From the IMG/VR virus record IMGVR_UViG_3300008952_001422, positions 32,001-96,000 of that record: DNA of 64,000 bases; one strand, given 5' to 3'. This DNA is from a virus. Within the stretch, counting starts at the first letter, position 1. Each line of letters opens with the position of its first letter. The notes below the pieces were generated by a model. It was not told where the DNA came from, searched no databases, and saw only the letters and a program-made list of their open reading frames with translations. The position numbers and the translations under genes were made by a program. This document shows positions 1 to 64,000 of this stretch, piece after piece.

Positions 1-261
1 TTAAAAAACATATTTGGCAAGAATGTCTTTATTGATGTTATCTGTTTAGATACAGGAGCCGATAAAGATGAAGCATTAGAGAAATTCAAAGATACCGGAA
101 TGTGGTATATTGAAGATAAGCCAATAAATGCAGAAACAGGTTTGAAATACGGCTTGAAACCTATTTTGATTGAACACGAGCATAACAAAGAACACGAAGA
201 AGATGGTATTGAGTATGCCTTTGATTGGGAAGAGATTTTAAACATTATCGAAAGGGGATAA
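1..261 (+). CDS. 5'-truncated HAD-family protein (T4 gp30.2-like)
   Basis: Frame 1 is open from the window edge: LKNIFGKNVF...WYIEDKPINAETGLKYGLKPILIEHEHN...DWEEI*. The IEDK...N motif fits a HAD C-terminus. Confidence 0.6.
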   Translation, partial: LKNIFGKNVFIDVICLDTGADKDEALEKFKDTGMWYIEDKPINAETGLKYGLKPILIEHEHNKEHEEDGIEYAFDWEEILNIIERG

Positions 262-262
262 T

Positions 263-442
263 ATGACTGACCACTATTTTGTACAAGTTATGGCTGATAA
301 CGGAGAGGTTCTTCGTTGGGAAGCACTAACTAAAGAACAAGCCGACTTCATTTTTAAACAAGAAGTCGAAAAAAACGGTGCAGAAAACTGTACGACTGGT
401 AAAACTGCTGGTCTTGACAGTAATTGGGTGCATCGCTGGTAG
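263..442 (+). CDS. small hypothetical protein (59 aa, not in ORF track)
   Basis: Hand translation MTDHYFVQVMADNGEVLRWEAL...VHRW*; AGGGG upstream of the ATG; followed by a terminator. Confidence 0.65.
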   Translation: MTDHYFVQVMADNGEVLRWEALTKEQADFIFKQEVEKNGAENCTTGKTAGLDSNWVHRW

Positions 443-463
443 ACTTTTAAAGTCATTTAACTC

Positions 464-489
464 AAAAGGGAGCAATGCTCCCTTTTTTT
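464..489 (+). terminator. intrinsic terminator
   Basis: aaaagggagc-aat-gctccctttt hairpin followed by a T run. Confidence 0.8.
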
Positions 490-511
490 ACGTCTATTGG
501 TTTCTGGAAAT

Positions 512-519
512 GATAAATA
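512..519 (+). promoter_or_regulatory. T4-like late promoter variant GATAAATA
   Basis: The motif recurs at gene boundaries; one mismatch to the T4 late box TATAAATA. Confidence 0.55.
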
Positions 520-546
520 CATTTATAATTGTTCGGAGAATAAGAA

Positions 547-1188
547 ATGGCACAATATAAAGTAACACGTTGGATGACTGCAAGTATACCAGTAGTTTCA
601 CGTGTAGAAGCAAATTCTAGTGAAGAGGCGGAAGAAGAATCATCTACTGCACCTTATAATTATGACTATGGCAATTCTGTTATTGGTGATATTGAAGATA
701 CTGACGTAGAAATAATAGAAGAAGCAGTCAAAGAAGATGAAAATTATGATATAACTCAAGCAGACACTAGAGTAGCATTAGATTGGAGTTATATTGACGG
801 TCAACTTTATGATGATATTCTACAAGCATTTGTAGATGAACATGGTCAAGGCTATTATGATGATTGGGTTATTACTGCTAATAAGTCAGGAATTGATGAA
901 AGTATTAAAGAAGATGGTATAGACCCGGAAACAGGTATAGATTCAGCAACAGGCAAACAAAGAATTGGTATAAAAGGCGGATACGATTTTGACGAATACG
1001 AAGTAGATGCAGATTCAGATGGAGTTGTAGTTACTTTCGGCAATGACGAAATTGAAATAGAACGTAGTGATTGGAACGAGGGTGAATTAACAATTAAAGT
1101 TAATGGTGAATCAGTTTCAGAAAACCTAGAAGAAAATCCAGAAGAAGGAATGCAAAGATTAAAAAATCTTATTAATTTTAGGAAATAA
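547..1188 (+). CDS. acidic late protein, putative internal head protein
   Basis: Behind the late motif; hydrophobic-X-E boundaries (VKE, IDE, IKE, VSE); ends MQRLKNLINFRK. Confidence 0.5.
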   Translation: MAQYKVTRWMTASIPVVSRVEANSSEEAEEESSTAPYNYDYGNSVIGDIEDTDVEIIEEAVKEDENYDITQADTRVALDWSYIDGQLYDDILQAFVDEHGQGYYDDWVITANKSGIDESIKEDGIDPETGIDSATGKQRIGIKGGYDFDEYEVDADSDGVVVTFGNDEIEIERSDWNEGELTIKVNGESVSENLEENPEEGMQRLKNLINFRK

Positions 1189-1193
1189 CAAAT

Positions 1194-1700
1194 ATGAACG
1201 AAATTATGCAAAATGATGTCATTGACAATCTTAGAAGTATTGACGGGAATGGCACATTACTTGATATCCTATTAGAATTTGAACACATGCTAGACGAACA
1301 AGGCATGTACGGATATGAAAATTGGAAGTTAGGTGAAGTAGCACATGGTCCAAAATTATCAAGATATTGGCTAAATGTAGTTTTAATGTATCCTTATTTG
1401 AAAATGCCTAATCCAAGAGCGGCATTGCGACTAAAGAATATAGGATGCGATGTCAAGTTTAAAAAAGGCACATTAAAAGTTCCAGTAACAGTTAAATCAC
1501 AAGAAGATTTAGATGCAAAGAAGAAACCAAAACTTAAAAATCATACAGTATGGTTAGTTGATGTTTGGATGCCAAGAAAGTTTGTAGACGAGGCATTAAC
1601 AAATAGAAATGTAGTTGATGGTGATATTAATCAATCTGAACTATCTAAGGCATATGAGGCTGGTCTAGATGATGAAACAAACATCGGGCAGAACAAATAA
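1194..1700 (+). CDS. hypothetical phage protein
   Basis: 168 aa ORF with SD, coupled to the next gene. Confidence 0.6.
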   Translation: MNEIMQNDVIDNLRSIDGNGTLLDILLEFEHMLDEQGMYGYENWKLGEVAHGPKLSRYWLNVVLMYPYLKMPNPRAALRLKNIGCDVKFKKGTLKVPVTVKSQEDLDAKKKPKLKNHTVWLVDVWMPRKFVDEALTNRNVVDGDINQSELSKAYEAGLDDETNIGQNK

Positions 1701-2110
1701 TGAGATACGAACAGATTAAAGAAGGTGTTGAATATGGTGATTTAGATTCTCTAGTAGATTCTACAGTTTCAGTCGCAGAATTTAAACCAAAAACAGGAAC
1801 AGAAGAAGATGTTATTGTTATTGGATTTTATGTAAAAGATGAAGCACCTGCAATGGATTTAGCAAAGTTCATTGAAAGAGGAGTTACTCCAATACTTGAT
1901 ACTGAAGTTTCTCCAAATCCAAATGATGTAGGAATGTATATAGTGTTTGTTGAAGTTGAGAATAAAGACTTAATGAAAACAACATTGAATTTAATTAACG
2001 ACATTCGTGGTCTAGTAAAAGTTAAAGAATGGGAAATAAAATTTTATAAACGTGAAGCAATAAACGTTAAGGCAGAAGAAATCAAAGAATGGCTAAGGAA
2101 CCACCGCTAA
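1700..2110 (+). CDS. hypothetical phage protein
   Basis: TAATG coupling; N-terminus MRYEQIKE resembles the late-protein leaders. Confidence 0.6.
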   Translation: MRYEQIKEGVEYGDLDSLVDSTVSVAEFKPKTGTEEDVIVIGFYVKDEAPAMDLAKFIERGVTPILDTEVSPNPNDVGMYIVFVEVENKDLMKTTLNLINDIRGLVKVKEWEIKFYKREAINVKAEEIKEWLRNHR

Positions 2111-2310
2111 AGTTCGAAGGTAAAGTAGTTAACATTCTCCCTGGTGACAAATTTGATGTCAAACTGGACTCAAATGACTATATAGTGAAATGTACATTGT
2201 CTGGAAAGATGCGTAAAAATAGTATTAAAGTTATTCTTCGGGATAAGGTCTCTATTGAAATGTCTCCCTACGATTTAGGCAAGGGAAGAATCACTTTCAG
2301 ACACAAATAA
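2089..2310 (+). CDS. infA: translation initiation factor IF-1
   Basis: MAKE...EGKV..LP...F.VKL...LSGKMRKN.I.V...DKV.IEMSPYDL.KGRITFR matches the IF-1 pattern over its full length. Confidence 0.92.
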   Translation: MAKEPPLKFEGKVVNILPGDKFDVKLDSNDYIVKCTLSGKMRKNSIKVILRDKVSIEMSPYDLGKGRITFRHK

Positions 2311-2323
2311 AAAGGTAAGAAAA

Positions 2324-2806
2324 ATGTTTTTACTAGGAAAAATTAAAATGTTACTAATCCTGACAGTCGTTATAGGCGCAGTAGGATTTGGTGCATGGAA
2401 ATATTATCAATATACACAAGAACAAATCAGAATTTATGCTGTTAACGCCGCAACCGCGGAATTAGCACAGCAAGAGGCTGAGGCTGCCGTAGAATCACTC
2501 AAAAGAGATATGGTCGAAATTCAAGCACAGTTTACAGCGGTTTCAGAGCAATTTGAAGTTGCTAAAGGACGAGTGAATGCATTAGAAGAAAAATTAAGTA
2601 AACATGACATTGGTAACTTAGCACAAGCAAAACCAAAATTAATAGAGAAAATAGTTGACAAAGGTACTGCGGATGTGTTAAGATGTTATGAGATACTAAC
2701 TGGTTCTCCACTTACTGAAGAAGAAATTGCAGTGACTAAGAAATCAAAAGCAAATACTACTTGTCCAGACGTGGCAAACCCTAACTATAAGGCACCAAGA
2801 CCATGA
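2324..2806 (+). CDS. putative i-spanin (Rz-like)
   Basis: N-terminal TM helix, long coiled coil, C-terminal cysteines; overlaps the downstream lipoprotein gene. Confidence 0.6.
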   Translation: MFLLGKIKMLLILTVVIGAVGFGAWKYYQYTQEQIRIYAVNAATAELAQQEAEAAVESLKRDMVEIQAQFTAVSEQFEVAKGRVNALEEKLSKHDIGNLAQAKPKLIEKIVDKGTADVLRCYEILTGSPLTEEEIAVTKKSKANTTCPDVANPNYKAPRP

Positions 2807-3252
2807 TTAAAGAAACAATACTAATAAGCACATTAGCACTTTTTGGATTAAGTGGTTGTGCGTCATTCATGCCAGAAGTGACAAAATATTCTACTGAACC
2901 AGTAGAACGCCCATTACTTGTATTACCTGAATCCGAGATAATAAACATGAAGGATGTAGACTATATTGTAGTCACAAGAGAAAATGTTGAAGAAGTTTGG
3001 GCAGAACTAGAAGCATCTGGCAAATCTATCGTACTATTTGCACTTACACACGAAGGTTATGAAAACTTGGCATTGAATAATGCTGATATCATTAGATATC
3101 TTTCTGAGCAGAGAGCAGTTATCATCGCATATAAAGAATACTATGAAAAAGCGGACAAGGCAATTGGTGACGCAAACGAAAAAAATAAGAATAAAGAAGA
3201 TGCAGAAGCAAGTTCAAGTTTTTCAATTAAGAAGTTTTTGAATTCAGACTAA
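2803..3252 (+). CDS. putative o-spanin lipoprotein (Rz1-like)
   Basis: Signal peptide with lipobox LSGC and a Pro-containing segment; ATGA overlap with the i-spanin. Confidence 0.6.
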   Translation: MIKETILISTLALFGLSGCASFMPEVTKYSTEPVERPLLVLPESEIINMKDVDYIVVTRENVEEVWAELEASGKSIVLFALTHEGYENLALNNADIIRYLSEQRAVIIAYKEYYEKADKAIGDANEKNKNKEDAEASSSFSIKKFLNSD

Positions 3253-3254
3253 TC

Positions 3255-3641
3255 ATGTCACCTTTTAAGGTCCTAGGCATAACCAAATACTCATCAGAAG
3301 ACGAAATAAGAATCGCATACAAACGATTGTTAAAGAAACATCATCCAGATACCGGTGATGGAGACAGAAAAAGACTTGATGATATCCGTCAAGCATTTAC
3401 TGATATAAAAAAGATACAATCAGAAAGTGGCAGTATCATTACAGTTTCACTTAATGTAAAGGTTAACGAAGAAGAACTGGACGCAATGCGTGGAACAAAG
3501 ACTGGATTTAGAGATGATATTATGCCAGATATTCATTATATTGTTACAGTACCAAAAACAACTAGATTAGGCGATACAATTCTAGTAAAAAACATCATAA
3601 ATAATACGAACTTGAAGATTAACTTTTTAAAAAGGACATAA
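3255..3641 (+). CDS. J-domain (DnaJ-like) protein
   Basis: PFKVLGI...EIRIAYKRLLKKHHPD: J-domain with intact HPD. Confidence 0.85.
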   Translation: MSPFKVLGITKYSSEDEIRIAYKRLLKKHHPDTGDGDRKRLDDIRQAFTDIKKIQSESGSIITVSLNVKVNEEELDAMRGTKTGFRDDIMPDIHYIVTVPKTTRLGDTILVKNIINNTNLKINFLKRT

Positions 3642-5876
3642 ATGGCTGAAAAAGACGGAACTCCAGATAGAATTGGCATTACATTAGAAAGAGCAGTTCA
3701 GTTTGCGAACTCTTTAACCCATGAATATGTTACGTTAGAACATCTATTGTTCTCTATTTTAGAAGAACAAGATGTAAGTGATTTACTAACTAACATGGAA
3801 GTGAAGGCTGGCGACATCATAAAAGATGTAGAGAAATATCTAAAGAACAGAGATGATATTACTAATGTCGTAAAGACCGCAGTGAATAGAGGACCTCGTA
3901 AAACTGCGGCATTGACCAGAGTATTCAATCGTGCAATCACTCAAGTTATCTTTAGTGGTAGAACTAAATTGTTTCCTAGAGATGTAGTAATTTCACTACT
4001 AAGTGAAGCAGATTCATATGCGTATTACTTCTTAGTAAAACATGGTGTAACACGTGAAGGTGCTATTCACGTCATTCAAAAAGAATTCTATTCAAGCAAA
4101 CCAGGAGTTACCACAGGCGACCCGGCTCATGCAGTCAGATTTGAAGATTTCTGTACTAATCTTAATATAAAATCAGCAGAAGGACTTATTGACCCAGTCA
4201 TTGGTAGAGAAGATGAACTAATCGAAATTACAGAAGTTCTTGCTAGACGTAAAAAGAATAATGTCATTATTGTTGGTGAACCAGGTGTTGGTAAAACAGC
4301 AATAGCAGAAGGACTTGCATTGATGATAACAGAGGGCAAAGTTCCTAAAATCCTTGAAAAGAAAACAGTATTTTCACTTGATATTGCAAGTCTAGTTGCA
4401 GGTACAAAGTATCGTGGTGAATTTGAAGAACGTGCTAAGATGGTATTCGAGCAACTTGCTAAGAAAGATAATGTTATTCTATTCATTGATGAAATTCATA
4501 TGATTATGGGTGCCGGTTCAGCAGGTGGTTCTAATATTGATATCGCAAACTTATTGAAACCATTACTAGCAAGTGGTAAACTATTCTGTGTTGGTGCAAC
4601 GACAAGTGAAGAATACAGAGAAAATTTCGAAAAAGACAGAGCATTACAAAGACGTTTTCAAAAAGTAGTAGTAGACCAACCAAGCAAAGAAACTACTAAA
4701 CTAATTATTAAAGGTCTTCAGCATTACTATGAGGCATTTCACGAACTTGAATATACTGAAGAAGCACTTGACTATGCAGTAGATTTAGCAGAACGTTACA
4801 TGCATGGCAAATATAATCCAGATAGAGTTATTGATGTTATGGATATTGCAGGTGCTAGAGGCAAACTTCATGGACATAAAGGACCAATTACAAAACAACA
4901 AATTGAAGAAGCAATTTCTAAGATAACTCGTATTCCTATGGATATGATTGATGCTAAAGAGAATACTAATTATAATAACTTAGAAGATAAGATTAAAACG
5001 AAACTATTTGGACAAGATGGGGCAGTTAGTGCCTTAGTTGAAAGTATTTTAGTAAGTAAGTCAGGAATGAGAGATAGAAATAAACCTATTGGTTCATTCT
5101 TGTTTGTTGGTCCAACAGGTACTGGTAAAACAGAACTATGCCGACAACTCGCACATAACTTATCAATAAAACTTCGCAAATATGATATGTCAGAATATAT
5201 GGAACAACATTCAGTATCAAAACTTATCGGTGCTCCTCCAGGTTATGTCGGACACGCAGAAGGTGGTATGGGAGCAGGACAACTTATAAATGATGTCGAA
5301 GAAACTCCTAACTGTGTTGTTTTACTTGACGAAGTAGAGAAAGCACATCCAAGTGTTATGAACTTATTACTTCAAGTAATGGATGATGGCAGATTAACAG
5401 GCTCTACTGGAAAAGAAGCAGATTTCTCTAATGTTATTCTAATTATGACTAGTAATCTAGGCTCTGCAACACAATCAAAACAAGCAATTGGATTTAGTAC
5501 AGATAACAAAGATGCTAGTTACCAAGCAGTTAAGAAATTCTTCTCGCCAGAATTTAGAAATAGAATTGACGCAAATATAGAATTTAAACCACTTGAAAAA
5601 ACTCATATCGATATGATTGTTGATAAAACTATCAATGAAATTAATGAGATGTTAACAGACAAGAATGTAATAATTAAAATTTCTGATACTGCTAGAATAT
5701 GGTTACGAGAACGAGGATATGTTCCAGAAATGGGTGCAAGACCATTACAACGTGTAGTAAATGATAATATTAAGAAGCCAGTATCAAAAGAAATACTTTT
5801 TGGAAAATTAAGAGACGGTGGCACGGTCACTGTCGATGTTACGAATGAAGACGAAATCAAATTTGTATATACCTAA
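3642..5876 (+). CDS. clpA: ATP-dependent Clp protease ATPase subunit ClpA
   Basis: Clp N domain (HEYVTLEHLL), two Walker A motifs (GEPGVGKT, GPTGTGKT), IGF loop (AIGFS), GARPL sensor, no ClpB middle domain. Confidence 0.9.
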   Translation: MAEKDGTPDRIGITLERAVQFANSLTHEYVTLEHLLFSILEEQDVSDLLTNMEVKAGDIIKDVEKYLKNRDDITNVVKTAVNRGPRKTAALTRVFNRAITQVIFSGRTKLFPRDVVISLLSEADSYAYYFLVKHGVTREGAIHVIQKEFYSSKPGVTTGDPAHAVRFEDFCTNLNIKSAEGLIDPVIGREDELIEITEVLARRKKNNVIIVGEPGVGKTAIAEGLALMITEGKVPKILEKKTVFSLDIASLVAGTKYRGEFEERAKMVFEQLAKKDNVILFIDEIHMIMGAGSAGGSNIDIANLLKPLLASGKLFCVGATTSEEYRENFEKDRALQRRFQKVVVDQPSKETTKLIIKGLQHYYEAFHELEYTEEALDYAVDLAERYMHGKYNPDRVIDVMDIAGARGKLHGHKGPITKQQIEEAISKITRIPMDMIDAKENTNYNNLEDKIKTKLFGQDGAVSALVESILVSKSGMRDRNKPIGSFLFVGPTGTGKTELCRQLAHNLSIKLRKYDMSEYMEQHSVSKLIGAPPGYVGHAEGGMGAGQLINDVEETPNCVVLLDEVEKAHPSVMNLLLQVMDDGRLTGSTGKEADFSNVILIMTSNLGSATQSKQAIGFSTDNKDASYQAVKKFFSPEFRNRIDANIEFKPLEKTHIDMIVDKTINEINEMLTDKNVIIKISDTARIWLRERGYVPEMGARPLQRVVNDNIKKPVSKEILFGKLRDGGTVTVDVTNEDEIKFVYT

Positions 5877-6504
5877 TACAGAGACATCAACAAAATTATT
5901 TTATAAAGAATATCCATACAGGATAACATACCCAAGAATAGGAAGACTTCCTTATTTTTATCACAAAGATAATACTCCTAGTAATCAGTCTTGGATGTTG
6001 AAAAAGCAATGTCTAGACTATCTAAAGAAAACATTCAAAGGTAGAATTAAGTTTAATCACGGATATCATACTCACGCATACTTCTTAAAAAAAGAAGACT
6101 TCGAAAAAGCAAAAGAACACGAGGAATTTCAAGAGTTACATGTAAAATACACTATACCTCTATTTCCAGATTTAAAAGATATATTAGACCAATTCGATGC
6201 AAATACAGTACTACGCAAATCATTATTTCTAAGAAAGCACAAATATAAAGTAGAAATAGGCTACAATTATAACAACTTTCCAAAACTCTGTGATGAGATA
6301 TTTAAAACTTTCGGAAATAACTCCAATTACTCAGTTTCAGGAAATATAAAGTCGGTAACTAAGCGTTTTGGCTATTATGGTTCGTGGGCAACCTACAGTA
6401 TATACTGTAAAGACGAAATAGACGTTGAATACTTCACTTTTGTGTTTGGAGAGAACATCAAGTCAATATCAAAGGCAGTCCTTATAAGTGAATTAGATAA
6501 ATAA
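5845..6504 (+). CDS. hypothetical protein
   Basis: Long ORF with two similar LF..Y.Y(R/K)(I/V) halves; start uncertain (5818 or 5845). Confidence 0.55.
   Translation: MKTKSNLYIPNTETSTKLFYKEYPYRITYPRIGRLPYFYHKDNTPSNQSWMLKKQCLDYLKKTFKGRIKFNHGYHTHAYFLKKEDFEKAKEHEEFQELHVKYTIPLFPDLKDILDQFDANTVLRKSLFLRKHKYKVEIGYNYNNFPKLCDEIFKTFGNNSNYSVSGNIKSVTKRFGYYGSWATYSIYCKDEIDVEYFTFVFGENIKSISKAVLISELDK
6496..6503 (+). promoter_or_regulatory. late promoter variant GATAAATA
   Basis: Lies in aattagataaataagag, a 17-mer repeated exactly at 44921; precedes the structural genes. Confidence 0.6.
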
Positions 6505-6552
6505 GAGATAGAAGATAATCTTTAACTACTAATTTATTAAGAGGGAAGGCAC

Positions 6553-6924
6553 ATGGCTCGCAAAACAACTACTTTATTACCTCAATGTGGCAGTACAGCA
6601 CTCGATGTAACAGGTGATGCAGTACCCGGCGATTCTTACTACGGATATACAGATGGTGTACATACAGTAGCAATCTACGGTGCTAATCTATCAGGAAGAA
6701 TTAAAATACAAGGAACACTAGCAACAACACCAACAGAAGATGACTGGTTTGACATTCTTCTTACTGGTATACCGTATAAAGACTACACTAACTTTACGGG
6801 CGTTGAAGGATTTACGTTTATTGCTAACTTAGTATTTCTCAGAGCAAAATTAGATAGAACAGCCCTTGGTATAACAAATTATTCAACAGCAGGGACAGTA
6901 CAGAAGATTTATCTGAATTACTAA
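6553..6924 (+). CDS. putative virion structural protein
   Basis: Beta-rich G/T composition; first gene of the tail-fibre operon; SD present. Confidence 0.55.
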   Translation: MARKTTTLLPQCGSTALDVTGDAVPGDSYYGYTDGVHTVAIYGANLSGRIKIQGTLATTPTEDDWFDILLTGIPYKDYTNFTGVEGFTFIANLVFLRAKLDRTALGITNYSTAGTVQKIYLNY

Positions 6925-6936
6925 TAGGGAATAGAT

Positions 6937-9900
6937 ATGAGTATAAACGCACAACCATTTCAACCACAATTTAAACTTATTGGCAATTTAGCAGAAGACC
7001 AAGTACTAGTATACGATACTAGTGAAGGCGCATTTGTCAATTCAACTGCATCGGGTGGAAGTGGAGCATCTGGATATGATGCAGTCGCAAACATGGGAAC
7101 AGGAACTGCGTTATATTTTGGTGATGCAGGTACGACACTCCAACTTAAAACAATAATTGGTGGCACTGATATTACCATTACTGACAATGGTTCAGGCGGA
7201 TTAATAGTAGCATCAACTTCAACAGACACAGTCCAAGATGGTACTAACTTAGGGTCTGGCACAGGAATATTCGATTCTAAAGATGGCACAACACATGCTC
7301 TAAAATTTAAGAGTTTGGCAGTAGGTGCTGGTCTTACATTAACAGATGACGGTGCAGGCACATTAACACTTGTTAATACAAATGCCGCAGGCACAACAGA
7401 CGCAGATTTAACACTAAGTAACTTATCAGATAACGCAACAGCAAGAACAAACTTAGGTGTATATTCTAAAACAGAATCAGATTCTATGTATCATAAACAT
7501 GATGATGCATTTGTTCCGTCAGCAAATAATGTTCATGATATTGGTTCACCAACATTAAAATATAATGATATCTATGCTGAAACATTCCAAGGTACGGCTG
7601 TATTAGCAGACCAATTAACAATTTCAGGTACAAGTGGTCAAGTTCTAACTCATAATGGAACTGAATGGGTAGCAGGCGCTGGTAGTTCAATATTATCATC
7701 AGCATCAGATGTTTCAAATATTGCACCGGGAGATGGACAACATTTAGTTTGGAACGCAACAACTAATTTATGGACACCTTCTTCTGCAGGTGCAGGCGGT
7801 GGTGGATATCAAGATTCAGATGCAAGAAATGCCATTTCAGTTTCAGGTGATTTATCTTATAATGCAACAACGGGTGTTATATCATACACAACTCCAACTG
7901 ACACAGATACAACTTATACAGCAGGCACAGGATTAACATTAGTCGGTACAGTATTTTCAAATACGGCTCCTGACCAAACAGTAGCATTAACTGGTTCTGG
8001 TGCAACAACAATTACAGGAACATATCCTAACTTTACTATTTCTAGTACAGATACAGACACTAATACAACATATACTAATGTATCTGAGTTTACAAATGAT
8101 AGTGGTTACTTAACTTCAGTTCCAGCACAAGCATGGAGTACAATAACAGGTACACCTACAACAATCGCTGGATACGGAATTACAGATGCGTTTGATTCGA
8201 GTAGTGCTTTTCCATATTCTAATTTAACAGGTACTCCTACAATACCAACTAAAGTAAGTGACTTGACAAATGATTCAGGTTTCATATCAAGTGTTCCAGC
8301 ACAATCATTCGCTTCTCTTACAGGAAAGCCAACAACACTCGCTGGATACGGAATTACAGATGCATTTGACGGTGCATTTACTTCATTATCTGGTGTTGCT
8401 TCAGCAGGTGCAAGTGAAGACAACATGGTTCTATATTATGACCACGCAACAACTTCATTCAAATGGAAAACAGATGCAAGTACACCAGCAGGATACAACA
8501 ATGCAAATTGGGACACAGCATTTGGCTGGGGTGACCACTCAACGCAAGGATATCTAACTTCAACAACTGCTCATTATACTGACAGTGATGTTGATACACA
8601 CTTAAATGTAAGTGGTGCAACTAATGACCAAATGTTAAAATGGACAGGCACTGATTATGCTTGGGTAACATCTACTGATACAGATACAACATATACAGCA
8701 GGTACAAATGTAACTATAAGTGGTTCTAACGTTATATCAGCAACAGATACTAATACAACATATGTAAGTTCAGACTTCACACACGATGACTTGACTGGTT
8801 ATGTACCAGCCGAACATATTGATTGGACAACAAACCAAGGTGCAACTAATATACATGTAGACAACTATATTAACACAACATACTCTAACTTATCTGAATT
8901 TTCAAACGACAGTGGATATATTACAAGTGTTGGAGTATTAAGTTCACATACAGACGTTCATACATCAGCACCATCAAATGGAGACGTTCTTAAATGGGAT
9001 GCTGGAAACAGTAGATGGGCACCACAATCAGATGCAGTTGGAAGTGTAACAGCAACTAGTACAACAACATTTACAAATAAATCAGGTAACATTAGTCAAT
9101 GGACTAACGATGCAGGATATTTAACATCAGAAACAGATTCACAAACATTATCACTTACTGGTACAACATTAGCAATAACAGGCGGAAATAACGTAGACCT
9201 TTCTGCATTAACGATTGATGATTTTGCAGATGTAAATATTACATCAGTAGCAGATAATCAATTCTTAAAGTATGACAATGGAAGTGGCGAATGGAGAAAT
9301 GAAACAGTAACAATTCCTACACTTACAAGTCAATTAACAAACGATGCAGGTTTTATAACTTCAGCAGGCACATATAATAACAGTGATGTTGATACACATT
9401 TAAATCAATCAAATCCAACAAGTGGTTTTGTATTAAGTTGGAATGGTTCAGATTATGCTTGGGTATCAAATGGTGCCGCAGGCGCACATTTCGATGGACA
9501 ATTTAGTTCACTAACAGGAACGCCAACTACAATCGCAGGATATGGAATTACAGATGCATTTGATGGAGCATATGGCTCATTAACAGGCGCCCCTACATTA
9601 TATACTGATGCAGACGCAAGAGCCGCCATTTCAGGAACAACAGGATTATCATATAATAGCACAACAGGTGTAATGACACTTAATGCTTCAGTTGGTGATT
9701 TACTAAATGTAAGTTCTACTGCACCAAGTTCAGGACAAGTTTTAAAATGGTCTGGTTCAGAATGGGCTCCAGCCGCAGATACAGATACAGATACAGTTTA
9801 CACAACTTTCAACACAGATTTTGATACAAGATTAGCAACTAAAACAACTGCTGATTTATCCGAACTTACGAACAAATACTTTACAGACGATAGAGCAAGA

Positions 9901-11544
9901 CAAGCCATATCAGCAACTGGTGATATTTCTTATAACTCAACGACTGGTGTTATATCATATACAGCATCTCATTATACCGACAGTGATGTAGATACACACT
10001 TAAATAAAGCATCAGCAGGAACAGGAGAAATATTAAGTTGGAATGGAAGTGATTACGACTGGATTGCGAATGCAGGAACTCCAGCATGGTCAGCCATAAC
10101 AGGTAAACCAACAACGATTGCAGGTTTTGGAATAACAGATGCATTTGATGGAGCATTTGCTTCATTAAGTGGCAAGCCAACAACGATTGCAGGTTACGGA
10201 ATAACAGATGCATTTGATGGAGCATATGGCTCATTAACAGGCGCACCTACTATTCCTTCAGGTAATCAAATTATAGATTGGACGCAATCAGGTGCAGGAA
10301 CTATTCATGCTAGTAATTACACAGATACAGTTTATGCTAACAGTGATGTTGACTCTCATCTAAATCAAAGTAATCCAACAAGTGGATATGTTCTTTCTTG
10401 GAACGGTTCAGATTATGCTTGGGTGGCACAATCAGGCGGTGGCGGTGGTGCTACTGACAAGATTGAAGAAGGTGACTCTAGTGTAGAAGTAATAGACGGT
10501 GGTGCAAATGGCCATATTATGTTTGAGACTCAGAACACTAACAGATGGCAAATTACTAATCAAGGTCACATTCATCCAGAAACAAATGATGCATTTGATA
10601 TAGGTAGTGCAACTAAAAAAGTAAGAGATTTATATCTAGGTAGCAATTCATTATATATTGACACCAACACTATTCATACTTCAGGAACTAACTTATTGTT
10701 CAACGATGAAGATGTAATGGATTATACTAATCTTAAGAACAAACCAACTATTCCATCACAAAATACAGGTGGTACAGGCATTCAAGTTAATTCAGGTGTT
10801 GTTTCATTAAATGCAAATTTATCAGATTTATTAAACGTTCACACAACTGCACCAACAGACGGACAAGTACTTAAATGGGATAACTCAAATAGTAGATGGG
10901 AACCAGGCGCGGCAGGCGGAACTCTAGCAATGAACGATTTAACAGATGTTGATACATCTGGAATTTCAACAGGACAATATCTAAAATGGGATGGCTCAAA
11001 CTTTGTTGCATCAACAGTTTCAGGTGGTGGTGCGTCAGCAATAGACGATTTATCAGATGTAGATACGACTACAAGTGCGCCTAACAATGGTGATGTTCTA
11101 ACATGGGTTACAGCAGACAGTGAATGGGCTCCAGCCGCACCTTCAGGTGGCGGTGGTGGAGGTGCCTCAGTACAATATTTCAAACTAAATTATGCAACAA
11201 ATGGAAATTTAACATCAATTACAAATGCTACATCAGGAGTTAGTGCAACAATTTTATCAGCAACTGGCGGTGATGTAGAAGTAACATTCAGTGGTGCTAG
11301 TTATCCACCATCCAGCATACTAATTTATGGTTATTCTTATGGAACAAATGAATATGTAATCATGCCTCTAAACAAAGATATCGGAACTCGTAAAATTTCA
11401 GGTGGTGGTACTGCTGGTAGTCCAACAGCATTCGGTAGTTTCTCGGCAGAGGAATTAACTCTAAAACTTAGAGAGGCAGATACGGGTTCTTCAAGGAGTT
11501 TCGGAACAACAACACATGCTTGGATTATGTTCACAATGGTATAA
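6937..11544 (+). CDS. long tail fibre / fibre-like virion protein
   Basis: 1535 aa, G/S/T-rich, with PTT(I/L)AG(Y/F)GITDA, GQVLKW/VLSWNG and S.LTND.G(F/Y) phage-fibre repeats. Confidence 0.85.
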   Translation: MSINAQPFQPQFKLIGNLAEDQVLVYDTSEGAFVNSTASGGSGASGYDAVANMGTGTALYFGDAGTTLQLKTIIGGTDITITDNGSGGLIVASTSTDTVQDGTNLGSGTGIFDSKDGTTHALKFKSLAVGAGLTLTDDGAGTLTLVNTNAAGTTDADLTLSNLSDNATARTNLGVYSKTESDSMYHKHDDAFVPSANNVHDIGSPTLKYNDIYAETFQGTAVLADQLTISGTSGQVLTHNGTEWVAGAGSSILSSASDVSNIAPGDGQHLVWNATTNLWTPSSAGAGGGGYQDSDARNAISVSGDLSYNATTGVISYTTPTDTDTTYTAGTGLTLVGTVFSNTAPDQTVALTGSGATTITGTYPNFTISSTDTDTNTTYTNVSEFTNDSGYLTSVPAQAWSTITGTPTTIAGYGITDAFDSSSAFPYSNLTGTPTIPTKVSDLTNDSGFISSVPAQSFASLTGKPTTLAGYGITDAFDGAFTSLSGVASAGASEDNMVLYYDHATTSFKWKTDASTPAGYNNANWDTAFGWGDHSTQGYLTSTTAHYTDSDVDTHLNVSGATNDQMLKWTGTDYAWVTSTDTDTTYTAGTNVTISGSNVISATDTNTTYVSSDFTHDDLTGYVPAEHIDWTTNQGATNIHVDNYINTTYSNLSEFSNDSGYITSVGVLSSHTDVHTSAPSNGDVLKWDAGNSRWAPQSDAVGSVTATSTTTFTNKSGNISQWTNDAGYLTSETDSQTLSLTGTTLAITGGNNVDLSALTIDDFADVNITSVADNQFLKYDNGSGEWRNETVTIPTLTSQLTNDAGFITSAGTYNNSDVDTHLNQSNPTSGFVLSWNGSDYAWVSNGAAGAHFDGQFSSLTGTPTTIAGYGITDAFDGAYGSLTGAPTLYTDADARAAISGTTGLSYNSTTGVMTLNASVGDLLNVSSTAPSSGQVLKWSGSEWAPAADTDTDTVYTTFNTDFDTRLATKTTADLSELTNKYFTDDRARQAISATGDISYNSTTGVISYTASHYTDSDVDTHLNKASAGTGEILSWNGSDYDWIANAGTPAWSAITGKPTTIAGFGITDAFDGAFASLSGKPTTIAGYGITDAFDGAYGSLTGAPTIPSGNQIIDWTQSGAGTIHASNYTDTVYANSDVDSHLNQSNPTSGYVLSWNGSDYAWVAQSGGGGGATDKIEEGDSSVEVIDGGANGHIMFETQNTNRWQITNQGHIHPETNDAFDIGSATKKVRDLYLGSNSLYIDTNTIHTSGTNLLFNDEDVMDYTNLKNKPTIPSQNTGGTGIQVNSGVVSLNANLSDLLNVHTTAPTDGQVLKWDNSNSRWEPGAAGGTLAMNDLTDVDTSGISTGQYLKWDGSNFVASTVSGGGASAIDDLSDVDTTTSAPNNGDVLTWVTADSEWAPAAPSGGGGGGASVQYFKLNYATNGNLTSITNATSGVSATILSATGGDVEVTFSGASYPPSSILIYGYSYGTNEYVIMPLNKDIGTRKISGGGTAGSPTAFGSFSAEELTLKLREADTGSSRSFGTTTHAWIMFTMV
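8146..10250 (+). repeat. dispersed coding repeats in tail fibre (5 x PTTxAGxGITDAFD; 4 x SDVDxHLN)
   Basis: Counted in the translation; 41-bp exact DNA repeat at 9550-9590 and 10204-10244. Confidence 0.85.
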
Positions 11545-11555
11545 AGGACTAAGTA

Positions 11556-13583
11556 ATGGCAATCAACAAGACAAGTGCAATAGATTTAAATGTCCCGGCA
11601 AAAGTTCTACCAGTTTCGGTAACTTCACAAACAAGTGACGAGCAATGGGCCTATGACGATGGATTAGGTGACACTTGGTGGTCTGGTGGTTCAAATCCAA
11701 AATCATTTAGATGGGAACTTACTATGACTGTTACTGCTGTCAATCATGGTTCACACTTAACAAGAACTCCTAAAAAATTCGATGGCTTTGATGTTGTTGT
11801 AGGCGATTATATCGCTGGTGCAACTGATGGTCGTGCTTTACAGATTGTTAGTATTTCATCAAAATCGGCAACGACCGTTGTATGTAAAGTTGAAGATAGA
11901 TTAAGATATAATACATTTAGAAGTGCCTCAGGTTCTGGCTTATTTACAGTTCCAGGTGCGGCAGTTATATTTCAGATTAATGAAAATGGTCATCCAATGA
12001 TTGACCCATTACCAGCAGGTATTGTATCAAGTGACTTCTATGCTAACGTATCTTCTCGTTTTCAATACTTAAATCCTCAAATGAACTATATGCTAGAAAA
12101 AACTGCACATGGTTTTGAGCAGGGAGATGTAGTTGCAATGGACCATACTACTAACGTGTTTGAATTAGCAGATGCGGCCAATATTGAAAGATTAGTGGGC
12201 ACAGTAACACATGCTGGTCCAGGTCCAAACAAATTCTTATTAAGACCAGCAAATGGAATCGTTGATTTCGTTCCTGGTTTGCCAGGTAACCCAGGTGATT
12301 TCATTTATCCCAAAACAGACAGTTCTGGTGATTTAACTTTAACAAATACTGGTGTTGCTATATTCTTAAAATTAACAAATGCTGTTCCTAGTGAAGCAAG
12401 AGGTACTGTTACAAATGGTGCCTGTTCTGCGGCAGATAAATTAGAAATTAATGACACAGATGTGTTGTTCACAACAAACTCTGGTGGCGTTGTTTCTATA
12501 AACAATGCAGTAACAGATATTAACGCATTAACATCTACACATGGCGTAGTAGCATCTTCAACTCCAGCACCAAATACAATTACAAGTGATGCAGGAACTT
12601 ATGGTTCTGCTTACGGTCTTGTTGGTGGTTTCGTACCATTTAGTGCAAGTATTAATGGAACAACAGTAAACTTCTCAACTACAACAGCAGGTCAGGCACA
12701 ATATGGCATGGCTGTTGCTATTGCAGAAGATATGGCTGGTGATATTAATGCGACAAGTATTGCCAATGTCACAGCAACTCATTCAAGTGGTAATTTAATA
12801 ATTACACACTCACAAGGTAATGCATTTACTATTGTAAATGGAACATCAGATAGTAACGGTAATGATTTTGCTGGTAATAATTCTATCGCATCATTAGGTA
12901 CATCATACTCTGCGGCATCTGGTGCAACTCTTAAACTGACACGTGCTGATGGTGGTGAAATTATTATATACGACAAAGTAGGAACTCCAACAATAGACTT
13001 TGGCATTATGTCAGGTCACTCTGGTTCGTATTCTCTAGGTTTAAATGTTGAAAAAGGTATTCGTAGTGGTGGAGGTATTACAGTTTTGGCTGATATGGCT
13101 GCCAGAAATGCAATGACTCCTCTTACTGGTGACCAAGCACACGTATTAGACACAGGCGAGGGTGAATGGGGACTATATCTATATTCAGGTTCTGCTTGGA
13201 CATTGATTGCGAACGAAGATAGTGCGGCAACAGATGCCAACTCATTATCACACACATTTACTACTCCAGTCGGTGGATTTGGTAACACATCAACAATCAC
13301 ACTTGGTAGAGTTAGTAGCAATTCACGAATAATGAGTGTTCTTGTAGAATGTACAACTGTTTTAGCAGGATATTCAGGTGGAACACCATCGTTAATAGTA
13401 GGCGTTCAATCAGATACAGATAGATTTATGTCTGATGTTGAAAATGACTTAGAATCAACTGGTTCATACATAACAAATCCTGATTATCATTATGGTGGCA
13501 CTGCCGAACTAGAAATTAAGTGTTCATTAGCACATTATGGTGCAACTACTGGTGATGTAAAAGTCACAGTAACCTACGTATAA
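11556..13583 (+). CDS. virion structural protein (tail/baseplate associated)
   Basis: 675 aa, G/S/T-rich beta protein directly after the fibre gene. Confidence 0.65.
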   Translation: MAINKTSAIDLNVPAKVLPVSVTSQTSDEQWAYDDGLGDTWWSGGSNPKSFRWELTMTVTAVNHGSHLTRTPKKFDGFDVVVGDYIAGATDGRALQIVSISSKSATTVVCKVEDRLRYNTFRSASGSGLFTVPGAAVIFQINENGHPMIDPLPAGIVSSDFYANVSSRFQYLNPQMNYMLEKTAHGFEQGDVVAMDHTTNVFELADAANIERLVGTVTHAGPGPNKFLLRPANGIVDFVPGLPGNPGDFIYPKTDSSGDLTLTNTGVAIFLKLTNAVPSEARGTVTNGACSAADKLEINDTDVLFTTNSGGVVSINNAVTDINALTSTHGVVASSTPAPNTITSDAGTYGSAYGLVGGFVPFSASINGTTVNFSTTTAGQAQYGMAVAIAEDMAGDINATSIANVTATHSSGNLIITHSQGNAFTIVNGTSDSNGNDFAGNNSIASLGTSYSAASGATLKLTRADGGEIIIYDKVGTPTIDFGIMSGHSGSYSLGLNVEKGIRSGGGITVLADMAARNAMTPLTGDQAHVLDTGEGEWGLYLYSGSAWTLIANEDSAATDANSLSHTFTTPVGGFGNTSTITLGRVSSNSRIMSVLVECTTVLAGYSGGTPSLIVGVQSDTDRFMSDVENDLESTGSYITNPDYHYGGTAELEIKCSLAHYGATTGDVKVTVTYV

Positions 13584-13648
13584 TCCAATCTCCCCAATAA
13601 TTGCAATAGTCCATTTCATTCCGGACTAAAATATTCACTTTTTTAAAA

Positions 13649-13656
13649 GATAAATA
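13649..13656 (+). promoter_or_regulatory. late promoter variant GATAAATA
   Basis: Intergenic, 23 nt upstream of the ATG. Confidence 0.55.
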
Positions 13657-13678
13657 CATATAGAATCGTAACAGAGAT

Positions 13679-13987
13679 ATGAATATGACAAAGAAAACAA
13701 CAAATTGGATTTGGTTAGCACCAGAATATTTCAGCAGATGGAGACTATTTCCTAGAGCATTCATCTCTATGTACATCTATTTGTTATATGATGTAACGCA
13801 TTGGTTCATGTTGTTGCCCGAGCCAAACTCACAACAAGCAGGATTAGTATCAGTTTTAGTAGGTTCAGGCGCGGCATGGTTTGGATTATATGTAAATTCA
13901 AATTCTACTAAGTATGAAACACTTGAAGCGACCAGTACAACTGTAAAAATGGAAGATAAAAGAGATAAAAAGAAAAAAGATGAATAA
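13679..13987 (+). CDS. small two-TM membrane protein (holin-like)
   Basis: Two hydrophobic segments and a highly charged C-terminal tail. Confidence 0.5.
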   Translation: MNMTKKTTNWIWLAPEYFSRWRLFPRAFISMYIYLLYDVTHWFMLLPEPNSQQAGLVSVLVGSGAAWFGLYVNSNSTKYETLEATSTTVKMEDKRDKKKKDE

Positions 13988-14465
13988 AAGTAACTTCAAA
14001 TATCATATTAGACTGAAAATGGCTAGCGAACTAGAGAAATCGGATATTAGCGGTATCATTACCGTTCTTAAAAAAGCAATAGTGAACATATTTCAACCAC
14101 TAGAAGATGGAACAGCAGTGATATATCACATGGGTGATGAGGCGATGAACTCACATATCTACGATTTTAGACTAAATCGTGGAGTTACAGAAGCAGAAGC
14201 AGAAGTTATTTTAGGTCTAATCACAGATTGGACTGATAAAGATTTTATTATGGAGATAACAACCAGCGAAAATTATGAAGAATTTGGTGAATTTGATGAT
14301 GAAATAGACTTAACTTCAATGAAACATAACAGGTGGATGGCAGACAAAATCGACAAAGGATGGAGATATGGTCTAAAATACAACAAAGAAGACAAAGTAG
14401 ACCCAAGATTACAGCCATATCAACAATTAACAAATAAGTTGAAAAATACTGACAAAACCACTTGA
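13980..14465 (+). CDS. RyR-domain protein
   Basis: HNRWMADKIDKGWRYG...K.DPRLQPYQQL matches the RyR repeat pattern (H..W...K...GW.YG......HP.L.PY..L). Confidence 0.75.
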   Translation: MNKSNFKYHIRLKMASELEKSDISGIITVLKKAIVNIFQPLEDGTAVIYHMGDEAMNSHIYDFRLNRGVTEAEAEVILGLITDWTDKDFIMEITTSENYEEFGEFDDEIDLTSMKHNRWMADKIDKGWRYGLKYNKEDKVDPRLQPYQQLTNKLKNTDKTT

Positions 14466-14490
14466 CTTATGGGTAGGAACATTGTATCAT
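14462..14490 (+). promoter_or_regulatory. sigma70-type promoter
   Basis: TTGACT-N17-TATCAT upstream of the HscB-like gene. Confidence 0.65.
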
Positions 14491-14512
14491 ATAAGAACAA
14501 ATAGGTAAAATT

Positions 14513-15049
14513 ATGTCAGGAACAAAACGTTTATATAATCTAGAAGAAAAGAATTACTTCAAATTCTTTGGTGTGGAGGAGAAGCAAGGAACTAGTATCC
14601 GAAGCCTTTCTACGCATTATAAGAAGATTTTAAACATATTAAAAGATGACAATTCATTTATTGGTAGAGACCATAAAGAATTTGCTCATAGAGCCTTTAA
14701 TACGTTAGTAGACCCAATTCTAAGAGCAAGATACATCTTGGAAACTAATGGACATGAATGGGACTTTCGTGATGGTACAACGGCAGAAGATTTAAGTTTT
14801 ATTTCTGAATTAAGAATACAACTTGGTAGAGCAAATCAAAATTATGAACTTGAGAATTTCATTTTTGAATTGAAAGGACATACTACGTTTATCATAGAAC
14901 AAATTGAAGAAAGTATAGACACTTATAAGAATTATAAAACAGCAATTGGCTTAATTAACAGATTTTATGAGATATCTCATCTACATGAAGAGGCATCAAA
15001 TAAAAAACACGAGGTAGAAGAAGGAATACATCACGGTGTGTTTGACTAA
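14513..15049 (+). CDS. HscB-like co-chaperone (degenerate J domain)
   Basis: NYFKFFG...AFNTLVDPILRARYILETNG matches the HscB pattern; next to the IscA/ErpA gene; HPD absent. Confidence 0.65.
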   Translation: MSGTKRLYNLEEKNYFKFFGVEEKQGTSIRSLSTHYKKILNILKDDNSFIGRDHKEFAHRAFNTLVDPILRARYILETNGHEWDFRDGTTAEDLSFISELRIQLGRANQNYELENFIFELKGHTTFIIEQIEESIDTYKNYKTAIGLINRFYEISHLHEEASNKKHEVEEGIHHGVFD

Positions 15050-15064
15050 TAAAAGAGAGGAAAT

Positions 15065-15385
15065 ATGATTTTTACAGAGAATGCGGCTGAACGAGTCAAA
15101 GAAATCATTACAGAAGATAAAGAAGATGTAAAAGCACTAAGAGTGTTTGTTCAAGGTGGCGGTTGTCATGGTTTTAGTTATGGATTTGGATTTGAAAATG
15201 ATATAGCAGGCGATGATACAGTCATTGAAACAAATAATGTAAAATTAGTAGTAGATAGTATGAGTATTATGTATCTAGCAGAAGCAACAATAGACTTTGT
15301 TCGCAGTCTTGAAGGCGAACGTTTCACAATAGATAACCCATCCTCAAGAACATCTTGTGGTTGTGGTTCAAGTTTTTCAATGTAA
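15065..15385 (+). CDS. erpA: A-type Fe-S cluster carrier (ErpA/IscA family)
   Basis: LRVFVQGGGCHGFSYGF and C-terminal SCGCGSSF carry the three ligand cysteines. Confidence 0.9.
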   Translation: MIFTENAAERVKEIITEDKEDVKALRVFVQGGGCHGFSYGFGFENDIAGDDTVIETNNVKLVVDSMSIMYLAEATIDFVRSLEGERFTIDNPSSRTSCGCGSSFSM

Positions 15386-15399
15386 AAGGAAATAATATA

Positions 15400-15636
15400 A
15401 TGTCAATAGCAGAAAATGTATTCGAGGTAGTATCAAGACAATTAAAATTTGAACTTAGTGACTTATCATTAGAAACTGATTTAAGAAAAGATTTAAATGC
15501 TGATAGCATTGATTCCGTTGAAGTAATCTTTGAACTAGAAGATTTATATAACATCACAATTGAAGATGAGGTTGCAGAAGAATTACAAACAATTGGTTCT
15601 ATTGTAGATGTTATCACCGAACTAACAAGCAAATAA
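15400..15636 (+). CDS. acpP: acyl carrier protein
   Basis: 78 aa acidic protein with DLNADSIDSVEVIFELED (phosphopantetheine Ser) and I.DE.AE.L.TIG; start at 15400 after AAGGA. Confidence 0.9.
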   Translation: MSIAENVFEVVSRQLKFELSDLSLETDLRKDLNADSIDSVEVIFELEDLYNITIEDEVAEELQTIGSIVDVITELTSK

Positions 15637-15684
15637 CTCCGTTTTTTGCAAAAAACCCAACTTTTCACACAAATATAAGAAAAT

Positions 15685-15728
15685 AAGCAAATATTTGCTT
15701 GACTTTCACATAAATACCGTGTTATAAT
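15685..15728 (+). promoter_or_regulatory. sigma70 promoter with abutting 16-bp palindrome
   Basis: AAGCAAATATTTGCTT (15685-15700) overlaps TTGACT-N18-TATAAT; CATAAATA lies within the spacer. Confidence 0.65.
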
Positions 15729-15817
15729 TACAACTGTAGATTGAGGTTATCACCTTAGGGTGGTATGCTCGGTTTATTATTAAGTCTTAATAATTTAATT
15801 TTTTTATAAGGAGAACT

Positions 15818-16657
15818 ATGAACAAATTATTAAAAACAGCCATTGTGAGTACAGCATTGCTAACTGTACCTTATATCGCATTGGCGGATGAAACTGTAGC
15901 AGAAACATCAAATGTTTCCGTTACTGGTACATATGAAGGTACTGCGTCACACGATTTTGATGACCTTACTTATACCCAAAGTTTAGACCTTGTTATTGTC
16001 GGAACTTCTCCGGGTAATGGTAGTGTCACAGTTAAAGTTGATGAAACTGCAACTGTTGGTGACTTATACCTCGATACTGAAATACTTAATTTTGATGTTC
16101 GTCTTGGTAAGGTTGACAGCATAACTGGAATTGAAGTAGGAACAACTATCGCAGGTTTCACAGTATCGGCTCATCAAGCGTCTGGCGCCAATGGTGCAAC
16201 GACAATTGATGCTAGTACTGTAATGGGACCTCTTAACCTTTCAGGTGAAGATATTTTAGACGATGACCGCTTACTAAGTGCAGGAATGGATATTGCTGGT
16301 ATTGGTGTCGGTGGTTCATATCAAAACACAACGACAGGTACAAACACCATTCTTGATGCTGGTTTAGGCATACAAGGTTTTGACGTAGATGTCGCACATG
16401 CATCCATTGGTGATGCAAGTGTTACTAAAACTGGTGATAGCAAACATGCGTTACTAGGTACTATGACTAGTGCTACAAATGGCACAAATGTTAAAGGTGC
16501 TAAAGTATCATTAGGTGACCTTTCGGCTAAAGTTGTTAATTTAAATAGTAATAATACTTACACGTTATCGTTAGTTCGTGGCATTATGACATACTCTTAT
16601 GAGCATGTTTCAGGCGGCGATTCGACGGCTTCAGCAGGTATAAAACTTACGTTTTAA
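15818..16657 (+). CDS. porin-like outer-membrane beta-barrel protein
   Basis: Signal peptide (..IALA|D), alternating beta-strand pattern, C-terminal Phe (AGIKLTF). Confidence 0.65.
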   Translation: MNKLLKTAIVSTALLTVPYIALADETVAETSNVSVTGTYEGTASHDFDDLTYTQSLDLVIVGTSPGNGSVTVKVDETATVGDLYLDTEILNFDVRLGKVDSITGIEVGTTIAGFTVSAHQASGANGATTIDASTVMGPLNLSGEDILDDDRLLSAGMDIAGIGVGGSYQNTTTGTNTILDAGLGIQGFDVDVAHASIGDASVTKTGDSKHALLGTMTSATNGTNVKGAKVSLGDLSAKVVNLNSNNTYTLSLVRGIMTYSYEHVSGGDSTASAGIKLTF

Positions 16658-16677
16658 ATTTTTACATCTCTAAGTTC

Positions 16678-16707
16678 AAAAAGCCTGTCTTAATGACGGG
16701 CTTTTTT
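16678..16707 (+). terminator. intrinsic terminator
   Basis: aaaaagcctgtc...gacgggctttttt hairpin. Confidence 0.8.
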
Positions 16708-16721
16708 GTTCTGGCCACTTT

Positions 16722-16729
16722 GATAAATA
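16722..16729 (+). promoter_or_regulatory. late promoter variant GATAAATA
   Basis: Immediately after the terminator, upstream of the ExbB-like operon. Confidence 0.55.
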
Positions 16730-16771
16730 GTTCTAGATAATTACATAATACAGACAGTGGGAGAGTTAACC

Positions 16772-17212
16772 ATGACTAAAACGTTTCTACAATGGTGGTT
16801 GTTTTTTGTACTCCAAATAATCATTCTAGGCGCCTCATATGTGTATAAACTACATTTATACATACTCAACAACGACCAGACTTATATCTGTTTCATTTTG
16901 ATAGGTATTTGGTTACTTACAAGTATGCGAATCGGATATAAGATGTACAAACATATTCGAACATCTAATGAAAAATTCTGGTTTATTGCAGAAAGTTGTA
17001 TGGCGATTGGTATGATGGGTACAGTTCTTGGTTTCATTCTTATGCTTGGCAGTAGCAACTTAGGTTCTATTGACCCATCAGATATAGAAGGTATGAAAAC
17101 CGTAATAGGACATTTAGCAAGTGGTATGTCCACGGCTCTATTGACTACCCTCACTGGTCTAATAGTTTCAGTTTCTTTACGCACTCAATTAATGATTGAG
17201 GAAGGTGAGTAA
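16772..17212 (+). CDS. MotA/TolQ/ExbB proton-channel family protein
   Basis: IGMMGTVLGFI...GMSTALLTTLTGL signature. Confidence 0.8.
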   Translation: MTKTFLQWWLFFVLQIIILGASYVYKLHLYILNNDQTYICFILIGIWLLTSMRIGYKMYKHIRTSNEKFWFIAESCMAIGMMGTVLGFILMLGSSNLGSIDPSDIEGMKTVIGHLASGMSTALLTTLTGLIVSVSLRTQLMIEEGE

Positions 17213-17871
17213 TGTCTACACGATATGGGTCGAACCTATCGTTTAATGATGTATTGTTCAATGCACTATTAGGGTTTGTAGTTTTATTTGTATTAGCACT
17301 TCTGTTAATTAATCCAATAACAAAGAAATCAGATATCCCATCAAAAGCAGAAATCATGCTCACTTTAGAGTGGGATAGCGAAGTTGCTGACGATATAGAT
17401 ATATGGGTATTAGGTCCAGTTATGGGCGCACCTATTAGTTTCCAAAACAAACATAGTGGATATATGCACCTAGACAGAGATGACTTAGGAAGGTCATCAG
17501 ATGTTATGATGATAGATGGTGAGAAAATAATTATTAAAATAAATCGTGAAGTTGTAACCATGCGTGGTATAGCGGCAGGTGATTATTACATCAATATTCA
17601 CGTATATCATAAAAATTCAACAACTGGTCCAACTAAATATACAGTAACACTACTAGATGTTAATCCATATAAAGAAGTTTACGTCATGCAAGGTGAATTA
17701 CACAGTCGTGGCGATATTGTTAGACTTCCAGGATTTACATTGAATGAGGAAGGAGAAATTACTGATATCTGGACAAGTGATAAGATAATAGTTGGAGCAA
17801 GAGATACAAGTAGTGCTATAACGCACTATTCAAATGAACAAGGCATGGTGAATCCAGCCGACCAAGAGTAA
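17212..17871 (+). CDS. ExbD/TolR-like single-TM partner with periplasmic domain
   Basis: Asp at the start of the TM (SFNDVLF); periplasmic W...DIDIWV..P...LDRDD...G.Y.IN.H.Y (YfaP-like pattern); coupled to the ExbB-like gene. Confidence 0.55.
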   Translation: MSTRYGSNLSFNDVLFNALLGFVVLFVLALLLINPITKKSDIPSKAEIMLTLEWDSEVADDIDIWVLGPVMGAPISFQNKHSGYMHLDRDDLGRSSDVMMIDGEKIIIKINREVVTMRGIAAGDYYINIHVYHKNSTTGPTKYTVTLLDVNPYKEVYVMQGELHSRGDIVRLPGFTLNEEGEITDIWTSDKIIVGARDTSSAITHYSNEQGMVNPADQE

Positions 17872-17886
17872 TAGAGGAGAATATAG

Positions 17887-18663
17887 ATGTTTTGGAATGA
17901 GATAACAGTTGATACTATGATTATGGTCTACGTAGTTGGACTATTCGCATTAATTATAGTATGTTTATATGCTCTAATTCAAAGTAAAGCAAACAAACTT
18001 TACACATTCATTATAATTCCATTAGCATTGATTATGGCAAGTATGACTTGGCAAGGTATCAAACTATTACAAGGTATGCCAGTTTATGGATTACCTATGA
18101 ATGAAAAAATTGAAGTACTATATGTCGAAGATAATAAGCCTTGGATATTTGTATTGTTAAGAGAGGAACATGGACCTGTTCTTTATAAAATAGATTGGAC
18201 AGAAGCAAACAAAAAGAAAATGCAAGAGTTGAAACGTTTAATTGGTGGAAGTTTTGCCCAAGGTAAATTTAAAAAAGAAGGCAATAAAGGTGAAACAACA
18301 GATTCATTTATATTTACACCAATGGAAAATATGACAGAACCTGAGAGTAAAGACCCAGAGGAAAATAGTGGTGTAACATTTTCACATCAGTCACCTACTG
18401 CTACTTATCCGGCTGACCGACCACAATTAGGCGGCTCAGTAGGCGGTTCAGGAGTTAGTTACGTACCCACAGAAGAAAATAACGATGATGATTTTATGAG
18501 AATAATTGAAGAAAGACAAGATATTAGAGAGTCGATAGAAGACGGAGTATCATTTACAAGAAATCCAGAAATAGATAATCAAGGATGGTCTACATTACTT
18601 TTATTCACAGAACAAGAAGTTAGAGAACCATTCATAGGTCCATTAAACGAGGGAGAAGAATAA
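17887..18663 (+). CDS. membrane protein
   Basis: Two N-terminal TM helices and an acidic low-complexity C-terminus. Confidence 0.6.
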   Translation: MFWNEITVDTMIMVYVVGLFALIIVCLYALIQSKANKLYTFIIIPLALIMASMTWQGIKLLQGMPVYGLPMNEKIEVLYVEDNKPWIFVLLREEHGPVLYKIDWTEANKKKMQELKRLIGGSFAQGKFKKEGNKGETTDSFIFTPMENMTEPESKDPEENSGVTFSHQSPTATYPADRPQLGGSVGGSGVSYVPTEENNDDDFMRIIEERQDIRESIEDGVSFTRNPEIDNQGWSTLLLFTEQEVREPFIGPLNEGEE

Positions 18664-18962
18664 TGTTATCAGAAAGTGTAGGAGCAGTTTTAATGATAGG
18701 ACATTTTATTGTATCAATTTTTAATGTACAACTTGGTGCGCCAGTTATCTATACAATGCCATTTGCAACTATGGAGCAATGCCAATTCTATGGTGAACAA
18801 TTGCCAAAAGACATGCAGATAGATATTGAGTGGAAGCATAGTACAAGATTTGAATGTTTCACAATTGCACAATTTCAAGAACTTCAACGACAACAGTTGC
18901 AACCTAAACAAGGCACGGCTCCAGAAAGTGCTACTAAACCAGAAGGCCCAATGAACCCATAA
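18663..18962 (+). CDS. hypothetical exported protein
   Basis: Hydrophobic N-terminus; F.TMEQC...C cysteine pair. Confidence 0.5.
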   Translation: MLSESVGAVLMIGHFIVSIFNVQLGAPVIYTMPFATMEQCQFYGEQLPKDMQIDIEWKHSTRFECFTIAQFQELQRQQLQPKQGTAPESATKPEGPMNP

Positions 18963-18974
18963 GGGTAAAATAAG

Positions 18975-19823
18975 ATGAAAAAGATATTCACTTTTATAAA
19001 AGAACTATTACTTATAAGATTATTGATTAAACTTATAACAAATCCTATATTATTAGTATGTATAGTTCTTGCCGTTGCTGTAAGTAAAGACCAAGTAGTT
19101 AAATGGTATGATGATTACATGATACTATACGAAGAAGCAAACAATAAAGTCGAAGAAGAAGAAAATAGTCAAGGATTAATTTTTACGAAGATAGATGACA
19201 AGTTATATACATTAATGGGCACAGTAGAAGAAGGTGATTGTGAAAAGATTGCACCGGATATGCCTCCAGCATTTACTGTAATTTTAGAAAGTCCAGGTGG
19301 TAACTTAAAAGATGGTTCTTGTTTAGCGGCTCACATAAAACTTCGTGACGTAGTTACAGTAGTCAGAGATAGCATAGTTTTGAATGAACTAGGCGAAGTC
19401 ATTTATAAACCAGGCTCAAATCTTGACATTGATGAAAACACACCAGATTATATGAGAGGAAAATCAATATGTGCCTCAGCATGTGGTCTAATGTTCTTAG
19501 CAGGAGATAAACGATACTTGATGGGTGAAGTTTATTTCGGAATACATGGTCCAGGTACTCCTCCTGGTAGTATGAATGGGGCAAGTCCAGCGGCTATTGA
19601 AAGTAGTGCATTTAGAACTGCATCATCATTGATGAAACTACTTAAGTCTTTAGGAGTCGATGATGAAGATTTACGACTATTGTTCATTCAAATTCCAAAC
19701 GCAACAATGTATTGGCTACATCCTCGAGATTTTGAAGTAAGACCAGCATTGATTACTATTGCAACAGATTACAGAGATTTCTTTGGAACTACAGGTAGTG
19801 ATTTAGAAGGCGGACTTCGCTAA
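18975..19823 (+). CDS. membrane-anchored ClpP/crotonase-fold protein
   Basis: LESPGG, CASACGLMFLAG..R and GIH motifs. Confidence 0.65.
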   Translation: MKKIFTFIKELLLIRLLIKLITNPILLVCIVLAVAVSKDQVVKWYDDYMILYEEANNKVEEEENSQGLIFTKIDDKLYTLMGTVEEGDCEKIAPDMPPAFTVILESPGGNLKDGSCLAAHIKLRDVVTVVRDSIVLNELGEVIYKPGSNLDIDENTPDYMRGKSICASACGLMFLAGDKRYLMGEVYFGIHGPGTPPGSMNGASPAAIESSAFRTASSLMKLLKSLGVDDEDLRLLFIQIPNATMYWLHPRDFEVRPALITIATDYRDFFGTTGSDLEGGLR

Positions 19824-19910
19824 AAGTAATCTAAATTAAACTCTAATTTAACTAAATAGATGTACGAAAGGTTAAATTCGTATAGATTAATTAGTAATTA
19901 GAGGTGACAT

Positions 19911-20957
19911 ATGTTAAAATCATTTTTTCTAAGTAGGGAATACTTCGTATATGCATGGCTAATGCTGGCATTTCTCTTAAGCATGATTTGGTACAATGTA
20001 GAAATATTAGTATTCTACAACTTCTGGAACAAAGAAATCTATGATGTAATTCAATCACTACAAGAAGAAAGATTCTGGGAATTATTCCTGGGGTGGGATG
20101 TTGGTAGATTTTTGAATTTTGTGACCTTAACCGAGGGGACACAACCCTCATTCGTTGAAATCTTAGTCCTATACATTCCAATAGCAGTTTATTCCACTTG
20201 GCAGACACAAAGATACTGTTTTATGTGGCGACAAGCAAATACCAAACACTATATGACACGTTGGGAAGGTTCAACAGCAAAGATTGAAGGTGGCTCACAG
20301 CGTATACAAGAAGACTTAATGATATTTGGTAAGACGCTCCAAGGATTATTTACTGGATTCTTTAGTGCGATACTTATCTTATTTGCATTCCTTCCTATTT
20401 TATGGAATCTATCAGAGAGTTTACCTGTTTGGAATGGTATGATTATTCCTGGATTCTTAGTATGGATTGCATTATCTGTATCAATTGGTGGTACTTTAAT
20501 ATCTCTTTTACTTGGTTGGAAACTACCCGGTCTTGAATATAGAAATCAGGTAGTAGAAGCCAAAATGAGAAGGCAACTAGTTTTCTCTGAAGATAATTTT
20601 AAGGACAGAGCCACTGAAGTTCTATTTCCTATGTTCTATTCTGTACGTAGAAACTACTATAGACTGTTTAACTGGTATATGGGATTTGGTATATGGCAAA
20701 CAGCATTTGGATTATGTGTAGGTAACTTAGCACTAGTTGTTTTAGCACCTGCATACTTTGACCAACTCATCACACTTGGAGTCTTATTCCAAGTTCTAAA
20801 CGCATTCGGACGAGTAGAAAGTTCAATGGGTTACTTTATAGACCGTTGGACAACGATTGTTGATTTCTTATCAGTCATTAGACGTTTGAGAGAATTCAAC
20901 AAAGCACTTGATGACGCCGAAGATGTTACTTTTGATGACTCTGGCAAAAAAGTCTAG
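19911..20957 (+). CDS. sbmA: SbmA/BacA-family peptide transporter
   Basis: Polytopic; WRQANT.HY...W...IEGGSQRIQED, KLPGLEYRNQVVEA..R..LV..ED, V..NYYRL and WTTIV...S..RRLREF match SbmA/BacA. Confidence 0.85.
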   Translation: MLKSFFLSREYFVYAWLMLAFLLSMIWYNVEILVFYNFWNKEIYDVIQSLQEERFWELFLGWDVGRFLNFVTLTEGTQPSFVEILVLYIPIAVYSTWQTQRYCFMWRQANTKHYMTRWEGSTAKIEGGSQRIQEDLMIFGKTLQGLFTGFFSAILILFAFLPILWNLSESLPVWNGMIIPGFLVWIALSVSIGGTLISLLLGWKLPGLEYRNQVVEAKMRRQLVFSEDNFKDRATEVLFPMFYSVRRNYYRLFNWYMGFGIWQTAFGLCVGNLALVVLAPAYFDQLITLGVLFQVLNAFGRVESSMGYFIDRWTTIVDFLSVIRRLREFNKALDDAEDVTFDDSGKKV

Positions 20958-21220
20958 TGAAAGACCAAGTTAAATTGGTAACAAATTATATATTACCTTT
21001 CATTTTCGGTGCAGGACTTATGTGGATTATTCAACAAAATCATATAAATGATTTACATCAAGAAATGGAATTTCAAAAATATAAACATGCTCAACAAGAG
21101 ATGTATCAAAAAATCAATCAGATAGAAGAAGACCTATATCGTAGACTTGCTGATGTTAATAGAAAACTAGGCAAGTTGGAAGTACGCAGTCGAATGATTA
21201 CTGGTGATGGTCATGACTGA
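20957..21220 (+). CDS. small membrane-anchored coiled-coil protein
   Basis: GTG start coupled to the sbmA stop; TM plus coiled coil. Confidence 0.5.
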   Translation: MKDQVKLVTNYILPFIFGAGLMWIIQQNHINDLHQEMEFQKYKHAQQEMYQKINQIEEDLYRRLADVNRKLGKLEVRSRMITGDGHD

Positions 21221-21373
21221 AATCCTGCCGTCTTAGATAGTAAGATGGAAGAATACAAAATGATAGTTGATAACTGGTTACGATAAGATAAACTACTAAT
21301 AAAACTTAACTACACACTATATATAGTACGGTTTTCTCTTAAATAATACTAGAGATAGAGGTTTTTAGGAGGT

Positions 21374-21604
21374 ATGGGTATGAAATTCTTATACGTTGAT
21401 GTTGATAATCGTAAGGTTGTTGGCTTATTTAGAAATAGCAATGAAGAAATTATAAAACTCAATATGAAAGAGTTACAGATATTAGTTCAGAAAGAACAAT
21501 ATGTGCTTAATTCTAGTATATTATCAGAGTTAAAAGAGGCTCTTAAGGCTATGGGACAGTATCGAAAAGCAAATCGTCCTTGGTACGAAAGGCTTTTCTG
21601 GTAA
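21374..21604 (+). CDS. hypothetical protein
   Basis: 76 aa ORF followed by a terminator. Confidence 0.5.
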   Translation: MGMKFLYVDVDNRKVVGLFRNSNEEIIKLNMKELQILVQKEQYVLNSSILSELKEALKAMGQYRKANRPWYERLFW

Positions 21605-21623
21605 TAAAATCAATTTACTGTCT

Positions 21624-21651
21624 AATCCCGGCTCATGCTGGGATTTTTTTT
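21624..21651 (+). terminator. intrinsic terminator
   Basis: aatcccggc-tcat-gctgggatt followed by a T run. Confidence 0.8.
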
Positions 21652-21670
21652 GCTTCCCATCCATGAAAAT

Positions 21671-21678
21671 GATAAATA
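21671..21678 (+). promoter_or_regulatory. late promoter variant GATAAATA
   Basis: Between the terminator and the giant ORF. Confidence 0.6.
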
Positions 21679-21711
21679 CAATAAAGTATAATTTAATGTT
21701 AGAGATATTGT

Positions 21712-24700
21712 ATGGATTTATCAGAACTACTAGAAGATAGCAATAAAGACTTGGTTATTATATATCCAGGACGTTTTCACCCATTCCATATAGGACATGG
21801 TAAAGTATATCAATACTTAAAGATAAACTATCCGAACGCCCAGGTGTTTATTTCAACTTCAGACAATACTGATGGAGATAGGTCACCTTTTACTTTTGAA
21901 GAAAAGAAAAAGATGATGATACTGGCTGGTGTTGATTCTGGTGCTATTGTTCAGTGCAAATCTCCATATCAGTCCGTAGAGATTACGGAAAGATTTGATG
22001 AAAACAAGACAGTTGTTGTCTTTGCTGTATCTGAAAAAGATATGGAAGAAGAACCAAGATTTGATTTTTCAAAGGGCATTAGTTTTAAGAAAAACGGTGA
22101 ACCAGCGTATCTACAACAATGGAGGGGTTTAGATTCTTCTGAAACTTTTAGCAAACATGGTTACTTAGCAACAACACCTACATATGGATTTAAAGTACGA
22201 GGTGTAGAAATAAACAGTGCATCGCAAATTCGAAATATGATTGCGACAAGTGATGACACAGAACTTAATCAAATTTTACAAGATTTATATAATATTACTG
22301 ATGTTCCACAGGATATAATAGAGATATTTAAGAGAAAGATTGGAAACAAGGAAACAATGAATGAAAACTGGAGTGAATGTTCACTTTCCGAGTTTTTAAT
22401 TGAAATCGAACACGAGGAAAAGAAAATGAAAAAGGGCATACTAAAAACAATAACTGAAGGAAAGGTTTTAGATGTTGTTTTAAAACCAATAACCGAAGGA
22501 AAGAAAGACTTACACGAAGTTGTTTTAGATGTAGATTATTCTAGAAATCCTGATGCATTAGTTAAAGCAATTAACACTATGGGTAAAAGACTTAATCTTA
22601 CACTTATGAATGCACCTTCTGGAGTAGAAGATTTAAAGACAAAAGGCGAAGCAAGATTACAAGGCGGTGTAAAAGATATAACTGCATTTGTAGAGTATTT
22701 GTATAAAAAAGGTATAATGCCATATTATAATATAGTAAAAGAGGGTAAAAGCCCACATAAAAAGGGAACCAAAAAGTATAATGCCCACATGGCAGCCATA
22801 CATGCCGAGTCTAATGAAAGTGAATTCACTAGAAAAGTCCAAGAAATAACAGAAAAAAAGATTAGTATTTTTGAAAGTCTTGCGGCAGACATAAAAGATT
22901 ATGTTGATGACCACAAAAAACACTTTGATGCCTATCCACAAGATGTAGAAATAGAAGATAAAATTTATGACTGGGATGAATACTGGGCAATATTAGATAA
23001 AGTTTATCCAGATGATTACGGCAATCAATATGCACAAGAAGGTGTTATGGGAACTATAGGACAAGGAATAGATGATTTGGCGGTAGGTGCTGGCAAGTTA
23101 GCCTGGAAAGGTGCCAAGAAAGCGGCTCCACACGTTAAAGCAGGAGCCAAGAAAGGTGCTAGTGCAGTTGGAAAAGGACTCAAAAAATTGAGTAAAATAG
23201 GAAGCAAAAATGTATCATCTAAATTTGATGGCACAGGTCATGTTAGTTCTACTTTCAGATATAATGAAGATTCTTCCGACTCTGTATTTTCTATTAGAAA
23301 ATTTAAAAATGCTAAAGACCCATCTAAAGATGGACTAGAAATTACTAAAACTGGTGGCATGGGTGGCACAGTTATTATAAAAAATCAAAGAGAACTAAAA
23401 GATTTATTAGTGGCACTTAAAAGCAATGTTGATAATCTTAAAGAAAATTATGCAAATGAACAACATGAACAACTAGAATATATTCATCACGTGTTACAAG
23501 AATGTGGTGCTGGAAATGTAGACAACGCAATGGTTGACCAAGCAATAGAATTTGTTGAAGATATTAGAGAACAACATTTTAATGCTGACGGTTCTACAAA
23601 ATCAGAGAGTATCAAAGAAGGTCTAGATAACGATGACACACGTAATATTGCTATTCGTTGTGTTGATGAAATGGTGTCTCAAGGACTTATTCCTAATGAT
23701 ATGGACACAGACAATCAAACTGAATTTGAAATTCAAGACATTATTCATGACCATATAAACAAAGCATTACAAGTACGAGAATCTCAAGGTTACACAGATA
23801 CAGGTAACATCGCAGGCTACTTAGATACGATTGATGAGTATGTAGAAATGTTATTTAAAAGTTCTAAAGATAAAAAAGAAACTGAAATAGCATACAGAAT
23901 TCAAAATGCTGTTGACGATATTAGAACTAGAGAACTTGGATTAAAGCCAAGTTTAATCAGAGCAAAGTACAACAAAGAAATAAAAGAAGAAATTGATTAT
24001 GATAATCTTAATTCTGATGACATTCATGGTACAAATATAAAGGATTATCCTGAATATTTTGATGTTAAAGAAGTTGATGATGACCTTAATGTTTGTGACA
24101 GATGTGGCGATATTCAACGTTGGTATGATGAGATGTATTGGAAAGGTGAAGAAGATATGGAAACAAATGAAATCCTTGGCGATGACAATGAGGCTGTTTG
24201 TGACCGATGTTTTGGTGAACTTGCAAGAGAACATCATGGTAGAAATAAAAAAGCCAGTGAGTCATATGAACCTAAAATGGGTTGGGAAAAGCCATCGGGA
24301 GATGTACCAAAAGACCATGAGTATGGACCTGGAAGTGAAGATAGACCTAAGGGTAAACGAGGTTATACGTCATCAAGAAATGCTAGAACATCACACTTAA
24401 AATCAATTAAAAAGTGGGCAAATAAAAAACGTAGACAAATGGATAAAGATGCTAAAGATGGAGTAACAGATATGGGAAAAATGACTTCTGATGAAAGAGC
24501 AAAGAGGTCATGGGCCATGATAGCAAGTAAAGACTATGATAATAAATCAATTATTAAAGACGGAGTAAATCAAGACCAAAGTCCAGAATCAATAGAACAG
24601 ATGCAAGAAATCTATAAGTATAATGAAGATAGAAATCATCATTCAGGAAATATACTTATGTTAGCACATGCATTTGGCACTAGACCTGAGATTAAAGCAA

Positions 24701-25434
24701 TTGAAGGACTTATGAAGATAATCAAAAGACAAGGACATGTAACTCCAGAACAAAACGATTTAATGTATAACGCAATACATAAGAAATACTATCAGGAATT
24801 ATTCCCACAAGCCCAAGAAGGTAATGAATTCTCAGGTGAATTAGCAAAAGCAAAAATTGATGGTAAGAAGTCATTTAAGGTTGATGGTAAAACTTATAAA
24901 GTTAAAGAAGCACTAACAAAACTTATAGACAATCAGAAATTTGTTGAAGCAGGCATTGTAAACTATTCTGATGCAAAGGGTAAACCTAAGTATAAGGAAG
25001 GTCAAAAGGCTGCCAAAAACGGTGAGCCATATGACAGCAATCCATATGATGGTGCTGAAAAACTTCATTGGTCAAAAGGTCACAATGACTGGAGACAAGA
25101 AAATCGCAGAAAACAAGGTAAACCAAATTATGGTGCGAGAGGACAATTCGAAGACATAGAATCTGACATTGATGAAGATGGTGTTTCAGCAGAAGACCTT
25201 GTAGATATTATTACACATCGTATTAAGATGAATAAAGAATTGATGTTGTCGTTATTAGGTGATGAAGGTCCAGGTCCATTAATGAGAGCAATTGAAGATG
25301 TAGCAGAGTTTCATAGTGGCACAACTGAAGTGGGTTCAAGTGATGTATCAATAATGGTTAAGGAAGTTATTAAATCAATGTTTCCGCTTGATTATCGTAA
25401 ATTTGATTCTGCGCCATATGGTAAGGATTCCTAA
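21712..25434 (+). CDS. giant mosaic protein: N-terminal HIGH-class nucleotidyltransferase plus many short modules
   Basis: IIYPGRFHPFHIGH (HxGH) and NSASQIR motifs in the first ~210 aa; the rest is a chain of unrelated modules, including a CDRC..CDRC Zn ribbon. Confidence 0.75.
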   Translation: MDLSELLEDSNKDLVIIYPGRFHPFHIGHGKVYQYLKINYPNAQVFISTSDNTDGDRSPFTFEEKKKMMILAGVDSGAIVQCKSPYQSVEITERFDENKTVVVFAVSEKDMEEEPRFDFSKGISFKKNGEPAYLQQWRGLDSSETFSKHGYLATTPTYGFKVRGVEINSASQIRNMIATSDDTELNQILQDLYNITDVPQDIIEIFKRKIGNKETMNENWSECSLSEFLIEIEHEEKKMKKGILKTITEGKVLDVVLKPITEGKKDLHEVVLDVDYSRNPDALVKAINTMGKRLNLTLMNAPSGVEDLKTKGEARLQGGVKDITAFVEYLYKKGIMPYYNIVKEGKSPHKKGTKKYNAHMAAIHAESNESEFTRKVQEITEKKISIFESLAADIKDYVDDHKKHFDAYPQDVEIEDKIYDWDEYWAILDKVYPDDYGNQYAQEGVMGTIGQGIDDLAVGAGKLAWKGAKKAAPHVKAGAKKGASAVGKGLKKLSKIGSKNVSSKFDGTGHVSSTFRYNEDSSDSVFSIRKFKNAKDPSKDGLEITKTGGMGGTVIIKNQRELKDLLVALKSNVDNLKENYANEQHEQLEYIHHVLQECGAGNVDNAMVDQAIEFVEDIREQHFNADGSTKSESIKEGLDNDDTRNIAIRCVDEMVSQGLIPNDMDTDNQTEFEIQDIIHDHINKALQVRESQGYTDTGNIAGYLDTIDEYVEMLFKSSKDKKETEIAYRIQNAVDDIRTRELGLKPSLIRAKYNKEIKEEIDYDNLNSDDIHGTNIKDYPEYFDVKEVDDDLNVCDRCGDIQRWYDEMYWKGEEDMETNEILGDDNEAVCDRCFGELAREHHGRNKKASESYEPKMGWEKPSGDVPKDHEYGPGSEDRPKGKRGYTSSRNARTSHLKSIKKWANKKRRQMDKDAKDGVTDMGKMTSDERAKRSWAMIASKDYDNKSIIKDGVNQDQSPESIEQMQEIYKYNEDRNHHSGNILMLAHAFGTRPEIKAIEGLMKIIKRQGHVTPEQNDLMYNAIHKKYYQELFPQAQEGNEFSGELAKAKIDGKKSFKVDGKTYKVKEALTKLIDNQKFVEAGIVNYSDAKGKPKYKEGQKAAKNGEPYDSNPYDGAEKLHWSKGHNDWRQENRRKQGKPNYGARGQFEDIESDIDEDGVSAEDLVDIITHRIKMNKELMLSLLGDEGPGPLMRAIEDVAEFHSGTTEVGSSDVSIMVKEVIKSMFPLDYRKFDSAPYGKDS

Positions 25435-25437
25435 ATT

Positions 25438-25779
25438 ATGGCAAACGGAGTAGATTTAACACAACATGGTAAAGTAAACATGGACATCAAAAGTCTTGTA
25501 GGCATTGCTATAATGATAATGTCAATAGCGGCAGTTTACTTTTCATTGCAGGGCAAAATATCACAACTACAACTAGATGTTATTCGAATGCAAGATACTT
25601 CGGAATTGAATACAGAATTCCGTATTAAGTGGCCCAGAGGGGAACTTGGTGCATTACCAGATGATGCTGTACAAGACATAAACATTGAATATCTTAAAGA
25701 AGAAATAGAAGAGGTTAAGGAAGTTCTTGAAGAATTAGAAGAAGAACTAGAAGAACACATAAGAGCCCAGGGACAGTAA
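25438..25779 (+). CDS. TM plus coiled-coil hypothetical protein
   Basis: One TM helix and an acidic coiled-coil tail. Confidence 0.55.
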   Translation: MANGVDLTQHGKVNMDIKSLVGIAIMIMSIAAVYFSLQGKISQLQLDVIRMQDTSELNTEFRIKWPRGELGALPDDAVQDINIEYLKEEIEEVKEVLEELEEELEEHIRAQGQ

Positions 25780-25780
25780 T

Positions 25781-26041
25781 ATGAAAGACCAAATAATAAT
25801 GTTATTGATAGGAATTCTAATCGCCTTAGGTGGTTGGAATCTTACGCAAACATTTAGTCTATCAACTACTCAAGCAGTGTTAGATGATAAAGTTGATAAG
25901 TTAGAAAGAGGTGTTGAAAAACTTCAAGACCAAATGGACGACATGATGGACAAAGATGAAGAAATCATGGAACAGCATGAAGATTTGTTTGAACAAATTA
26001 GAAACAATAATGACAGCGGCTCAAGGACTTATAATTACTAA
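25781..26041 (+). CDS. TM plus coiled-coil hypothetical protein
   Basis: N-terminal hydrophobic helix and heptad repeats. Confidence 0.55.
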   Translation: MKDQIIMLLIGILIALGGWNLTQTFSLSTTQAVLDDKVDKLERGVEKLQDQMDDMMDKDEEIMEQHEDLFEQIRNNNDSGSRTYNY

Positions 26042-26907
26042 TGAATTTATTTGAATTGACACAATATAAGAGTGCATCTGAGAAAGTGCTAATAGAGGGC
26101 GGTGCAATGCCTGGCGTTGGTGCTATTCATACTGATGAAATTAGACCAACACTTGCTCCATTAGAAAAAGAATTAGGAATCGATTTAATGAACAACACAT
26201 TAGGTAGTGTTGGCAAAAGAGAATTCAGTGGCGATATTGATGTTGCATTACAAATTGACACAGATAAGATACCAGAGTTTGTAGAAAGACTTAAAAAGAG
26301 CAATCAAATTCTTGATATTGCAAAGTCAAGTGTAATTATGACAAAGGTTAAAATTGTTGACTTTGATAAGAGTAAAGAAGATGGTAGACCAAGAACTGGT
26401 TATGTACAGGTAGACTTTATGCCTGGTGACCCAGATTGGTTAAAGACATACTATCATTCACCGAATGAAAAAGATAGTCAGTATAAAGGAGTTTATCGTA
26501 ATATAATGATTGCCTCTATTGCTGGAAACATAAATATCGAAGATAGTGAAGAAAAGATTGATGATGGCAGACCATTACAATCGAAAAGATTTATGTGGAG
26601 TCCAAGAGATGGACTAGTAAGAGTTTTACGTAGACCTGTTCCTAAGAAAAGTGGACAAGGGTATACAAAGAAAAATAACAATAAAATTATTGCTGGACCA
26701 TGGAAGACAGCAGATGAAATTGCTAAGAATCTCGGTCTAGATAATGGTGACGATTTAGATAGTTACGAAACATTAGTTAAAGTAATTAAAAAGAATTTAT
26801 CTAATGAAGACCAGAAAGCAATATTTACTGCGTTTGCAGATAATTACACAATAAAGGGTTTAGGTCTCCCACCAGAACTTCAACAGTATGACCAAGGTGA
26901 ACTATAA
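26041..26907 (+). CDS. Pol-beta-superfamily nucleotidyltransferase
   Basis: LGSVGKREFSGDIDVAL (GS..DxD) and a third Asp in VQVDFM. Confidence 0.75.
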   Translation: MNLFELTQYKSASEKVLIEGGAMPGVGAIHTDEIRPTLAPLEKELGIDLMNNTLGSVGKREFSGDIDVALQIDTDKIPEFVERLKKSNQILDIAKSSVIMTKVKIVDFDKSKEDGRPRTGYVQVDFMPGDPDWLKTYYHSPNEKDSQYKGVYRNIMIASIAGNINIEDSEEKIDDGRPLQSKRFMWSPRDGLVRVLRRPVPKKSGQGYTKKNNNKIIAGPWKTADEIAKNLGLDNGDDLDSYETLVKVIKKNLSNEDQKAIFTAFADNYTIKGLGLPPELQQYDQGEL

Positions 26908-29411
26908 TGAAATTAGACGAATTAGACAAACAAATTACATCATCTGACCTAGAAGCGTTAGAAACATTTGCTGATAGAATATTTGGCAAAGTAGGTATTG
27001 ATGTTGAATTCACTCGTCATTTCTTAGACAGAGTTAATGATACACGTAATAGAAAACAAATTACAGCAAGTGAATTAACTCGTTTATTCAAACAAGAATA
27101 CAAACGTTGGGGTCAACCTATTGCCCAAATGGGACCTGATGCTGAAGCAGTAATGAAAGATTTATCAACTGATATCAATATGCCATTTGCATTAGTATGG
27201 GATAAAGAAAATGAAGAACTTGATTTAATAGTAAAGACTGTAATGCGTAAACCAGATTTCAAAACATCTAACAGAGAGTTCCCAGTAGAAAGTGAATATT
27301 TTATTAAAGGAAAAGATACTTTGATTCCGTATGTATCAATGGATTGGGGATTGTGGAAAGCATCTCAAAGAGGAAGAATCAGTTTTGATGAAAGACTTTC
27401 AGAGTATATTGATAATGCTGGTGGTCAAGGAAGTGAAGGTCATATGAAAATGTGGTCAAGATTTAAAAAGAATCATGGTATAAAGAGTATGACTACTGAT
27501 GAAAAAGAAGAAACTTTTTTATATCAAAAAATGAAAAGTATGAAAAAATGGGAATATCCTAAACTTGAAGAAGAAGATGCTGGTCTTTATTATGATAATG
27601 TTAAAAAGAAAGATTACAGTAAGTATAAGGGAGAACAAATTTACGAATTAAGACAACAACTAAAAAGTATTAGACAAACACTTCTTAATTTACAAGATGT
27701 CGACCCTAAGGATGGCAGTTCAGATATGCAAAACGACATTAAAGGTATGCTTAGAGGATATGATGAATTAACAACTGCTATGGGTTCAGCAGAAGATAAA
27801 CTTTTAGGTGAAGGTATAGCAGAAGATGATTTAAGTGAGTTGGGCAGAGGATTATTCAGTATGGGTGGTCGTTCTGGCTCAAGATATACTCCAACTCAAA
27901 GTTCAACACATAGAACCATATCTCTTCCATTACGAGGTGAGCCAAAACTTCGACCAGCACACTCAAATAATATGTTTAGAAGATTATTGAAACTTAATAA
28001 AGATAATGAAACAGACAAAGAAACAGTAAATGAAGACCCAGATTATACTTTGATGGCTCAAAAAGCCACAATGAATTTAAGTGACCAAGCGATTGTTGCC
28101 TTAATTGCAGATTTGTATAAACAATTAGATAGGCAAGTAAATGAAGAAACAACACAATGTACTGCTTGTGATGGTACAGGTTGGGATAGAAGTGTAACTT
28201 CTGACGAAGATGATAGAGGTTGTGACGAATGTGGTGGCACTGGCGAGATTGAAGTTTTAGAAGAACATAATGTTCAGGTTAAAGGTAGTGACCCGTGGCC
28301 AAAAGCGAAGCCAGGAAGAACAGACCATCCGTTTATAGGTAAGTTAGTTGGCTCAAAATATAACGAAGATAGTCTTGCTGATACTAGACAAAAAAGAATA
28401 GCAATAGATACAGTTAGAAATCCTAGTAAAGCATTGTTAGGTGGTCCTTCAGCCAGTGAAGCAGAAGATATTTTAAAAACTAAATTTGGATATTCAGATA
28501 AAGATATTGCTAATCTTAAATCTACAGATAGTGGATTACAGAAGTTTGATACCACAAACGAAGCAACACAAAAACCATACGTATCAATGTATAGAGATAA
28601 AGATAACAGAAACAAAATGGTTTATGATGTGTTAGATAAGTACGGCAACTCAGCATTTAAATCTTACGATAAAGATGAAGCACAGAAATATCTCAAAGAC
28701 AACTATGAATCATTGAGAGAAGAATCTCAAATATGGAAATTCAACAAAGAAGACCCAAATAATCCTGAAGTGTTAATTCAAGGATTTGGAAGACTTATGC
28801 TTAATCAAATAGAAGATAGTGTAATTGGTAAACTAGAAGACTTAGTTCAAAGAGCAAAGGGTAGGAGAGATTGGCAACAGATAAATGCTAATTTAGATAG
28901 TGAGATTATGCAAATTATGATTAAGGCAATTGTTGATACAAAGAAAGATTTAGAAAAAACACGTAAAAGAGGTGGTCCTAAGTCACGAGGTATTAACAAA
29001 GACATCAATTATGAAAGCAAAGAAAGAACTTCTATACTTGATGTGATTGGTGAAAACACAAAGGTAAAAGAATTCGAAAAAGACTTTTCTAAATTAAATG
29101 AATTCACTCTTGTAGATGTCAAAGACATGATTAAAAAAGGTTGGATGTCTAGGCCAACTGAGAAACAATGGAAAGAACTTATAAAGATATACAACAAGTA
29201 CAAAGGAAATGTAACTAGAAAAGATTTAATAGATGTTGGTATTGCAACTCTAGGTCGTAAAGAGTCAGTTAAAGAAACTGGTGGTGTAGGCAAAGTAGTA
29301 CCAGGAGTAAACACAAGTGTTGATGTTGGACCAAATGAAATTAAGAAACAAGCGGCCAAGTTTGGCAATGATGTTGACAAAGACGGAGTTCCAAAGAAAA
29401 ATTTACGATAA
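26907..29411 (+). CDS. giant mosaic protein (putative internal head polyprotein)
   Basis: MKLDEL leader; N-terminal HFLDR...KTVMRK domain; CxxCxGxG Zn-finger pair; modules separated by hydrophobic-X-E. Confidence 0.7.
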   Translation: MKLDELDKQITSSDLEALETFADRIFGKVGIDVEFTRHFLDRVNDTRNRKQITASELTRLFKQEYKRWGQPIAQMGPDAEAVMKDLSTDINMPFALVWDKENEELDLIVKTVMRKPDFKTSNREFPVESEYFIKGKDTLIPYVSMDWGLWKASQRGRISFDERLSEYIDNAGGQGSEGHMKMWSRFKKNHGIKSMTTDEKEETFLYQKMKSMKKWEYPKLEEEDAGLYYDNVKKKDYSKYKGEQIYELRQQLKSIRQTLLNLQDVDPKDGSSDMQNDIKGMLRGYDELTTAMGSAEDKLLGEGIAEDDLSELGRGLFSMGGRSGSRYTPTQSSTHRTISLPLRGEPKLRPAHSNNMFRRLLKLNKDNETDKETVNEDPDYTLMAQKATMNLSDQAIVALIADLYKQLDRQVNEETTQCTACDGTGWDRSVTSDEDDRGCDECGGTGEIEVLEEHNVQVKGSDPWPKAKPGRTDHPFIGKLVGSKYNEDSLADTRQKRIAIDTVRNPSKALLGGPSASEAEDILKTKFGYSDKDIANLKSTDSGLQKFDTTNEATQKPYVSMYRDKDNRNKMVYDVLDKYGNSAFKSYDKDEAQKYLKDNYESLREESQIWKFNKEDPNNPEVLIQGFGRLMLNQIEDSVIGKLEDLVQRAKGRRDWQQINANLDSEIMQIMIKAIVDTKKDLEKTRKRGGPKSRGINKDINYESKERTSILDVIGENTKVKEFEKDFSKLNEFTLVDVKDMIKKGWMSRPTEKQWKELIKIYNKYKGNVTRKDLIDVGIATLGRKESVKETGGVGKVVPGVNTSVDVGPNEIKKQAAKFGNDVDKDGVPKKNLR

Positions 29412-29422
29412 AAGGCATTCAA

Positions 29423-30673
29423 GTGTATAACAAAGACACAATGTGTTATAAAACTTGGAATGATATTATCATATCATTACCAAAGAAAACAGTTAGTTGG
29501 TGTTGTAAGACAAACTTAACTGCTCAACAAACAAAAGAAACCACATTTAATTTAGATATCTTAAACACACAAGGTATAGATTTTCTTTTCAATCATCCAA
29601 TTCTTCAAAAGAGAAAAAACAACTTAGCAACTGGTGTAAGATGTCCAGATTGCCATGTATGTTGGGAATCAGAAGATAGGTCTGGACAAAGTCATAGAAC
29701 ATTATATACTAAAACTTACGAATCTAAGGAGTCCTTTACTGGTGAATTTGATTATGATACTCCTGCTACCTTTATTGAACTTGAATTAACAAACAAGTGT
29801 AATCTAGCATGTGTATATTGTGGACCACAACTTAGTTCAAGATGGCAAAAAGAATTAAAACAACGACATCCTGATACTGAAGATGAGATATTTCATAAAG
29901 TAATGGAGTTATTTACAGAATATTGTAATACTAAACTCACAAATGAACCATATATCAATATCAGTCTATTAGGTGGCGAGCCTTTCTTTACTGACCACAT
30001 GTACATATTCTTAGAATATCTTTCAAAATTCCATGTAAAATCAGAACAAGAAGTAACAGTTACAATCACAACTGGTATGGCTTTTCCTGAAAAGAAATTT
30101 ACGAAATTTATTGAGTTGATTGAACGTACTCCTAACATAATATACATTATGCAGTTATCTGGAGAAGCAATTGACGAGAGAGCAGAACTAATTCGGTGGG
30201 GGATGGACTTTAAGACGTGGAACAATAACTTAGATATGTTCTTAACAGAGTCAGCAAGACTGAAGAATCTAGTTATAGGATTTGGTTGCGCCCATAATGC
30301 CTTATCTCTGCCGTATTTCAAAGACTTTCTTGTATACATTAATAAAAAACTGGCAAAACACGAATACAAATCTCTTGTATGGTTTCTAATCAACTATATA
30401 GAAGAGCCACAACACTTATCCATATCAATGCTAAATAGTCACCATGCTGATGCTGTAACAGAGCAGATAGAGTACATGGAGAACGAAATGACTAATCTTT
30501 ATAAGAAAGATGAGTATACTACTATGCTAAAGTCACTTAGAAATCAAATTTTGAATGCGAATATCACTCCAGAGATGAAGCAGAATGCTTCAAAAGAGTT
30601 TGAAATGTTAGAGAATAGAAGAGGAATCTCCTACAAGTCTGAATTTCCTCATTTTGATGAGATAATTAAATAA
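29423..30673 (+). CDS. radical SAM protein
   Basis: CNLACVYC (CxxxCxxC), GGEPF, extra N-terminal cysteines; start at 29423 (GTG) or 29441 (ATG). Confidence 0.85.
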   Translation: MYNKDTMCYKTWNDIIISLPKKTVSWCCKTNLTAQQTKETTFNLDILNTQGIDFLFNHPILQKRKNNLATGVRCPDCHVCWESEDRSGQSHRTLYTKTYESKESFTGEFDYDTPATFIELELTNKCNLACVYCGPQLSSRWQKELKQRHPDTEDEIFHKVMELFTEYCNTKLTNEPYINISLLGGEPFFTDHMYIFLEYLSKFHVKSEQEVTVTITTGMAFPEKKFTKFIELIERTPNIIYIMQLSGEAIDERAELIRWGMDFKTWNNNLDMFLTESARLKNLVIGFGCAHNALSLPYFKDFLVYINKKLAKHEYKSLVWFLINYIEEPQHLSISMLNSHHADAVTEQIEYMENEMTNLYKKDEYTTMLKSLRNQILNANITPEMKQNASKEFEMLENRRGISYKSEFPHFDEIIK

Positions 30674-30689
30674 GAATATTTTATTTTTT

Positions 30690-30697
30690 GATAAATA
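30690..30697 (+). promoter_or_regulatory. late promoter variant GATAAATA
   Basis: 5 nt upstream of ATG 30703. Confidence 0.55.
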
Positions 30698-30702
30698 CTA
30701 TT

Positions 30703-30909
30703 ATGAAAATATATGAGATTTTAGGTGAAATGACAAGTGCTGGTGGTATTGCAAGTGTTTCTACTACATTAGGTGGTGGTGACCCAAAGCAGAGCATATA
30801 CGCATCTAAAAAATCAAAGAAGAAAAAGAAATTAAAGATGGGATATAGTGCAGATGTTGGCAATTTATCATATAATACTCCCGTTAAATCACCAATGATT
30901 AGAAGGTAG
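30703..30909 (+). CDS. small basic late protein with MKIYEILGE leader
   Basis: ATG 30703 preferred over TTG 30688; Lys-rich body. Confidence 0.6.
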   Translation: MKIYEILGEMTSAGGIASVSTTLGGGDPKQSIYASKKSKKKKKLKMGYSADVGNLSYNTPVKSPMIRR

Positions 30910-30916
30910 AAGGCTT

Positions 30917-33900
30917 ATGAAACTGACACAACTTATAGAAACCAAAGAACGTCTTTACGTTTGCGTTCATGCTAAAACTCCAAAGCATGAAGTTTACGCA
31001 AAATCATCTTATGATGCGGCAAAACAAGCGGCTGAGTATTGGGGTATGAAATCTACAGCAGGCATTGATGCACATTTGGCAGAAGACAATCAGCCTGAAC
31101 CACGTAAGATGCAAGTAACACAAGCAGACAAAGATAATAATACTGAAGCCTGGAAACGTTTTAGAGCAGGTGACCCAAGATATGAATGGAAAGATATGAT
31201 ACTTTCCAAAAAAGAAGGTGATGTATCAGAAGCAGTTGGCGAATTTGCACAACCAATTTATGATTTAATTGATGACTTGGGTGGTGATAATGATGCACAT
31301 GAAATCGTATTAAACGATATGGTTCGTTACTTAGGTGGTGATACTATTCAAGATTTTGTTAAAGACTTTAGAAGTAACCATGATATGAATCATCCAGGTG
31401 AAGATGGCGATTACGGTGAAGATGATAAAAACTTTGAATCAGTAAAAGAAGCAACACATGGTGAAGCCAAACCAATTTATGATTTAGTTGGTTCATTAGG
31501 TGCAGGTGATATTGAATTAGCACAGAATCCTGTATTTCAAGATTTAGTTCGTTTTTTAGATGCTGATACTATTAATAAGTTTGTAACAGACTTCCGTAGA
31601 AAGATGGCTAAAGATAAAGATTTCAAAGGTTCAGTTGATTTTGGTCAATATAAAGAATCATTTAATGATGAAGAATATAATGATGAAGAAAGGGCTGGAA
31701 TGGAATATACTGTATGGGTTGGTGGTACTGAAGTTAATGACAAGTGGCTAAATTACGAAGAAGCCAAAGAGTTATATGACTTATGGAGAGCCAAAGGTTA
31801 CGATGACGTTCAACTAGATGCTCGTTTAAAAGAAGGTTCATTTTGGGGCAGAGATGATATGGTTGCTCAAATGAAAAGAGATGAACTAGCGGCAGGAATG
31901 AGAAAGTACACAAAAGATGTTGACGGCGTCCATAGCGGTTCGACTACTTCTGACCCAGAAGAATGGAAAAGATTAGAAGCAGATGGTTACGAATGGGATA
32001 AAGATTATTATAAAGATATAGAAGAATTAGAAGCAAGATGGAAAAAGAAACACGTCAAAGGAGAATCACGTACAGATGAATGGGCATTTGTGGCTCCATT
32101 AGCCGGAGTTGCCGGAACCGCGGCAAGAGTAGTTGGAAGCGGTCTCGGAAGAGCGGCAATGCGAGGAGCGGTAGGTGGAATGGTTGGTAAAGCCGTAAAA
32201 AAGGCAGCCAGTCTAGGCAGTGATAATGCAACAAAAAGCGTTAGATATGGAACAACAAGCACTTTACCGACAAGTAGTAGCATTGAAAAATTTAATGACC
32301 TTAATGCATCTAAGAAACCAAAAAAGAATGCCAAAAAATTAAACGCAGTTAAAGAAAAACAAGAAAAGACAGATGATTTATTAAAAGGATTTGACCCTAA
32401 AACTGCAAGAGCATTAATGATGTTGAAAACAAAATATCCTCAAGCAGATAATGTTCTTTCGGCTCTATTAGCAGATGTTGAAAATAATGAAAAAGATAGT
32501 GATGTTGCCGATTTGACACAAGGTCATAATATTGAGAAATTAAAAAAAGCAGTTGATATCTTACAAAAAGAAATCAATCTTTTGAAAGTGGATAAAAAAA
32601 GAAATGCAGTTAAAGAAAAAGCAAAGCCAGACTTTTTAGACCTTGACAAAGATGGCAACAAGAAAGAACCAATGAAAAAAGCAGTTAAAGATAAGAAAAA
32701 AGTAAGTGAAGACTTAGATGCTGTTTCCAAAAAAATCATAAAAAAACTAAGACAGAAAGCAAAAGATGATTATGATAAAGGCCGCCCGATAGCAAAAAGA
32801 AAGTCTGATAAAGAAATCATAAAAAAACTGAGACAGGACGCAGATGATGATATCAAAGCCAGGGACAAACGTAATAGAAAAAGACATCCCGAATGGTTTG
32901 AAGCATATAATCCTGAAACAGGAAGAGACCCTAATAAGCCTACACCAGAATGGGACAATCTTATTGCAAAAGCAAAGAAAAAGCAAGGTATCAGTGACGA
33001 AGAAGAAGTATGGTTTAATTATGAAGACATTGGTGGAAACATAATTGTTAATCCTAAGTCAACTATAGAAGACCAGATTGGTGAACTGTTAAACAGATAT
33101 TATGACATTAGTCCAATGGAATTTGACCCTAGTAAAATAGAAATTACAACTCCAGACCAAACAAATCAAGATGCAAATTTTGCCAAAACTCAAAATGCAA
33201 GAAATACACCAGTTCAAGAGGATAAATATTCTGACCTGAATCCTACTAATAAGTTTGGTTACTTTGGTGGACCAGGATTCTATAGTAATGATGGCAGTAC
33301 TTATACTGAACCACATTATGATGATTTTGATATCAGACAACACAACAGAGATAATCCTGAAGATAAAATCAAACTTAATAATTGGGCTGATTTTAATCTA
33401 AAAATGAGTTATCATAAAAAGGATGGTAAAAGAGTTCAAGGATTTGGTGGAATGGGATATAATGTTTCATTTCACGGCAATCCAAAAGATGTAGAAGCCT
33501 TTGCTATGCAACATTTAGATGCAGAACGTTACTCAGGTGATAATATTCCTGAATCAGAATCTTTACCGCAACAGGTATCACTTGCAAGTTCGTTGATAGC
33601 ATCAAGACAAGCAAAAAGAAATGAAGTTAAAAAAGTTAGAGAAGATGAAGAAGCAGTAGCGGCTAGAGATGAATTTATGAAAGTTATGGATATGAAACCA
33701 AAAGGTGGTTTAAAAGATATTCCAAAAGCAATCGACACAATTAAGAAGATTGTAGCAGACAAACAAAATCAACAAGTAAAATTTGACGATGGCAAGATGA
33801 GAGTAGATTTATACACAGCATCAGCAGTATCAAAAGTATATGATGCAGTTAAGCCAGAAACACAAGAAAAAATTGACGATATGTTAAGAACTAAAGAAGG

Positions 33901-34780
33901 TATGCTTAAGATGTCAAACTTTGCATTTAGCAAACTTAGTGAAGGTATCAAAGCAGGCAAACGTATTGATGAGATTTTACCTTTAGCGGCTATTGGTGCA
34001 GTTGCTGGTGGGGTTGCTAGAGCAGTTGGTGGAAAACTTGCAAAAGCGGCTGTAAAACATCCAATTAAAACAGCGGCAGTTGTTAGTACTGTAAAAAATA
34101 AAGACAAGACAGTAAAACAGAAAGCAACTGACGTAGCACGAATAACATCAAGCAAATATGATTTAGATGAATTACAAGCACCTTATACTGGTCCAGATGC
34201 AGTAATAGATAAAAATGGTAAGGGGCATAAGCCTGGTAGTCCAAAAGCGAACATGATTATAAATATGAAAAAGAAGACACCAGTTGCTAAACCATTACAA
34301 AAAAAGACAGCAAACAAATCAGGTGTTAAACCAGCACAAAGTACAGTAAAACCAGCAGGAGTAGGTAGAGGTAATGCACCTGGTTCAAAAGCGACTCAAA
34401 TTCAACCTGGTGGTGGTAGTAAGGCAGGTATGGCTAATAAGGCTACTCCATCACAAATTGCACAAGCGAAAAAAGATGTAATGAAGAATAAAGTTAGAGC
34501 AGTTGGTAAGAAAGTTTACGATATGGGCAAATCTGCTATAGCAAAAAGTATGGACCGTACCGGAATGGGTAATCCTCTATCGGCATCTGAGTATTCTCCC
34601 GAAGATAAAGCGGTAGACATAATGAAAGGTGCTATGAAGAAAGTAGAAGAACTAAATACAAAACCTTCAGGTAAAATCACAGTTAAGAGAATCCCAGCGA
34701 AAGGACCGAAAGGACCGAAAGGTTATACGCCTGGTGACCATCATCCCCCTACTAAATTCAAGGCCTCAGTTAAATTTTAA
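30917..34780 (+). CDS. giant mosaic protein (putative internal head polyprotein)
   Basis: MKLTQLIE leader, a tandem duplicated module, DLDKDG EF-hand-like motif, Gly/Ala amphipathic segments, Lys-rich C-terminus. Confidence 0.7.
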   Translation: MKLTQLIETKERLYVCVHAKTPKHEVYAKSSYDAAKQAAEYWGMKSTAGIDAHLAEDNQPEPRKMQVTQADKDNNTEAWKRFRAGDPRYEWKDMILSKKEGDVSEAVGEFAQPIYDLIDDLGGDNDAHEIVLNDMVRYLGGDTIQDFVKDFRSNHDMNHPGEDGDYGEDDKNFESVKEATHGEAKPIYDLVGSLGAGDIELAQNPVFQDLVRFLDADTINKFVTDFRRKMAKDKDFKGSVDFGQYKESFNDEEYNDEERAGMEYTVWVGGTEVNDKWLNYEEAKELYDLWRAKGYDDVQLDARLKEGSFWGRDDMVAQMKRDELAAGMRKYTKDVDGVHSGSTTSDPEEWKRLEADGYEWDKDYYKDIEELEARWKKKHVKGESRTDEWAFVAPLAGVAGTAARVVGSGLGRAAMRGAVGGMVGKAVKKAASLGSDNATKSVRYGTTSTLPTSSSIEKFNDLNASKKPKKNAKKLNAVKEKQEKTDDLLKGFDPKTARALMMLKTKYPQADNVLSALLADVENNEKDSDVADLTQGHNIEKLKKAVDILQKEINLLKVDKKRNAVKEKAKPDFLDLDKDGNKKEPMKKAVKDKKKVSEDLDAVSKKIIKKLRQKAKDDYDKGRPIAKRKSDKEIIKKLRQDADDDIKARDKRNRKRHPEWFEAYNPETGRDPNKPTPEWDNLIAKAKKKQGISDEEEVWFNYEDIGGNIIVNPKSTIEDQIGELLNRYYDISPMEFDPSKIEITTPDQTNQDANFAKTQNARNTPVQEDKYSDLNPTNKFGYFGGPGFYSNDGSTYTEPHYDDFDIRQHNRDNPEDKIKLNNWADFNLKMSYHKKDGKRVQGFGGMGYNVSFHGNPKDVEAFAMQHLDAERYSGDNIPESESLPQQVSLASSLIASRQAKRNEVKKVREDEEAVAARDEFMKVMDMKPKGGLKDIPKAIDTIKKIVADKQNQQVKFDDGKMRVDLYTASAVSKVYDAVKPETQEKIDDMLRTKEGMLKMSNFAFSKLSEGIKAGKRIDEILPLAAIGAVAGGVARAVGGKLAKAAVKHPIKTAAVVSTVKNKDKTVKQKATDVARITSSKYDLDELQAPYTGPDAVIDKNGKGHKPGSPKANMIINMKKKTPVAKPLQKKTANKSGVKPAQSTVKPAGVGRGNAPGSKATQIQPGGGSKAGMANKATPSQIAQAKKDVMKNKVRAVGKKVYDMGKSAIAKSMDRTGMGNPLSASEYSPEDKAVDIMKGAMKKVEELNTKPSGKITVKRIPAKGPKGPKGYTPGDHHPPTKFKASVKF

Positions 34781-34792
34781 ACAAATAACCTA

Positions 34793-34848
34793 TTGACTTT
34801 TGAAGTCACCTATGTTAATATATAAAGAGTGAGAAATCACTCTTTTTT
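34793..34848 (+). promoter_or_regulatory. sigma70-type promoter overlapping a terminator hairpin
   Basis: TTGACT-N17-TAATAT, then aaagagtga-gaaa-tcactcttt plus T run (34824-34848). Confidence 0.6.
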
Positions 34849-34873
34849 ATTGTCCAACTTATAGGAGATTTAT

Positions 34874-35134
34874 ATGTCAATTGACGCAATTAATGAAGAA
34901 GAAAAAGCAAAACTCATTCAATTAGTAAATGAAGGTTGTCTAGTTCTACAAGAAGTTGAAGACCTCAAAGGTGGATTACGTGATACAGTAAGAGCAATTG
35001 CTGAAGAAATCGATGTAAAACCAGCAGTTTTAAACAAGGCAATCTCGGTTGCACATAAGGCCAAACTATCTGAGATACGTGCTGACTTTGAAGATATGGA
35101 AACAATTCTGGAAACTGTAGGGCGTACTCTTTGA
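34874..35134 (+). CDS. small helical protein, T4 DsbA-like dsDNA-binding protein
   Basis: Helical 86 aa; ..LRDTVRAIAEEIDVKPAVLNKAI..AHK pattern; upstream of the polymerase. Confidence 0.5.
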   Translation: MSIDAINEEEKAKLIQLVNEGCLVLQEVEDLKGGLRDTVRAIAEEIDVKPAVLNKAISVAHKAKLSEIRADFEDMETILETVGRTL

Positions 35135-37938
35135 GTTATGTAGATGCATTCTACAACAAAGATAAGGACATTGTTCAAGTTGTAGAACGAATAAAAGGCA
35201 AAAGAGTTTATAATGATTATCCAGCGTGGCGCACTTTCTATGTGAAAGACCCACGCGGTGACCATATAAGTATTCATGGTGACAAAGTACGACAAATCAA
35301 ATGTAAACGTCTTAAAGACTTACACAAAGAACGAAAAATAAATACTGGTAAAACATTTTACGAAAGTGATATTAAACCAGAAGTTCGTTGTTTGAGTGAG
35401 AATTATAATGGAATTGATTCACCTACTCTAAATACTGCCTTTTTCGATATTGAAACAGACTTCGATGCAAGTCGAGGGTTTGCTGACCCTAGTGACCCAT
35501 TCATGCCAATCACGGCAATCACAGTTCATCTTCAATGGTTAGACTTACTTGTAACACTTGTTATCCCACCCAAGTCAATGAGAAGTGGTGAAGGTCTTAA
35601 AGAGGCAGAAAGAATTTGTGAGCAATTTGAGAATACTCAATTATATCTAAGTGAAGTAGATATGCTTAATGACTTTTTAGATGTCATTGAAGATGCTGAT
35701 GTGTTGGCTGGTTGGAACTCTGAAGGTTATGATATTCCATACATTGTGAATAGAATAACTGAAGTACTAAGTAAATCACATACACGCAAGTTGTGTCTAT
35801 GGGAATTAGAACCTCAGAAACGTAGAATAGTAAAATATGGTAAAGAACAAGAAACATTTGACTTGTTCGGAAGAATTCACTTAGACTACCTAGAATTATA
35901 TCGTAAGTACACATATCACGAAATGCACTCATACGCACTTGATACAATTGGTGAACACGAAGTAGGTGAACAAAAAGTTGCATATGACGGCACACTAGAC
36001 CAGTTATACAACAATGACTTCTATAAGTTTGTTGAATATAACAGACAAGACGTTGCACTACTTGATAAGATTGATAAGAAACTAAGATTTATCGAACTGG
36101 CAAACGAGATTGCACACGATAATACAGTAAACATCAAAACAACAATGGGTGCAGTTGCAGTTACAGAACAAGCAATCATCAACGAAGCACATAGACGTGG
36201 TATGGTTGTTCCAGATAGAAAGAAAAAAGTTTGGTCAGATGATGATGTAGAATTATCAGATGAAGAATTACACGAAGTAGAAATGCAAAAGGCCGCTGGT
36301 GCTTTTGTGGCAGTTCCCAAAGCAGGATTACAGAGATGGGTAGCAGGTATTGATATCAACTCTCTTTATCCATCAGTTATTCGTGCGATGAATATGTCAC
36401 CAGAAACAATTGCAGGACAACTAAGACCTGACTTGACTGAAAAGATGATTGGTGATAGAATATCAGAGGGTAGAAAAACAGGTGCTAAAACATTTGGTTC
36501 ATCTCAAGCATGGGATGAAACATTTAGTACAGAAGAATTCCGTTTAGTTAATGAGAGGGACAAAGCAAGTAATATTACATTAGTACTTGAAGATGCACCA
36601 TGGGAAGAAAACAAAACAACTCAAGCACTATCAGGTCAAGAGGCATATGATTTAATATACAATAGCGAATTGAACTGGACTCTTACTGCTAATGGTACTA
36701 TATTTAAACAAGATGTTCAAGGTATCATTCCTAGTTTGTTAGAACGTTGGTATGCTGAACGACAAGTAATGCAAGAGAACAAGAAACTTGCCATTAAAGA
36801 TGGTGATGCTGAAGAAATAGCATTTTGGGATAAACGACAACTTGTTAAGAAGATTAACTTAAACTCATTATATGGTGCGATTTTGAATCAAGGATGTCGT
36901 TTCTATGATAAACGTATTGGTCAGAGTACAACTCTAACAGGTCGTTGTATAACAAGACACATGGGTGCAAAGTGTAATGAAGTAATCGTTGGCGAATATG
37001 ATTATAAGGGTCCAGCAGTTATATATGGTGACACAGACTCTATCTATTATTCAATGTATCCTGTTTACAAACAAGAGATTGATGACGGTAGTATTGAATG
37101 GGATAAAGAAAAAGTATTAATGTTATATGATGAAGTTGCCAATCAAGTCAACGCAAGTTTTCCAGATTTTATGAAAACGTTCTTTAATGTTCCTAGAAAA
37201 GAAGGTGAGATTATTGTTGCTGGCCGTGAGAATTGTTCGATTACAGGTATTTTTATTAAAAAGAAACGATACGCATTGCTTATGTATGATGACGATGGTG
37301 TTCGCCGTGATGTAGATGGTTCACCTGGTAAAGTCAAAGTAATGGGAATTGACATAAAGAGAAGTGATACTCCACCATATATGCAAGATTTTCTAAGTGA
37401 AGTTCTACTGAAAGTGTTAACTGATGGCACACGTGAAGAAGTCATTGAGATGGTTAAAGAGTTTAAGAAAGAGTTTAGAACAAAACCAGGTTGGGAAAAA
37501 GGTTCTCAAACTCGTGTAAACAATCTAACTTCATACAAGAACAGAGTGAACGCCGCAAAGAAGGCAATGGCAAGAGATTTGAATAATGGTGGTGATAAAT
37601 CTAAAAGAGATAAAGTCCACTTACCTGGACATGTCGCCGCATCATTGAATTGGAATATGTTACGAGAACTTAATCAAGACCGATATGCAGTAGAAATTGT
37701 AGATGGTATGAAGACGATTGTTTGTAAACTAAAGCCAAACACGTTCAAGTTGAAAAGTGTTGCATATCCTGTAGATGCGACTAAAATACCAGAATGGTTT
37801 CAAAAACTTCCATTTGACCATGAGTTGATGGAACAAACTATTGTTGATAAGAAATTAGACAACCTAATTGGAGTATTAAATTGGGATATGAGTGATGCAA
37901 ATGCATCAGAAACTTTTGATAATCTTTTCGATTTGTAA
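35131..37938 (+). CDS. family B DNA polymerase
   Basis: Exo motifs FDIET, GWNSEGYD, YNRQD; polymerase motifs DINSLYPS, K...NSLYG, YGDTDS, KKRY; TTG start. Confidence 0.95.
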   Translation: MSYVDAFYNKDKDIVQVVERIKGKRVYNDYPAWRTFYVKDPRGDHISIHGDKVRQIKCKRLKDLHKERKINTGKTFYESDIKPEVRCLSENYNGIDSPTLNTAFFDIETDFDASRGFADPSDPFMPITAITVHLQWLDLLVTLVIPPKSMRSGEGLKEAERICEQFENTQLYLSEVDMLNDFLDVIEDADVLAGWNSEGYDIPYIVNRITEVLSKSHTRKLCLWELEPQKRRIVKYGKEQETFDLFGRIHLDYLELYRKYTYHEMHSYALDTIGEHEVGEQKVAYDGTLDQLYNNDFYKFVEYNRQDVALLDKIDKKLRFIELANEIAHDNTVNIKTTMGAVAVTEQAIINEAHRRGMVVPDRKKKVWSDDDVELSDEELHEVEMQKAAGAFVAVPKAGLQRWVAGIDINSLYPSVIRAMNMSPETIAGQLRPDLTEKMIGDRISEGRKTGAKTFGSSQAWDETFSTEEFRLVNERDKASNITLVLEDAPWEENKTTQALSGQEAYDLIYNSELNWTLTANGTIFKQDVQGIIPSLLERWYAERQVMQENKKLAIKDGDAEEIAFWDKRQLVKKINLNSLYGAILNQGCRFYDKRIGQSTTLTGRCITRHMGAKCNEVIVGEYDYKGPAVIYGDTDSIYYSMYPVYKQEIDDGSIEWDKEKVLMLYDEVANQVNASFPDFMKTFFNVPRKEGEIIVAGRENCSITGIFIKKKRYALLMYDDDGVRRDVDGSPGKVKVMGIDIKRSDTPPYMQDFLSEVLLKVLTDGTREEVIEMVKEFKKEFRTKPGWEKGSQTRVNNLTSYKNRVNAAKKAMARDLNNGGDKSKRDKVHLPGHVAASLNWNMLRELNQDRYAVEIVDGMKTIVCKLKPNTFKLKSVAYPVDATKIPEWFQKLPFDHELMEQTIVDKKLDNLIGVLNWDMSDANASETFDNLFDL

Positions 37939-38549
37939 TGACTAAGACTTACACAGATTTAGTAGGAAGACGAAGCAGTAATGCAATATCAGATGAATGC
38001 TATACTCCTTCTGACCAAGTTCTTCCATTATTAGAATATCTAAACAAAGACAATACTTACTATGAAGCAACTAGCGGAAAGTCTAATTTAATTGTAGACG
38101 GCTTCAATAAAAATGGATATAAGATAGTGCCAAGTAATGATAAAGATTTCTTTGACTGTGGTCCAGATGATGTATATGATGGAATAATAACTAATCCACC
38201 ATATAGTATTAAAGATAAGTTTATAGAACATTGTTATTCTCTTGGTAAACCATTTGCGTTACTATTACCAGTAACAAGTTTTCAAGGTGGAAAACGAGGT
38301 AAGATGTTTATTAAACATGGTATGTCTACACTTGTGTATAACAATCGGGTAGATTTCACAGGAACTGGTAATCCTACATTTGGAAATGCTTGGTTTATGT
38401 GGGGTATTATACCATCTAATACTATCTATTGGGTCGATAATCCAAAGAATGGTCAACTTCAATATACAACTGAAGATAAAAAGCCATGGGTACTACGAAA
38501 AAGAAAAGATAATACAGCAAAATCATTTGATAATCTATTCGATTTATAG
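37938..38549 (+). CDS. amino (N6-adenine/N4-cytosine) methyltransferase
   Basis: DECYTP, DFF and catalytic TNPPYS motifs. Confidence 0.75.
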   Translation: MTKTYTDLVGRRSSNAISDECYTPSDQVLPLLEYLNKDNTYYEATSGKSNLIVDGFNKNGYKIVPSNDKDFFDCGPDDVYDGIITNPPYSIKDKFIEHCYSLGKPFALLLPVTSFQGGKRGKMFIKHGMSTLVYNNRVDFTGTGNPTFGNAWFMWGIIPSNTIYWVDNPKNGQLQYTTEDKKPWVLRKRKDNTAKSFDNLFDL

Positions 38550-38550
38550 G

Positions 38551-38580
38551 TTGACAAGTGGTTCTAAATTATGTTATAAT
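38551..38580 (+). promoter_or_regulatory. sigma70 promoter
   Basis: TTGACA-N18-TATAAT with extended TG. Confidence 0.75.
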
Positions 38581-38610
38581 TAATTTAATAATTAAATAAA
38601 AGGAGTAAAA

Positions 38611-39366
38611 ATGCGTGATATTTTAAAGGATATTGTCAAACACACACATTCGCTAGGTATTATCCAAGCGGCTAAAGTGACAACAGATAAAGAGGGAACT
38701 ACAATCGATGCAATGGACGAAGACCGTACTGTTGTATTGAGTGGTAAATTACATGCACCAGTTCCTGAATTCGAAGGCAAGTTCGGTCTAGGAAGATTAA
38801 GTGTCTTAAGTGGATTACTTGACTATACTGGCGAAGACAAAGAAGGCAATCCTATTGTAGCAGATGTTAAAGTAGGAACAGAATCACGAAATGGTGAAGA
38901 TGTTACTACTGAACTTAACTTCTCTATGCCAGGTGGTTTTGATAGTTCATATCGAGTAATCGTAAGTGAATTAGTAGATGCACAAATCAAAACAGCAACT
39001 TTTAGAGGTGCGGCATGGAATGTAGAAATTATGCCAACACAAAAAGCAATCAAAGACTTACAATACTTTGCAGGTATTCTAGGTCAATTTGACCCACTAC
39101 TTACTGCGAGAACAGTGAATGGTAATTTAGTTTTCTATATCGGTGATAGTTCAACAGATAAAGTAGAACTTCCATTTGCAAACAATGTAGAGGGTGAACT
39201 AAAGACAGGTTGGAGTTTTCCATTGTCAACAGTTCTAACTATTCTTAGACTTAGTGATACAAGTACTATGAACATGAAGTTATCCGACCAAGGTGCGATG
39301 ATGATTTCAGTTGATAGTGGTTTAGGTTTATACGAGTACATTCTACCAGCAAAAGCCGGCAACTAA
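38611..39366 (+). CDS. putative DNA sliding clamp (gp45/PCNA-like)
   Basis: 251 aa; AMD..RTVVL N-terminal strand and YEYILPA C-terminus fit the clamp fold; near the polymerase. Confidence 0.65.
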   Translation: MRDILKDIVKHTHSLGIIQAAKVTTDKEGTTIDAMDEDRTVVLSGKLHAPVPEFEGKFGLGRLSVLSGLLDYTGEDKEGNPIVADVKVGTESRNGEDVTTELNFSMPGGFDSSYRVIVSELVDAQIKTATFRGAAWNVEIMPTQKAIKDLQYFAGILGQFDPLLTARTVNGNLVFYIGDSSTDKVELPFANNVEGELKTGWSFPLSTVLTILRLSDTSTMNMKLSDQGAMMISVDSGLGLYEYILPAKAGN

Positions 39367-39390
39367 TTTATAATAATATTAGAGTTTTAT

Positions 39391-39398
39391 TATAAATA
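39391..39398 (+). promoter_or_regulatory. canonical T4 late promoter TATAAATA
   Basis: Exact consensus; lies within an 11-bp inverted repeat (39366-39376 / 39387-39397). Confidence 0.55.
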
Positions 39399-39443
39399 CA
39401 TCGAGGAGGTTGTAACTGGTAAGACTCATTATAGGAGAAATGA

Positions 39444-39638
39444 ATGGGAAAAATCAACGCAGAGAAAATCAAAACACGCCTAATACACTTAAAAAAACAA
39501 CACAGAGACTTAGATGATGGTATTATAACTGCATTCAAGATGCACACAGATGACCAAGTTGTCTCTAAATTAAAACTTAAAAAGTTACATCTTAAAGAAG
39601 AAATTGTTCAATTAGAAAGAGACCTAGAAGAAATCTAG
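39444..39638 (+). CDS. DUF465/YdcH-like coiled-coil protein
   Basis: L...HRDLD..I......LK.KKL.LKEEI pattern. Confidence 0.7.
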   Translation: MGKINAEKIKTRLIHLKKQHRDLDDGIITAFKMHTDDQVVSKLKLKKLHLKEEIVQLERDLEEI

Positions 39639-40189
39639 TGAGCATACTCAAACCAACACCAAAAACAATCCAAAATTTGATAAGAGTCATTCCAGACCAT
39701 CCGAGGCCTGGCGTACTCTATCAGGATATGGCAAGTGTCTTTAATGCGGCTCGAGGTATACAAGATGTCATGTCATTGTTTAATGATTATATCTCAGAGA
39801 ATAATATAAAATTTAACAGAATCATTGGACTAGATGCACGTGGATTTCCAATGGCTGGATGTTTAAGTTCAGAAACTGGCATACCATTTTCAATGGCTAG
39901 AAAGAAAGGTAAACTACCAGGCGAAACAATATTTACTGAATATGAACTAGAATACGGAACTGACGAATTGCACTTACAAGTAGATGCAATAGAGAAAGGG
40001 GACCAAGTATTGATTGTAGATGATGTTATAGCAACAGGTGGAACACTGGAGGCAGCCATTAAACTAACTGATAGATTTGAAGCCGAGGTTGTAGGTATAT
40101 TAAGTATAATGGAACTTGAGTTTTTGGGTGGTGGTGAGAAATTGCGTGATGCAGGGCATGACGTGTACTCAATATTACAAGAACAGTAG
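39638..40189 (+). CDS. apt: adenine phosphoribosyltransferase
   Basis: IPDHP.PGV.YQD, GLDARGF, RKKGKLPG, YELEYG and the PRPP motif VLIVDDVIATGGT. Confidence 0.93.
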   Translation: MSILKPTPKTIQNLIRVIPDHPRPGVLYQDMASVFNAARGIQDVMSLFNDYISENNIKFNRIIGLDARGFPMAGCLSSETGIPFSMARKKGKLPGETIFTEYELEYGTDELHLQVDAIEKGDQVLIVDDVIATGGTLEAAIKLTDRFEAEVVGILSIMELEFLGGGEKLRDAGHDVYSILQEQ

Positions 40190-40199
40190 CATAAACCAC

Positions 40200-40228
40200 T
40201 TGACTTTTGTGTTAAAATTTTGTATAAT
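40200..40228 (+). promoter_or_regulatory. sigma70 promoter (possibly leaderless)
   Basis: TTGACT-N17-TATAAT; the metK ATG begins 7 nt after the -10 box. Confidence 0.7.
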
Positions 40229-40234
40229 AGGAGT

Positions 40235-41323
40235 ATGAATAACTATATTTTTACTAGTGAGAGTGTAAGTGACGGTCATCCTGACAAGGTTGCAGACCAA
40301 ATTAGTGATGCATTAGTTGATGCAGGACTTAAAAATGGTGATGAAAAGACACGGATAGCGGTCGAAACACTCGTAACTACAAATCACGTAACGTTAGCAG
40401 GTGAAGTAAAGAACTTTAACGTGAGCAAAGAAGATGTTGAGCAAATTGTTCGTAATAAAGTTAAAGATATCGGATATGAACAAGGAGGCTTTCATTGGGA
40501 TAAACTAAAGATTTATAATGAGATTCACACACAATCTGGTGATATCGCACTAGGAACCGATGATTTCGGCGCTGGAGACCAAGGATTAATGTTTGGTTAT
40601 GCGTGTAACGACAACGAAGCAATGATGCCAGCACCTATATATTACGCACACGAAATACTTAAAGACCTCAAAGAAAAACGCAAAGGTGGTTATGAATATA
40701 TGTTGCCAGATGCAAAATCACAAGTAAGTTTGCAATATGAAGGTGGTAAAGTAAAACGTGTTGACCAGATTGTAATATCACATCAACATACAAAAGGATT
40801 TGGACATAGTATTAAAATGCCTTGTAGAGATTCAGCAGAAAAAATACTAAAAGGTTTGATAGATGATGAAACTGTATGGTATATCAATCCTACGGGCAAG
40901 TTTGAGATTGGTGGACCAGATGGAGATGCCGGAGTAACAGGTAGAAAGATTATTGTTGATACATACGGCGGTTATGCACCTCATGGTGGCGGTGCATTCT
41001 CAGGAAAAGACCCTACGAAAGTAGATAGAAGTGCCTCTTATATGGCACGATGGTTAGCAAAGAATGTTGTAGCAGATAACATGGCAGATTGGTGTCAAAT
41101 TCAATTGAGTTATGCTATCGGTGTTAAAGAGCCAACTAGTATCTATGTAGATAGTGATGGACACAATCGTAGTATTGAAAAGTTTATTGCTGAGAATATT
41201 GATTTAACACCAAAAGGGATTATTGATAGATTTGATTTATTCAACTTTCATCAATATAGTAAGAATTGTGTATACGGACATTTTGGTGACAAAGATGTTC
41301 CATGGGAGAAAATAGGATGGTAA
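40235..41323 (+). CDS. metK: S-adenosylmethionine synthetase
   Basis: FTSESVSDGHPDK, GAGDQG, GGGAFSGKDPTKVDRS. Confidence 0.96.
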   Translation: MNNYIFTSESVSDGHPDKVADQISDALVDAGLKNGDEKTRIAVETLVTTNHVTLAGEVKNFNVSKEDVEQIVRNKVKDIGYEQGGFHWDKLKIYNEIHTQSGDIALGTDDFGAGDQGLMFGYACNDNEAMMPAPIYYAHEILKDLKEKRKGGYEYMLPDAKSQVSLQYEGGKVKRVDQIVISHQHTKGFGHSIKMPCRDSAEKILKGLIDDETVWYINPTGKFEIGGPDGDAGVTGRKIIVDTYGGYAPHGGGAFSGKDPTKVDRSASYMARWLAKNVVADNMADWCQIQLSYAIGVKEPTSIYVDSDGHNRSIEKFIAENIDLTPKGIIDRFDLFNFHQYSKNCVYGHFGDKDVPWEKIGW

Positions 41324-41324
41324 T

Positions 41325-41618
41325 ATGCCAGTAGTACCAAACGATTTAGAAAAATTTACAGTTCTATGGGAAGTTGATTACTATGATGCTGAAAAGAAAT
41401 TCTTTGTACGAGAAGGAAATACTGCTGAAAGTTTAGATGATTTAATGGACGATTTAGGTGAGAACGCAGTCGACCATGAACCAGAAAATGAAACGCCAGT
41501 TGGATTAGGAAACTTCAACATCGAATGGATTAAAATTTTAGATAACAATGATAACGAAGTTTGGAGAGATAAAGATTACGACTTCACTGAATATGAAAGG
41601 GAAATAAATGAGCAGTAA
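41325..41618 (+). CDS. hypothetical acidic protein
   Basis: ORF within the operon. Confidence 0.55.
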   Translation: MPVVPNDLEKFTVLWEVDYYDAEKKFFVREGNTAESLDDLMDDLGENAVDHEPENETPVGLGNFNIEWIKILDNNDNEVWRDKDYDFTEYEREINEQ

Positions 41619-41892
41619 GATGAAAACATTTACGTTTGAAACGTTAGATGGTGCAGAAATAGAATCAAAAGAATACAAAGGATTAAAACAAGCATTGTTT
41701 GATGTACAAAAACAAATTAAAGGCAATAAGGTTCGTGTCCAATATAAAAATAAGAAAGGCAATGCAATTGACCGATGGGCAAAGATTCCTATTGGCAGAA
41801 AAAAGAGAGGGTTTCAAATACCTAAACCTTATATGACTAAAGCAATGCTGAGGAAACTAGAAAAACAACCAAAACAAGGAGTATATAGATGA
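41608..41892 (+). CDS. hypothetical basic protein
   Basis: Overlapping ORF within the operon. Confidence 0.55.
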   Translation: MSSKMKTFTFETLDGAEIESKEYKGLKQALFDVQKQIKGNKVRVQYKNKKGNAIDRWAKIPIGRKKRGFQIPKPYMTKAMLRKLEKQPKQGVYR

Positions 41893-42356
41893 GCAATCCA
41901 CTAAATCCATCTAATTGGTTTAGCACACCAGAAGAAAAAGAAAGAGCAATTGCTAGACGAATTGTTGACGAAAAAGAACGTGACATTGCACTTGAAAAGA
42001 TTAACTTCAAGTATGGTCATATAGACCAACATAAACACGACAAAAACATGGCAACATTAGAAGGCAAAGAATATGTCAGAGTTGTTGGCATGGAATTAGA
42101 TAAAGATAAACCAGGACAAGGTTTCTTTGAATTAGATTTCAATGATAACTTTGTAGAATATCTTGCACAGAATGGTTACGAAGGCATAGAACAAGACCAA
42201 ATCGTTGATAACTGGTTTAATGATTTATGTAAGAACATTGTGTTGAATGATTTAGAAGACGAAGAAGGTGTCAGAAGAAGTGTAATGACTGATAGCAAAG
42301 AAGGTCTAATCATCAGCAAGGTTAAAACAGACAAGAACACTTCTGAGTATTCCTAA
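41889..42356 (+). CDS. hypothetical phage protein
   Basis: SD AAGGAG; immediately upstream of RNase H. Confidence 0.6.
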   Translation: MSNPLNPSNWFSTPEEKERAIARRIVDEKERDIALEKINFKYGHIDQHKHDKNMATLEGKEYVRVVGMELDKDKPGQGFFELDFNDNFVEYLAQNGYEGIEQDQIVDNWFNDLCKNIVLNDLEDEEGVRRSVMTDSKEGLIISKVKTDKNTSEYS

Positions 42357-42357
42357 T

Positions 42358-43359
42358 ATGTCTACATTCATTCTAGTAGATTCATTCAATATGTATCATC
42401 GAGCAAAGCACGTAGCAATGCGTGGTGCGAATGTTGATATGAAAATTGGTATGGCATATCATATAATGCTTAGTAGTGTTAAACTATGTTATAACAAATT
42501 CAAGGCAGACCATGCCGTATTCTGTTTAGAAGGTCGTAGTTGGCGTAGAGATTTTTATGAGCCATACAAAAAGAATAGACATGTTGCTCAAATGGCTAAG
42601 ACTGTCAAAGAAAAAGAAGAAGATGAAATTATGTTTCAATCATATGATGATATGATTACATTCTTAGATGAGAAAACAAATGTAACATTGTTACATAATC
42701 CCGAAGCCGAAGCAGATGATATGATTGCTATATTCATCGAGGCACATCCAAATGATAATCACATTATTGTATCAAGTGATAGTGATTATCTACAATTAAT
42801 TTCAGATAATGTAACTATGTATGACGGAGTACAAAATCGTATTATTACTAAAGATGGTTTCTTTAAAGATGATAAGAATATGACTCCTATAAAAGAAAAG
42901 AAAACTGACGAGATTAAAGAAGCACCAAATCCAGAGTGGTTGTTGTTTGAGAAATGTATTCGTGGTGACACATCAGATAATATCTTTTCAGCATATCCTG
43001 GTTGTCGTAAGAAAGGCACTAAGAATAAAGTAGGTATGTTAGAAGCATTTGCTGATAAAGAAAATGGTGGATTTAATTGGAATAATTTTATGCTCCAGGT
43101 ATGGACTGACCATAATGGTGAAGAGCATACTGTCCGTGATGATTTTGAACGTAACGTAAAACTAATAGATTTGACTGCTCAACCTATGGATTTAAAAGTT
43201 AAGTTTGTAGAAACAATCGCAGAGAATAGTATACCAAAAAGTAAAACTGGTGTTGGTATGAACTTCTTAAAGTTTTGTGGCACACACGATTTACAAAATC
43301 TTGCTAAGTCACCTGATGAACTTGCATCAATTCTTAATCAACCGTATCCTGTTCAATGA
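42358..43359 (+). CDS. rnh: T4 RNase H-like 5'-3' exonuclease (FEN family)
   Basis: LVD..N, SWRR....YK.NR, EADD, SSDSDY.QL and GDTSDNI motifs. Confidence 0.9.
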   Translation: MSTFILVDSFNMYHRAKHVAMRGANVDMKIGMAYHIMLSSVKLCYNKFKADHAVFCLEGRSWRRDFYEPYKKNRHVAQMAKTVKEKEEDEIMFQSYDDMITFLDEKTNVTLLHNPEAEADDMIAIFIEAHPNDNHIIVSSDSDYLQLISDNVTMYDGVQNRIITKDGFFKDDKNMTPIKEKKTDEIKEAPNPEWLLFEKCIRGDTSDNIFSAYPGCRKKGTKNKVGMLEAFADKENGGFNWNNFMLQVWTDHNGEEHTVRDDFERNVKLIDLTAQPMDLKVKFVETIAENSIPKSKTGVGMNFLKFCGTHDLQNLAKSPDELASILNQPYPVQ

Positions 43360-43451
43360 GAAAGAGAAAGACGACTTCATTACTTGAATCGTTATTAGTA
43401 TTTGCAGTTATAACATTCGTTTATGGAATGATTATACTGTTTTGGAATTAA
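43356..43451 (+). CDS. 31-aa single-TM protein (not in ORF track)
   Basis: MRKRKTTSLLESLLVFAVITFVYGMIILFWN*; ATGA overlap with rnh and fills the gap to the next gene. Confidence 0.55.
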   Translation: MRKRKTTSLLESLLVFAVITFVYGMIILFWN

Positions 43452-43455
43452 ATAA

Positions 43456-44202
43456 ATGAATTGTTACATATTCGATGTAGATGGTACACTTACTCCAAGT
43501 AGAGATGAAATCAATAAGGATTTTCTAAAGTGGTTTTTGGAGTTTGTTAAATGGCATCCAGTGTACCTAGTTACAGGAAGCGATAGAACTAAAACAGAAG
43601 AACAAATTGGTGAAGAACTATTTAAAAAAGTAAACTGTGTATATAATTGTTCAGGAAACACAAAACACAAAAAGGGTGTTTGTGTATTCAATACTAAAGA
43701 TTTCAAATTAGAAGACAAACCACAAAAGTTCTTAGAAAGAAAATTACGTAATAGTGATTTTGATATTAAAACTGGATTTCATTTTGATTCTAGACCAGGA
43801 TTATTGAACTTTAGTATTGTTGGCAGAAATGCCTCGAAGACTGAAAGAAAAAAGTATGTTAAGTATGACACATCAACTAATGAACGAGAGTTAATTTCTA
43901 ACAAATTCAATAAACTGTTTTCTAAGAAATTTGGTATTGTGTCGCAAATAGCAGGTGAAACTGGATTAGATATTATAAAGATAGGAACGGATAAGGCACA
44001 AATATTAAAAGATTTCACATTCCAAGATGAACTGATATTCTTCGGTGACAATATACAACCTGGTGGCAATGATTATGGAATTGCACAAGTAATTGAATAT
44101 GGTCCCTATGACCGTACTGAGGTTCATCATGTAAAGAATTGGAAAGAAACATGGAAGATACTTAAAAAATATGATATACACGAAAGAAATAGTAAAAGAT
44201 AA
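43456..44202 (+). CDS. HAD-IIB phosphomannomutase (eukaryotic PMM-type)
   Basis: FDVDGTLT, VTGSD, LNFSIVGRNA, FFGD....GGNDY. Confidence 0.85.
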   Translation: MNCYIFDVDGTLTPSRDEINKDFLKWFLEFVKWHPVYLVTGSDRTKTEEQIGEELFKKVNCVYNCSGNTKHKKGVCVFNTKDFKLEDKPQKFLERKLRNSDFDIKTGFHFDSRPGLLNFSIVGRNASKTERKKYVKYDTSTNERELISNKFNKLFSKKFGIVSQIAGETGLDIIKIGTDKAQILKDFTFQDELIFFGDNIQPGGNDYGIAQVIEYGPYDRTEVHHVKNWKETWKILKKYDIHERNSKR

Positions 44203-44710
44203 GTTTTGGATTTTAGAAAATTCAGGTATTAAAATAGGAACATTACGTTTTTGTTCATCAGATGATTTTGTAGTCAATGTAACGAATACAGATATATCTA
44301 AGGGTATTAATAACGAACACGTTACATATTCAGAACTCATACAATGTTTTGGTGAGAAGATATTAGAATCAAAAGAAAGTCCTGTAGTTGTTGAAGAAAA
44401 CAAAGTTGGACCTCGTGGTGGATGGAATACTTCTATGACTGAAATTGATGGTTATGCATCTAAACATATAGTACATAATGTAGAAACAATAGAGTTAAAA
44501 GGAAAACAAATTCCAACCTATACTAAAACTGAAACAAGTAAAGTAAGATATGTTGCTGGATATTATGGAGTAAGATTTCCAAGTGACTGGAGATGGTTTT
44601 ATGGTGGCAAACTTGATACATTAAAAGATTGCGATTTCATAGGACCTTATAGAACTAAATCAGAAATGCAATCAGAAACATTACTAGCGAACAAACGAGA
44701 TGGATTATAA
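44171..44710 (+). CDS. hypothetical phage protein
   Basis: 179 aa ORF within the operon. Confidence 0.6.
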   Translation: MIYTKEIVKDKFWILENSGIKIGTLRFCSSDDFVVNVTNTDISKGINNEHVTYSELIQCFGEKILESKESPVVVEENKVGPRGGWNTSMTEIDGYASKHIVHNVETIELKGKQIPTYTKTETSKVRYVAGYYGVRFPSDWRWFYGGKLDTLKDCDFIGPYRTKSEMQSETLLANKRDGL

Positions 44711-44894
44711 AAGTTTAAAAGATTTTCTAGTGGCAATCAAACGAGCAAATCTTAGAGGTGACCACAAGGTAACACTTCCTATGAAAGAAGCAATTGATAT
44801 ACAAAATGACATTGCTTTACTGTTATTAGAACTAAAGAAACGTAATACTAACGTTGAAACCACTTTGGATGGTGGTGGCTTCAATGAGGAATAA
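44700..44894 (+). CDS. hypothetical protein
   Basis: Overlapping 64 aa ORF ending in DGGGF. Confidence 0.55.
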   Translation: MDYKSLKDFLVAIKRANLRGDHKVTLPMKEAIDIQNDIALLLLELKKRNTNVETTLDGGGFNEE

Positions 44895-44925
44895 CCATTA
44901 TATACGTCTATTATTCTAATAATTA

Positions 44926-44933
44926 GATAAATA
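44926..44933 (+). promoter_or_regulatory. late promoter variant GATAAATA
   Basis: Same 17-mer context as at 6491. Confidence 0.6.
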
Positions 44934-44962
44934 AGAGTAGAACCAATAATAAGGATACTCTT

Positions 44963-45250
44963 ATGGCTAGACCAAAACCTACAATAATCTTGGAACACAC
45001 CGATAATCAAACATATCGTAGTGAACAAGTACTTAAAGCAACAGCAGTATATTCCGTTTTTTACAAAGGAGTAGCGATTAATCTTCGTAGCCTTAACTCA
45101 TTGGTTAATTTTCCTGGTCCAAAATACAAAAAAGTATCATTCAGTAACCCTGGACATGCAATCAACCTAGCACAACGTTTAAATAAGTTGTTTAGATGTG
45201 ACGATTTTGAAGTATTTGTGCTAACAAAGGGTGAAAAATTAGAGTTGTAA
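44963..45250 (+). CDS. hypothetical jumbo-phage protein
   Basis: MARPKP...PGPKYKKVSFSNPGHA; SD TAAGGA. Confidence 0.65.
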   Translation: MARPKPTIILEHTDNQTYRSEQVLKATAVYSVFYKGVAINLRSLNSLVNFPGPKYKKVSFSNPGHAINLAQRLNKLFRCDDFEVFVLTKGEKLEL

Positions 45251-45251
45251 A

Positions 45252-45617
45252 GTGAACAAGATTGAGTTAATAACTTATATTAACGAAAATACAACTGGAA
45301 AAATAGCAGGCAGAAAAGAAATCACTCTAAGTGATATATTCATAAGTACTCTACCCAATCAATTCAGAGTTTCAGCACTGGGTCGAAATATTCTCAAAAA
45401 ACATTTCAAAATATATAATATAGAGATAAAATCAGAAATTGCTATAGGTACAGGTAATCAAATACTTGCACTTGATAAGTATCTAAAAACTCCCTATTAT
45501 CTAAGAAAGTCTAAATTAGTCTTATTTGAAGAGGTTCCAGCCGCAGAATTGCTGATGATTGACGGTGATATAGACCTCTGGACCGAAAATAAGACATTTT
45601 TTAACCCAAAAACTTGA
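45252..45617 (+). CDS. hypothetical protein
   Basis: GTG start directly after the previous stop. Confidence 0.55.
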   Translation: MNKIELITYINENTTGKIAGRKEITLSDIFISTLPNQFRVSALGRNILKKHFKIYNIEIKSEIAIGTGNQILALDKYLKTPYYLRKSKLVLFEEVPAAELLMIDGDIDLWTENKTFFNPKT

Positions 45618-45641
45618 CAGATATCGAATATATGCTATAAT
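45614..45641 (+). promoter_or_regulatory. strong early sigma70 promoter
   Basis: TTGACA-N16-TATAAT with extended TG. Confidence 0.8.
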
Positions 45642-45672
45642 ACTTGTATATTCAATAAAAAGAGAGGTTATT

Positions 45673-46803
45673 ATGAATACTAAAGTATCAACAAACGATT
45701 TAGATGTAAGAGTTGTCAGACCTAGTGATGTTAGGGCTGAACTTAACTATGCATTTAACAGAAAACGACCTGTATTTATTTGGGGTCCTCCTGGTGTTGG
45801 TAAATCAGAAATTGTAGATAGTATCACACAAGAAAGGTCAGGTTTTATGATTGACCTTAGACTTGCTCTGATGGAACCAACTGACTTAAGAGGTATTCCT
45901 TATTTCAACGAAAAAAATGGTACAATGGAATGGGCTACCCCTTCGGATTTACCTAGTCAAGAATTAGCAGACCAATATGAGTCCGTTATCTTATTTCTTG
46001 ACGAAATGAACCAAGCACCGCAATCAGTCCAAGCGGCGGCTTATCAGTTAATTCTAAACAGACGATTAGGTTCGTATGTTTTACCAGACAACGTTTTAAT
46101 CGTTGCGGCTGGAAACAGAGAGAGTGATAGAGGTGTTGCTTATAGAATGCCTTCACCACTTGCTAACAGATTTGTTCACTTAGAAATGGGTGTTGACTTT
46201 GAAGATTGGCAGACTTGGGCATTAGAGAATAAAATTCATTCTGATGTTGTAGGTTTCTTAACATCTAACAAGATGGACTTATTTAACTTTGACCCTAGAA
46301 CGGCTTCAAGAGCCTTTGCTACTCCAAGAAGTTGGACTTTTGTTTCAGAAATGTTACCAAAAGAAGGCGAAGAAATCAGTGATAGCAGGTTACACGACCT
46401 AATTGCTGGTACAGTTGGTGACGGAGTTGCTACCAAGTTCATGGCTCACAGAGCCATTTCTGGGAAGTTACCTGTTCCTGCTGATATTCTGAATGGTAAA
46501 GTTAAAACACTTTCTGTCGAGGCTAAAGAAATTTCAGCAATGTTTTCATTAACAACTTCATTATGTTATGAGTTGAAAGACTTTGTTGACAGAAACGGTA
46601 AAAAGAAAATGGACGAGTTGTACAAAATGGCTGACAACTTCTTCAATTTTATGATGGAAAACTTCGATACTGAAATGACAGTATTGGGTGGAAGAACTGC
46701 TCTTAAAGTTTACAAGTTACCTCTAGAACCTAGAAAAGTACCTTGTATTGAGAAGTTCTTCAAAAAGCATGGGAAACTTATTATTGAGGCCCATAATGCA
46801 TAA
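45673..46803 (+). CDS. MoxR-type AAA+ ATPase
   Basis: GPPGVGKS, LFLDEMN, AAGN, PLANRF, TPRSW. Confidence 0.9.
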   Translation: MNTKVSTNDLDVRVVRPSDVRAELNYAFNRKRPVFIWGPPGVGKSEIVDSITQERSGFMIDLRLALMEPTDLRGIPYFNEKNGTMEWATPSDLPSQELADQYESVILFLDEMNQAPQSVQAAAYQLILNRRLGSYVLPDNVLIVAAGNRESDRGVAYRMPSPLANRFVHLEMGVDFEDWQTWALENKIHSDVVGFLTSNKMDLFNFDPRTASRAFATPRSWTFVSEMLPKEGEEISDSRLHDLIAGTVGDGVATKFMAHRAISGKLPVPADILNGKVKTLSVEAKEISAMFSLTTSLCYELKDFVDRNGKKKMDELYKMADNFFNFMMENFDTEMTVLGGRTALKVYKLPLEPRKVPCIEKFFKKHGKLIIEAHNA

Positions 46804-46833
46804 ATCTCAATAATACATAGTAATAACCACTCG

Positions 46834-46878
46834 AAAAGAGGGATGTCTATTGACTTCCCTCTTTTTTTATGGTACAAT
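46834..46878 (+). promoter_or_regulatory. terminator hairpin with embedded sigma70 promoter
   Basis: aaaagaggga...tccctctttt stem; TTGACT (46850)-N17-TACAAT (46873). Confidence 0.7.
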
Positions 46879-46884
46879 GATACT

Positions 46885-48264
46885 ATGATATTTGATACCA
46901 TAAAGCAGATGGCTCGGGACCACGGGTCAAAGACGGCTCTTGTCTGCAAGGATAAGCAATATACCTATTCTGAACTTATAAAAAGTGTAGAAAAACTGTC
47001 TGCCATTTTATCAACTGCTATAAAACCTGGTGAAAAAGTTCTGTTTGCAAGTGAAAAAGAATATCACTATGTGAGAATGGTACTTGCTTGTGATATCTTA
47101 GGTATAACATTCATTCCAACTCATCCTAATCTACCAGAAGATTACTTATTTGATATTGTCGAAGCCTGTAAACCAGACCATGTTATAATGAATGAGAAAG
47201 ATGCATTAGAACTAAAACCCCACAATAAAGGTCTAGTGTATTCTAAAAACGAGAACTCTATCTATACGGTATTATTCACAAGTGGCACAAGTGGTACTCC
47301 ATCTGCGGTTACTCACTCCGCCGCCGCCTGTATGTTTGGATGTTTAAATAGTATTTCAATACACGATTTATCATCTGATGATGTAATATTATCACAACTT
47401 CCTCCATCAACGATTGCAGGACTATACTTATATGCACTCCCAGGATTACTTAAAGGTGCTACTGTAATTATTGAAAAGTTCGAACCAAGACGATATATAG
47501 AATTATGTAACAAATGGAAGCCTACTATCGGCACAATGGTACCAGCAATGATACTTGCTTTACAAAAAGTTCGTAAATGGAAAGATTATAGTATGTCACA
47601 TTATCGACAGTTGAGTATTGGCAGTACCGCAATTACTAATGAAGTAATTGACTTATTGTTTGATAAGGGAGTTCCACTTGTTAGACATCTTTATGGATGT
47701 ACAGAAACACACGTACCTGCACTTACATATCTTATTGAACCCGATACTAAACACAAATTGCAACTGTCAGTATCACAATTTTATGAGCATAAATTAGATA
47801 GATTTGGTGTATTGTGGTTGAAAGGACCAACAGTAACAAAACGATACTTGAATAGTGAAGCAACCGTTATTGATGCCGAAGGATATTGGTGTACTGGTGA
47901 TGTATTTGAGAGAGAACATAACGAGTTAGTATTTAAGACACGAGAGAAAGATTTGATTAACGTAAATAGTTTCAATGTGTCACCGGTAGCAGTAGAGAAC
48001 GCCATCCTTGCTTGTGATGGAGTAGATGAAGTATGTGTTACATATAGAGAACGAGGTCTTGGAGAGAATGAATTAGTAGCCGTCATACGAAGTACTGATA
48101 AAAGAATGAATAAATACTACATAACAGAACAAATAAAGACAAAGTTAATGCACTACGAATTGCCTAAAGATATCATTATTGTGACAGAAGATTTGCCACG
48201 AAATGCAATGGGTAAAATTAAAAGACACACAGTAAAGAAGACATTTTGTGAGAAGGAGGATTAA
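46885..48264 (+). CDS. ANL-superfamily adenylate-forming enzyme (acyl-CoA/acyl-ACP ligase)
   Basis: FTSGTSGTP, YGCTE, TGD, PRNAMGKI; start placed at MIFDTIKQ. Confidence 0.9.
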   Translation: MIFDTIKQMARDHGSKTALVCKDKQYTYSELIKSVEKLSAILSTAIKPGEKVLFASEKEYHYVRMVLACDILGITFIPTHPNLPEDYLFDIVEACKPDHVIMNEKDALELKPHNKGLVYSKNENSIYTVLFTSGTSGTPSAVTHSAAACMFGCLNSISIHDLSSDDVILSQLPPSTIAGLYLYALPGLLKGATVIIEKFEPRRYIELCNKWKPTIGTMVPAMILALQKVRKWKDYSMSHYRQLSIGSTAITNEVIDLLFDKGVPLVRHLYGCTETHVPALTYLIEPDTKHKLQLSVSQFYEHKLDRFGVLWLKGPTVTKRYLNSEATVIDAEGYWCTGDVFEREHNELVFKTREKDLINVNSFNVSPVAVENAILACDGVDEVCVTYRERGLGENELVAVIRSTDKRMNKYYITEQIKTKLMHYELPKDIIIVTEDLPRNAMGKIKRHTVKKTFCEKED

Positions 48265-50010
48265 ATGAAATCTAAAGTTAAAAGTATTGTCGTAGTTGGT
48301 GGCGGTGTAGGTGGCTGGTTCTCAGCGGCTTGGATGGCAGTGAAACATCCTAATATCAAAGTAACCCTTATTGAAAGTGATAAAGTTGGAATTATAGGAG
48401 TAGGCGAAAGTACGTTGCCTCAACTGGGTACAATGATGAAAGAGATTGGATTAGAAGAAAGAGATTGGATGACCCACACAAATTCTATTTACAAACTAGG
48501 TAATAAATTTGTTGGTTGGAACATCGAAGGCAAACGTGACCATGCAACTAATCATTTTTGGTGTTCACGATGGGACGAACAATATTATGGTTTCTCTTAT
48601 GCACTACCTGAAAAGAAAATTACATCAGGTCTATATCATCCATTAGAAAAGGAAGACCTATTTAGAAATTCTAAAGGGCAACCTGGCGTTGATGATAAAT
48701 GGAACGATTATTGGTTACAGTTATTACGTGACGGTCGTAAGAACCAGTGGGAAATGGCACAAGATATGCAAGAAGGAACATATCTTATGGATTATAATAA
48801 GGCGCCGTATGATTGGGATGATAATTTATTAGTTGGCACTTGGCAAGGTGTTACATATCATGTTGATGCAAATAGATTTCCAGAAATAATCAGAGAAAAG
48901 GTTGCAATTCCTCACGGTGTTAATCACATACATGGTCATATCAATGATATTAAGAAAGACGATGATGGTTATATTACCTCAGTTGTTACCGAAGAAGGTG
49001 AAGAGTTTGAGGCTGATTTATTCCTTGATTGTACTGGTTTCGCCCGAGTACTAACAAAAACAATGAATGTAGAATGGATACCGATGCCAGAAATAACAAC
49101 TACAAGTTTAGTTGTTGCACCAATAAAATACAAGGATGTAAAAAAAGAATTTCGTCCATACACTATGAGTAATGCAATGGATGAGGGATGGTTATTTGTT
49201 ATACCATTGTATAATCGAATGGGCTCTGGATACGTATATGATAGTAGCGAGATATCTAAAGAAGATGCAATGAAGAAATATAAAAAGTATTGGGAAGGTT
49301 ACGAATTTATCCAAGAACCACAACATATGTCCTGGGATGCAGGAAAGTATAAAACTCAATGGAATAAAAATCTTGTATCAATTGGCATGTGTGGTTCTAT
49401 GATTGAACCGATGGAAGCAAACATTCTTGGCATTGCTCAAGCAGGATTTCAATTATGTAGTAATTTAATTTCTCGTGCAGAGGAAAAAGACGAAGTTATT
49501 GGTAGAGGTTCACTCCACGCATACAACAGGAACATAGATTGGTTAGTTGAAACAATTAAACGATTTATTTTATTTCATTATACATTAACTGAAAGAGAAG
49601 ATACTCCATTCTGGAAGAAAATGAAACAAATGGGTATTGACGAAAAACATAAAGAAGCATGTTGGAGAGAATATAGGATACCTGCCAACAATGCTGAATC
49701 AGGAGTTCCAGATTTTATGTGGGCGATGATGGCGGTTGCTATGAATAAGTTCGATGATGATATTAAACTAAACACAAAACCACATCTAATGGAACAAGCA
49801 AATGAAAAATTCTCTTGGCTTCGAACATCAAGCAAACGAAATGGTGTGAATGCACCAAATGCCTATGAGTGGCATAAGAAGGTACTCTTTAGCAACAAGA
49901 CACATGATGAAGTCCTTCAGGAGAATCTTAAAAAATATTCAAAGATTGTTAAAACTAAGGGAAAGGTAAAGTCATCCTCCAGCGGAACAATTACCTCACC
50001 TGGAAATTAA
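48265..50010 (+). CDS. flavin-dependent halogenase (tryptophan halogenase family)
   Basis: GGGVGG FAD motif, GVGESTLP, K-L-G-N-K-F catalytic-Lys region, DCTGF, GWLFVIP (WxWxIP variant), IEPME. Confidence 0.85.
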   Translation: MKSKVKSIVVVGGGVGGWFSAAWMAVKHPNIKVTLIESDKVGIIGVGESTLPQLGTMMKEIGLEERDWMTHTNSIYKLGNKFVGWNIEGKRDHATNHFWCSRWDEQYYGFSYALPEKKITSGLYHPLEKEDLFRNSKGQPGVDDKWNDYWLQLLRDGRKNQWEMAQDMQEGTYLMDYNKAPYDWDDNLLVGTWQGVTYHVDANRFPEIIREKVAIPHGVNHIHGHINDIKKDDDGYITSVVTEEGEEFEADLFLDCTGFARVLTKTMNVEWIPMPEITTTSLVVAPIKYKDVKKEFRPYTMSNAMDEGWLFVIPLYNRMGSGYVYDSSEISKEDAMKKYKKYWEGYEFIQEPQHMSWDAGKYKTQWNKNLVSIGMCGSMIEPMEANILGIAQAGFQLCSNLISRAEEKDEVIGRGSLHAYNRNIDWLVETIKRFILFHYTLTEREDTPFWKKMKQMGIDEKHKEACWREYRIPANNAESGVPDFMWAMMAVAMNKFDDDIKLNTKPHLMEQANEKFSWLRTSSKRNGVNAPNAYEWHKKVLFSNKTHDEVLQENLKKYSKIVKTKGKVKSSSSGTITSPGN

Positions 50011-50627
50011 TGAACGTTTTAGAAACCTGGATAGGTGCTGACAATTTAGAATTCAAGTTAGTTGAATATACTCCTAGCATACTGGGTGATGTTCAGGCAT
50101 TTTGTGAAGCCTGTGCGGCAGAAGGTATTGAAAATAACTCCAGTTTACAAGAAATGAAGTTTGGTAAATGGGGTGACTTAGAACAATGGCACATGGTATA
50201 TCATGGTGATAAAATTATTAGCATAAGTGGGTCGCATTATTATCCACATTTTCATAAAGATTGTTATAGAATAATGTATCGAATGGCTACATTGAAAGCA
50301 TATCGTGGGATGGCAAGTGAGAAGATATCCCTTAGAAAAATGCAACACAACTTTTGCTTTAGAGCAATTATGCCAGCACAAGTTGATTGGTGTTTAACAA
50401 AAGGAGCAACTGAAATTATCGCAACTACTAATTCGCCAGATAATATCGATTATGGTGGGACGATGCATAAGGTTCATAATCACGGACGTAGACGCAGACC
50501 AAATACTAAATCTGATAATATGACATTAATTCAGAAAGATGCTGATGTTTACAATACAAAACAAGATATTTGGAGAGTAAATGTTAGAGATTTTGCAACA
50601 GGTAAAAAGATTAAATTTAAGAAATGA
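50010..50627 (+). CDS. putative GNAT-fold acyltransferase
   Basis: YHGDKIIS.SG strand followed by RMATLKAYRG (motif A-like). Confidence 0.5.
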   Translation: MNVLETWIGADNLEFKLVEYTPSILGDVQAFCEACAAEGIENNSSLQEMKFGKWGDLEQWHMVYHGDKIISISGSHYYPHFHKDCYRIMYRMATLKAYRGMASEKISLRKMQHNFCFRAIMPAQVDWCLTKGATEIIATTNSPDNIDYGGTMHKVHNHGRRRRPNTKSDNMTLIQKDADVYNTKQDIWRVNVRDFATGKKIKFKK

Positions 50628-51775
50628 CAGTATATATTAACGCAATCAGTGGATTAACTCCCTTTGGTAATTTAGACCAAACATGGAAAGGCATAACAGA
50701 TAATAAAGTATGTTATAGTGAACTAAGAAAGTTTCCATGGGACAAATATACTAGGTCTAAAGTTGCAGGTGAAGTGAAATTTAATGCCGAAGATTATTCT
50801 AGTATATCTGAAAGAGACCGTGAGAAGATGCCAGAGTATATGCAATGGGCATTAGCATCAGCACAGGAACTATTAGATGGTAAAGAGTTAAACAAAGAAA
50901 GAACTGGTGTAATGGTTTCATCAGCATTAAGTATGCACCTTGAGACTTTAAGGGCTAATGAAAAAGATGCAGGTAACACTTTCACTTTTACACCAAACAT
51001 GATATCTAATAATATTAACATTCAATATGGATTTACTGGTCCTAGTACTATGACTTCTAGTGCCTGTTCTACAGGAATGTATAGTGTTATTATTGGATGT
51101 ATGTTAATAGAAACTGGACAAGCAGATAATATAATTGCTGGTGCATTTGATGATTCCGTATCACCAGATTCCTATAAACAGTTCGGAAAACTTAGGGCAT
51201 TATCTACAAAATTCAATAATACTCCAGAAAAGGCATCTCGACCTTGGGACACAAAACGTGATGGATTGGTACTTAGTGAGGGTGGAGCAATGTTCTTATT
51301 ATCTAATGAGAAGACATCAGAGACATTGGCAGAGATATCTGGTTACTCCATGAACAATGATGCTTATCAAGTCGTGGCACCTCATCCTGAGGGGATTATG
51401 ATAGAGAAATGCATGAAAGATACGTTAAATGGACGTATTCCAGACTTAATTAATGCTCATGCCACATCTACTCCTATGGGCGATTATATTGAAATAGACG
51501 CACTTAATCGGCTTGGACTACAAGATGTATGGGTAACTGCAAATAAGTCGCAAATAGGGCATCTCATGGGGGCGGCCGGGGCTATGGAGTTGGCTTTAAG
51601 TGTACTATCATTGAAACATGGTGCAATAACTCCGTCATTAAATATAGATTACTTAGAAGATGGCTACAACATAAAGTATACTCCAACCACCAAGAACTAT
51701 ATGGTAGATTCAGTTCTATGTAATAGTTTCGGATTTGGTGGTGCAAATGCAAGTATTTTACTGTCTAAAACTTGA
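50624..51775 (+). CDS. fabF: beta-ketoacyl-ACP synthase (FabF-like KS)
   Basis: SSACSTG (Cys), INAHATST (His), KSQIGHLMGAAG (His), NSFGFGG. Confidence 0.9.
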   Translation: MTVYINAISGLTPFGNLDQTWKGITDNKVCYSELRKFPWDKYTRSKVAGEVKFNAEDYSSISERDREKMPEYMQWALASAQELLDGKELNKERTGVMVSSALSMHLETLRANEKDAGNTFTFTPNMISNNINIQYGFTGPSTMTSSACSTGMYSVIIGCMLIETGQADNIIAGAFDDSVSPDSYKQFGKLRALSTKFNNTPEKASRPWDTKRDGLVLSEGGAMFLLSNEKTSETLAEISGYSMNNDAYQVVAPHPEGIMIEKCMKDTLNGRIPDLINAHATSTPMGDYIEIDALNRLGLQDVWVTANKSQIGHLMGAAGAMELALSVLSLKHGAITPSLNIDYLEDGYNIKYTPTTKNYMVDSVLCNSFGFGGANASILLSKT

Positions 51776-51799
51776 CAGGATTAACATTTGTGTTATAAT
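51772..51799 (+). promoter_or_regulatory. strong early sigma70 promoter
   Basis: TTGACA-N16-TATAAT with extended TG. Confidence 0.8.
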
Positions 51800-51822
51800 T
51801 ATATCATAATTCAATAAAAGTA

Positions 51823-52629
51823 ATGGATATGATAGATAAATCAAAAAAACACACTTATATAGACTTTGAGGACTCAAAAGTAGTCTTATACTTTAGTAAG
51901 TATAATTTTACTGGTTCTGAAAAAACACTCAAAGATATGCAGGACAAGGATTCTCCTCACGTTTTTACTAAAACTGAGGTATTAAGTGCATCGATAATTG
52001 CAGATAAATTCAATGATAAGTATGTGAAATCTTCTGGTGCATTTGATATAGTTGAGGGCGAGTTTATGAAGACTGCTTTCAGTAATAAAGATATTTTGAT
52101 AGGAATTCTGACCAATTATCGTCATTTGATTACAAATAAAACATATCAGGAAGCAAAAGAGATAATGGCATATCTTGAGGATAAGTTTGCATTTAAAATT
52201 CTTGCTGATAATTTAACTGATTTTGAACATGGAATTGCTAAATTTCTGGCTGATGATAATTCATTGAGTAGTCACACATTGGGAATTGCCGCATATATTC
52301 CTACTTATTATGCAACCCATACAAAAAGTGATGAACTTAAAGATAGAAGTACACAATCTGGTCACTTAGGTAAGATAGGTGAAAAAATTACTACTGAAAT
52401 TGAGATACTATCATCAAAATATCTAGCAGAAACTCAATTTGGTGGGTCAGGTTATATGGTTAATGCTATCACAAGTGATAATCATAGATTATCTTTTTTC
52501 ACTGCAAATGAAGATATAGCAAACAGTAAAAAGAATGTTAAGGTTTCTTGTAAGATAAAATCTAAAGGAACCGCTTGGAAAGACGATAGTGTCAACGAAA
52601 CCAGGGTAAATTATGTTAAATTTGCTTAA
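51823..52629 (+). CDS. hypothetical protein, possible C-terminal OB fold
   Basis: SGHLGKIGEK...KIKS......ET.VNYVK C-terminal pattern. Confidence 0.55.
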   Translation: MDMIDKSKKHTYIDFEDSKVVLYFSKYNFTGSEKTLKDMQDKDSPHVFTKTEVLSASIIADKFNDKYVKSSGAFDIVEGEFMKTAFSNKDILIGILTNYRHLITNKTYQEAKEIMAYLEDKFAFKILADNLTDFEHGIAKFLADDNSLSSHTLGIAAYIPTYYATHTKSDELKDRSTQSGHLGKIGEKITTEIEILSSKYLAETQFGGSGYMVNAITSDNHRLSFFTANEDIANSKKNVKVSCKIKSKGTAWKDDSVNETRVNYVKFA

Positions 52630-52632
52630 AAT

Positions 52633-52660
52633 TTGACAAAATGCGGTTTTATGCTATAAT
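52633..52660 (+). promoter_or_regulatory. strong early sigma70 promoter
   Basis: TTGACA-N16-TATAAT with extended TG. Confidence 0.8.
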
Positions 52661-52693
52661 AGTAGTATATTTAATGATAAAAGAGGTTAAAAA

Positions 52694-53056
52694 ATGAGTA
52701 CAGATTATATCTTAAACAATACAGAGGGTTTAGTCAGCGAATGTTGTGGCGAGATTATGTGGGAAGACGGAGACCGTTGTCCTGCTTGTTTTGATAACTG
52801 TCTGGGAATTACTCCTGCAGAGGCATTCGGTACTCCTAAAGAAATTATGCTAGAAAAGTTAAAAGAATTTGCAAGTCCTTCTTCTGAAACAAGTCTAGCA
52901 AAAGGTCTTCCTATGGAAATGCTTGATAAGATTAAAGCAATTTTTCCAGGTGAATTTTTATACAGATACAGAGGACCTTCAACTAAAACATTCACAAGGT
53001 CTCCGTTTAATACGGTTCTTGAACATGCAACTAGTTTTGCAATATATTATAAGTAA
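52694..53056 (+). CDS. hypothetical protein with Zn-ribbon-like N-terminus
   Basis: SECCG...RCPAC. Confidence 0.6.
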   Translation: MSTDYILNNTEGLVSECCGEIMWEDGDRCPACFDNCLGITPAEAFGTPKEIMLEKLKEFASPSSETSLAKGLPMEMLDKIKAIFPGEFLYRYRGPSTKTFTRSPFNTVLEHATSFAIYYK

Positions 53057-53064
53057 GGAAAAAT

Positions 53065-54384
53065 ATGACAACTGTTACGAATGAAAAAGAATTAGACAAA
53101 GCATTAGACGATGTTTTGTCTGCTAACGGTGTTGAGATAGATAATACTCTTCCTGCTCCAGTAGTATTCGATTATACTGATGAAGAAGTTAAAGAGATGA
53201 TTGTAAGTAGTCGAGTTAGACTTCTTATTAGACATCCATTTTTTGGTACACTTGCTACTAGACTTAAAATGGTCGAGGCAGAATGGTGTCCAACTGCCGC
53301 AACTGACGGTAGACATTTTTATTATAATTCAGATTTCTTTAGAACTTTAACTCCTGAAGAAATTGATTTTGTTGTTGGTCACGAAGTTATGCATTGTGTT
53401 TATGAACATTGTGGTGAGTTCGGTAGATTAATGGACAAAAAAGAAGAAGACCGAGATATGAAACTTTGGAATATTGCGGCTGACTATAAAGTTAACCAAG
53501 CATTAGTTGAGTCCGGTGTCGGTACTATGCCGAAACAAGCATTACACGATAGAAAATATTACAGAAGTTATACAGAAGAAATTTACGAACATCTTAAAGA
53601 ATCTGGTGAGGCTGAGGATAAACAAACATTAGACGTTCATATGTTTGGTGATGGTGATGAAAAAGGTAAAGAAGGTGAGGGTAATGACCCAACTGGAAGA
53701 AAAGCACCTATTAAAGTTTCACCTCAAGAAGCCCAAGCGATTAAAGACCAGATGAAACAAGCAGTATTACAAGCGGCTCAATCAACCGATGCAGGAACTC
53801 TTCCTGGCGATATCAAAAGAATTATAAGTGGTATGACTAATCCTAAAATGGATTGGAGAGAACTTCTTAATATCTCTATTCAGAGTTTAGTAAAAAGTGA
53901 TTTCACATTTATGAGACAATCTCGTAAATCAAAGTCAATGGGAATTTATCTTCCAGGTCAAAAGAATGAAGATAAGATTGATGTTGCAATTGGTCTTGAT
54001 GTTTCAGGTTCTATTTCATCTTCAATGATTGAAGAATTTCTTGGTGAAGTTCACGGAATTATGCAACAGTTTCAAGATTTTAAGATTAGAATTTGGACAT
54101 TTGATACACAAGTAAACAAAGAAGGTTATAAAGAATTTGACCCATATAATGCTGACGAACTTAAGAACTACGAGATTGTCGGCGGTGGTGGTACTGATTT
54201 TGAATGTAACTATAACTTTATGAAGGAAAACGATATTACTCCTGATAAGTTTATTATGTTTACAGATGGTATGCCTTGGGATTCCTGGGGTGATGAAAGT
54301 TATTGTGATAGTTTATTTGTTATTCACGGTACTGACCAAATTGTTCCACCTTTCGGTGAACACGCCTATTACAGCCAAGCATAA
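53065..54384 (+). CDS. metallopeptidase plus vWA domain protein (DUF2201-like), MoxR partner
   Basis: TAATDG, HEVMH (HExxH), MIDAS DVSGS, GGGGTDF, FTDG. Confidence 0.88.
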   Translation: MTTVTNEKELDKALDDVLSANGVEIDNTLPAPVVFDYTDEEVKEMIVSSRVRLLIRHPFFGTLATRLKMVEAEWCPTAATDGRHFYYNSDFFRTLTPEEIDFVVGHEVMHCVYEHCGEFGRLMDKKEEDRDMKLWNIAADYKVNQALVESGVGTMPKQALHDRKYYRSYTEEIYEHLKESGEAEDKQTLDVHMFGDGDEKGKEGEGNDPTGRKAPIKVSPQEAQAIKDQMKQAVLQAAQSTDAGTLPGDIKRIISGMTNPKMDWRELLNISIQSLVKSDFTFMRQSRKSKSMGIYLPGQKNEDKIDVAIGLDVSGSISSSMIEEFLGEVHGIMQQFQDFKIRIWTFDTQVNKEGYKEFDPYNADELKNYEIVGGGGTDFECNYNFMKENDITPDKFIMFTDGMPWDSWGDESYCDSLFVIHGTDQIVPPFGEHAYYSQA

Positions 54385-54385
54385 T

Positions 54386-54727
54386 ATGAGTGATAAAAAT
54401 AAAAATTGGATATTAGCAATCGCAATTACACTTGCATTTATAACAAGTTCAGCATTTGCCGATACGCCATCTAAATATGGTTCAGAGTTTGACCTCTATC
54501 AATCAGGTTATGACGAAGAAGGCATATGGTGGGGAGTAAGTGGTTTAACATATAAAAACATTGATACACCGATAGATTATTCAATTTGTGTAGGATATAA
54601 AGTAAATGAATGGACTTTATGTAAAGAAATTCTCAAGTCACGAGGATATAGATTTCATAATACACTTAATGATATTGATGTATCAGAAACGTATGAAATT
54701 GATTTCGAACTAGCAAAACTCAAATAA
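54386..54727 (+). CDS. exported hypothetical protein
   Basis: Start at MSDKNKNW; signal peptide ending AFA|D. Confidence 0.55.
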   Translation: MSDKNKNWILAIAITLAFITSSAFADTPSKYGSEFDLYQSGYDEEGIWWGVSGLTYKNIDTPIDYSICVGYKVNEWTLCKEILKSRGYRFHNTLNDIDVSETYEIDFELAKLK

Positions 54728-54750
54728 ATTAAAACTAGGTCATAGTTCTC

Positions 54751-54774
54751 AAACCCCTCTTCGGAGGGGTTTTT
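54751..54774 (+). terminator. intrinsic terminator with cUUCGg tetraloop
   Basis: aaacccctc-ttcg-gaggggttttt; GATAAATA follows directly (54775-54782). Confidence 0.85.
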
Positions 54775-54807
54775 GATAAATATTTACTATTAATATTGAT
54801 ATGACCT

Positions 54808-55338
54808 ATGAGAGATACCCTCCTTTTGAACGCAGACGGCAATCCTTTAAGTGCCGCACCACTTTCAACACTCACCTGGCAAGAGAGCATTAAACTCGTA
54901 TGGCTTGATAGAATTAACGTCCTGGAATGGCACGAGGATTGGCAGGTTCATAGTCCTAACATAACAATGACAGTTCCTAGTGTTATGATGGTTCGAGAAT
55001 ATGTCAAACGAAGAACAAACACATCATTTAGTAGAAGTAATGTTTATCTAAGAGATAATTATATTTGTCAGTATTGTAAACAGATGTGTAGTTATAAAGA
55101 ATTAACCATAGACCATGTTATCCCAAAATCAAAAGGTGGTAAAACAGAATGGACAAATGTCGTTTCTGCCTGTAAAAAGTGTAACAATAATAAGGGAAGT
55201 TATACTCACATCAAACCCTATAAAGAACCTAGAAAGCCAGATTTCCTACAATTAGTCAATGGAGTCAATGGTAAACACATCGACCATGAGATTTGGTTGA
55301 AGTATATTAACACTAATTCAAAGAAAAAAAGAGCATAA
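54808..55338 (+). CDS. HNH endonuclease (McrA-like)
   Basis: RDNYICQYC...TIDHVIPKSKGG...WTNVVSACKKCNNNK. Confidence 0.9.
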   Translation: MRDTLLLNADGNPLSAAPLSTLTWQESIKLVWLDRINVLEWHEDWQVHSPNITMTVPSVMMVREYVKRRTNTSFSRSNVYLRDNYICQYCKQMCSYKELTIDHVIPKSKGGKTEWTNVVSACKKCNNNKGSYTHIKPYKEPRKPDFLQLVNGVNGKHIDHEIWLKYINTNSKKKRA

Positions 55339-55353
55339 ATTAGTAAAAAATGC

Positions 55354-55382
55354 TTGACTTTCAATAGTAAACCAAGTAGAAT
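55354..55382 (+). promoter_or_regulatory. sigma70-type promoter
   Basis: TTGACT-N17-TAGAAT. Confidence 0.55.
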
Positions 55383-55449
55383 AGACTAGTGAATTGTAAA
55401 AATTCATATTATATAATATAAATTTAACAAATGTCAAAGGAGAAATTTT

Positions 55450-55716
55450 ATGGCAGACAAACAAAAAACAGCGGCACCAGAGCAAACTGCTCCTAGTGTA
55501 ACAGTAAATGACCTGGTTAATATCTACAATATTATTGACCTGGCGTCAAAGCGTGGTGCCTTTCAAGCGAATGAACTTTCGTCTGTAGGTGCTGTTGCAA
55601 ATAAAGTCAAGGAATTTGTAGACCATGTCCAAGCGGCGCAAAAAGCGGCAGCCGAAGCGGCAGAAGGTAAAAACGCAGATGTTAAACCTGACGATAAGAA
55701 AGAGGGAGCAGAATAA
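55450..55716 (+). CDS. hypothetical phage protein
   Basis: IID.ASKRGAF...ELS.VG motif; SD AAGGAG. Confidence 0.65.
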   Translation: MADKQKTAAPEQTAPSVTVNDLVNIYNIIDLASKRGAFQANELSSVGAVANKVKEFVDHVQAAQKAAAEAAEGKNADVKPDDKKEGAE

Positions 55717-56381
55717 TGGCTGCCTTTATTAAACACGTAGGAACACACAAAGGCACTAACACTCGTTTGAGTGTAGTATTTTTGCGCCTACCTGACGACA
55801 AAGAGAATGCTTTAGCAGTATACAGTGATTCATTGCCAGATAAGTATCATGAAGATTTCATGAAGGCAGTTGAGTCTAAGGAAGGACAAGCCGCAAAAGA
55901 GTTATATGAGGTTCTTTCTCGCAAAGTATTTTGGAACGGTAACAATATGCTAGAGACTTTACATAAAGAAGGTCTGCTAGTTAAAATACCAGTCGATGCA
56001 ATTATTATGACACCTAACACCAACACTTCATTACCTTTGCCTGATTTACTAACGCAGATGGATGAAATTACTGGTGGTAAAGCAACTAGAACACCTGAAG
56101 CAACAAGCCAAACTGTTCAAGAAGCCGTTGCTGACCAGGTCGATAGAAGTTTGGGTGATGATAATAAAAAGATTGCTCAAAACTTACTAGTTCAGGCAGT
56201 AATGTTAGAACAAGAGGCTGAAAGAAAACGTGCAGAAGCGGTTAAGTATGACCCATCTCTTGCTGAGAAGGCAGAAAAACCAGCGAAACGTGGCAGAGGC
56301 AGACCTGCAGGTACAACTGCTAAAGCCATGAAGGCGAGAGCAGAAGCCGCCGCTCCAGCAGACGCCGTCCCAACGGAATAA
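55716..56381 (+). CDS. hypothetical protein with C-terminal AT-hook
   Basis: KRGRGRP motif encoded at 56286-56306. Confidence 0.65.
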   Translation: MAAFIKHVGTHKGTNTRLSVVFLRLPDDKENALAVYSDSLPDKYHEDFMKAVESKEGQAAKELYEVLSRKVFWNGNNMLETLHKEGLLVKIPVDAIIMTPNTNTSLPLPDLLTQMDEITGGKATRTPEATSQTVQEAVADQVDRSLGDDNKKIAQNLLVQAVMLEQEAERKRAEAVKYDPSLAEKAEKPAKRGRGRPAGTTAKAMKARAEAAAPADAVPTE

Positions 56382-56417
56382 GCCTGCTAGTATATTAACT
56401 TTTAAGAGGAATCTGAA

Positions 56418-56780
56418 ATGATGAATGACCCAGACTTTGATAAGTTAATGGATGAAATATTTCCAATGAGTATTCCAACAGAATACGTAGAAAAAATACT
56501 AGTAACATTAGCAAGTGGTCAAATGATTGAAATGTCAGGTGATGAATTATTACATCCACTGCCACTTGCTGATGATTTAAATTGGGAAAGACTCGTACAC
56601 AGATTTGATAAGATTGCTGATGTTCAAGTAAAGATAAATGTTACAAAGATTAAATCTGATGTTTCTAAAAATGTAAAAACAATTCTAGGCGCCCATTTTA
56701 AAAGTAATAATACAGATACCGGAACTGTCAATGGAGAAATAGAAGATGAGAACAAGGACATATTGACCGGCAATGATTAA
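56418..56780 (+). CDS. hypothetical protein
   Basis: SD GAGGA; 120 aa. Confidence 0.55.
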   Translation: MMNDPDFDKLMDEIFPMSIPTEYVEKILVTLASGQMIEMSGDELLHPLPLADDLNWERLVHRFDKIADVQVKINVTKIKSDVSKNVKTILGAHFKSNNTDTGTVNGEIEDENKDILTGND

Positions 56781-57336
56781 CATGATACTGGCTGCCGATG
56801 AATTGGGCAGTATCGGATTCAAAAACGGCCTTCCCTGGCCAAAACTCAAAGAAGACTTACACTGGTTTAAACAACTCACTGAAATGAATGTAGTAGTTAT
56901 GGGTTCCAATACTTGGAAAAGTCTTGGTGTACACGCACCATTAACATCCAGATACAATTACGTAATAACTTCATCACATAAGAAAGATGATTTTCCTGGT
57001 TGTTTTGGAGTTTGTAATCCAAGTGAAGACTCAGTTGAGATTATTCTTAAGTCTTTAGACTTTGGTCATCCTGACAGAGATATATTTGTTATTGGTGGAA
57101 AGACTTTATTTGATGAAGCCTATGAGTATTGCGATGCTATATTTTTGACTAGAGTACACGACCAATATCCCTCAGATACTAAAGTTGATATAGAAAAGTA
57201 CATTGACGATTTTGTTATACTCAATCAATTGTATAGTCAAGGCACCCAACATATTCCTGATATAACGTTTGAAACCTATTTAAGAGCAGGTGAAGAAAAC
57301 GAGGAAATTGAATGGGATGACGATATACCATTCTAA
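56773..57336 (+). CDS. dihydrofolate reductase with acidic C-terminal tail
   Basis: IG..NGLPWP.L.EDL.WFK..T...VVMG..TW.SL, FVIGG; ends WDDDIPF. Confidence 0.9.
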   Translation: MINMILAADELGSIGFKNGLPWPKLKEDLHWFKQLTEMNVVVMGSNTWKSLGVHAPLTSRYNYVITSSHKKDDFPGCFGVCNPSEDSVEIILKSLDFGHPDRDIFVIGGKTLFDEAYEYCDAIFLTRVHDQYPSDTKVDIEKYIDDFVILNQLYSQGTQHIPDITFETYLRAGEENEEIEWDDDIPF

Positions 57337-57340
57337 ATTA

Positions 57341-57348
57341 GATAAATA
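57341..57348 (+). promoter_or_regulatory. late promoter variant GATAAATA
   Basis: Context aattagataaataag, as at 6491 and 44921. Confidence 0.55.
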
Positions 57349-57392
57349 AGTATAGTAATTACTATAACCTTTTAACACCGGAGTACTAAATT

Positions 57393-57701
57393 ATGATAAA
57401 AGAAACTACTATCCTGCAAGGATTGGATGATGAACAGACTTACGAATCAGTTGATGCATTCTTCACTGCACATGGACTTGATGAGTGGAGAGCGAAAGAA
57501 CTAAAATGTTTTACTGATGCTGGTTTTGATGTTACTGACTCCACTAAACAGATGGCTGAAATGAGTTCAGATGGCAAACGTGTAATCATTACAGTTGCTT
57601 ATGCTGACCAAGCCGAAAAAGATGCTGTATTCGCCAATGCAGATGCAGGCGAAGGTCCAGCAGGACTTACACAATATATAACTGAAGACCACTTATTCTA
57701 A
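57393..57701 (+). CDS. hypothetical acidic protein
   Basis: Last + strand gene; overlaps the convergent gene by 9 nt. Confidence 0.55.
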   Translation: MIKETTILQGLDDEQTYESVDAFFTAHGLDEWRAKELKCFTDAGFDVTDSTKQMAEMSSDGKRVIITVAYADQAEKDAVFANADAGEGPAGLTQYITEDHLF

Positions 57702-58298
57702 ATCAAGTTCTAATTGATTTTTAGTCCTACCGTCTTTAGGCGGTAGGCAAAACACTATATGGAATCTCAAATGTCTTCCTGCATTTATGGCAGTATGCTT
57801 TTTGGTGGTGTCAACGTGATACGTAACTCCTTCGTGTAACTTTTCTACCTTCTCATCTATAATCATAAAACAATTTTCATTTGCTACTAATGGTAAATGA
57901 ATTCTGGATGTTTTATCGTTGTGATATGTTAGACATGTTTTCCAGTTCATCATCATATATCTACCACGAACTGCTCCATATTTTTCATTAAAGATATTAA
58001 TAACTTCTTCTGTATATGTTCCCTTTAGAAAATCACAAACCTCTGTAAAATCTATCTCATCTAAAATAACATCTCGCATCTTTGGCTTTGAATTTGGGTC
58101 AGTAGAATCATGGTTGTCCCAATCATAATGAAGACTAAGTGTACCTGAATTTGGTTGGTCTTCTACAGGAGTGCCAGAAATGGTTTGTATTGACATTTGA
58201 CCATTGTTCTCAATAAGAAACTGGTCAACGTTCAAATCATACATCTCCTTTCGAAGTCTATCGTAATCAATGTCTATGTCTATTTTAGTTACGTTCAT
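57693..58298 (-). CDS. 2OG-Fe(II) oxygenase (Asp/Asn beta-hydroxylase-like)
   Basis: YHND..RIHLPL...HTAINAG...R.HIV (HxD...H triad). Confidence 0.75.
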   Translation of the reverse strand: MNVTKIDIDIDYDRLRKEMYDLNVDQFLIENNGQMSIQTISGTPVEDQPNSGTLSLHYDWDNHDSTDPNSKPKMRDVILDEIDFTEVCDFLKGTYTEEVINIFNEKYGAVRGRYMMMNWKTCLTYHNDKTSRIHLPLVANENCFMIIDEKVEKLHEGVTYHVDTTKKHTAINAGRHLRFHIVFCLPPKDGRTKNQLELDLE

Positions 58299-58310
58299 TT
58301 GTTTTATCCT

Positions 58311-59072
58311 TTAAATTATTCCCATGTCATAAAAGTATTTTATCATCATTGCAAATGATACAACAACAATCAGTACTCTAATGACGGCAGGATTTGCTTT
58401 GATGAGATAATGGGCGCCTAATATTGACCCAATTATTTGACTAATCATCATAAGTAATGCGAGTTCCCAAACGATATGTCCATACGATACGAATACAATT
58501 ACGGATGCGATATTAGTTGAGAAATTTAATGGTTTTGCTATGATACTTGCTGTTATTAAGCCGAGTCGTTTGTAAACGGTAGTTGCCATTACAAAAAAGG
58601 ACCCAGTACCAGGACCGAACATACCGTCATAAAATCCAATGGCAGGCACAACTACATCACGATAACTTAATACACGTGATGTCTTAAATTTTCGCAATTT
58701 GGGTGCGACTAAGAAATAAACACCAGTAATAACAAGTACAATTGGAACAATGATAGATAAAGTATCAGTATCAATATATTGTACTATAAACGCCCCGACC
58801 AGGGCACCAAGAAATGCTGTAATTACAATGGGTCGAATTTCTCTCCAGTCAAACTTCTTCTTTTTAAGTAATAATAATGTTGCAGAACCAACACCAACAG
58901 TTGTTTGTAGTTTGTGAGTGCCAAGGGCAAATATTGGTGAGATACCGCTCATTAATAATGCTGGAATAGTTAATAATCCTCCACATCCGCCTAATGTATT
59001 TAAAAATCCTGCTAAACCTCCAATAGCAAATAGGAATATTAGCATTTCTATTGAATAATTAATTAATTCCAT
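58311..59072 (-). CDS. TauE/SafE (TSUP) family transporter
   Basis: AGFLNTLGG.GGL..IP.L, ALGT.KLQ, IGFYDGMFGPGTGSF. Confidence 0.88.
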   Translation of the reverse strand: MELINYSIEMLIFLFAIGGLAGFLNTLGGCGGLLTIPALLMSGISPIFALGTHKLQTTVGVGSATLLLLKKKKFDWREIRPIVITAFLGALVGAFIVQYIDTDTLSIIVPIVLVITGVYFLVAPKLRKFKTSRVLSYRDVVVPAIGFYDGMFGPGTGSFFVMATTVYKRLGLITASIIAKPLNFSTNIASVIVFVSYGHIVWELALLMMISQIIGSILGAHYLIKANPAVIRVLIVVVSFAMMIKYFYDMGII

Positions 59073-59078
59073 TTAATC

Positions 59079-59993
59079 TCATCCTGGTAAATCTTCCTCA
59101 TTATGACCTTGAAAAGGGTCATCATCATCATAATAGTTATCTTCTTTCTGGTTTAACAATGATTGGATATCACTTTCTAATTCATCTGTTATACAAATCT
59201 TATTGCCTTTTTCATCGAGTACCCACATCCATATTTCTAGTGCGGTGTATTCCGGATGATTCTTTACATATTCTTCTTGTAGTTTCTTTCCGTGTTCAGT
59301 AATATATAGAGGTCCAAACTTTGGTAAGATAGCATTTGCTACTGTCACTGCGTTAATATTGTAGTAGTTATAATTCATTAGTTTACTTATAGGAATAGTT
59401 AGACTTGGTGCTAAATCGTTTCCAAATAATATTCCTGCTCTTATTCCACCCAATAGAAAACTTTTACTAAGACTAAATGCAGTACAATCTATAACTGAAT
59501 CTTCAACATTCATTGTTTCTAAACTTGTTCCATAGAATGCACAGTCTAAAAATATCTTACTATTTGTCTTTTTACATTGCTTTTTTAGTTTGGGAAACCA
59601 AGTAGAAATACTACCTGTGTGGTTAGGTTGACTAACGATAATGTAACTATTTTCCTCTATCGTGTCTAGGTCCGCATGGTGGACGCACTCAGCCGTATAT
59701 GGTGATAACAATGATTCATAGAATCTATAGTCATCTTCAAAGTAATAAAACTTATTAACAGTCTTTGACCTATAAGCAACTTGATTAACTATTGCATCGT
59801 GTATTCCATTACATATTGCCCAGTCAGAAAACTTATCTACTCCAGTAAATCTAGATGTCCAGTTAATCCAATTAGTTCTATATTCCTCTAGTTCTACTTG
59901 TGTTCCTTTGTTTTTAAACTTAAGGTCATCTAGTACTTTTCGAACTTGTCTTGGACAAAAACAATGAACTGCATCTTCTGGTGAATTTTTCAT
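59079..59993 (-). CDS. PLP-dependent transferase-like protein
   Basis: SQPN..G, FLDCAF and FSLSKSF (PLP Lys), then RAG; start moved to MKNSPED. Confidence 0.65.
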   Translation of the reverse strand: MKNSPEDAVHCFCPRQVRKVLDDLKFKNKGTQVELEEYRTNWINWTSRFTGVDKFSDWAICNGIHDAIVNQVAYRSKTVNKFYYFEDDYRFYESLLSPYTAECVHHADLDTIEENSYIIVSQPNHTGSISTWFPKLKKQCKKTNSKIFLDCAFYGTSLETMNVEDSVIDCTAFSLSKSFLLGGIRAGILFGNDLAPSLTIPISKLMNYNYYNINAVTVANAILPKFGPLYITEHGKKLQEEYVKNHPEYTALEIWMWVLDEKGNKICITDELESDIQSLLNQKEDNYYDDDDPFQGHNEEDLPG

Positions 59994-60094
59994 TACTTGC
60001 CTTTTAATACTAGTATTGTTAATAATATACCCACTGATAATCCCACTGCAAACCCACAAAGAGTGTACATCATAATGAACAACTTAATAGTCAT
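59993..60094 (-). CDS. 33-aa single-TM protein (not in ORF track)
   Basis: [33 protein letters not shown]; overlaps both neighbours (ATGA and TAATG). Confidence 0.55.
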
Positions 60095-60246
60095 TTCTTA
60101 ATCTTTTTCTCATTGTACACTACATGCTTACGTACAAATGGGTCATACATATTCAACTTCATCTTTTCTGGATGTAGTCGTTGATTCTTATGTCGTGTAT
60201 AAAAGTGTGCTGACTCTGATGATTGCATTCTAATTTTTGTTCTCAT
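60091..60246 (-). CDS. rpmG: 50S ribosomal protein bL33 (Zn-free type; not in ORF track)
   Basis: Hand translation [51 protein letters not shown]; HFYT..KN.R..PEK.....YDP.VRKHV.Y.E.K signature; GAGG SD. Confidence 0.88.
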
Positions 60247-60247
60247 A

Positions 60248-60487
60248 TTAACCTCTTATCTTTTTAGTAATCCAAAGAACTGCGGCATAAACCGCAAGTC
60301 CATACAATGTTGCAAATGCTAATTCAGGTAAATAATTATAAATCTTCTCAATAAATTCTATTGTTGCGGCTACATCTCCTGTAGTTGAAGAACCAGTAGC
60401 ATTACCTGAGTCTACAACTATCGTTTTACTATAGTCGCCCGAAACATCTCCAACACTTTGTTGGATATCTAATGTATTATCTGCCAT
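60248..60487 (-). CDS. small membrane protein
   Basis: C-terminal TM helix; SD AGGAG; CATAAATA on the - strand at 60558-60565. Confidence 0.55.
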
Positions 60488-60489
60488 GT

Positions 60490-60612
60490 TTATCTCCTTC
60501 GTACTTTTTCATGAAACTCAACAATACTCTCCAATTTCTCTATACGTTTGGTCAGAGTATTTATGAGTTCTTCCAGTGCCTCAATCTTTTCTTTCATCTC
60601 ATCTAGTGTCAT
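60490..60612 (-). CDS. 40-aa coiled-coil protein (not in ORF track)
   Basis: MTLDEMKEKIEALEELINTLTKRIEKLESIVEFHEKVRRR*; fills the gap. Confidence 0.55.
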   Translation of the reverse strand: MTLDEMKEKIEALEELINTLTKRIEKLESIVEFHEKVRRR

Positions 60613-60617
60613 TGGCG

Positions 60618-60866
60618 TTAACTCTTTTTTGTTTTTATCACCTTCTTTGGTTTCTCAGCAGTTTTTCCAGTCAGCATTGCTGATGGCTTTTCAGCAGTTA
60701 TAGCCTTCTTTTTTGCAGTTGGCTTTTTCGCTGTCATGGCTTTGCTTTTGGCAGGTGCTTTCTTACTTTTACCTGACAAATATGATGGTGTATATCCCGC
60801 CGGGCTTACTCCTTTGCCAAAGAATAGTTCTGTTAATGTTGGCCACTCACTTATTGGTTTCCACAT
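60618..60866 (-). CDS. Lys/Ala-rich basic protein (histone H1-tail-like)
   Basis: Start MWKPISEW after AGGAG; TA(K/E)K repeats. Confidence 0.6.
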   Translation of the reverse strand: MWKPISEWPTLTELFFGKGVSPAGYTPSYLSGKSKKAPAKSKAMTAKKPTAKKKAITAEKPSAMLTGKTAEKPKKVIKTKKS

Positions 60867-60867
60867 T

Positions 60868-62043
60868 TTATTTCTCCTTATTAAATGATGTATCACCTGG
60901 ATAAATTGGTATCATTGCACCAGGTTTACGTTTTGGTATTTTACTGTCTGCACTACTGACACAACTGTCACTAATACAAACTTTAGGGGCATCAAATAAC
61001 TTGAACCCACTCTCTACATACCCAAGTGGCTTATCCGCACAACTGTACGAACGTTTTATTGAACCATCTGGCTCCCTAATAATGATACCTTTGAACCCAC
61101 TAGTACATTCCCATCCCTTAAACTTATTAAAGTTAAAGGCATTAAAACGTTCTGCTTGGTCCATGTACCATTTCTTTCCTTTACTATCTTGAAATTCTAC
61201 TTGCATAATTGGTGGAACAGACTTGTCATCTCCGTTATCTATATCCATTTTCCACATACCTACTTTAGGTTTTGGTCTCGTAACTTTTATGCCAGTTTCT
61301 TTCTGTAATTCTGTAGTGTAGTCACGTTGCGGCATGCCATTACGCATTGTTTCTAATTGTTTATCAGTGTACCCAGACACAACAAACGAAGCAGTTGGGT
61401 CACTCTGAGGTTTTAGTGTAACATTTATCCCACGGTTATGAAAGTACATTGCATTATCCCAATCTCTATCAAACCAGTCAGGTACTAAAACCATATTGAT
61501 TGTTACTTGTACATCATGTTCCATACAGAACAATAACTTGTCTGCAAAGACTACCTTCTCTGCGTATTCAGTATGAAATGATGCAGTAATACTTGCTCTA
61601 TGCATCTTAGCAACAGTATCACAATATGTCTGATGCCATTTCATATTACGTGACATATTAGTTGTCATATGTACTGATGTATAATTTGTATTCTCTACAT
61701 CATTTGCTATGTGATTGAGTATGTCCAGATATCCAGGATGGAATGTTGGTTCACCACCCGACAAACTGAAATGAAATGAATTGAAACCATTGCCTCTTGC
61801 TTGTCTTTTAATCTCGTCAATTGTTGCTAGACATAGTTCAGTCGGTCTATGGTCTTTTCTATCACTTCTAGCATACGGCCAACAATAAGAACACTTATAG
61901 TTACAGAATCTTCCCAGTAACCAACTTACTGAAAACAAATCTCTATATAATAGTGTTCGTTGTCCTACACTAACAAGGTCATCATATGGTATCTTAGTGA
62001 AATCATATTGTGACCAATATAATTCATCTTTTTCTTTATTCAT
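60868..62043 (-). CDS. radical SAM protein with C-terminal Cys cluster
   Basis: CNYKCSYC, SGGEPT, and C..G....C...C...C tail. Confidence 0.88.
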   Translation of the reverse strand: MNKEKDELYWSQYDFTKIPYDDLVSVGQRTLLYRDLFSVSWLLGRFCNYKCSYCWPYARSDRKDHRPTELCLATIDEIKRQARGNGFNSFHFSLSGGEPTFHPGYLDILNHIANDVENTNYTSVHMTTNMSRNMKWHQTYCDTVAKMHRASITASFHTEYAEKVVFADKLLFCMEHDVQVTINMVLVPDWFDRDWDNAMYFHNRGINVTLKPQSDPTASFVVSGYTDKQLETMRNGMPQRDYTTELQKETGIKVTRPKPKVGMWKMDIDNGDDKSVPPIMQVEFQDSKGKKWYMDQAERFNAFNFNKFKGWECTSGFKGIIIREPDGSIKRSYSCADKPLGYVESGFKLFDAPKVCISDSCVSSADSKIPKRKPGAMIPIYPGDTSFNKEK

Positions 62044-62396
62044 TTACGACTCATTCCACATGGCTCATTAAACGTAACATTAAAGAATCGTTGTTTCGTT
62101 TCATATGCCTGTTCAATTCTCTTATAATCTATTCCAACTGCACTTAAAATGTGGCGCATATCTTCTCTGTCTTCATCATTCATTTGCTCTCGTACTTGGT
62201 CTTTTACATCTTGTGAAATCATATCATAGATACTACCATAACACCATTCACAAAATGTAACTGGTATTACACCAAAGTATCCTTGCATTCCACCACGGTC
62301 TTCGTCATATTCACTATTACAAACACTACACGTTGATGGTGGTGTAAATGTTAAAGTATCATTGTCCTGTATAGTCTTTACATTCGTCTTTTTCAT
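62040..62396 (-). CDS. hypothetical Zn-finger protein
   Basis: CSVC...CEWC; start MKKTNV after AGGAG. Confidence 0.55.
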   Translation of the reverse strand: MKKTNVKTIQDNDTLTFTPPSTCSVCNSEYDEDRGGMQGYFGVIPVTFCEWCYGSIYDMISQDVKDQVREQMNDEDREDMRHILSAVGIDYKRIEQAYETKQRFFNVTFNEPCGMSRK

Positions 62397-62532
62397 TTGC
62401 TCTCCTGTTACGTTCAACAATATATCTATACCATTTCATTAACCAAAGCACTCTTTGAGGATAGTGGTCAGGATTAGGTATATTTTCTTCTCCAAAATAA
62501 TCAATAAATCCTTGTATTTCTTCGTCACTCAT
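62359..62532 (-). CDS. 57-aa hypothetical protein (not in ORF track)
   Basis: MSDEEIQGFIDYFGEENIPNPDHYPQRVLWLMKWY...; ATGA overlap with the SPASM gene. Confidence 0.55.
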   Translation of the reverse strand: MSDEEIQGFIDYFGEENIPNPDHYPQRVLWLMKWYRYIVERNRRANEKDECKDYTGQ

Positions 62533-62846
62533 AGTGGTTTATCTCTTTCTTCTTTTGCACAGTTTGTTTGACAAACTTCTAAGCCTGTCATATTATTTTC
62601 AATCCATTCAAAGATTGGACCTTCTATAATCTCTTCCATAGAATAATGATGTATATTATGATACTTCTTATCTATGCCTGATTCATTCCATAACCCAGTC
62701 ATTCTTCTTGCAATGCCAAACCAACAACAAGGTAATACATATCCCTTTGATGTGATGTAAAGATTTCCCATTGTCTTATGGAATGTTCCTTTGCCATTTC
62801 CAATCGTTGCTTTACATTTAGGTTCTATTTCAAAAGTCTTGGTCAT
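62529..62846 (-). CDS. stand-alone SPASM/twitch Fe-S domain protein
   Basis: C...LYITSKGYVLPCCW...NI....EEI...CQTNC. Confidence 0.7.
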   Translation of the reverse strand: MTKTFEIEPKCKATIGNGKGTFHKTMGNLYITSKGYVLPCCWFGIARRMTGLWNESGIDKKYHNIHHYSMEEIIEGPIFEWIENNMTGLEVCQTNCAKEERDKPL

Positions 62847-63553
62847 GCAGTTACTCCTTCATAACCTGCCGGCAAAACGATTTCATCTATTTCATTCTCA
62901 GGATTAGTATTTCTAAAAGACTTGATAACTACAAATCTTTCAAATTTCTCTGCTTCTGATAACTTTTTAATGTCTGCTATCTGATGCTGATTCCATTTGA
63001 ATACAATAAATTGCCAACCTGCCCTACCACCTGAAGAGATATATGCTCTCCAGTTCTTCTGTAAAGTTTTCCAATCAACATTCTTTCTATAGAGATGATT
63101 AGTTTCTTCATCTCCATCTATTCCAAAAACAACGGTCAGACGATTATTCAATTCTTTAGACAGTTTCCCTAATTCACTCCAGAAACTTTCATTTCTTGAC
63201 CCACCGTTAACATGAACCCAAATGTTTTTCTCTTTATTATCTAAGTAATAAAAATATTTTATAATTTCTATTACATCTGGATTTATTACAGGTTCATCAA
63301 CATTACCACACAAAACTATTTCATCTAAGTGTGTCCATTTATTTGGTAAAAAAGTCTTCTTTATATCTGCTATTGATAGAAAAGTATTGTTTAGTTCAAT
63401 ATCATAATCTAATGTAAAATCTTTTCGTTCTTCAGATGTTTCATTCTGAAGTTCAATCATATAGTTTCTTTCACATTGTGAACAGAAAGCATTACAGTAG
63501 TTGGTTATTTCTAACTGTAACCGTCCTATATTACCTTCTTTTGCCCAAATCAT
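62843..63553 (-). CDS. radical SAM core domain protein
   Basis: EITNYCNAFCSQCER, CGNVDEP, FGIDG, WQFIVFKWNQHQ. Confidence 0.85.
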   Translation of the reverse strand: MIWAKEGNIGRLQLEITNYCNAFCSQCERNYMIELQNETSEERKDFTLDYDIELNNTFLSIADIKKTFLPNKWTHLDEIVLCGNVDEPVINPDVIEIIKYFYYLDNKEKNIWVHVNGGSRNESFWSELGKLSKELNNRLTVVFGIDGDEETNHLYRKNVDWKTLQKNWRAYISSGGRAGWQFIVFKWNQHQIADIKKLSEAEKFERFVVIKSFRNTNPENEIDEIVLPAGYEGVTA

Positions 63554-63556
63554 CTA

Positions 63557-64000
63557 TCACTCTATGTCCAGTTCTTTCCAGTCTTTAAGAGAATCTATTG
63601 CTGAATAGTTGTATATCTCTGCTGTTGCCCATTCTTTCTCAATACACCACCAACATCCGTTACATGGTTCTGTAAAGTAATTAGTTTCTTCAATCCAACC
63701 TTCACAAGACCTAGTTAATGAACCAAGGTCAAGAAGTTTGCCATATTTTTTATAAAAGGCCAATACTATTCTTTTGTCTGAATGAATAAATGGTAAGTAT
63801 TCTGTGTGGCGGTCGCATTTAGATTCTGCTCTTTCATCAATCCACCATTGACGATTAGTCCAATCTCTACGTTCTGCACGTCTGGGCCATCTCTTTCTCC
63901 AAACTGGCTTACCAATTTCTTCAGGTGGATTAACAGTTACACCATTGAATAATGCTGTTATGTTATACTTCTTAACCATATCCCATGATAATCTAGTTCC
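63557..64000 (-). CDS. 5'-truncated QueC-like (PP-loop) protein
   Basis: Frame open to the window edge; PF...DK..V, TRSCE...PCNGCWWC Zn motif. Confidence 0.6.
   Translation of the reverse strand, partial: GTRLSWDMVKKYNITALFNGVTVNPPEEIGKPVWRKRWPRRAERRDWTNRQWWIDERAESKCDRHTEYLPFIHSDKRIVLAFYKKYGKLLDLGSLTRSCEGWIEETNYFTEPCNGCWWCIEKEWATAEIYNYSAIDSLKDWKELDIE

Follow-up and report, generated by a model that had tools for sequence, protein, structure and literature searches.

The small DNA methyltransferase (MTase) encoded between the DNA polymerase and the sliding clamp of an uncultured marine giant phage is likely an accessory, horizontally mobile enzyme of the N6-adenine type that consists of a catalytic core only and has been made a client of the phage's own clamp. 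Because its terminal peptide is the same as the polymerase's clamp-docking peptide, the MTase is probably tethered to the replication clamp and methylates new DNA during its synthesis, by analogy with DNMT1 on PCNA in animals. The window analyzed here is a stretch of 64,000 nt from the 127,031-bp source record (G000), and the features of the locus are collected in Table 1.

Table 1. Features of the polymerase-MTase-clamp locus, in window coordinates.
Feature	Position (nt)	Strand	Remarks
T4 gp43-type family-B DNA polymerase	35131..37938	+	935 aa, ending ETFDNLFDL; PF00136 (E 4e-33), PF03104 (E 6.3e-20)
Repeat copy 1, last 7 polymerase codons (FDNLFDL)	37915..37935	+	Followed by TAA overlapping the MTase ATG
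Minimal NPPY DNA methyltransferase	37938..38549	+	203 aa; phrog_799, "DNA methyltransferase" (E 1.7e-30)
MTase catalytic core	37995-38447 (residues ~20-170)	+	pLDDT >90; without target-recognition domain
MTase linker NGQLQYTTEDKKPWVLRKRKDNTAKS	38448..38525 (residues 171-196)	+	Hydrophilic, basic, predicted disordered
Repeat copy 2, last 7 MTase codons (FDNLFDL)	38526..38546	+	Proposed clamp-docking peptide
Consensus sigma-70-type promoter for the clamp gene	38551..38580	+	TTGACA, 18-nt spacer, TG-TATAAT
Sliding clamp, PCNA/gp45 fold	38611..39366	+	251 aa; identity based on fold

The polymerase gene matched phrog_262 (E 6.2e-189), the solved chains closest to its product were 903-aa DNA polymerases (1clq, 1ig9 and others), and a nucleotide search of phages returned only weak matches, confined to the polymerase, in jumbo phages. 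Since the start codon of the MTase shares bases with the stop of the polymerase (TAATG), the arrangement suggests that translation of the MTase is coupled to that of the polymerase. The clamp promoter, which starts 2 nt past the MTase stop, agrees with the consensus at 12 of 12 positions and carries the extended −10 TG; it is kept 3′ of the polymerase stop in relatives that lack the MTase. The clamp and a clamp loader are encoded in the same record (loader at G000 16512-17438; phrog_168, "clamp loader of DNA polymerase", E 5.2e-74). Elsewhere in the window, positions 3642-5873 encode a large, Lon-like ATP-dependent protease (phrog_4871, E 6.6e-250).

Translation of both ORFs confirmed the observation, made in a first-pass annotation, that the polymerase and the adjoining MTase end alike (...ETFDNLFDL and ...KSFDNLFDL, each directly before the stop). 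As also noted there, the underlying DNA copies, TTTGATAATCTTTTCGATTTG and TTTGATAATCTATTCGATTTA, differ at two positions, both synonymous; the differences (CTT/CTA and TTG/TTA) each concern the last base of a Leu codon. A search for the 21-mer that tolerated up to 3 mismatches found it exactly twice in the window, where 0.01 occurrences were expected, and 0 of 100 shuffled sequences held two or more matches. Of the 620 ORFs that span 40 aa or more in the 127,031-bp record, only two, those of the polymerase and the MTase, have an FDNLFDL-type end, and among the 1395 ORFs of a 342-kb, 92%-complete relative (G006) no further client with a strict tail was found besides these two proteins. One 520-aa ORF of G006 ends in GVADLFG and has no Pfam family. 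A 454-aa protein ending in QYKDLFDA was dropped as a candidate clamp client when it proved to be a radical-SAM enzyme.

The gene after the MTase, initially annotated as a putative sliding clamp, is predicted to encode the fold of a PCNA/gp45-type clamp. It was identified from its fold because identification at the sequence level failed: the clamp sequence matched no Pfam family, phmmer against the PDB gave chance-level matches only, a profile of 129 homologues gave none, and Pfam searches over these 129 homologues returned nothing consistent (PCNA_N and DNA_pol3_beta in 1 of 129 each, E ~0.03). The protein falls in phrog_12062, which is labelled "unknown function". The monomer model (pLDDT 96.7, pTM 0.92) has two similar β-α-β domains and an interdomain connector, and a fold search with it returned 500 or more PDB matches at E ≤ 0.001, headed by PCNA (3wgw_B, E 5.5e-12, TM 0.66). 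The model aligned with archaeal PCNA (1rwz_A; Z 18.6, rmsd 3.1, 222 residues aligned) and with T4 gp45 (6drt_A; Z 16.2, rmsd 3.4, 210 residues aligned), and the 42 chains at Z ≥ 8 were nearly all clamps.

Clamp-docking tails are textbook features of polymerases and, in T4, of late-transcription factors. In the T4 record, gp43 ends in ASLDFLFG and gp55 in PSLDFLYEAND, and T/S-F-D-N-L-F of the window tail aligns with S-L-D-F-L-F of T4. TFDNLFDL of the polymerase and SFDNLFDL of the MTase both fit the consensus [S/T]-hydrophobic-acidic-x-hydrophobic-aromatic, and FDNLFDL appears to be this clade's version of the T4-type motif [S/T]-hydrophobic-acidic-x-hydrophobic-F. Relevant passages of PMC9690074 describe the binding of gp33 and gp55 to gp45 through a C-terminal motif, and passages of PMC3201878 place C-terminal clamp motifs on T4-like polymerases.

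In the MTase this motif occupies residues 197-203 of 203, with the stop codon directly after it, and is preceded by a 26-residue linker predicted to be disordered. The model of the clamp with the MTase tail scored 0.66 (runs of 0.69, 0.65 and 0.66), compared with 0.01 for the best of three controls, a score that may stem from the many PCNA-peptide structures already solved, which the model could have memorised. As a yardstick, 116 of 157 solved complexes reached the mark used for the docking score, against 2 of 215 mismatched pairs. The runs shared at least 85% of their contacts, with partner pLDDT of at least 57, and the modelled interface pairs MTase residues 189-203 with clamp residues 38-42, 127-134 (the interdomain connector), 227-229 and 244-250. 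The alignment with the T4 tails, the position after a disordered linker and the modelled pose in the connector pocket all favor the initial proposal that the MTase carries a clamp-binding tail, and we infer that the tail would bind the clamp physically.

The NPPY motif reported for the MTase is present as TNPPYS at residues 85-90; across 86 homologues P87 and P88 are invariant, and N86 and Y89 are each conserved in at least 90%. The annotation as a methyltransferase was likewise upheld, the predicted structure pointing to the core of a γ-class N6-adenine DNA methyltransferase. It is a SAM-dependent Rossmann fold with a catalytic (D/N)PPY motif, and its top PDB matches were type I HsdM (3ufb, E 1.1e-5), 3lkd, M.TaqI and M.BseCI (2np6/1aqj and 7qw5 among the entries), at query-normalised TM-scores of only ~0.5. 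The presumed target is N6 of adenine in DNA, the class being assigned by fold. By sequence, the MTase matched no Pfam family at E ≤ 0.01, had no relative in the PDB, and in NCBIfam hit only hsdM and hemK at E ~0.08, far under their cut-offs. No target-recognition domain or specificity subunit was found: past approximately residue 170 there is only the disordered linker, and the neighboring genes are those of the polymerase and the clamp. Residues 171-203 were predicted at pLDDT 44-53, as against >90 for the core, and the linker is hypervariable in sequence and length among relatives. Cultured phages yielded no close homologue (best 51%); in Prochlorococcus phages P-TIM68 and P-SSM2 the distant homologues have the termini ...KAKLLL and ...EAVLPL, neither with the motif.

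To place the tail in its family, we surveyed 198 distinct MTase homologues with an identifiable core end for C-terminal extensions and built a tree of 165 MTase cores by a quick method. The tail is absent in 130 of the 198 homologues and in 109 of the 165 tree cores. At 36 clamp-anchored loci of the closest relatives, 20 have no MTase and 14 have one whose end is short, basic and free of the motif, and the nearest MTases, found with polymerases 91-98% identical to that of the window, carry the weakened tails KNDLFDL (in which the first aromatic residue is gone), KNDLLDL (one case) and LNNLFDL (two contigs). Because some relatives have lost or weakened it and 130 of the 198 homologues never had one, the tail is, to judge from this comparison, accessory and dispensable for the enzyme family. 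The ends TFDIDV and SIDIGIEN were rejected as decayed tails, being the −35 box (TTGACA) of the clamp promoter read in frame.

One explanation for the shared ending, which we consider unlikely, is that the MTase peptide is an inert scar: insertion of the MTase would have duplicated the last 21-28 nt of the polymerase gene, the reading frame would run into the copy, and the peptide would persist until drift or deletion removed it. Duplication at insertion had been suggested from the window, and direct repeats of the polymerase 3′ end indeed flank the MTase both there (21 nt, 2 differences) and, independently and with another tail, in a T4-like phage (L264; ~28 nt if the TAATGA junction is counted, 2 differences). 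Relatives without the MTase have a single polymerase end followed by TAG and the promoter, exactly the product expected of recombination between the repeats. These junctions indicate that the repeats also serve as the border of an MTase cassette. The tails deleted or weakened in close relatives and the tail-less majority of homologues would fit a scar as well. The two window copies hardly differ in DNA, and for these copies taken alone a gene conversion or duplication of recent date would be enough to account for their identity without selection.

Comparison among relatives argues against such a scar. The first-pass annotation would have taken a second copy out of frame or decayed in relatives as the sign of a mere scar; for the most part it is neither. 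The tail is kept in frame, under purifying selection, in 22 of 28 polymerase/MTase combinations of the clade, although the adjoining polymerase tail has diverged; of the other 6, the tail is cleanly deleted in 5 and the MTase is broken in 1, and wherever the tail is absent the loss is clean, with no frameshift. Over the KSFDNLFDL codons, the window and L228 show 7 synonymous and 0 non-synonymous differences. In 66 pairs from 12 lineages (computed without L276), pN/pS was 0.154 for the tail and 0.161 for the core, the pairs being non-independent and synonymous sites near saturation; the value for the linker was 0.377 (21 same-length pairs). Across the 12 lineages the tail thus appears as constrained as the catalytic core. 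Extensions of 13-39 residues that still end in the motif are present in 68 of the 198 homologues, and every extension longer than 18 residues has the motif at its end except one (KNDLLDL). Furthermore, L-x-x-F-F/M tails occur throughout a clade of 23 MTase cores in which the MTase is not adjacent to the polymerase (L216, L210, L045). We conclude from these patterns that the MTase tail is more than a scar.

The tail of the MTase also agrees in dialect with that of the resident polymerase in 24 of 24 tail-bearing MTases, the dialects being mixed in 0 of 24 genomes: F-x-x-L/F-F tails are found on 22 of 22 tail-bearing MTases adjoining window-type polymerases, and L-x-x-F-F/M tails on 2 of 2 accompanying T4-like polymerases. 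The heptapeptide equals that of the resident polymerase in only 2 of these 24 combinations; among the unequal ones, a polymerase ending in ETFEDLFSF accompanies an MTase ending in KSFDNLFDL, and one ending in EQFENLFEF accompanies an MTase ending in SQFDILFE. In 20 of the 22 clade combinations the two tails differ at or between the four anchor positions, and the MTase tails are still hydrophobic at the anchors. In the T4-like phage L264, which has an unrelated polymerase, STLDDFF ends both the polymerase and a 77%-identical MTase; L216, also with a T4-like polymerase, pairs TLEDFFA with DLLEFME, and its MTase lies 2 kb from the polymerase with no flanking repeat. On the quick tree, the STLDDFF group falls inside the clade of the window MTase (98% support), nested there among FDNLFDL forms and forms without a tail. 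The state of the tail changed at least 9 times on this 165-core tree, and independent tail events are few (~3 involving L-x-x-F-F tails, and two or more involving F-x-x-L-F tails). In records G001-G005, PolB was present in only 2 of 5, one of them cut at the contig end; in G003 the polymerase ends in SNLEDFFG and the MTase in MTLENVKKYFNN, with no clear motif.

A broader reading, which we find plausible but hold only tentatively, is plug-and-play client-making. The same core would move between unrelated marine phages and, on insertion 3′ of the polymerase gene already there, gain a copy of its last 7-9 codons, so that one direct repeat would provide clamp docking, an intact polymerase tail and clean later loss; this would have happened at least three times, in different dialects.

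It is quite improbable that the peptide is functional but has another partner (the Lon-like protease, for which it would be a degradation or recognition tag, or another replisome protein), or that its binding to the clamp serves mainly to regulate the polymerase by competition and not to direct methylation. Some degrons are hydrophobic tags at the C-terminus, and the record encodes a large ATP-dependent protease, but the motif aligns with the clamp tails of T4 gp43 and gp55, a gp43-family polymerase carries it where the clamp tail sits, the docking model puts the tail in the canonical pocket (controls ≤0.01), and the tail dialect changes with the resident polymerase-clamp system from one unrelated phage to another.

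As a client of the clamp, the MTase might operate as follows. The genome-encoded clamp loader would load the clamp, which is presumably a trimer like PCNA and gp45; the polymerase tail would fill the pocket of one subunit, beneath the interdomain connector, and the MTase tail would take a free pocket or a clamp left on the lagging strand. Held by the clamp, the MTase would methylate fresh duplex at once, presumably shielding the DNA from host restriction before exposure, and the clamp would lend DNA affinity to an enzyme without a target-recognition domain. The repeats formed upon insertion would equip an incoming MTase with a tail fitting the resident clamp, and recombination between them would allow the MTase to be gained or lost while the polymerase tail stays intact. 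It is along these lines that we infer replication-coupled methylation, its benefit and the use of the trimer as a tool belt.

If the tail works as proposed, phages would have invented replication-coupled methylation independently, which would explain how an enzyme lacking a recognition domain could guard so large a genome against restriction in real time. If the plug-and-play reading also holds, replication-coupled DNA methylation would have its first case outside eukaryotes, and accessory enzymes a general route of recruitment to sliding clamps; a full-text literature search found no clamp-docked DNA methyltransferase described for a phage or bacterium. The natural series in closely related genomes (tail present, weakened or deleted, gene absent, two dialects) makes the proposal directly testable. 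The repeat-bordered cassette illustrates how a short linear motif may spread between genes by local duplication, and a C-terminus equal to that of the resident polymerase offers a genomic signature for further clamp clients.

Among known systems, the T4/RB69 clamp tails (gp43, gp33 and gp55) resemble the present one in being short hydrophobic-acidic peptides that one phage places at the very C-terminus of several of its proteins and in having a PCNA-fold clamp partner encoded nearby, the pose here being predicted under the interdomain connector; in T4, a ligase peptide has also been solved on gp45 (PDB 6drt). The client here differs in being a DNA methyltransferase, a kind of protein that the relevant passages of PMC9690074 do not name as a T4 client, and T4's own Dam ends in ...DEVYIFN, without a clamp motif. 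Further differences are that the clamp here lies outside every Pfam clamp family by sequence, that the dialect is F-D-N-L-F-D-L, and that the DNA encoding the tail is at the same time the direct repeat bordering a cassette subject to gain and loss. HsdM, M.TaqI and M.BseCI share the Rossmann methyltransferase fold and the NPPY catalytic motif, whereas the MTase here has no target-recognition domain and no specificity subunit nearby. DNMT1 is a large cellular C5-cytosine enzyme whose PCNA motif is not known to be C-terminal, whereas here a 166-aa N6-adenine-type core bears a C-terminal tail in a bacterial virus. The best fold matches of the MTase being N6-adenine enzymes, homology to DNMT1 is not indicated and the resemblance is functional only. 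The likeness would lie in a DNA methyltransferase with a clamp-binding motif, which makes DNMT1-PCNA an analogue and not a relative; according to PMC9690074 and PMC1934996, that motif raises the action of DNMT1 on newly replicated DNA.

The polymerase and the small NPPY methyltransferase (MTase) encoded after it in the window overlap at stop and start (TAATG), and the ends of both reading frames confirm the shared FDNLFDL tail reported in the first-pass annotation. The 21-nt copies encoding the tails have two differences, both in synonymous third positions of leucine codons. At ≤3 mismatches, the 21-mer occurred twice in the window (0.01 expected), and ≥2 matches were seen in 0 of 100 shuffles. 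No further ORF among the 620 of the window's virus record (127,031 bp, 34% G+C) ends in FDNLFDL, and the strict tail is likewise limited to polymerase and MTase in the record of a 342-kb relative (G006, 92% complete). Because of this restriction in both records, the MTase would be the sole extra clamp client found, if the tail docks on the clamp.

Coordinates of features in the window and in the loci of relatives (L numbers); G000 is the window's own full record
Feature	Position	Evidence or remark
Lys/Ala/Asp-rich low-complexity protein, 1287 aa	30917-34780	upstream of replication genes; no PHROG match
DsbA-like gene, 86 aa	34874-35134	PF11126 E 3.2e-4 (below cut-off); phrog_639 E 3.4e-6
T4 gp43-type family-B DNA polymerase	35131-37938	PF00136 E 4e-33; phrog_262 E 6.2e-189; C-terminus ETFDNLFDL
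MTase, 203 aa	37938-38549	C-terminus KSFDNLFDL
Clamp-gene promoter	38551-38580	sigma-70 consensus 12/12, extended -10 TG
Sliding clamp, 251 aa	38611-39366	predicted fold
DUF465 protein, adenine-phosphoribosyltransferase-like and S-adenosylmethionine-synthetase-like ORFs	39444-41323	just downstream of clamp
Ligase/tryptophan-halogenase-type/ketosynthase-like cassette	46843-51772	48265-50007: phrog_2928, E 7.6e-90
Radical-SAM run, ~12 paralogous genes	60871-63553 on to G000 92868-107679	minus strand
Broken MTase	L273:2430-2963	between polymerase and clamp
Extra genes between MTase and clamp	L161:5576-9062	example from L150-L161
520-aa ORF	L282:16315-17874 (= G006 52315-53874)	minus strand; just downstream of clamp; C-terminus GVADLFG

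Assignment of the MTase was upheld by a match to PHROG 799 ('DNA methyltransferase', E 1.7e-30), an NPPY motif kept across homologues and a fold search with 34 matches at E ≤ 0.001, headed by the solved type I HsdM subunits, M.TaqI and M.BseCI (E from 1.1e-5); no Pfam family was found. The structure predicted with 86 homologues has a confident Rossmann core (residues ~20-170), followed by residues 171-203 at pLDDT 44-53. Neither a target-recognition domain in the protein nor a close relative among cultured phages was found. The representative library contains 584 homologues of the putative clamp, for which no sequence family emerged in Pfam or in single-sequence and profile searches of the PDB; its identity was borne out by fold: the predicted structure is a sliding clamp (pLDDT 96.7), PCNA chains topped the Foldseek results, and an exhaustive structural search aligned it with archaeal PCNA (Z 18.6, rmsd 3.1, 222 aligned) and T4 gp45 (Z 16.2, rmsd 3.4, 210 aligned). 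A clamp loader gene is present elsewhere in the record.

We modelled the clamp (with alignment) in complex with MTase residues 164-203. The docking score was 0.66 (runs 0.69, 0.65 and 0.66) versus 0.01 for the best of three controls; runs had ≥85% of contacts in common and partner pLDDT ≥57. The mark was attained for 116 of the 157 solved complexes and for 2 of the 215 mismatched pairs. Predicted contacts involve MTase residues 189-203 and clamp residues 38-42, 127-134 (the connector between the two domains), 227-229 and 244-250. The model, which may lean on solved PCNA-peptide complexes, supports binding of the tail to the clamp.

Using the clamp as anchor, we obtained 36 viral contigs, in which the polymerase is followed directly by the clamp (20), by an MTase whose end is short and basic (14) or by an MTase ending PLNNLFDL (2). 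In MTase-less contigs the polymerase 3′ end reads TTTGATAATCTATTCGATTTA-TAG-GTTGACA..., the same as the window's MTase end plus downstream promoter except that one contig starts its 21-mer copy with a different base and the promoter region varies at scattered sites; the window's polymerase copy differs from it at CTT, TTG and TAA-TG. Because of this match, we conclude that the MTase gene is bordered by direct repeats. MTase-less genomes, with the polymerase tail end directly before the promoter, look from their sequences exactly like the product, or substrate, of recombination between the repeats, and the tail-coding repeat would double as cassette border.

The clamp promoter begins 2 nt past the MTase stop, and relatives that lack the MTase keep this sigma-70-type promoter after the polymerase stop. 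The MTase reading frame of some relatives terminates within the promoter's -35 box; the ends TFDIDV and SIDIGIEN were rejected as tail remnants, being this box read in frame. The L273 MTase, whose match ends at query residue 146 before unrelated residues, is a naturally occurring cassette pseudogene. Several relatives (L150-L161) have 2.5-3.5 kb of extra genes between tail-bearing MTase and clamp, and the polymerase-to-clamp interval is thus a hot spot for cassette insertion.

One explanation for the shared tail is a recent duplication, which fits the near-identity of the window's two copies. We collected more loci with MTase queries, three against viral contigs and one against metagenomes, and reached 35 distinct polymerase-tail/MTase-tail combinations in all. 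Among the 28 with window-type polymerases, the F-x-x-L/F-F tail is kept in 22 and absent in 5, the MTase is broken in 1 (L273), and only in the window is the MTase heptapeptide that of the resident polymerase; diverged pairs include ETFEDLFSF with KSFDNLFDL and EQFENLFEF with SQFDILFE. The relative L228 encodes KSFDNLFDL with 7 synonymous and no non-synonymous changes compared with the window, and pN/pS values (66 pairs, 12 lineages) are similar for tail (0.154) and core (0.161) and higher for the disordered linker (0.377). The first-pass annotation had regarded an out-of-frame or decayed copy in relatives as the sign of an insertion scar: frameshifts were not seen, tails being deleted instead, and weakening does occur in the closest relatives (KNDLFDL, KNDLLDL, LNNLFDL). 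These comparisons suggest that the MTase tail is more than a recombination scar. It is an accessory, most homologues being without it: among 198 distinct homologues whose core end could be recognised, 68 carry a 13-39-residue extension terminating in a tail motif, and 85 of the remaining 130 have <8 residues past the core.

Tails also follow the polymerase in genomes of the other dialect. In L264, the polymerase, which is T4-like and shares just 30% identity with the window's, ends ERQSTLDDFF, and the MTase directly after it, 77% identical to the window's, ends STSTLDDFF and is also repeat-bordered (~28 nt, two synonymous differences). In L216, the polymerase, likewise T4-like, ends TLEDFFA and an MTase 2 kb away ends DLLEFME, with no flanking repeat found. 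L-x-x-F-F/M tails occur on a clade of 23 MTase cores. A quick tree built from 165 cores implies at least 9 changes of tail state and places the STLDDFF group within the window's 98%-supported clade. None of 24 tail-bearing combinations mixes dialects in one genome, a result limited by the small number of independent events.

Among neighbouring genes, the adenine-phosphoribosyltransferase likeness is by eye only (no PHROG match at E ≤ 1e-5); the S-adenosylmethionine-synthetase-like ORF is full-length by eye, its sole match being phrog_1569 ('unknown function', E 8.3e-115). If the latter reading is true, the phage makes its own SAM beside a SAM-using MTase, and its genome abounds in radical-SAM enzymes. 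Thymidylate synthase and a QueC-like gene lie among the genes of the radical-SAM run, with a carbamoyltransferase and a NifU-like Fe-S scaffold close by; the whole is a biosynthetic or modification block, unusual for a phage.

Kept tails, dialect match, repeats and the docking model support the earlier interpretation that the MTase captured a clamp-binding tail, and we infer that a mobile minimal MTase, tethered to the clamp, most likely methylates adenine in step with replication. Literature searches turned up no phage enzyme of this kind.

The DsbA-like gene, a weak match to the T4 late-transcription regulator, hints at T4-style clamp-linked late transcription; no tail-bearing sigma-like or co-activator protein was found in the window's record. 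The end of the 520-aa ORF of G006, for which no Pfam family was found, loosely resembles the T4 LDFLFG tail, and the protein could be a further clamp client. In T4, gp43 ends ASLDFLFG, gp55 PSLDFLYEAND and Dam DEVYIFN. The window tails align as T/S-F-D-N-L-F with T4 S-L-D-F-L-F and thus appear to be a dialect of an established clamp-docking motif. C-terminal clamp motifs are present on T4-like polymerases, as PMC3201878 describes; according to PMC9690074, gp33 and gp55 dock on gp45 through this C-terminal motif, and DNMT1 carries a PCNA-binding motif.

Follow-up and report, generated by a model that had tools for sequence, protein, structure and literature searches.

In chloramphenicol synthesis, the AMP-ligase encoded by cmlK and the flavin halogenase encoded by cmlS give a halogenated acyl group that ends as an amide. 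In mycobactin synthesis, the roles of MbtM, MbtL, MbtN and MbtK comprise loading of an acid on a carrier, a desaturating step and GNAT transfer to an amine. The phage halogenase VirX1 has iodinase activity. The mbt-2 cluster consists of mbtK to mbtN (PMC10667711), and SbzI is a GNAT that uses a carrier-protein-tethered donor (PMC11685415). The jamABC genes form a ligase–desaturase–ACP cassette, to which polyyne cassettes are related in composition (PMC8406139), and the flavin halogenase JamD adds bromine to terminal alkynes (PMC12645471). JamA–JamB–JamC with JamD (jamaicamide) and the bacterial polyyne cassettes follow a common logic, in which a fatty-acid-activating ANL ligase, an ACP, one or more membrane desaturases and a flavin halogenase are followed by ketosynthase extension. 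Flavin halogenases are described as accepting enolates as well as arenes (PMC9772203). A cyanophage halogenase cluster of 10 genes has been predicted (Iyer, Anantharaman, Krishnan, Burroughs and Aravind 2021, PMC7824862).

Here we describe a four-gene cassette in a 64,000-nucleotide stretch of DNA (the window) from a 127-kb contig of an uncultured marine jumbo phage. The cassette encodes an adenylating ligase, a flavin halogenase, a GNAT-fold protein and a ketosynthase, and is flanked by a MoxR gene upstream and the gene of its VWA partner downstream. The features discussed below are as follows.

15400–15636, plus strand: acyl carrier protein (ACP) with Ser in DSID (PF00550, 2.4e-10; phrog_5934, 3.1e-13)
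45614–45641: the MoxR gene's own perfect sigma70 promoter (12/12 match)
45673–46803, plus strand: MoxR-type AAA+ ATPase, upstream flank (Pfam AAA_5, 8e-08; phrog_1297, 1.7e-97)
46833–46869, plus strand: terminator-like hairpin with U-run (dG −22.4 kcal/mol, z −6.5)
46850–46878, plus strand: cassette promoter, TTGACT-17-(TG)TACAAT (10/12 match)
46885–48264, plus strand: ANL (class I adenylate-forming) acyl or aryl ligase, 459 aa (PF00501, AMP-binding, 1.1e-42; PF13193, AMP-binding_C, 2.1e-06)
48265–50010, plus strand: flavin-dependent halogenase of tryptophan-halogenase type, 581 aa (PF04820, Trp_halogenase, 2.6e-85; phrog_2928)
50010–50627, plus strand: GNAT-fold protein, 205 aa (assigned by fold, with no Pfam match of its own)
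50624–51775, plus strand: FabF-like elongating beta-ketoacyl synthase with Cys-His-His triad, 383 aa (PF00109, ketoacyl-synt, 5.5e-37; PF02801, Ketoacyl-synt_C, 1.1e-24)
51772–51799, plus strand: perfect sigma70 promoter overlapping the ketosynthase stop codon (12/12 match, with TG)
53065–54384, plus strand: VWA/metallopeptidase (DUF2201), MoxR partner, downstream flank (PF13203, 1.1e-37; PF09967, 1.9e-13)

Architecture and conservation of the cassette

The open reading frames as first called, all on the plus strand, were 46843–48264, 48265–50010, 50010–50627 and 50624–51775. The initial annotation described four abutting or overlapping genes behind their own sigma70 promoter, and both statements agree with our analysis. 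All three junctions can be read directly in the sequence: the TAA of the ligase is followed immediately by the halogenase ATG, with GGAGGA just 5′ of the junction, the halogenase and GNAT-fold genes overlap by 1 nt (TAATG), and the GNAT-fold and ketosynthase genes overlap by 4 nt (ATGA). The promoter is conserved in 8/8 aligned relatives, TTGACTT being invariant and the −10 element reading TA(C/T)AAT in seven of them and TATACT in the other (L005). By contrast, the ligase start at 46843 does not hold, as this ATG lies upstream of the promoter and relatives have TTG or AGA in its place. In the alignment, the start that is conserved is the ATG at 46885, 6 nt downstream of the −10 element, with which the cassette spans 46885–51775 as four translationally coupled genes; its mRNA from this host-type promoter is probably leaderless. 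The hairpin at 46833–46869, whose apical part contains the −35 element of the cassette and whose stem pairing is kept through compensatory changes in two relatives (L010 and L029), is predicted to terminate the MoxR unit. Judged by its sequence, the promoter at 51772–51799 closes the cassette at its 3′ end and serves the following gene (51823–52629). Metatranscriptome contigs from four runs of three studies together cover parts of all four genes, one spanning halogenase–GNAT and another GNAT–ketosynthase, although such RNA-library contigs may include carried-over DNA.

The expected co-occurrence of the four genes in related phages is found. Gene order is kept in 11/11 distinct IMG/VR contigs retrieved through the ketosynthase or the GNAT protein and in 23/23 viral loci with a GNAT protein at least 40% identical, one of which reaches its contig end before the ketosynthase. 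The order is retained though protein identity drops to 47–60%, and dN/dS of the cassette is 0.09–0.22 (against L001 and L003). With promoter and gene order both kept in relatives, the view of the cassette as a single conserved transcription unit is upheld. On near-identical backbones, the interval between MoxR and VWA has acquired, lost or exchanged the cassette as a whole unit, and the MoxR and VWA genes lie at most about 1.1 kb apart in 13/13 distant loci showing both. Two pattern scans of bacterial genomes returned no counterpart of the cassette.

Relatives also carry variants. Membrane fatty-acid desaturases are encoded after the ketosynthase (one, L010) or inside the cassette (two, G001 and L108), and one of these proteins, with three His boxes, matches the acyl-CoA desaturase SCD1 (PDB 4ymk, 1.1e-19). 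Although the window's cassette itself lacks a desaturase, such genes in the cassettes of relatives point to a fatty-acyl substrate. Some relatives have a reduced, ligase–GNAT form. Among 55 distant GNAT loci, an ANL-like gene lies within 2.5 kb of the GNAT gene in 31, and the GNAT homologue stands alone in 24. The ligase itself can be shortened, to 342 aa (L107 and L115) or to mini forms of 212–221 aa, and in close relatives it lacks the P-loop and the entire C-terminal domain with the GNAT gene still adjoining; the pairing of ligase and GNAT thus cannot everywhere depend on adenylation.

The encoded enzymes and the carrier protein

The best NCBIfam match of the ligase is long-chain-fatty-acid--CoA ligase, at 192.6 bits and under the cut-off of 476, and its top PDB matches are fatty-acyl/feruloyl-CoA synthetase (8weu/8wev, 1.9e-27). 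Aromatic-acid CoA ligases, namely feruloyl-CoA synthetase and 4-coumarate ligase, are also among the best PDB matches, which leaves an aromatic acid as a possible substrate. The ANL motifs had been considered intact, which is correct for the A10 Lys, as for A5, A7 and A8, but not for the P-loop, which reads TSGTSGTPSAV, with Ser replacing the usual Lys in this subclade. Ser or Asn occupies this position in about 24 of 88 family members, PKAV being found in most others.

By sequence and predicted fold, the halogenase is a full-length enzyme of the tryptophan-halogenase type. It matches LooH, Thal, PrnA, RebH and VirX1 in the PDB at 1e-52 to 1e-59, and its model (pLDDT 91.4) superimposes on Thal with TM 0.77/0.85 over about 570 columns; the last 20 residues are Lys/Ser-rich and disordered in the model. 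Enzymes of this type act on aromatic molecules in free form and are not known to accept substrates tethered to a carrier. Halogenation of an acyl group while on the ACP, as in the pathway logic first invoked, is therefore not the favoured step, and the tie of the halogenase to an acyl pathway is indirect. The FAD motif GxGxxG, the catalytic Lys (YKLGN) and the Glu (EPMEA) are present and conserved across 119 relatives. The claim of intact FAD and Lys motifs is thus right for GxGxxG and the Lys, whereas WxWxIP reads WLFVIP. Two of the three flavin-halogenase signature motifs, following the definitions given in PMC12645471, deviate: one takes the form WxFxIP, and M.EP.EA.I replaces Fx.Px.SxG.

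Neither Pfam nor NCBIfam gives a match for the third protein itself. However, PF00583 is matched by 6/53 of its homologues (best 2.1e-05), its family profile matches the GNAT 3t9y (9.1e-05), and a search with its predicted structure (pLDDT 89.7) in Foldseek gave 181 matches at E ≤ 0.001, all of those listed being GNATs. A VIA structure search gave a top Z of 11.7, and the top structural neighbours are ordinary N-acetyltransferases. The GNAT fold expected of an acyltransferase is thus borne out, and the protein is a probable N-acyltransferase, with a degenerate acyl-CoA-binding motif (RGMASE).

The ketosynthase is most similar to FabF (PDB 4jga, 8.3e-61) and matches the NCBIfam model of beta-ketoacyl-ACP synthase II (NF005589, 3.4e-80), while scoring 269 bits against TIGR03150 fabF, whose cut-off is 493.75. 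Its Cys-His-His triad is intact, as originally noted; Cys, His, Lys, His and GFGG are conserved in 89/89 aligned phage family members. These form a phage-only clade, identity falling from 53% inside to 37% outside.

The ACP at 15400, whose Met and DSID Ser we confirmed by reading the sequence, lies 31 kb upstream of the cassette, directly 3′ of IscA. It is a candidate for the carrier used by the cassette, and may work with other enzymes. AcpS is encoded on the 127-kb fragment, outside the window, and the complete genome of a relative (G001, 342,607 bp) encodes three ACPs and AcpS. An ACP is present in 5/5 records with the ketosynthase cassette and in 0/6 without it, in a tally of fragments (18–74% complete) of related, non-independent genomes. 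FabD, a FabG-type SDR and FabA/Z were not found on the 127-kb contig, nor FabD and a type II thioesterase in G001.

Proposed pathway and alternative explanations

We put at about 0.5 the probability that the four genes constitute a single acyl-tailoring pathway, in which the ligase, ACP, ketosynthase and GNAT-fold protein make an acyl amide and the halogenase halogenates either the amine partner or the chain. The identity and fold of the enzymes, their catalytic residues, the operon structure, its conservation and its co-occurrence with an ACP are observed; the substrates, carrier, order of steps, product and role are inferred. In the proposed scheme, the ligase would activate a carboxylic acid, most probably a fatty acid, as its adenylate. 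The thiol carrier that receives the acyl group would be CoA or else the phage ACP, converted to its holo form by the AcpS of the phage. The ketosynthase would then add one malonyl unit to the chain; because the phage lacks FabD, we propose that malonyl-ACP is supplied by the host. For the halogenase, the likelier target would be a partner molecule that is free and electron-rich (tryptophan, an indole or some other aromatic amine, for instance); activated carbons in the chain, as in a beta-keto enolate, an alkene or an alkyne, would be less likely sites. Finally, the GNAT-fold protein would free the chain by transfer onto an amine, no thioesterase being encoded. In sister phages, the membrane desaturases of the cassette would introduce unsaturation. 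The presumed product is a halogenated, lipoamino-acid-like N-acyl amide, and if this is true, its synthesis would be an unusual chemistry for a virus.

A less likely alternative is that the cassette modifies a macromolecule, with the GNAT as an N-acyltransferase of protein (or of envelope glycan or lipid), the ligase, ACP and ketosynthase giving an unusual acyl donor and the halogenase targeting Trp residues in a protein or peptide of the phage or its host. The nearest structures of the GNAT include the protein N-terminal and lysine acetyltransferases Naa10, RimI and the PAT GNAT domain (Z 11.4–11.7), but these tie with many small-molecule GNATs (Z 10–11.7), so the fold does not choose the substrate class. 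Furthermore, the cassette is flanked by MoxR and VWA genes, and in distant phages a mini-ligase, a GNAT, a convergent short halogenase and an Asp/Asn-hydroxylase-family gene directly follow Mtd_N (tropism determinant) proteins. Capsule decoration is also one option discussed for the different cyanophage halogenase cluster (Iyer et al. 2021, PMC7824862). However, a ketosynthase and desaturases would be an elaborate apparatus for tagging a protein, the match of the halogenase to halogenases of free tryptophan extends over its whole length, and neither a target protein nor a recognition element was found. It is unlikely that the genes are unlinked auxiliary metabolic genes, the ketosynthase, ligase and ACP boosting or redirecting host fatty-acid or membrane synthesis and the halogenase and GNAT being unrelated to it. 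The FabF-like match to NF005589, the solitary GNAT homologues in 24/55 distant loci and the lone tryptophan-halogenase genes common in marine T4-like phages (65 phage records, 24–33% identity) fit such a reading, whereas the single promoter, the coupled stop–start junctions, a gene order fixed across deep divergence and the block-wise exchange between MoxR and VWA do not; moreover, the ketosynthase is under the FabF equivalog cut-off and in a phage-only clade.

Two further explanations concern the GNAT alone. Pat and AcuA acetylate acetyl-CoA synthetase on its catalytic A10 lysine, and the phage GNAT might likewise regulate the ligase, outside the pathway. Ligase-like gene and GNAT are the most widely conserved pair (31/55 distant GNAT loci), and 4u5y, a complex of the PAT GNAT domain with the C-terminal domain of acetyl-CoA synthetase, ties for the top match (Z 11.7). 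Yet it does so with dozens of other GNATs, and the pair persists with the 342-aa and mini ligases, which lack the C-terminal domain and therefore the A10 lysine, making such regulation very improbable. Equally doubtful is a LuxI-like synthase making a halogenated acyl-homoserine-lactone signal from acyl-ACP and SAM (from a putative phage MetK). LuxI-type synthases are GNAT-related and use acyl-ACP, and the phage encodes an ACP, but neither the protein nor its 53 homologues match the Pfam autoinducer-synthase family. LuxI, EsaI, LasI and FeeM have no entry among the matches listed by either structure search. The suggested FeeM/LuxI-like offloading finds no support, the top structural neighbours being ordinary N-acetyltransferases, and nothing ties the cassette to SAM or MetK, the supply once suggested for it.

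Comparison with known systems

The ketosynthase shares with bacterial FabF the thiolase-fold domains, the Cys-His-Lys-His set and GFGG. It is nevertheless only 33–37% identical to its nearest bacterial proteins, while its phage clade spans 53–99%, and lacks about 30 residues, four of them through a deletion in the FFIP loop; its 269 bits fall short of the FabF equivalog cut-off (493.75). VirX1 (6qgm) has the same family and fold as the phage halogenase (4e-55 by sequence, TM 0.71/0.78). In the 65 phage records, the 'tryptophan halogenase' genes of T4-like cyanophages and pelagiphages are only 24–33% identical to it, and known phage halogenase genes are annotated alone or beside 2OG-Fe(II) oxygenases, not in a ligase–GNAT–ketosynthase operon. 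The cluster predicted by Iyer et al. is likewise phage-borne, multi-gene and presumably biosynthetic, and includes an amino-acid halogenase; as set out in that account, it differs in having carbamoyltransferases, a HemK-like methylase, 2OG oxygenases and HAD phosphatases, without an ANL ligase, GNAT, ketosynthase or ACP.

The pairing of acyl-activating ligase and flavin halogenase resembles cmlK/cmlS, which give the dichloroacetyl group of chloramphenicol. However, the NCBIfam CmlS model matches the phage halogenase weakly (3.7e-04, 19 bits against a cut-off of 900), the enzyme being much closer to tryptophan halogenases. With SbzL/SbzG/SbzI (altemicidin) and mbt-2 (mycobactin), the common logic would be that an adenylating enzyme loads an acid on a carrier protein, from which a GNAT moves it to an amine; the sequence relationship seen is at superfamily level, and the phage cassette adds a ketosynthase and a halogenase. 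The jam and polyyne cassettes share their logic with the phage genes, which likewise include an ANL ligase, an ACP, a flavin halogenase and a ketosynthase, joined in relatives by one or two desaturases. Compared with the jam genes, the phage ACP is 31 kb off, desaturases belong to relatives' cassettes and not to the window's own, and the cassette is without a thioesterase or rubredoxin and has a GNAT. Its halogenase is of the tryptophan-halogenase type. The phage ligase is short (459 aa), and the genes are carried by a virus.

Gene order, promoters and transcripts

The four open reading frames of the cassette are found on the + strand at the place first reported, so that this observation of the initial annotation is confirmed, with one start codon corrected and with caveats about catalytic motifs. 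The cassette and its flanking genes are arranged as follows:

45673–46803, MoxR AAA+ ATPase gene
46885–48264, + strand, ligase gene
48265–50010, + strand, halogenase gene
50010–50627, + strand, GNAT-fold protein gene
50624–51775, + strand, ketosynthase gene
53065–54384, VWA/metallopeptidase gene

Translation of the cassette genes is coupled. The halogenase ATG, which has GGAGGA upstream of it, comes immediately after the ligase TAA, and the halogenase/GNAT (TAATG) and GNAT/ketosynthase (ATGA) junctions are both overlaps. The window contains five perfect TTGACA-N16–18-TATAAT sites against 0.18 expected by chance, three of them with a spacer ending in TG, and together they seem to form a class of strong promoters of the host-sigma70 kind in this phage. 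They are listed here together with a hairpin found upstream of the ligase:

38551, + strand, perfect promoter
45614, + strand, perfect promoter preceding MoxR
51772, + strand, perfect promoter overlapping the ketosynthase stop codon and driving the next gene
52633, + strand, perfect promoter
55408, − strand, perfect promoter
between MoxR and ligase, hairpin followed by a U-run (dG −22.4 kcal/mol, z −6.5)

The earlier proposal that the cassette has a promoter of its own is borne out by a conserved TTGACT-17-TACAAT element between MoxR and the ligase. Its −35 hexamer, TTGACT, lies inside the apical part of the hairpin and TACAAT follows 17 nt further on. In the alignment, the −35 sequence TTGACTT is invariant in the window and seven relatives, the −10 is TA(C/T)AAT in all aligned relatives except one (TATACT in locus L005), and pairing of the hairpin is maintained via compensatory changes in the related loci L010 and L029. 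The ligase start assigned previously, ATG 46843 (473 aa), does not stand, as this codon is TTG or AGA in relatives; the conserved start is ATG 46885, giving 459 aa. Since this codon lies 6 nt past the −10 and lacks a Shine-Dalgarno sequence, the transcript of the cassette probably has little or no leader. Between MoxR and the terminator, several relatives carry a conserved element of ~70 nt with a consensus starting AAAAGAATAGCCCACTAGGGGGCTGCC (L001:6190-6260, with matching sites in L002, L003, L005 and L012). The window, L010 and L029 lack this element in the same intergenic alignment (A4); it is possibly a small mobile element, or an RNA.

Downstream of the cassette, the gene at 51823–52629 is preceded by a perfect promoter of its own, and Pfam and PHROGs searches assign it to no family. 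It was considered as a cassette member and is treated as backbone, since it also follows the reduced cassette of locus L107. RNA contigs from four libraries of three coded studies match MoxR and parts of all four cassette genes at 90–99% identity; a 755-nt contig spans the halogenase–GNAT junction and another spans the GNAT–ketosynthase junction. Such libraries may hold carried-over DNA and the contigs cannot reveal transcript starts; the parts of the ligase and of 51762–52000 that they do not cover are not a sign of silence.

Distribution, variants and insertion site

The IMG/VR virus record of which the window covers bases 32001–96000 is a single 127,031 bp sequence with a CheckV completeness estimate of 35%; the GC content of the window is ~35%. 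Its family B DNA polymerase most resembles its counterparts in the jumbo phages Phosso and Atu_ph07 (46–48% identity), and the record is thus part of the genome of a jumbo phage that is uncultured. Near-identical DNA is found in marine/seawater metagenome runs of ten coded studies. No tRNA was found in the window. A eukaryotic-type phosphomannomutase gene (43456–44202; PF03332, 4.1e-24) lies near the cassette, and a small RyR-domain protein is encoded at 13980–14465 (PF02026, 2.8e-10).

Judging from dN/dS values of 0.09–0.22 (against L001 and L003, dS 0.3–0.5), all four cassette genes are under purifying selection. IMG/VR searches with the ketosynthase and the GNAT returned 11 distinct contigs, and the order ligase–halogenase–GNAT–ketosynthase with MoxR and VWA flanks is found in 11/11. 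A profile search with the GNAT (alignment A3) yielded 75 loci, and a search with the truncated ligase three more. Wherever the GNAT is at least 40% identical, halogenase and ligase accompany it (23/23 loci), as does the ketosynthase in 22/23, the other locus ending at a contig edge. Four architectures can be defined:

Architectures of the cassette in related viral loci
A, window type: ligase, halogenase, GNAT, ketosynthase
B, L010: as A, with a desaturase 3' of the ketosynthase
C, G001 and L108: ligase, halogenase, desaturase, GNAT, desaturase, ketosynthase
D, reduced (L107:7962-9535; L115:7962-10435): 342-aa ligase, then a 30%-identical GNAT; no ketosynthase; short halogenase in L115

The G001 genome is complete (342,607 bp, direct terminal repeats). 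One of the type C desaturases matches the acyl-CoA desaturase SCD1 (1.1e-19) and has three His boxes; no desaturase homologue is present in the 127-kb contig. In architecture D, the P-loop of the ligase is decayed and its C-terminal domain is gone, and the backbone is nearly identical to that of the window (MoxR 94%). The replacement of the full cassette by the reduced one on such a backbone points to the MoxR–VWA gap as a cassette swap site. In distant phages MoxR and VWA are at most about 1.1 kb apart in 13/13 loci having both, so that the cassette is an insertion at this site.

An ANL-like gene lies no more than 2.5 kb from the distant GNAT homologue in 31 of 55 loci, 8 of these 31 also having a halogenase; the other 24 have neither an ANL-like gene nor a halogenase. 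Most of the ANL-like partners are mini forms of 150–220 aa beginning at the P-loop. By these counts the pair of ligase-like gene and GNAT is the oldest and widest association, and the ketosynthase is specific to the jumbo-phage clade. In two distant marine phages (L060:4980-9265 and L092:5411-10595), a mini ANL protein (212–221 aa, starting at the P-loop) overlaps the GNAT homologue, and a short halogenase (366–390 aa) and an Asp/Asn-hydroxylase-family gene are convergent to this pair; both gene sets lie directly 3' of a gene for an Mtd_N (tropism determinant) domain protein.

The cassette DNA has no match among 50,697 deposited phage records. A pattern scan of 185,579 species genomes with the GNAT (A3) gave 11 pattern matches and 0 relatives. 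The corresponding ligase scan (alignment A5) gave 4 loci, which are at most 27% identical where the match is long (L106 reaches 36%, across 73 residues), and no halogenase, GNAT or ketosynthase lies beside these bacterial loci. These scans rest on one or two peptide patterns and do not prove absence from bacteria.

The four proteins

The ligase has an AMP-binding domain and a small C-terminal domain (PF00501, 1.1e-42; PF13193, 2.1e-06). The A3 P-loop motif of ANL enzymes is (S/T)SG(S/T)(S/T)GxPKG, Lys included; the ligase reads TSGTSGTPSAV, Ser replacing the Lys and departing from the motif; in the majority of the 88 family members this stretch is PKAV. Further ANL motifs are A5 (YGxTE), A7 ((S/T)GD), the A8 hinge and the A10 catalytic Lys. 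The ligase segments LYGCTETH (A5), WCTGDVF (A7), KTREKDLINVNSFNVSP and PRNAMGKIKR (A10) are present and conserved in full-length relatives. Its top named relatives are long-chain fatty-acyl-CoA ligases, at 192.6 bits against a cut-off of 476, and its top PDB sequence matches are fatty-acyl/feruloyl-CoA synthetase, 4-coumarate ligases, malonyl-CoA synthetase and FadD13; overall, the best matches are a mixture of fatty-acyl, feruloyl, 4-coumaroyl, malonyl and o-succinylbenzoyl ligases. Identity within the ligase family is 51–99% and then drops to 27%, the family being phage-only within the scope of the searches.

The halogenase matches PF04820 (2.6e-85). Its FAD motif GxGxxG, here GGGVGG, is kept across all four identity groups of 119 relatives, as are the catalytic Lys (YKLGN) and Glu (EPMEA), which we take to be the equivalents of PrnA K79 and E346. 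An alignment of 45 sequences shows no variation at K77 and E384, which align to the Lys/Glu regions of LooH and BorH. A 45-sequence AlphaFold model (pLDDT 91.4) has the two-module fold of a flavin box and a helical substrate module. It gives TM scores of 0.77/0.85 against Thal and superposes on Thal, PyrH, PrnA, RebH, LooH and VirX1 over about 560–578 columns (TM 0.71–0.78 by query length, 0.78–0.86 by target length). No carrier-dependent halogenase is found among its PDB sequence matches at E ≤ 1e-5, which together with the superposition on tryptophan halogenases argues for the tryptophan-halogenase type, presumably a free-substrate class. The protein is thus a divergent member of this type with putative halogenating activity. 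WxWxIP and Fx.Px.SxG have been described as signature motifs of flavin halogenases (PMC12645471); at these places the protein reads WLFVIP and MIEPMEANI, and W.F.I(P/T/S) and EPMEAN are common to the three nearest clades. No flavin reductase (PF01613) is present in the 127-kb contig, which is 35% complete, and host reductases could serve the enzyme. RNA-library contigs of three runs skip 64–65 nt at 49944–50009, the region coding for the Lys/Ser-rich C-terminal tail; as this tail is also absent in L001 and L002 and disordered in the model, it appears to be a strain-variable appendage.

The third protein (205 aa) has no family match of its own in Pfam, NCBIfam or PHROGs. It has 93 relatives at E ≤ 1e-3 among 1.84 billion representatives, PF00583 is matched by 6/53 of its homologues, and its family profile matches the GNAT structure 3t9y (9.1e-05). 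The model (pLDDT 89.7) has the GNAT fold: Foldseek gives 181 matches at E ≤ 0.001, all those listed being GNATs, and in VIA the Z values reach 11.7 and 183 chains have Z ≥ 8. The structural neighbours are generic N-acetyltransferases. An Atlas feature search with the GNAT returned viral hypothetical clusters only, one with PF00583 on 20% of its members. In GNATs, the pyrophosphate of acyl-CoA is bound by the motif (Q/R)xxGx(G/A) after strand 4. Here this motif is degenerate and reads YRGMASE, with G100 invariant in 8 close relatives.

The ketosynthase matches PF00109 (5.5e-37) and PF02801 (1.1e-24), and PHROGs gave no match. The Cys-His-His triad, the Lys and the C-terminal GFGG are all present (ACSTG, NAHATST, NKSQIGH, NSFGFGG) in 89/89 aligned phage relatives. 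Scores fall below the FabF equivalog cut-offs (TIGR03150, 269 vs 493.75 bits; NF005589, 269.8 vs 387), and by sequence the protein is FabF-like. Its clade comprises about 95 clusters at 53–99% identity, with the nearest bacterial FabFs at 33–37%. A tblastn search of deposited phage records found 29 records, all below 40% identity and mostly unannotated or large non-phage-like contigs, and no related phage operon among them. A type II polyketide synthase was considered and rejected, as there is no chain-length factor and the 127-kb contig has a single ketoacyl-synt match.

Carrier proteins, candidate pathway and known systems

Two carrier-related genes are found in the 127-kb contig:

15400–15636, acyl carrier protein (ACP) with its Ser in DSID, directly after the IscA gene and 31 kb from the cassette
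G000:C1:9197-9577, AcpS, outside the window

At 15065–15636 the ACP gene follows the IscA-type Fe-S assembly gene, overlapping it by the longest ORF, a pairing that is not explained by the cassette. The neighbours of AcpS (G000:C1:8372-10802, locus L017) are a UDP-glucose/GDP-mannose dehydrogenase-like gene, a GreA/GreB-like transcription factor and a cell-wall hydrolase. The complete G001 genome encodes three ACPs and one AcpS. An ACP is present in 5/5 records with the ketosynthase cassette (G000–G004) and in 0/6 without it (G005–G010, 18–74% complete), a co-occurrence which, among fragmentary and mutually related records, is a lead, not a statistic. FabD, FabG-type SDR, FabA/Z and a second ketosynthase were not found in the 127-kb contig, nor were FabD and a type II thioesterase found in G001. 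With no FabD, malonyl units must come from the host, and with no type II thioesterase no candidate for releasing the chain is left but the GNAT.

The cassette is a genuine operon of intact enzymes, conserved and, within the reach of the genome scans, specific to viruses. We give even odds (about 0.5) to its encoding a single pathway towards an acyl compound that is amide-linked and probably halogenated, every chemical step of which we infer. A fatty-acyl chain would be activated, carried on a thiol, extended once and then released onto an amine by the GNAT. This route is suggested by the desaturases of sister phages, the fatty-acyl type of the ligase, the ACP with AcpS, a ketosynthase of the elongating kind and the absence of a thioesterase. 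The type of the halogenase would fit best if the enzyme prepares the amine that receives the chain, for instance tryptophan, an indole amine or another free aromatic compound. Alternatively, it might act on an activated carbon of the acyl chain; flavin halogenases are described as acting on enolates in one account (PMC9772203) and JamD as acting on terminal alkynes in another (PMC12645471). More tentative, and on balance doubtful, is the fuller version, in which this would be the first known virus-encoded ACP-dependent natural-product pathway, in a marine jumbo-phage lineage: ligase, ACP, AcpS and ketosynthase, with the desaturases in sister phages, would build the fatty-acyl chain and the GNAT would join the tailored chain to a phage-halogenated aromatic amine, e.g. 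tryptophan. If so, the halogenated lipoamino acid would act in infection as an antibiotic against competitors, a signal or a membrane effector, and the MoxR–VWA locus would be the site where phages exchange variants of this chemistry.

Several findings speak against a pathway: decayed ligases still stand beside the GNAT, the P-loop lacks its Lys, the halogenase motifs deviate, and the ACP is distant and placed beside IscA. Modification of a macromolecule by the cassette is unlikely, though it is the likeliest of the alternatives, and a set of unlinked auxiliary genes is more improbable again. Acetylation of the ligase by the GNAT as a form of regulation has very little probability, as the ligase–GNAT pair persists where the C-terminal domain of the ligase is lost. 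A predicted complex of the two proteins scored 0.00 against a mark of 0.32, a result that counts neither for nor against this reading. A LuxI-like signal synthase is equally improbable. The initial annotation had raised LuxI- or FeeM-like enzymes for the GNAT, and neither type is among the listed matches of either structure search or among the Pfam matches of the protein and its 53 homologues. Its interpretation is supported in part: the conserved operon of intact enzymes stands, and the LuxI/FeeM idea finds no support in these matches.

Phage auxiliary genes are mostly single enzymes adjusting host metabolism. In this case, a virus seems to possess a conserved operon, complete in itself and supported by carrier proteins, for activating an acid, extending the chain, halogenating and transferring an acyl group. 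If the pathway reading is true, a virus would encode natural-product-style small-molecule or lipid biosynthesis and would be a source of marine organohalogen or lipoamide compounds; the compact four-to-six-gene system would suit direct expression and assay, and it would bring to light a divergent halogenase clade (WxFxIP), a ketosynthase clade confined to phages and a ligase–GNAT pairing that is widespread in phages.

By analogy, the nearest known logic appears to be that of the JamABC(+JamD) starter cassette and the polyyne cassettes, and next that of ligase–carrier–GNAT systems, to which we take the mbt-2 gene roles to belong. The jamABC-type cassette is described as a co-located ligase, membrane desaturase and ACP (PMC8406139). 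The window is not a member, the desaturase being absent from the 127-kb contig and the ACP 31 kb off, whereas its relatives G001, L108 and L010 do have desaturases in the cassette. SbzL/G/I (PMC11685415) and mbt-2, the gene set of which is given in PMC10667711, seem comparable in their ligase–carrier–GNAT logic. No description of a phage with this gene combination was found in the main texts of open-licence papers and preprints. VirX1 and other phage halogenases belong to the same family but are not reported in a ligase–GNAT–ketosynthase operon, and the predicted cyanophage cluster of Iyer et al. 2021 contains a halogenase but, as outlined there, is a different cluster (PMC7824862). What is new is a variant of familiar biosynthetic logic in an unusual carrier, a virus.
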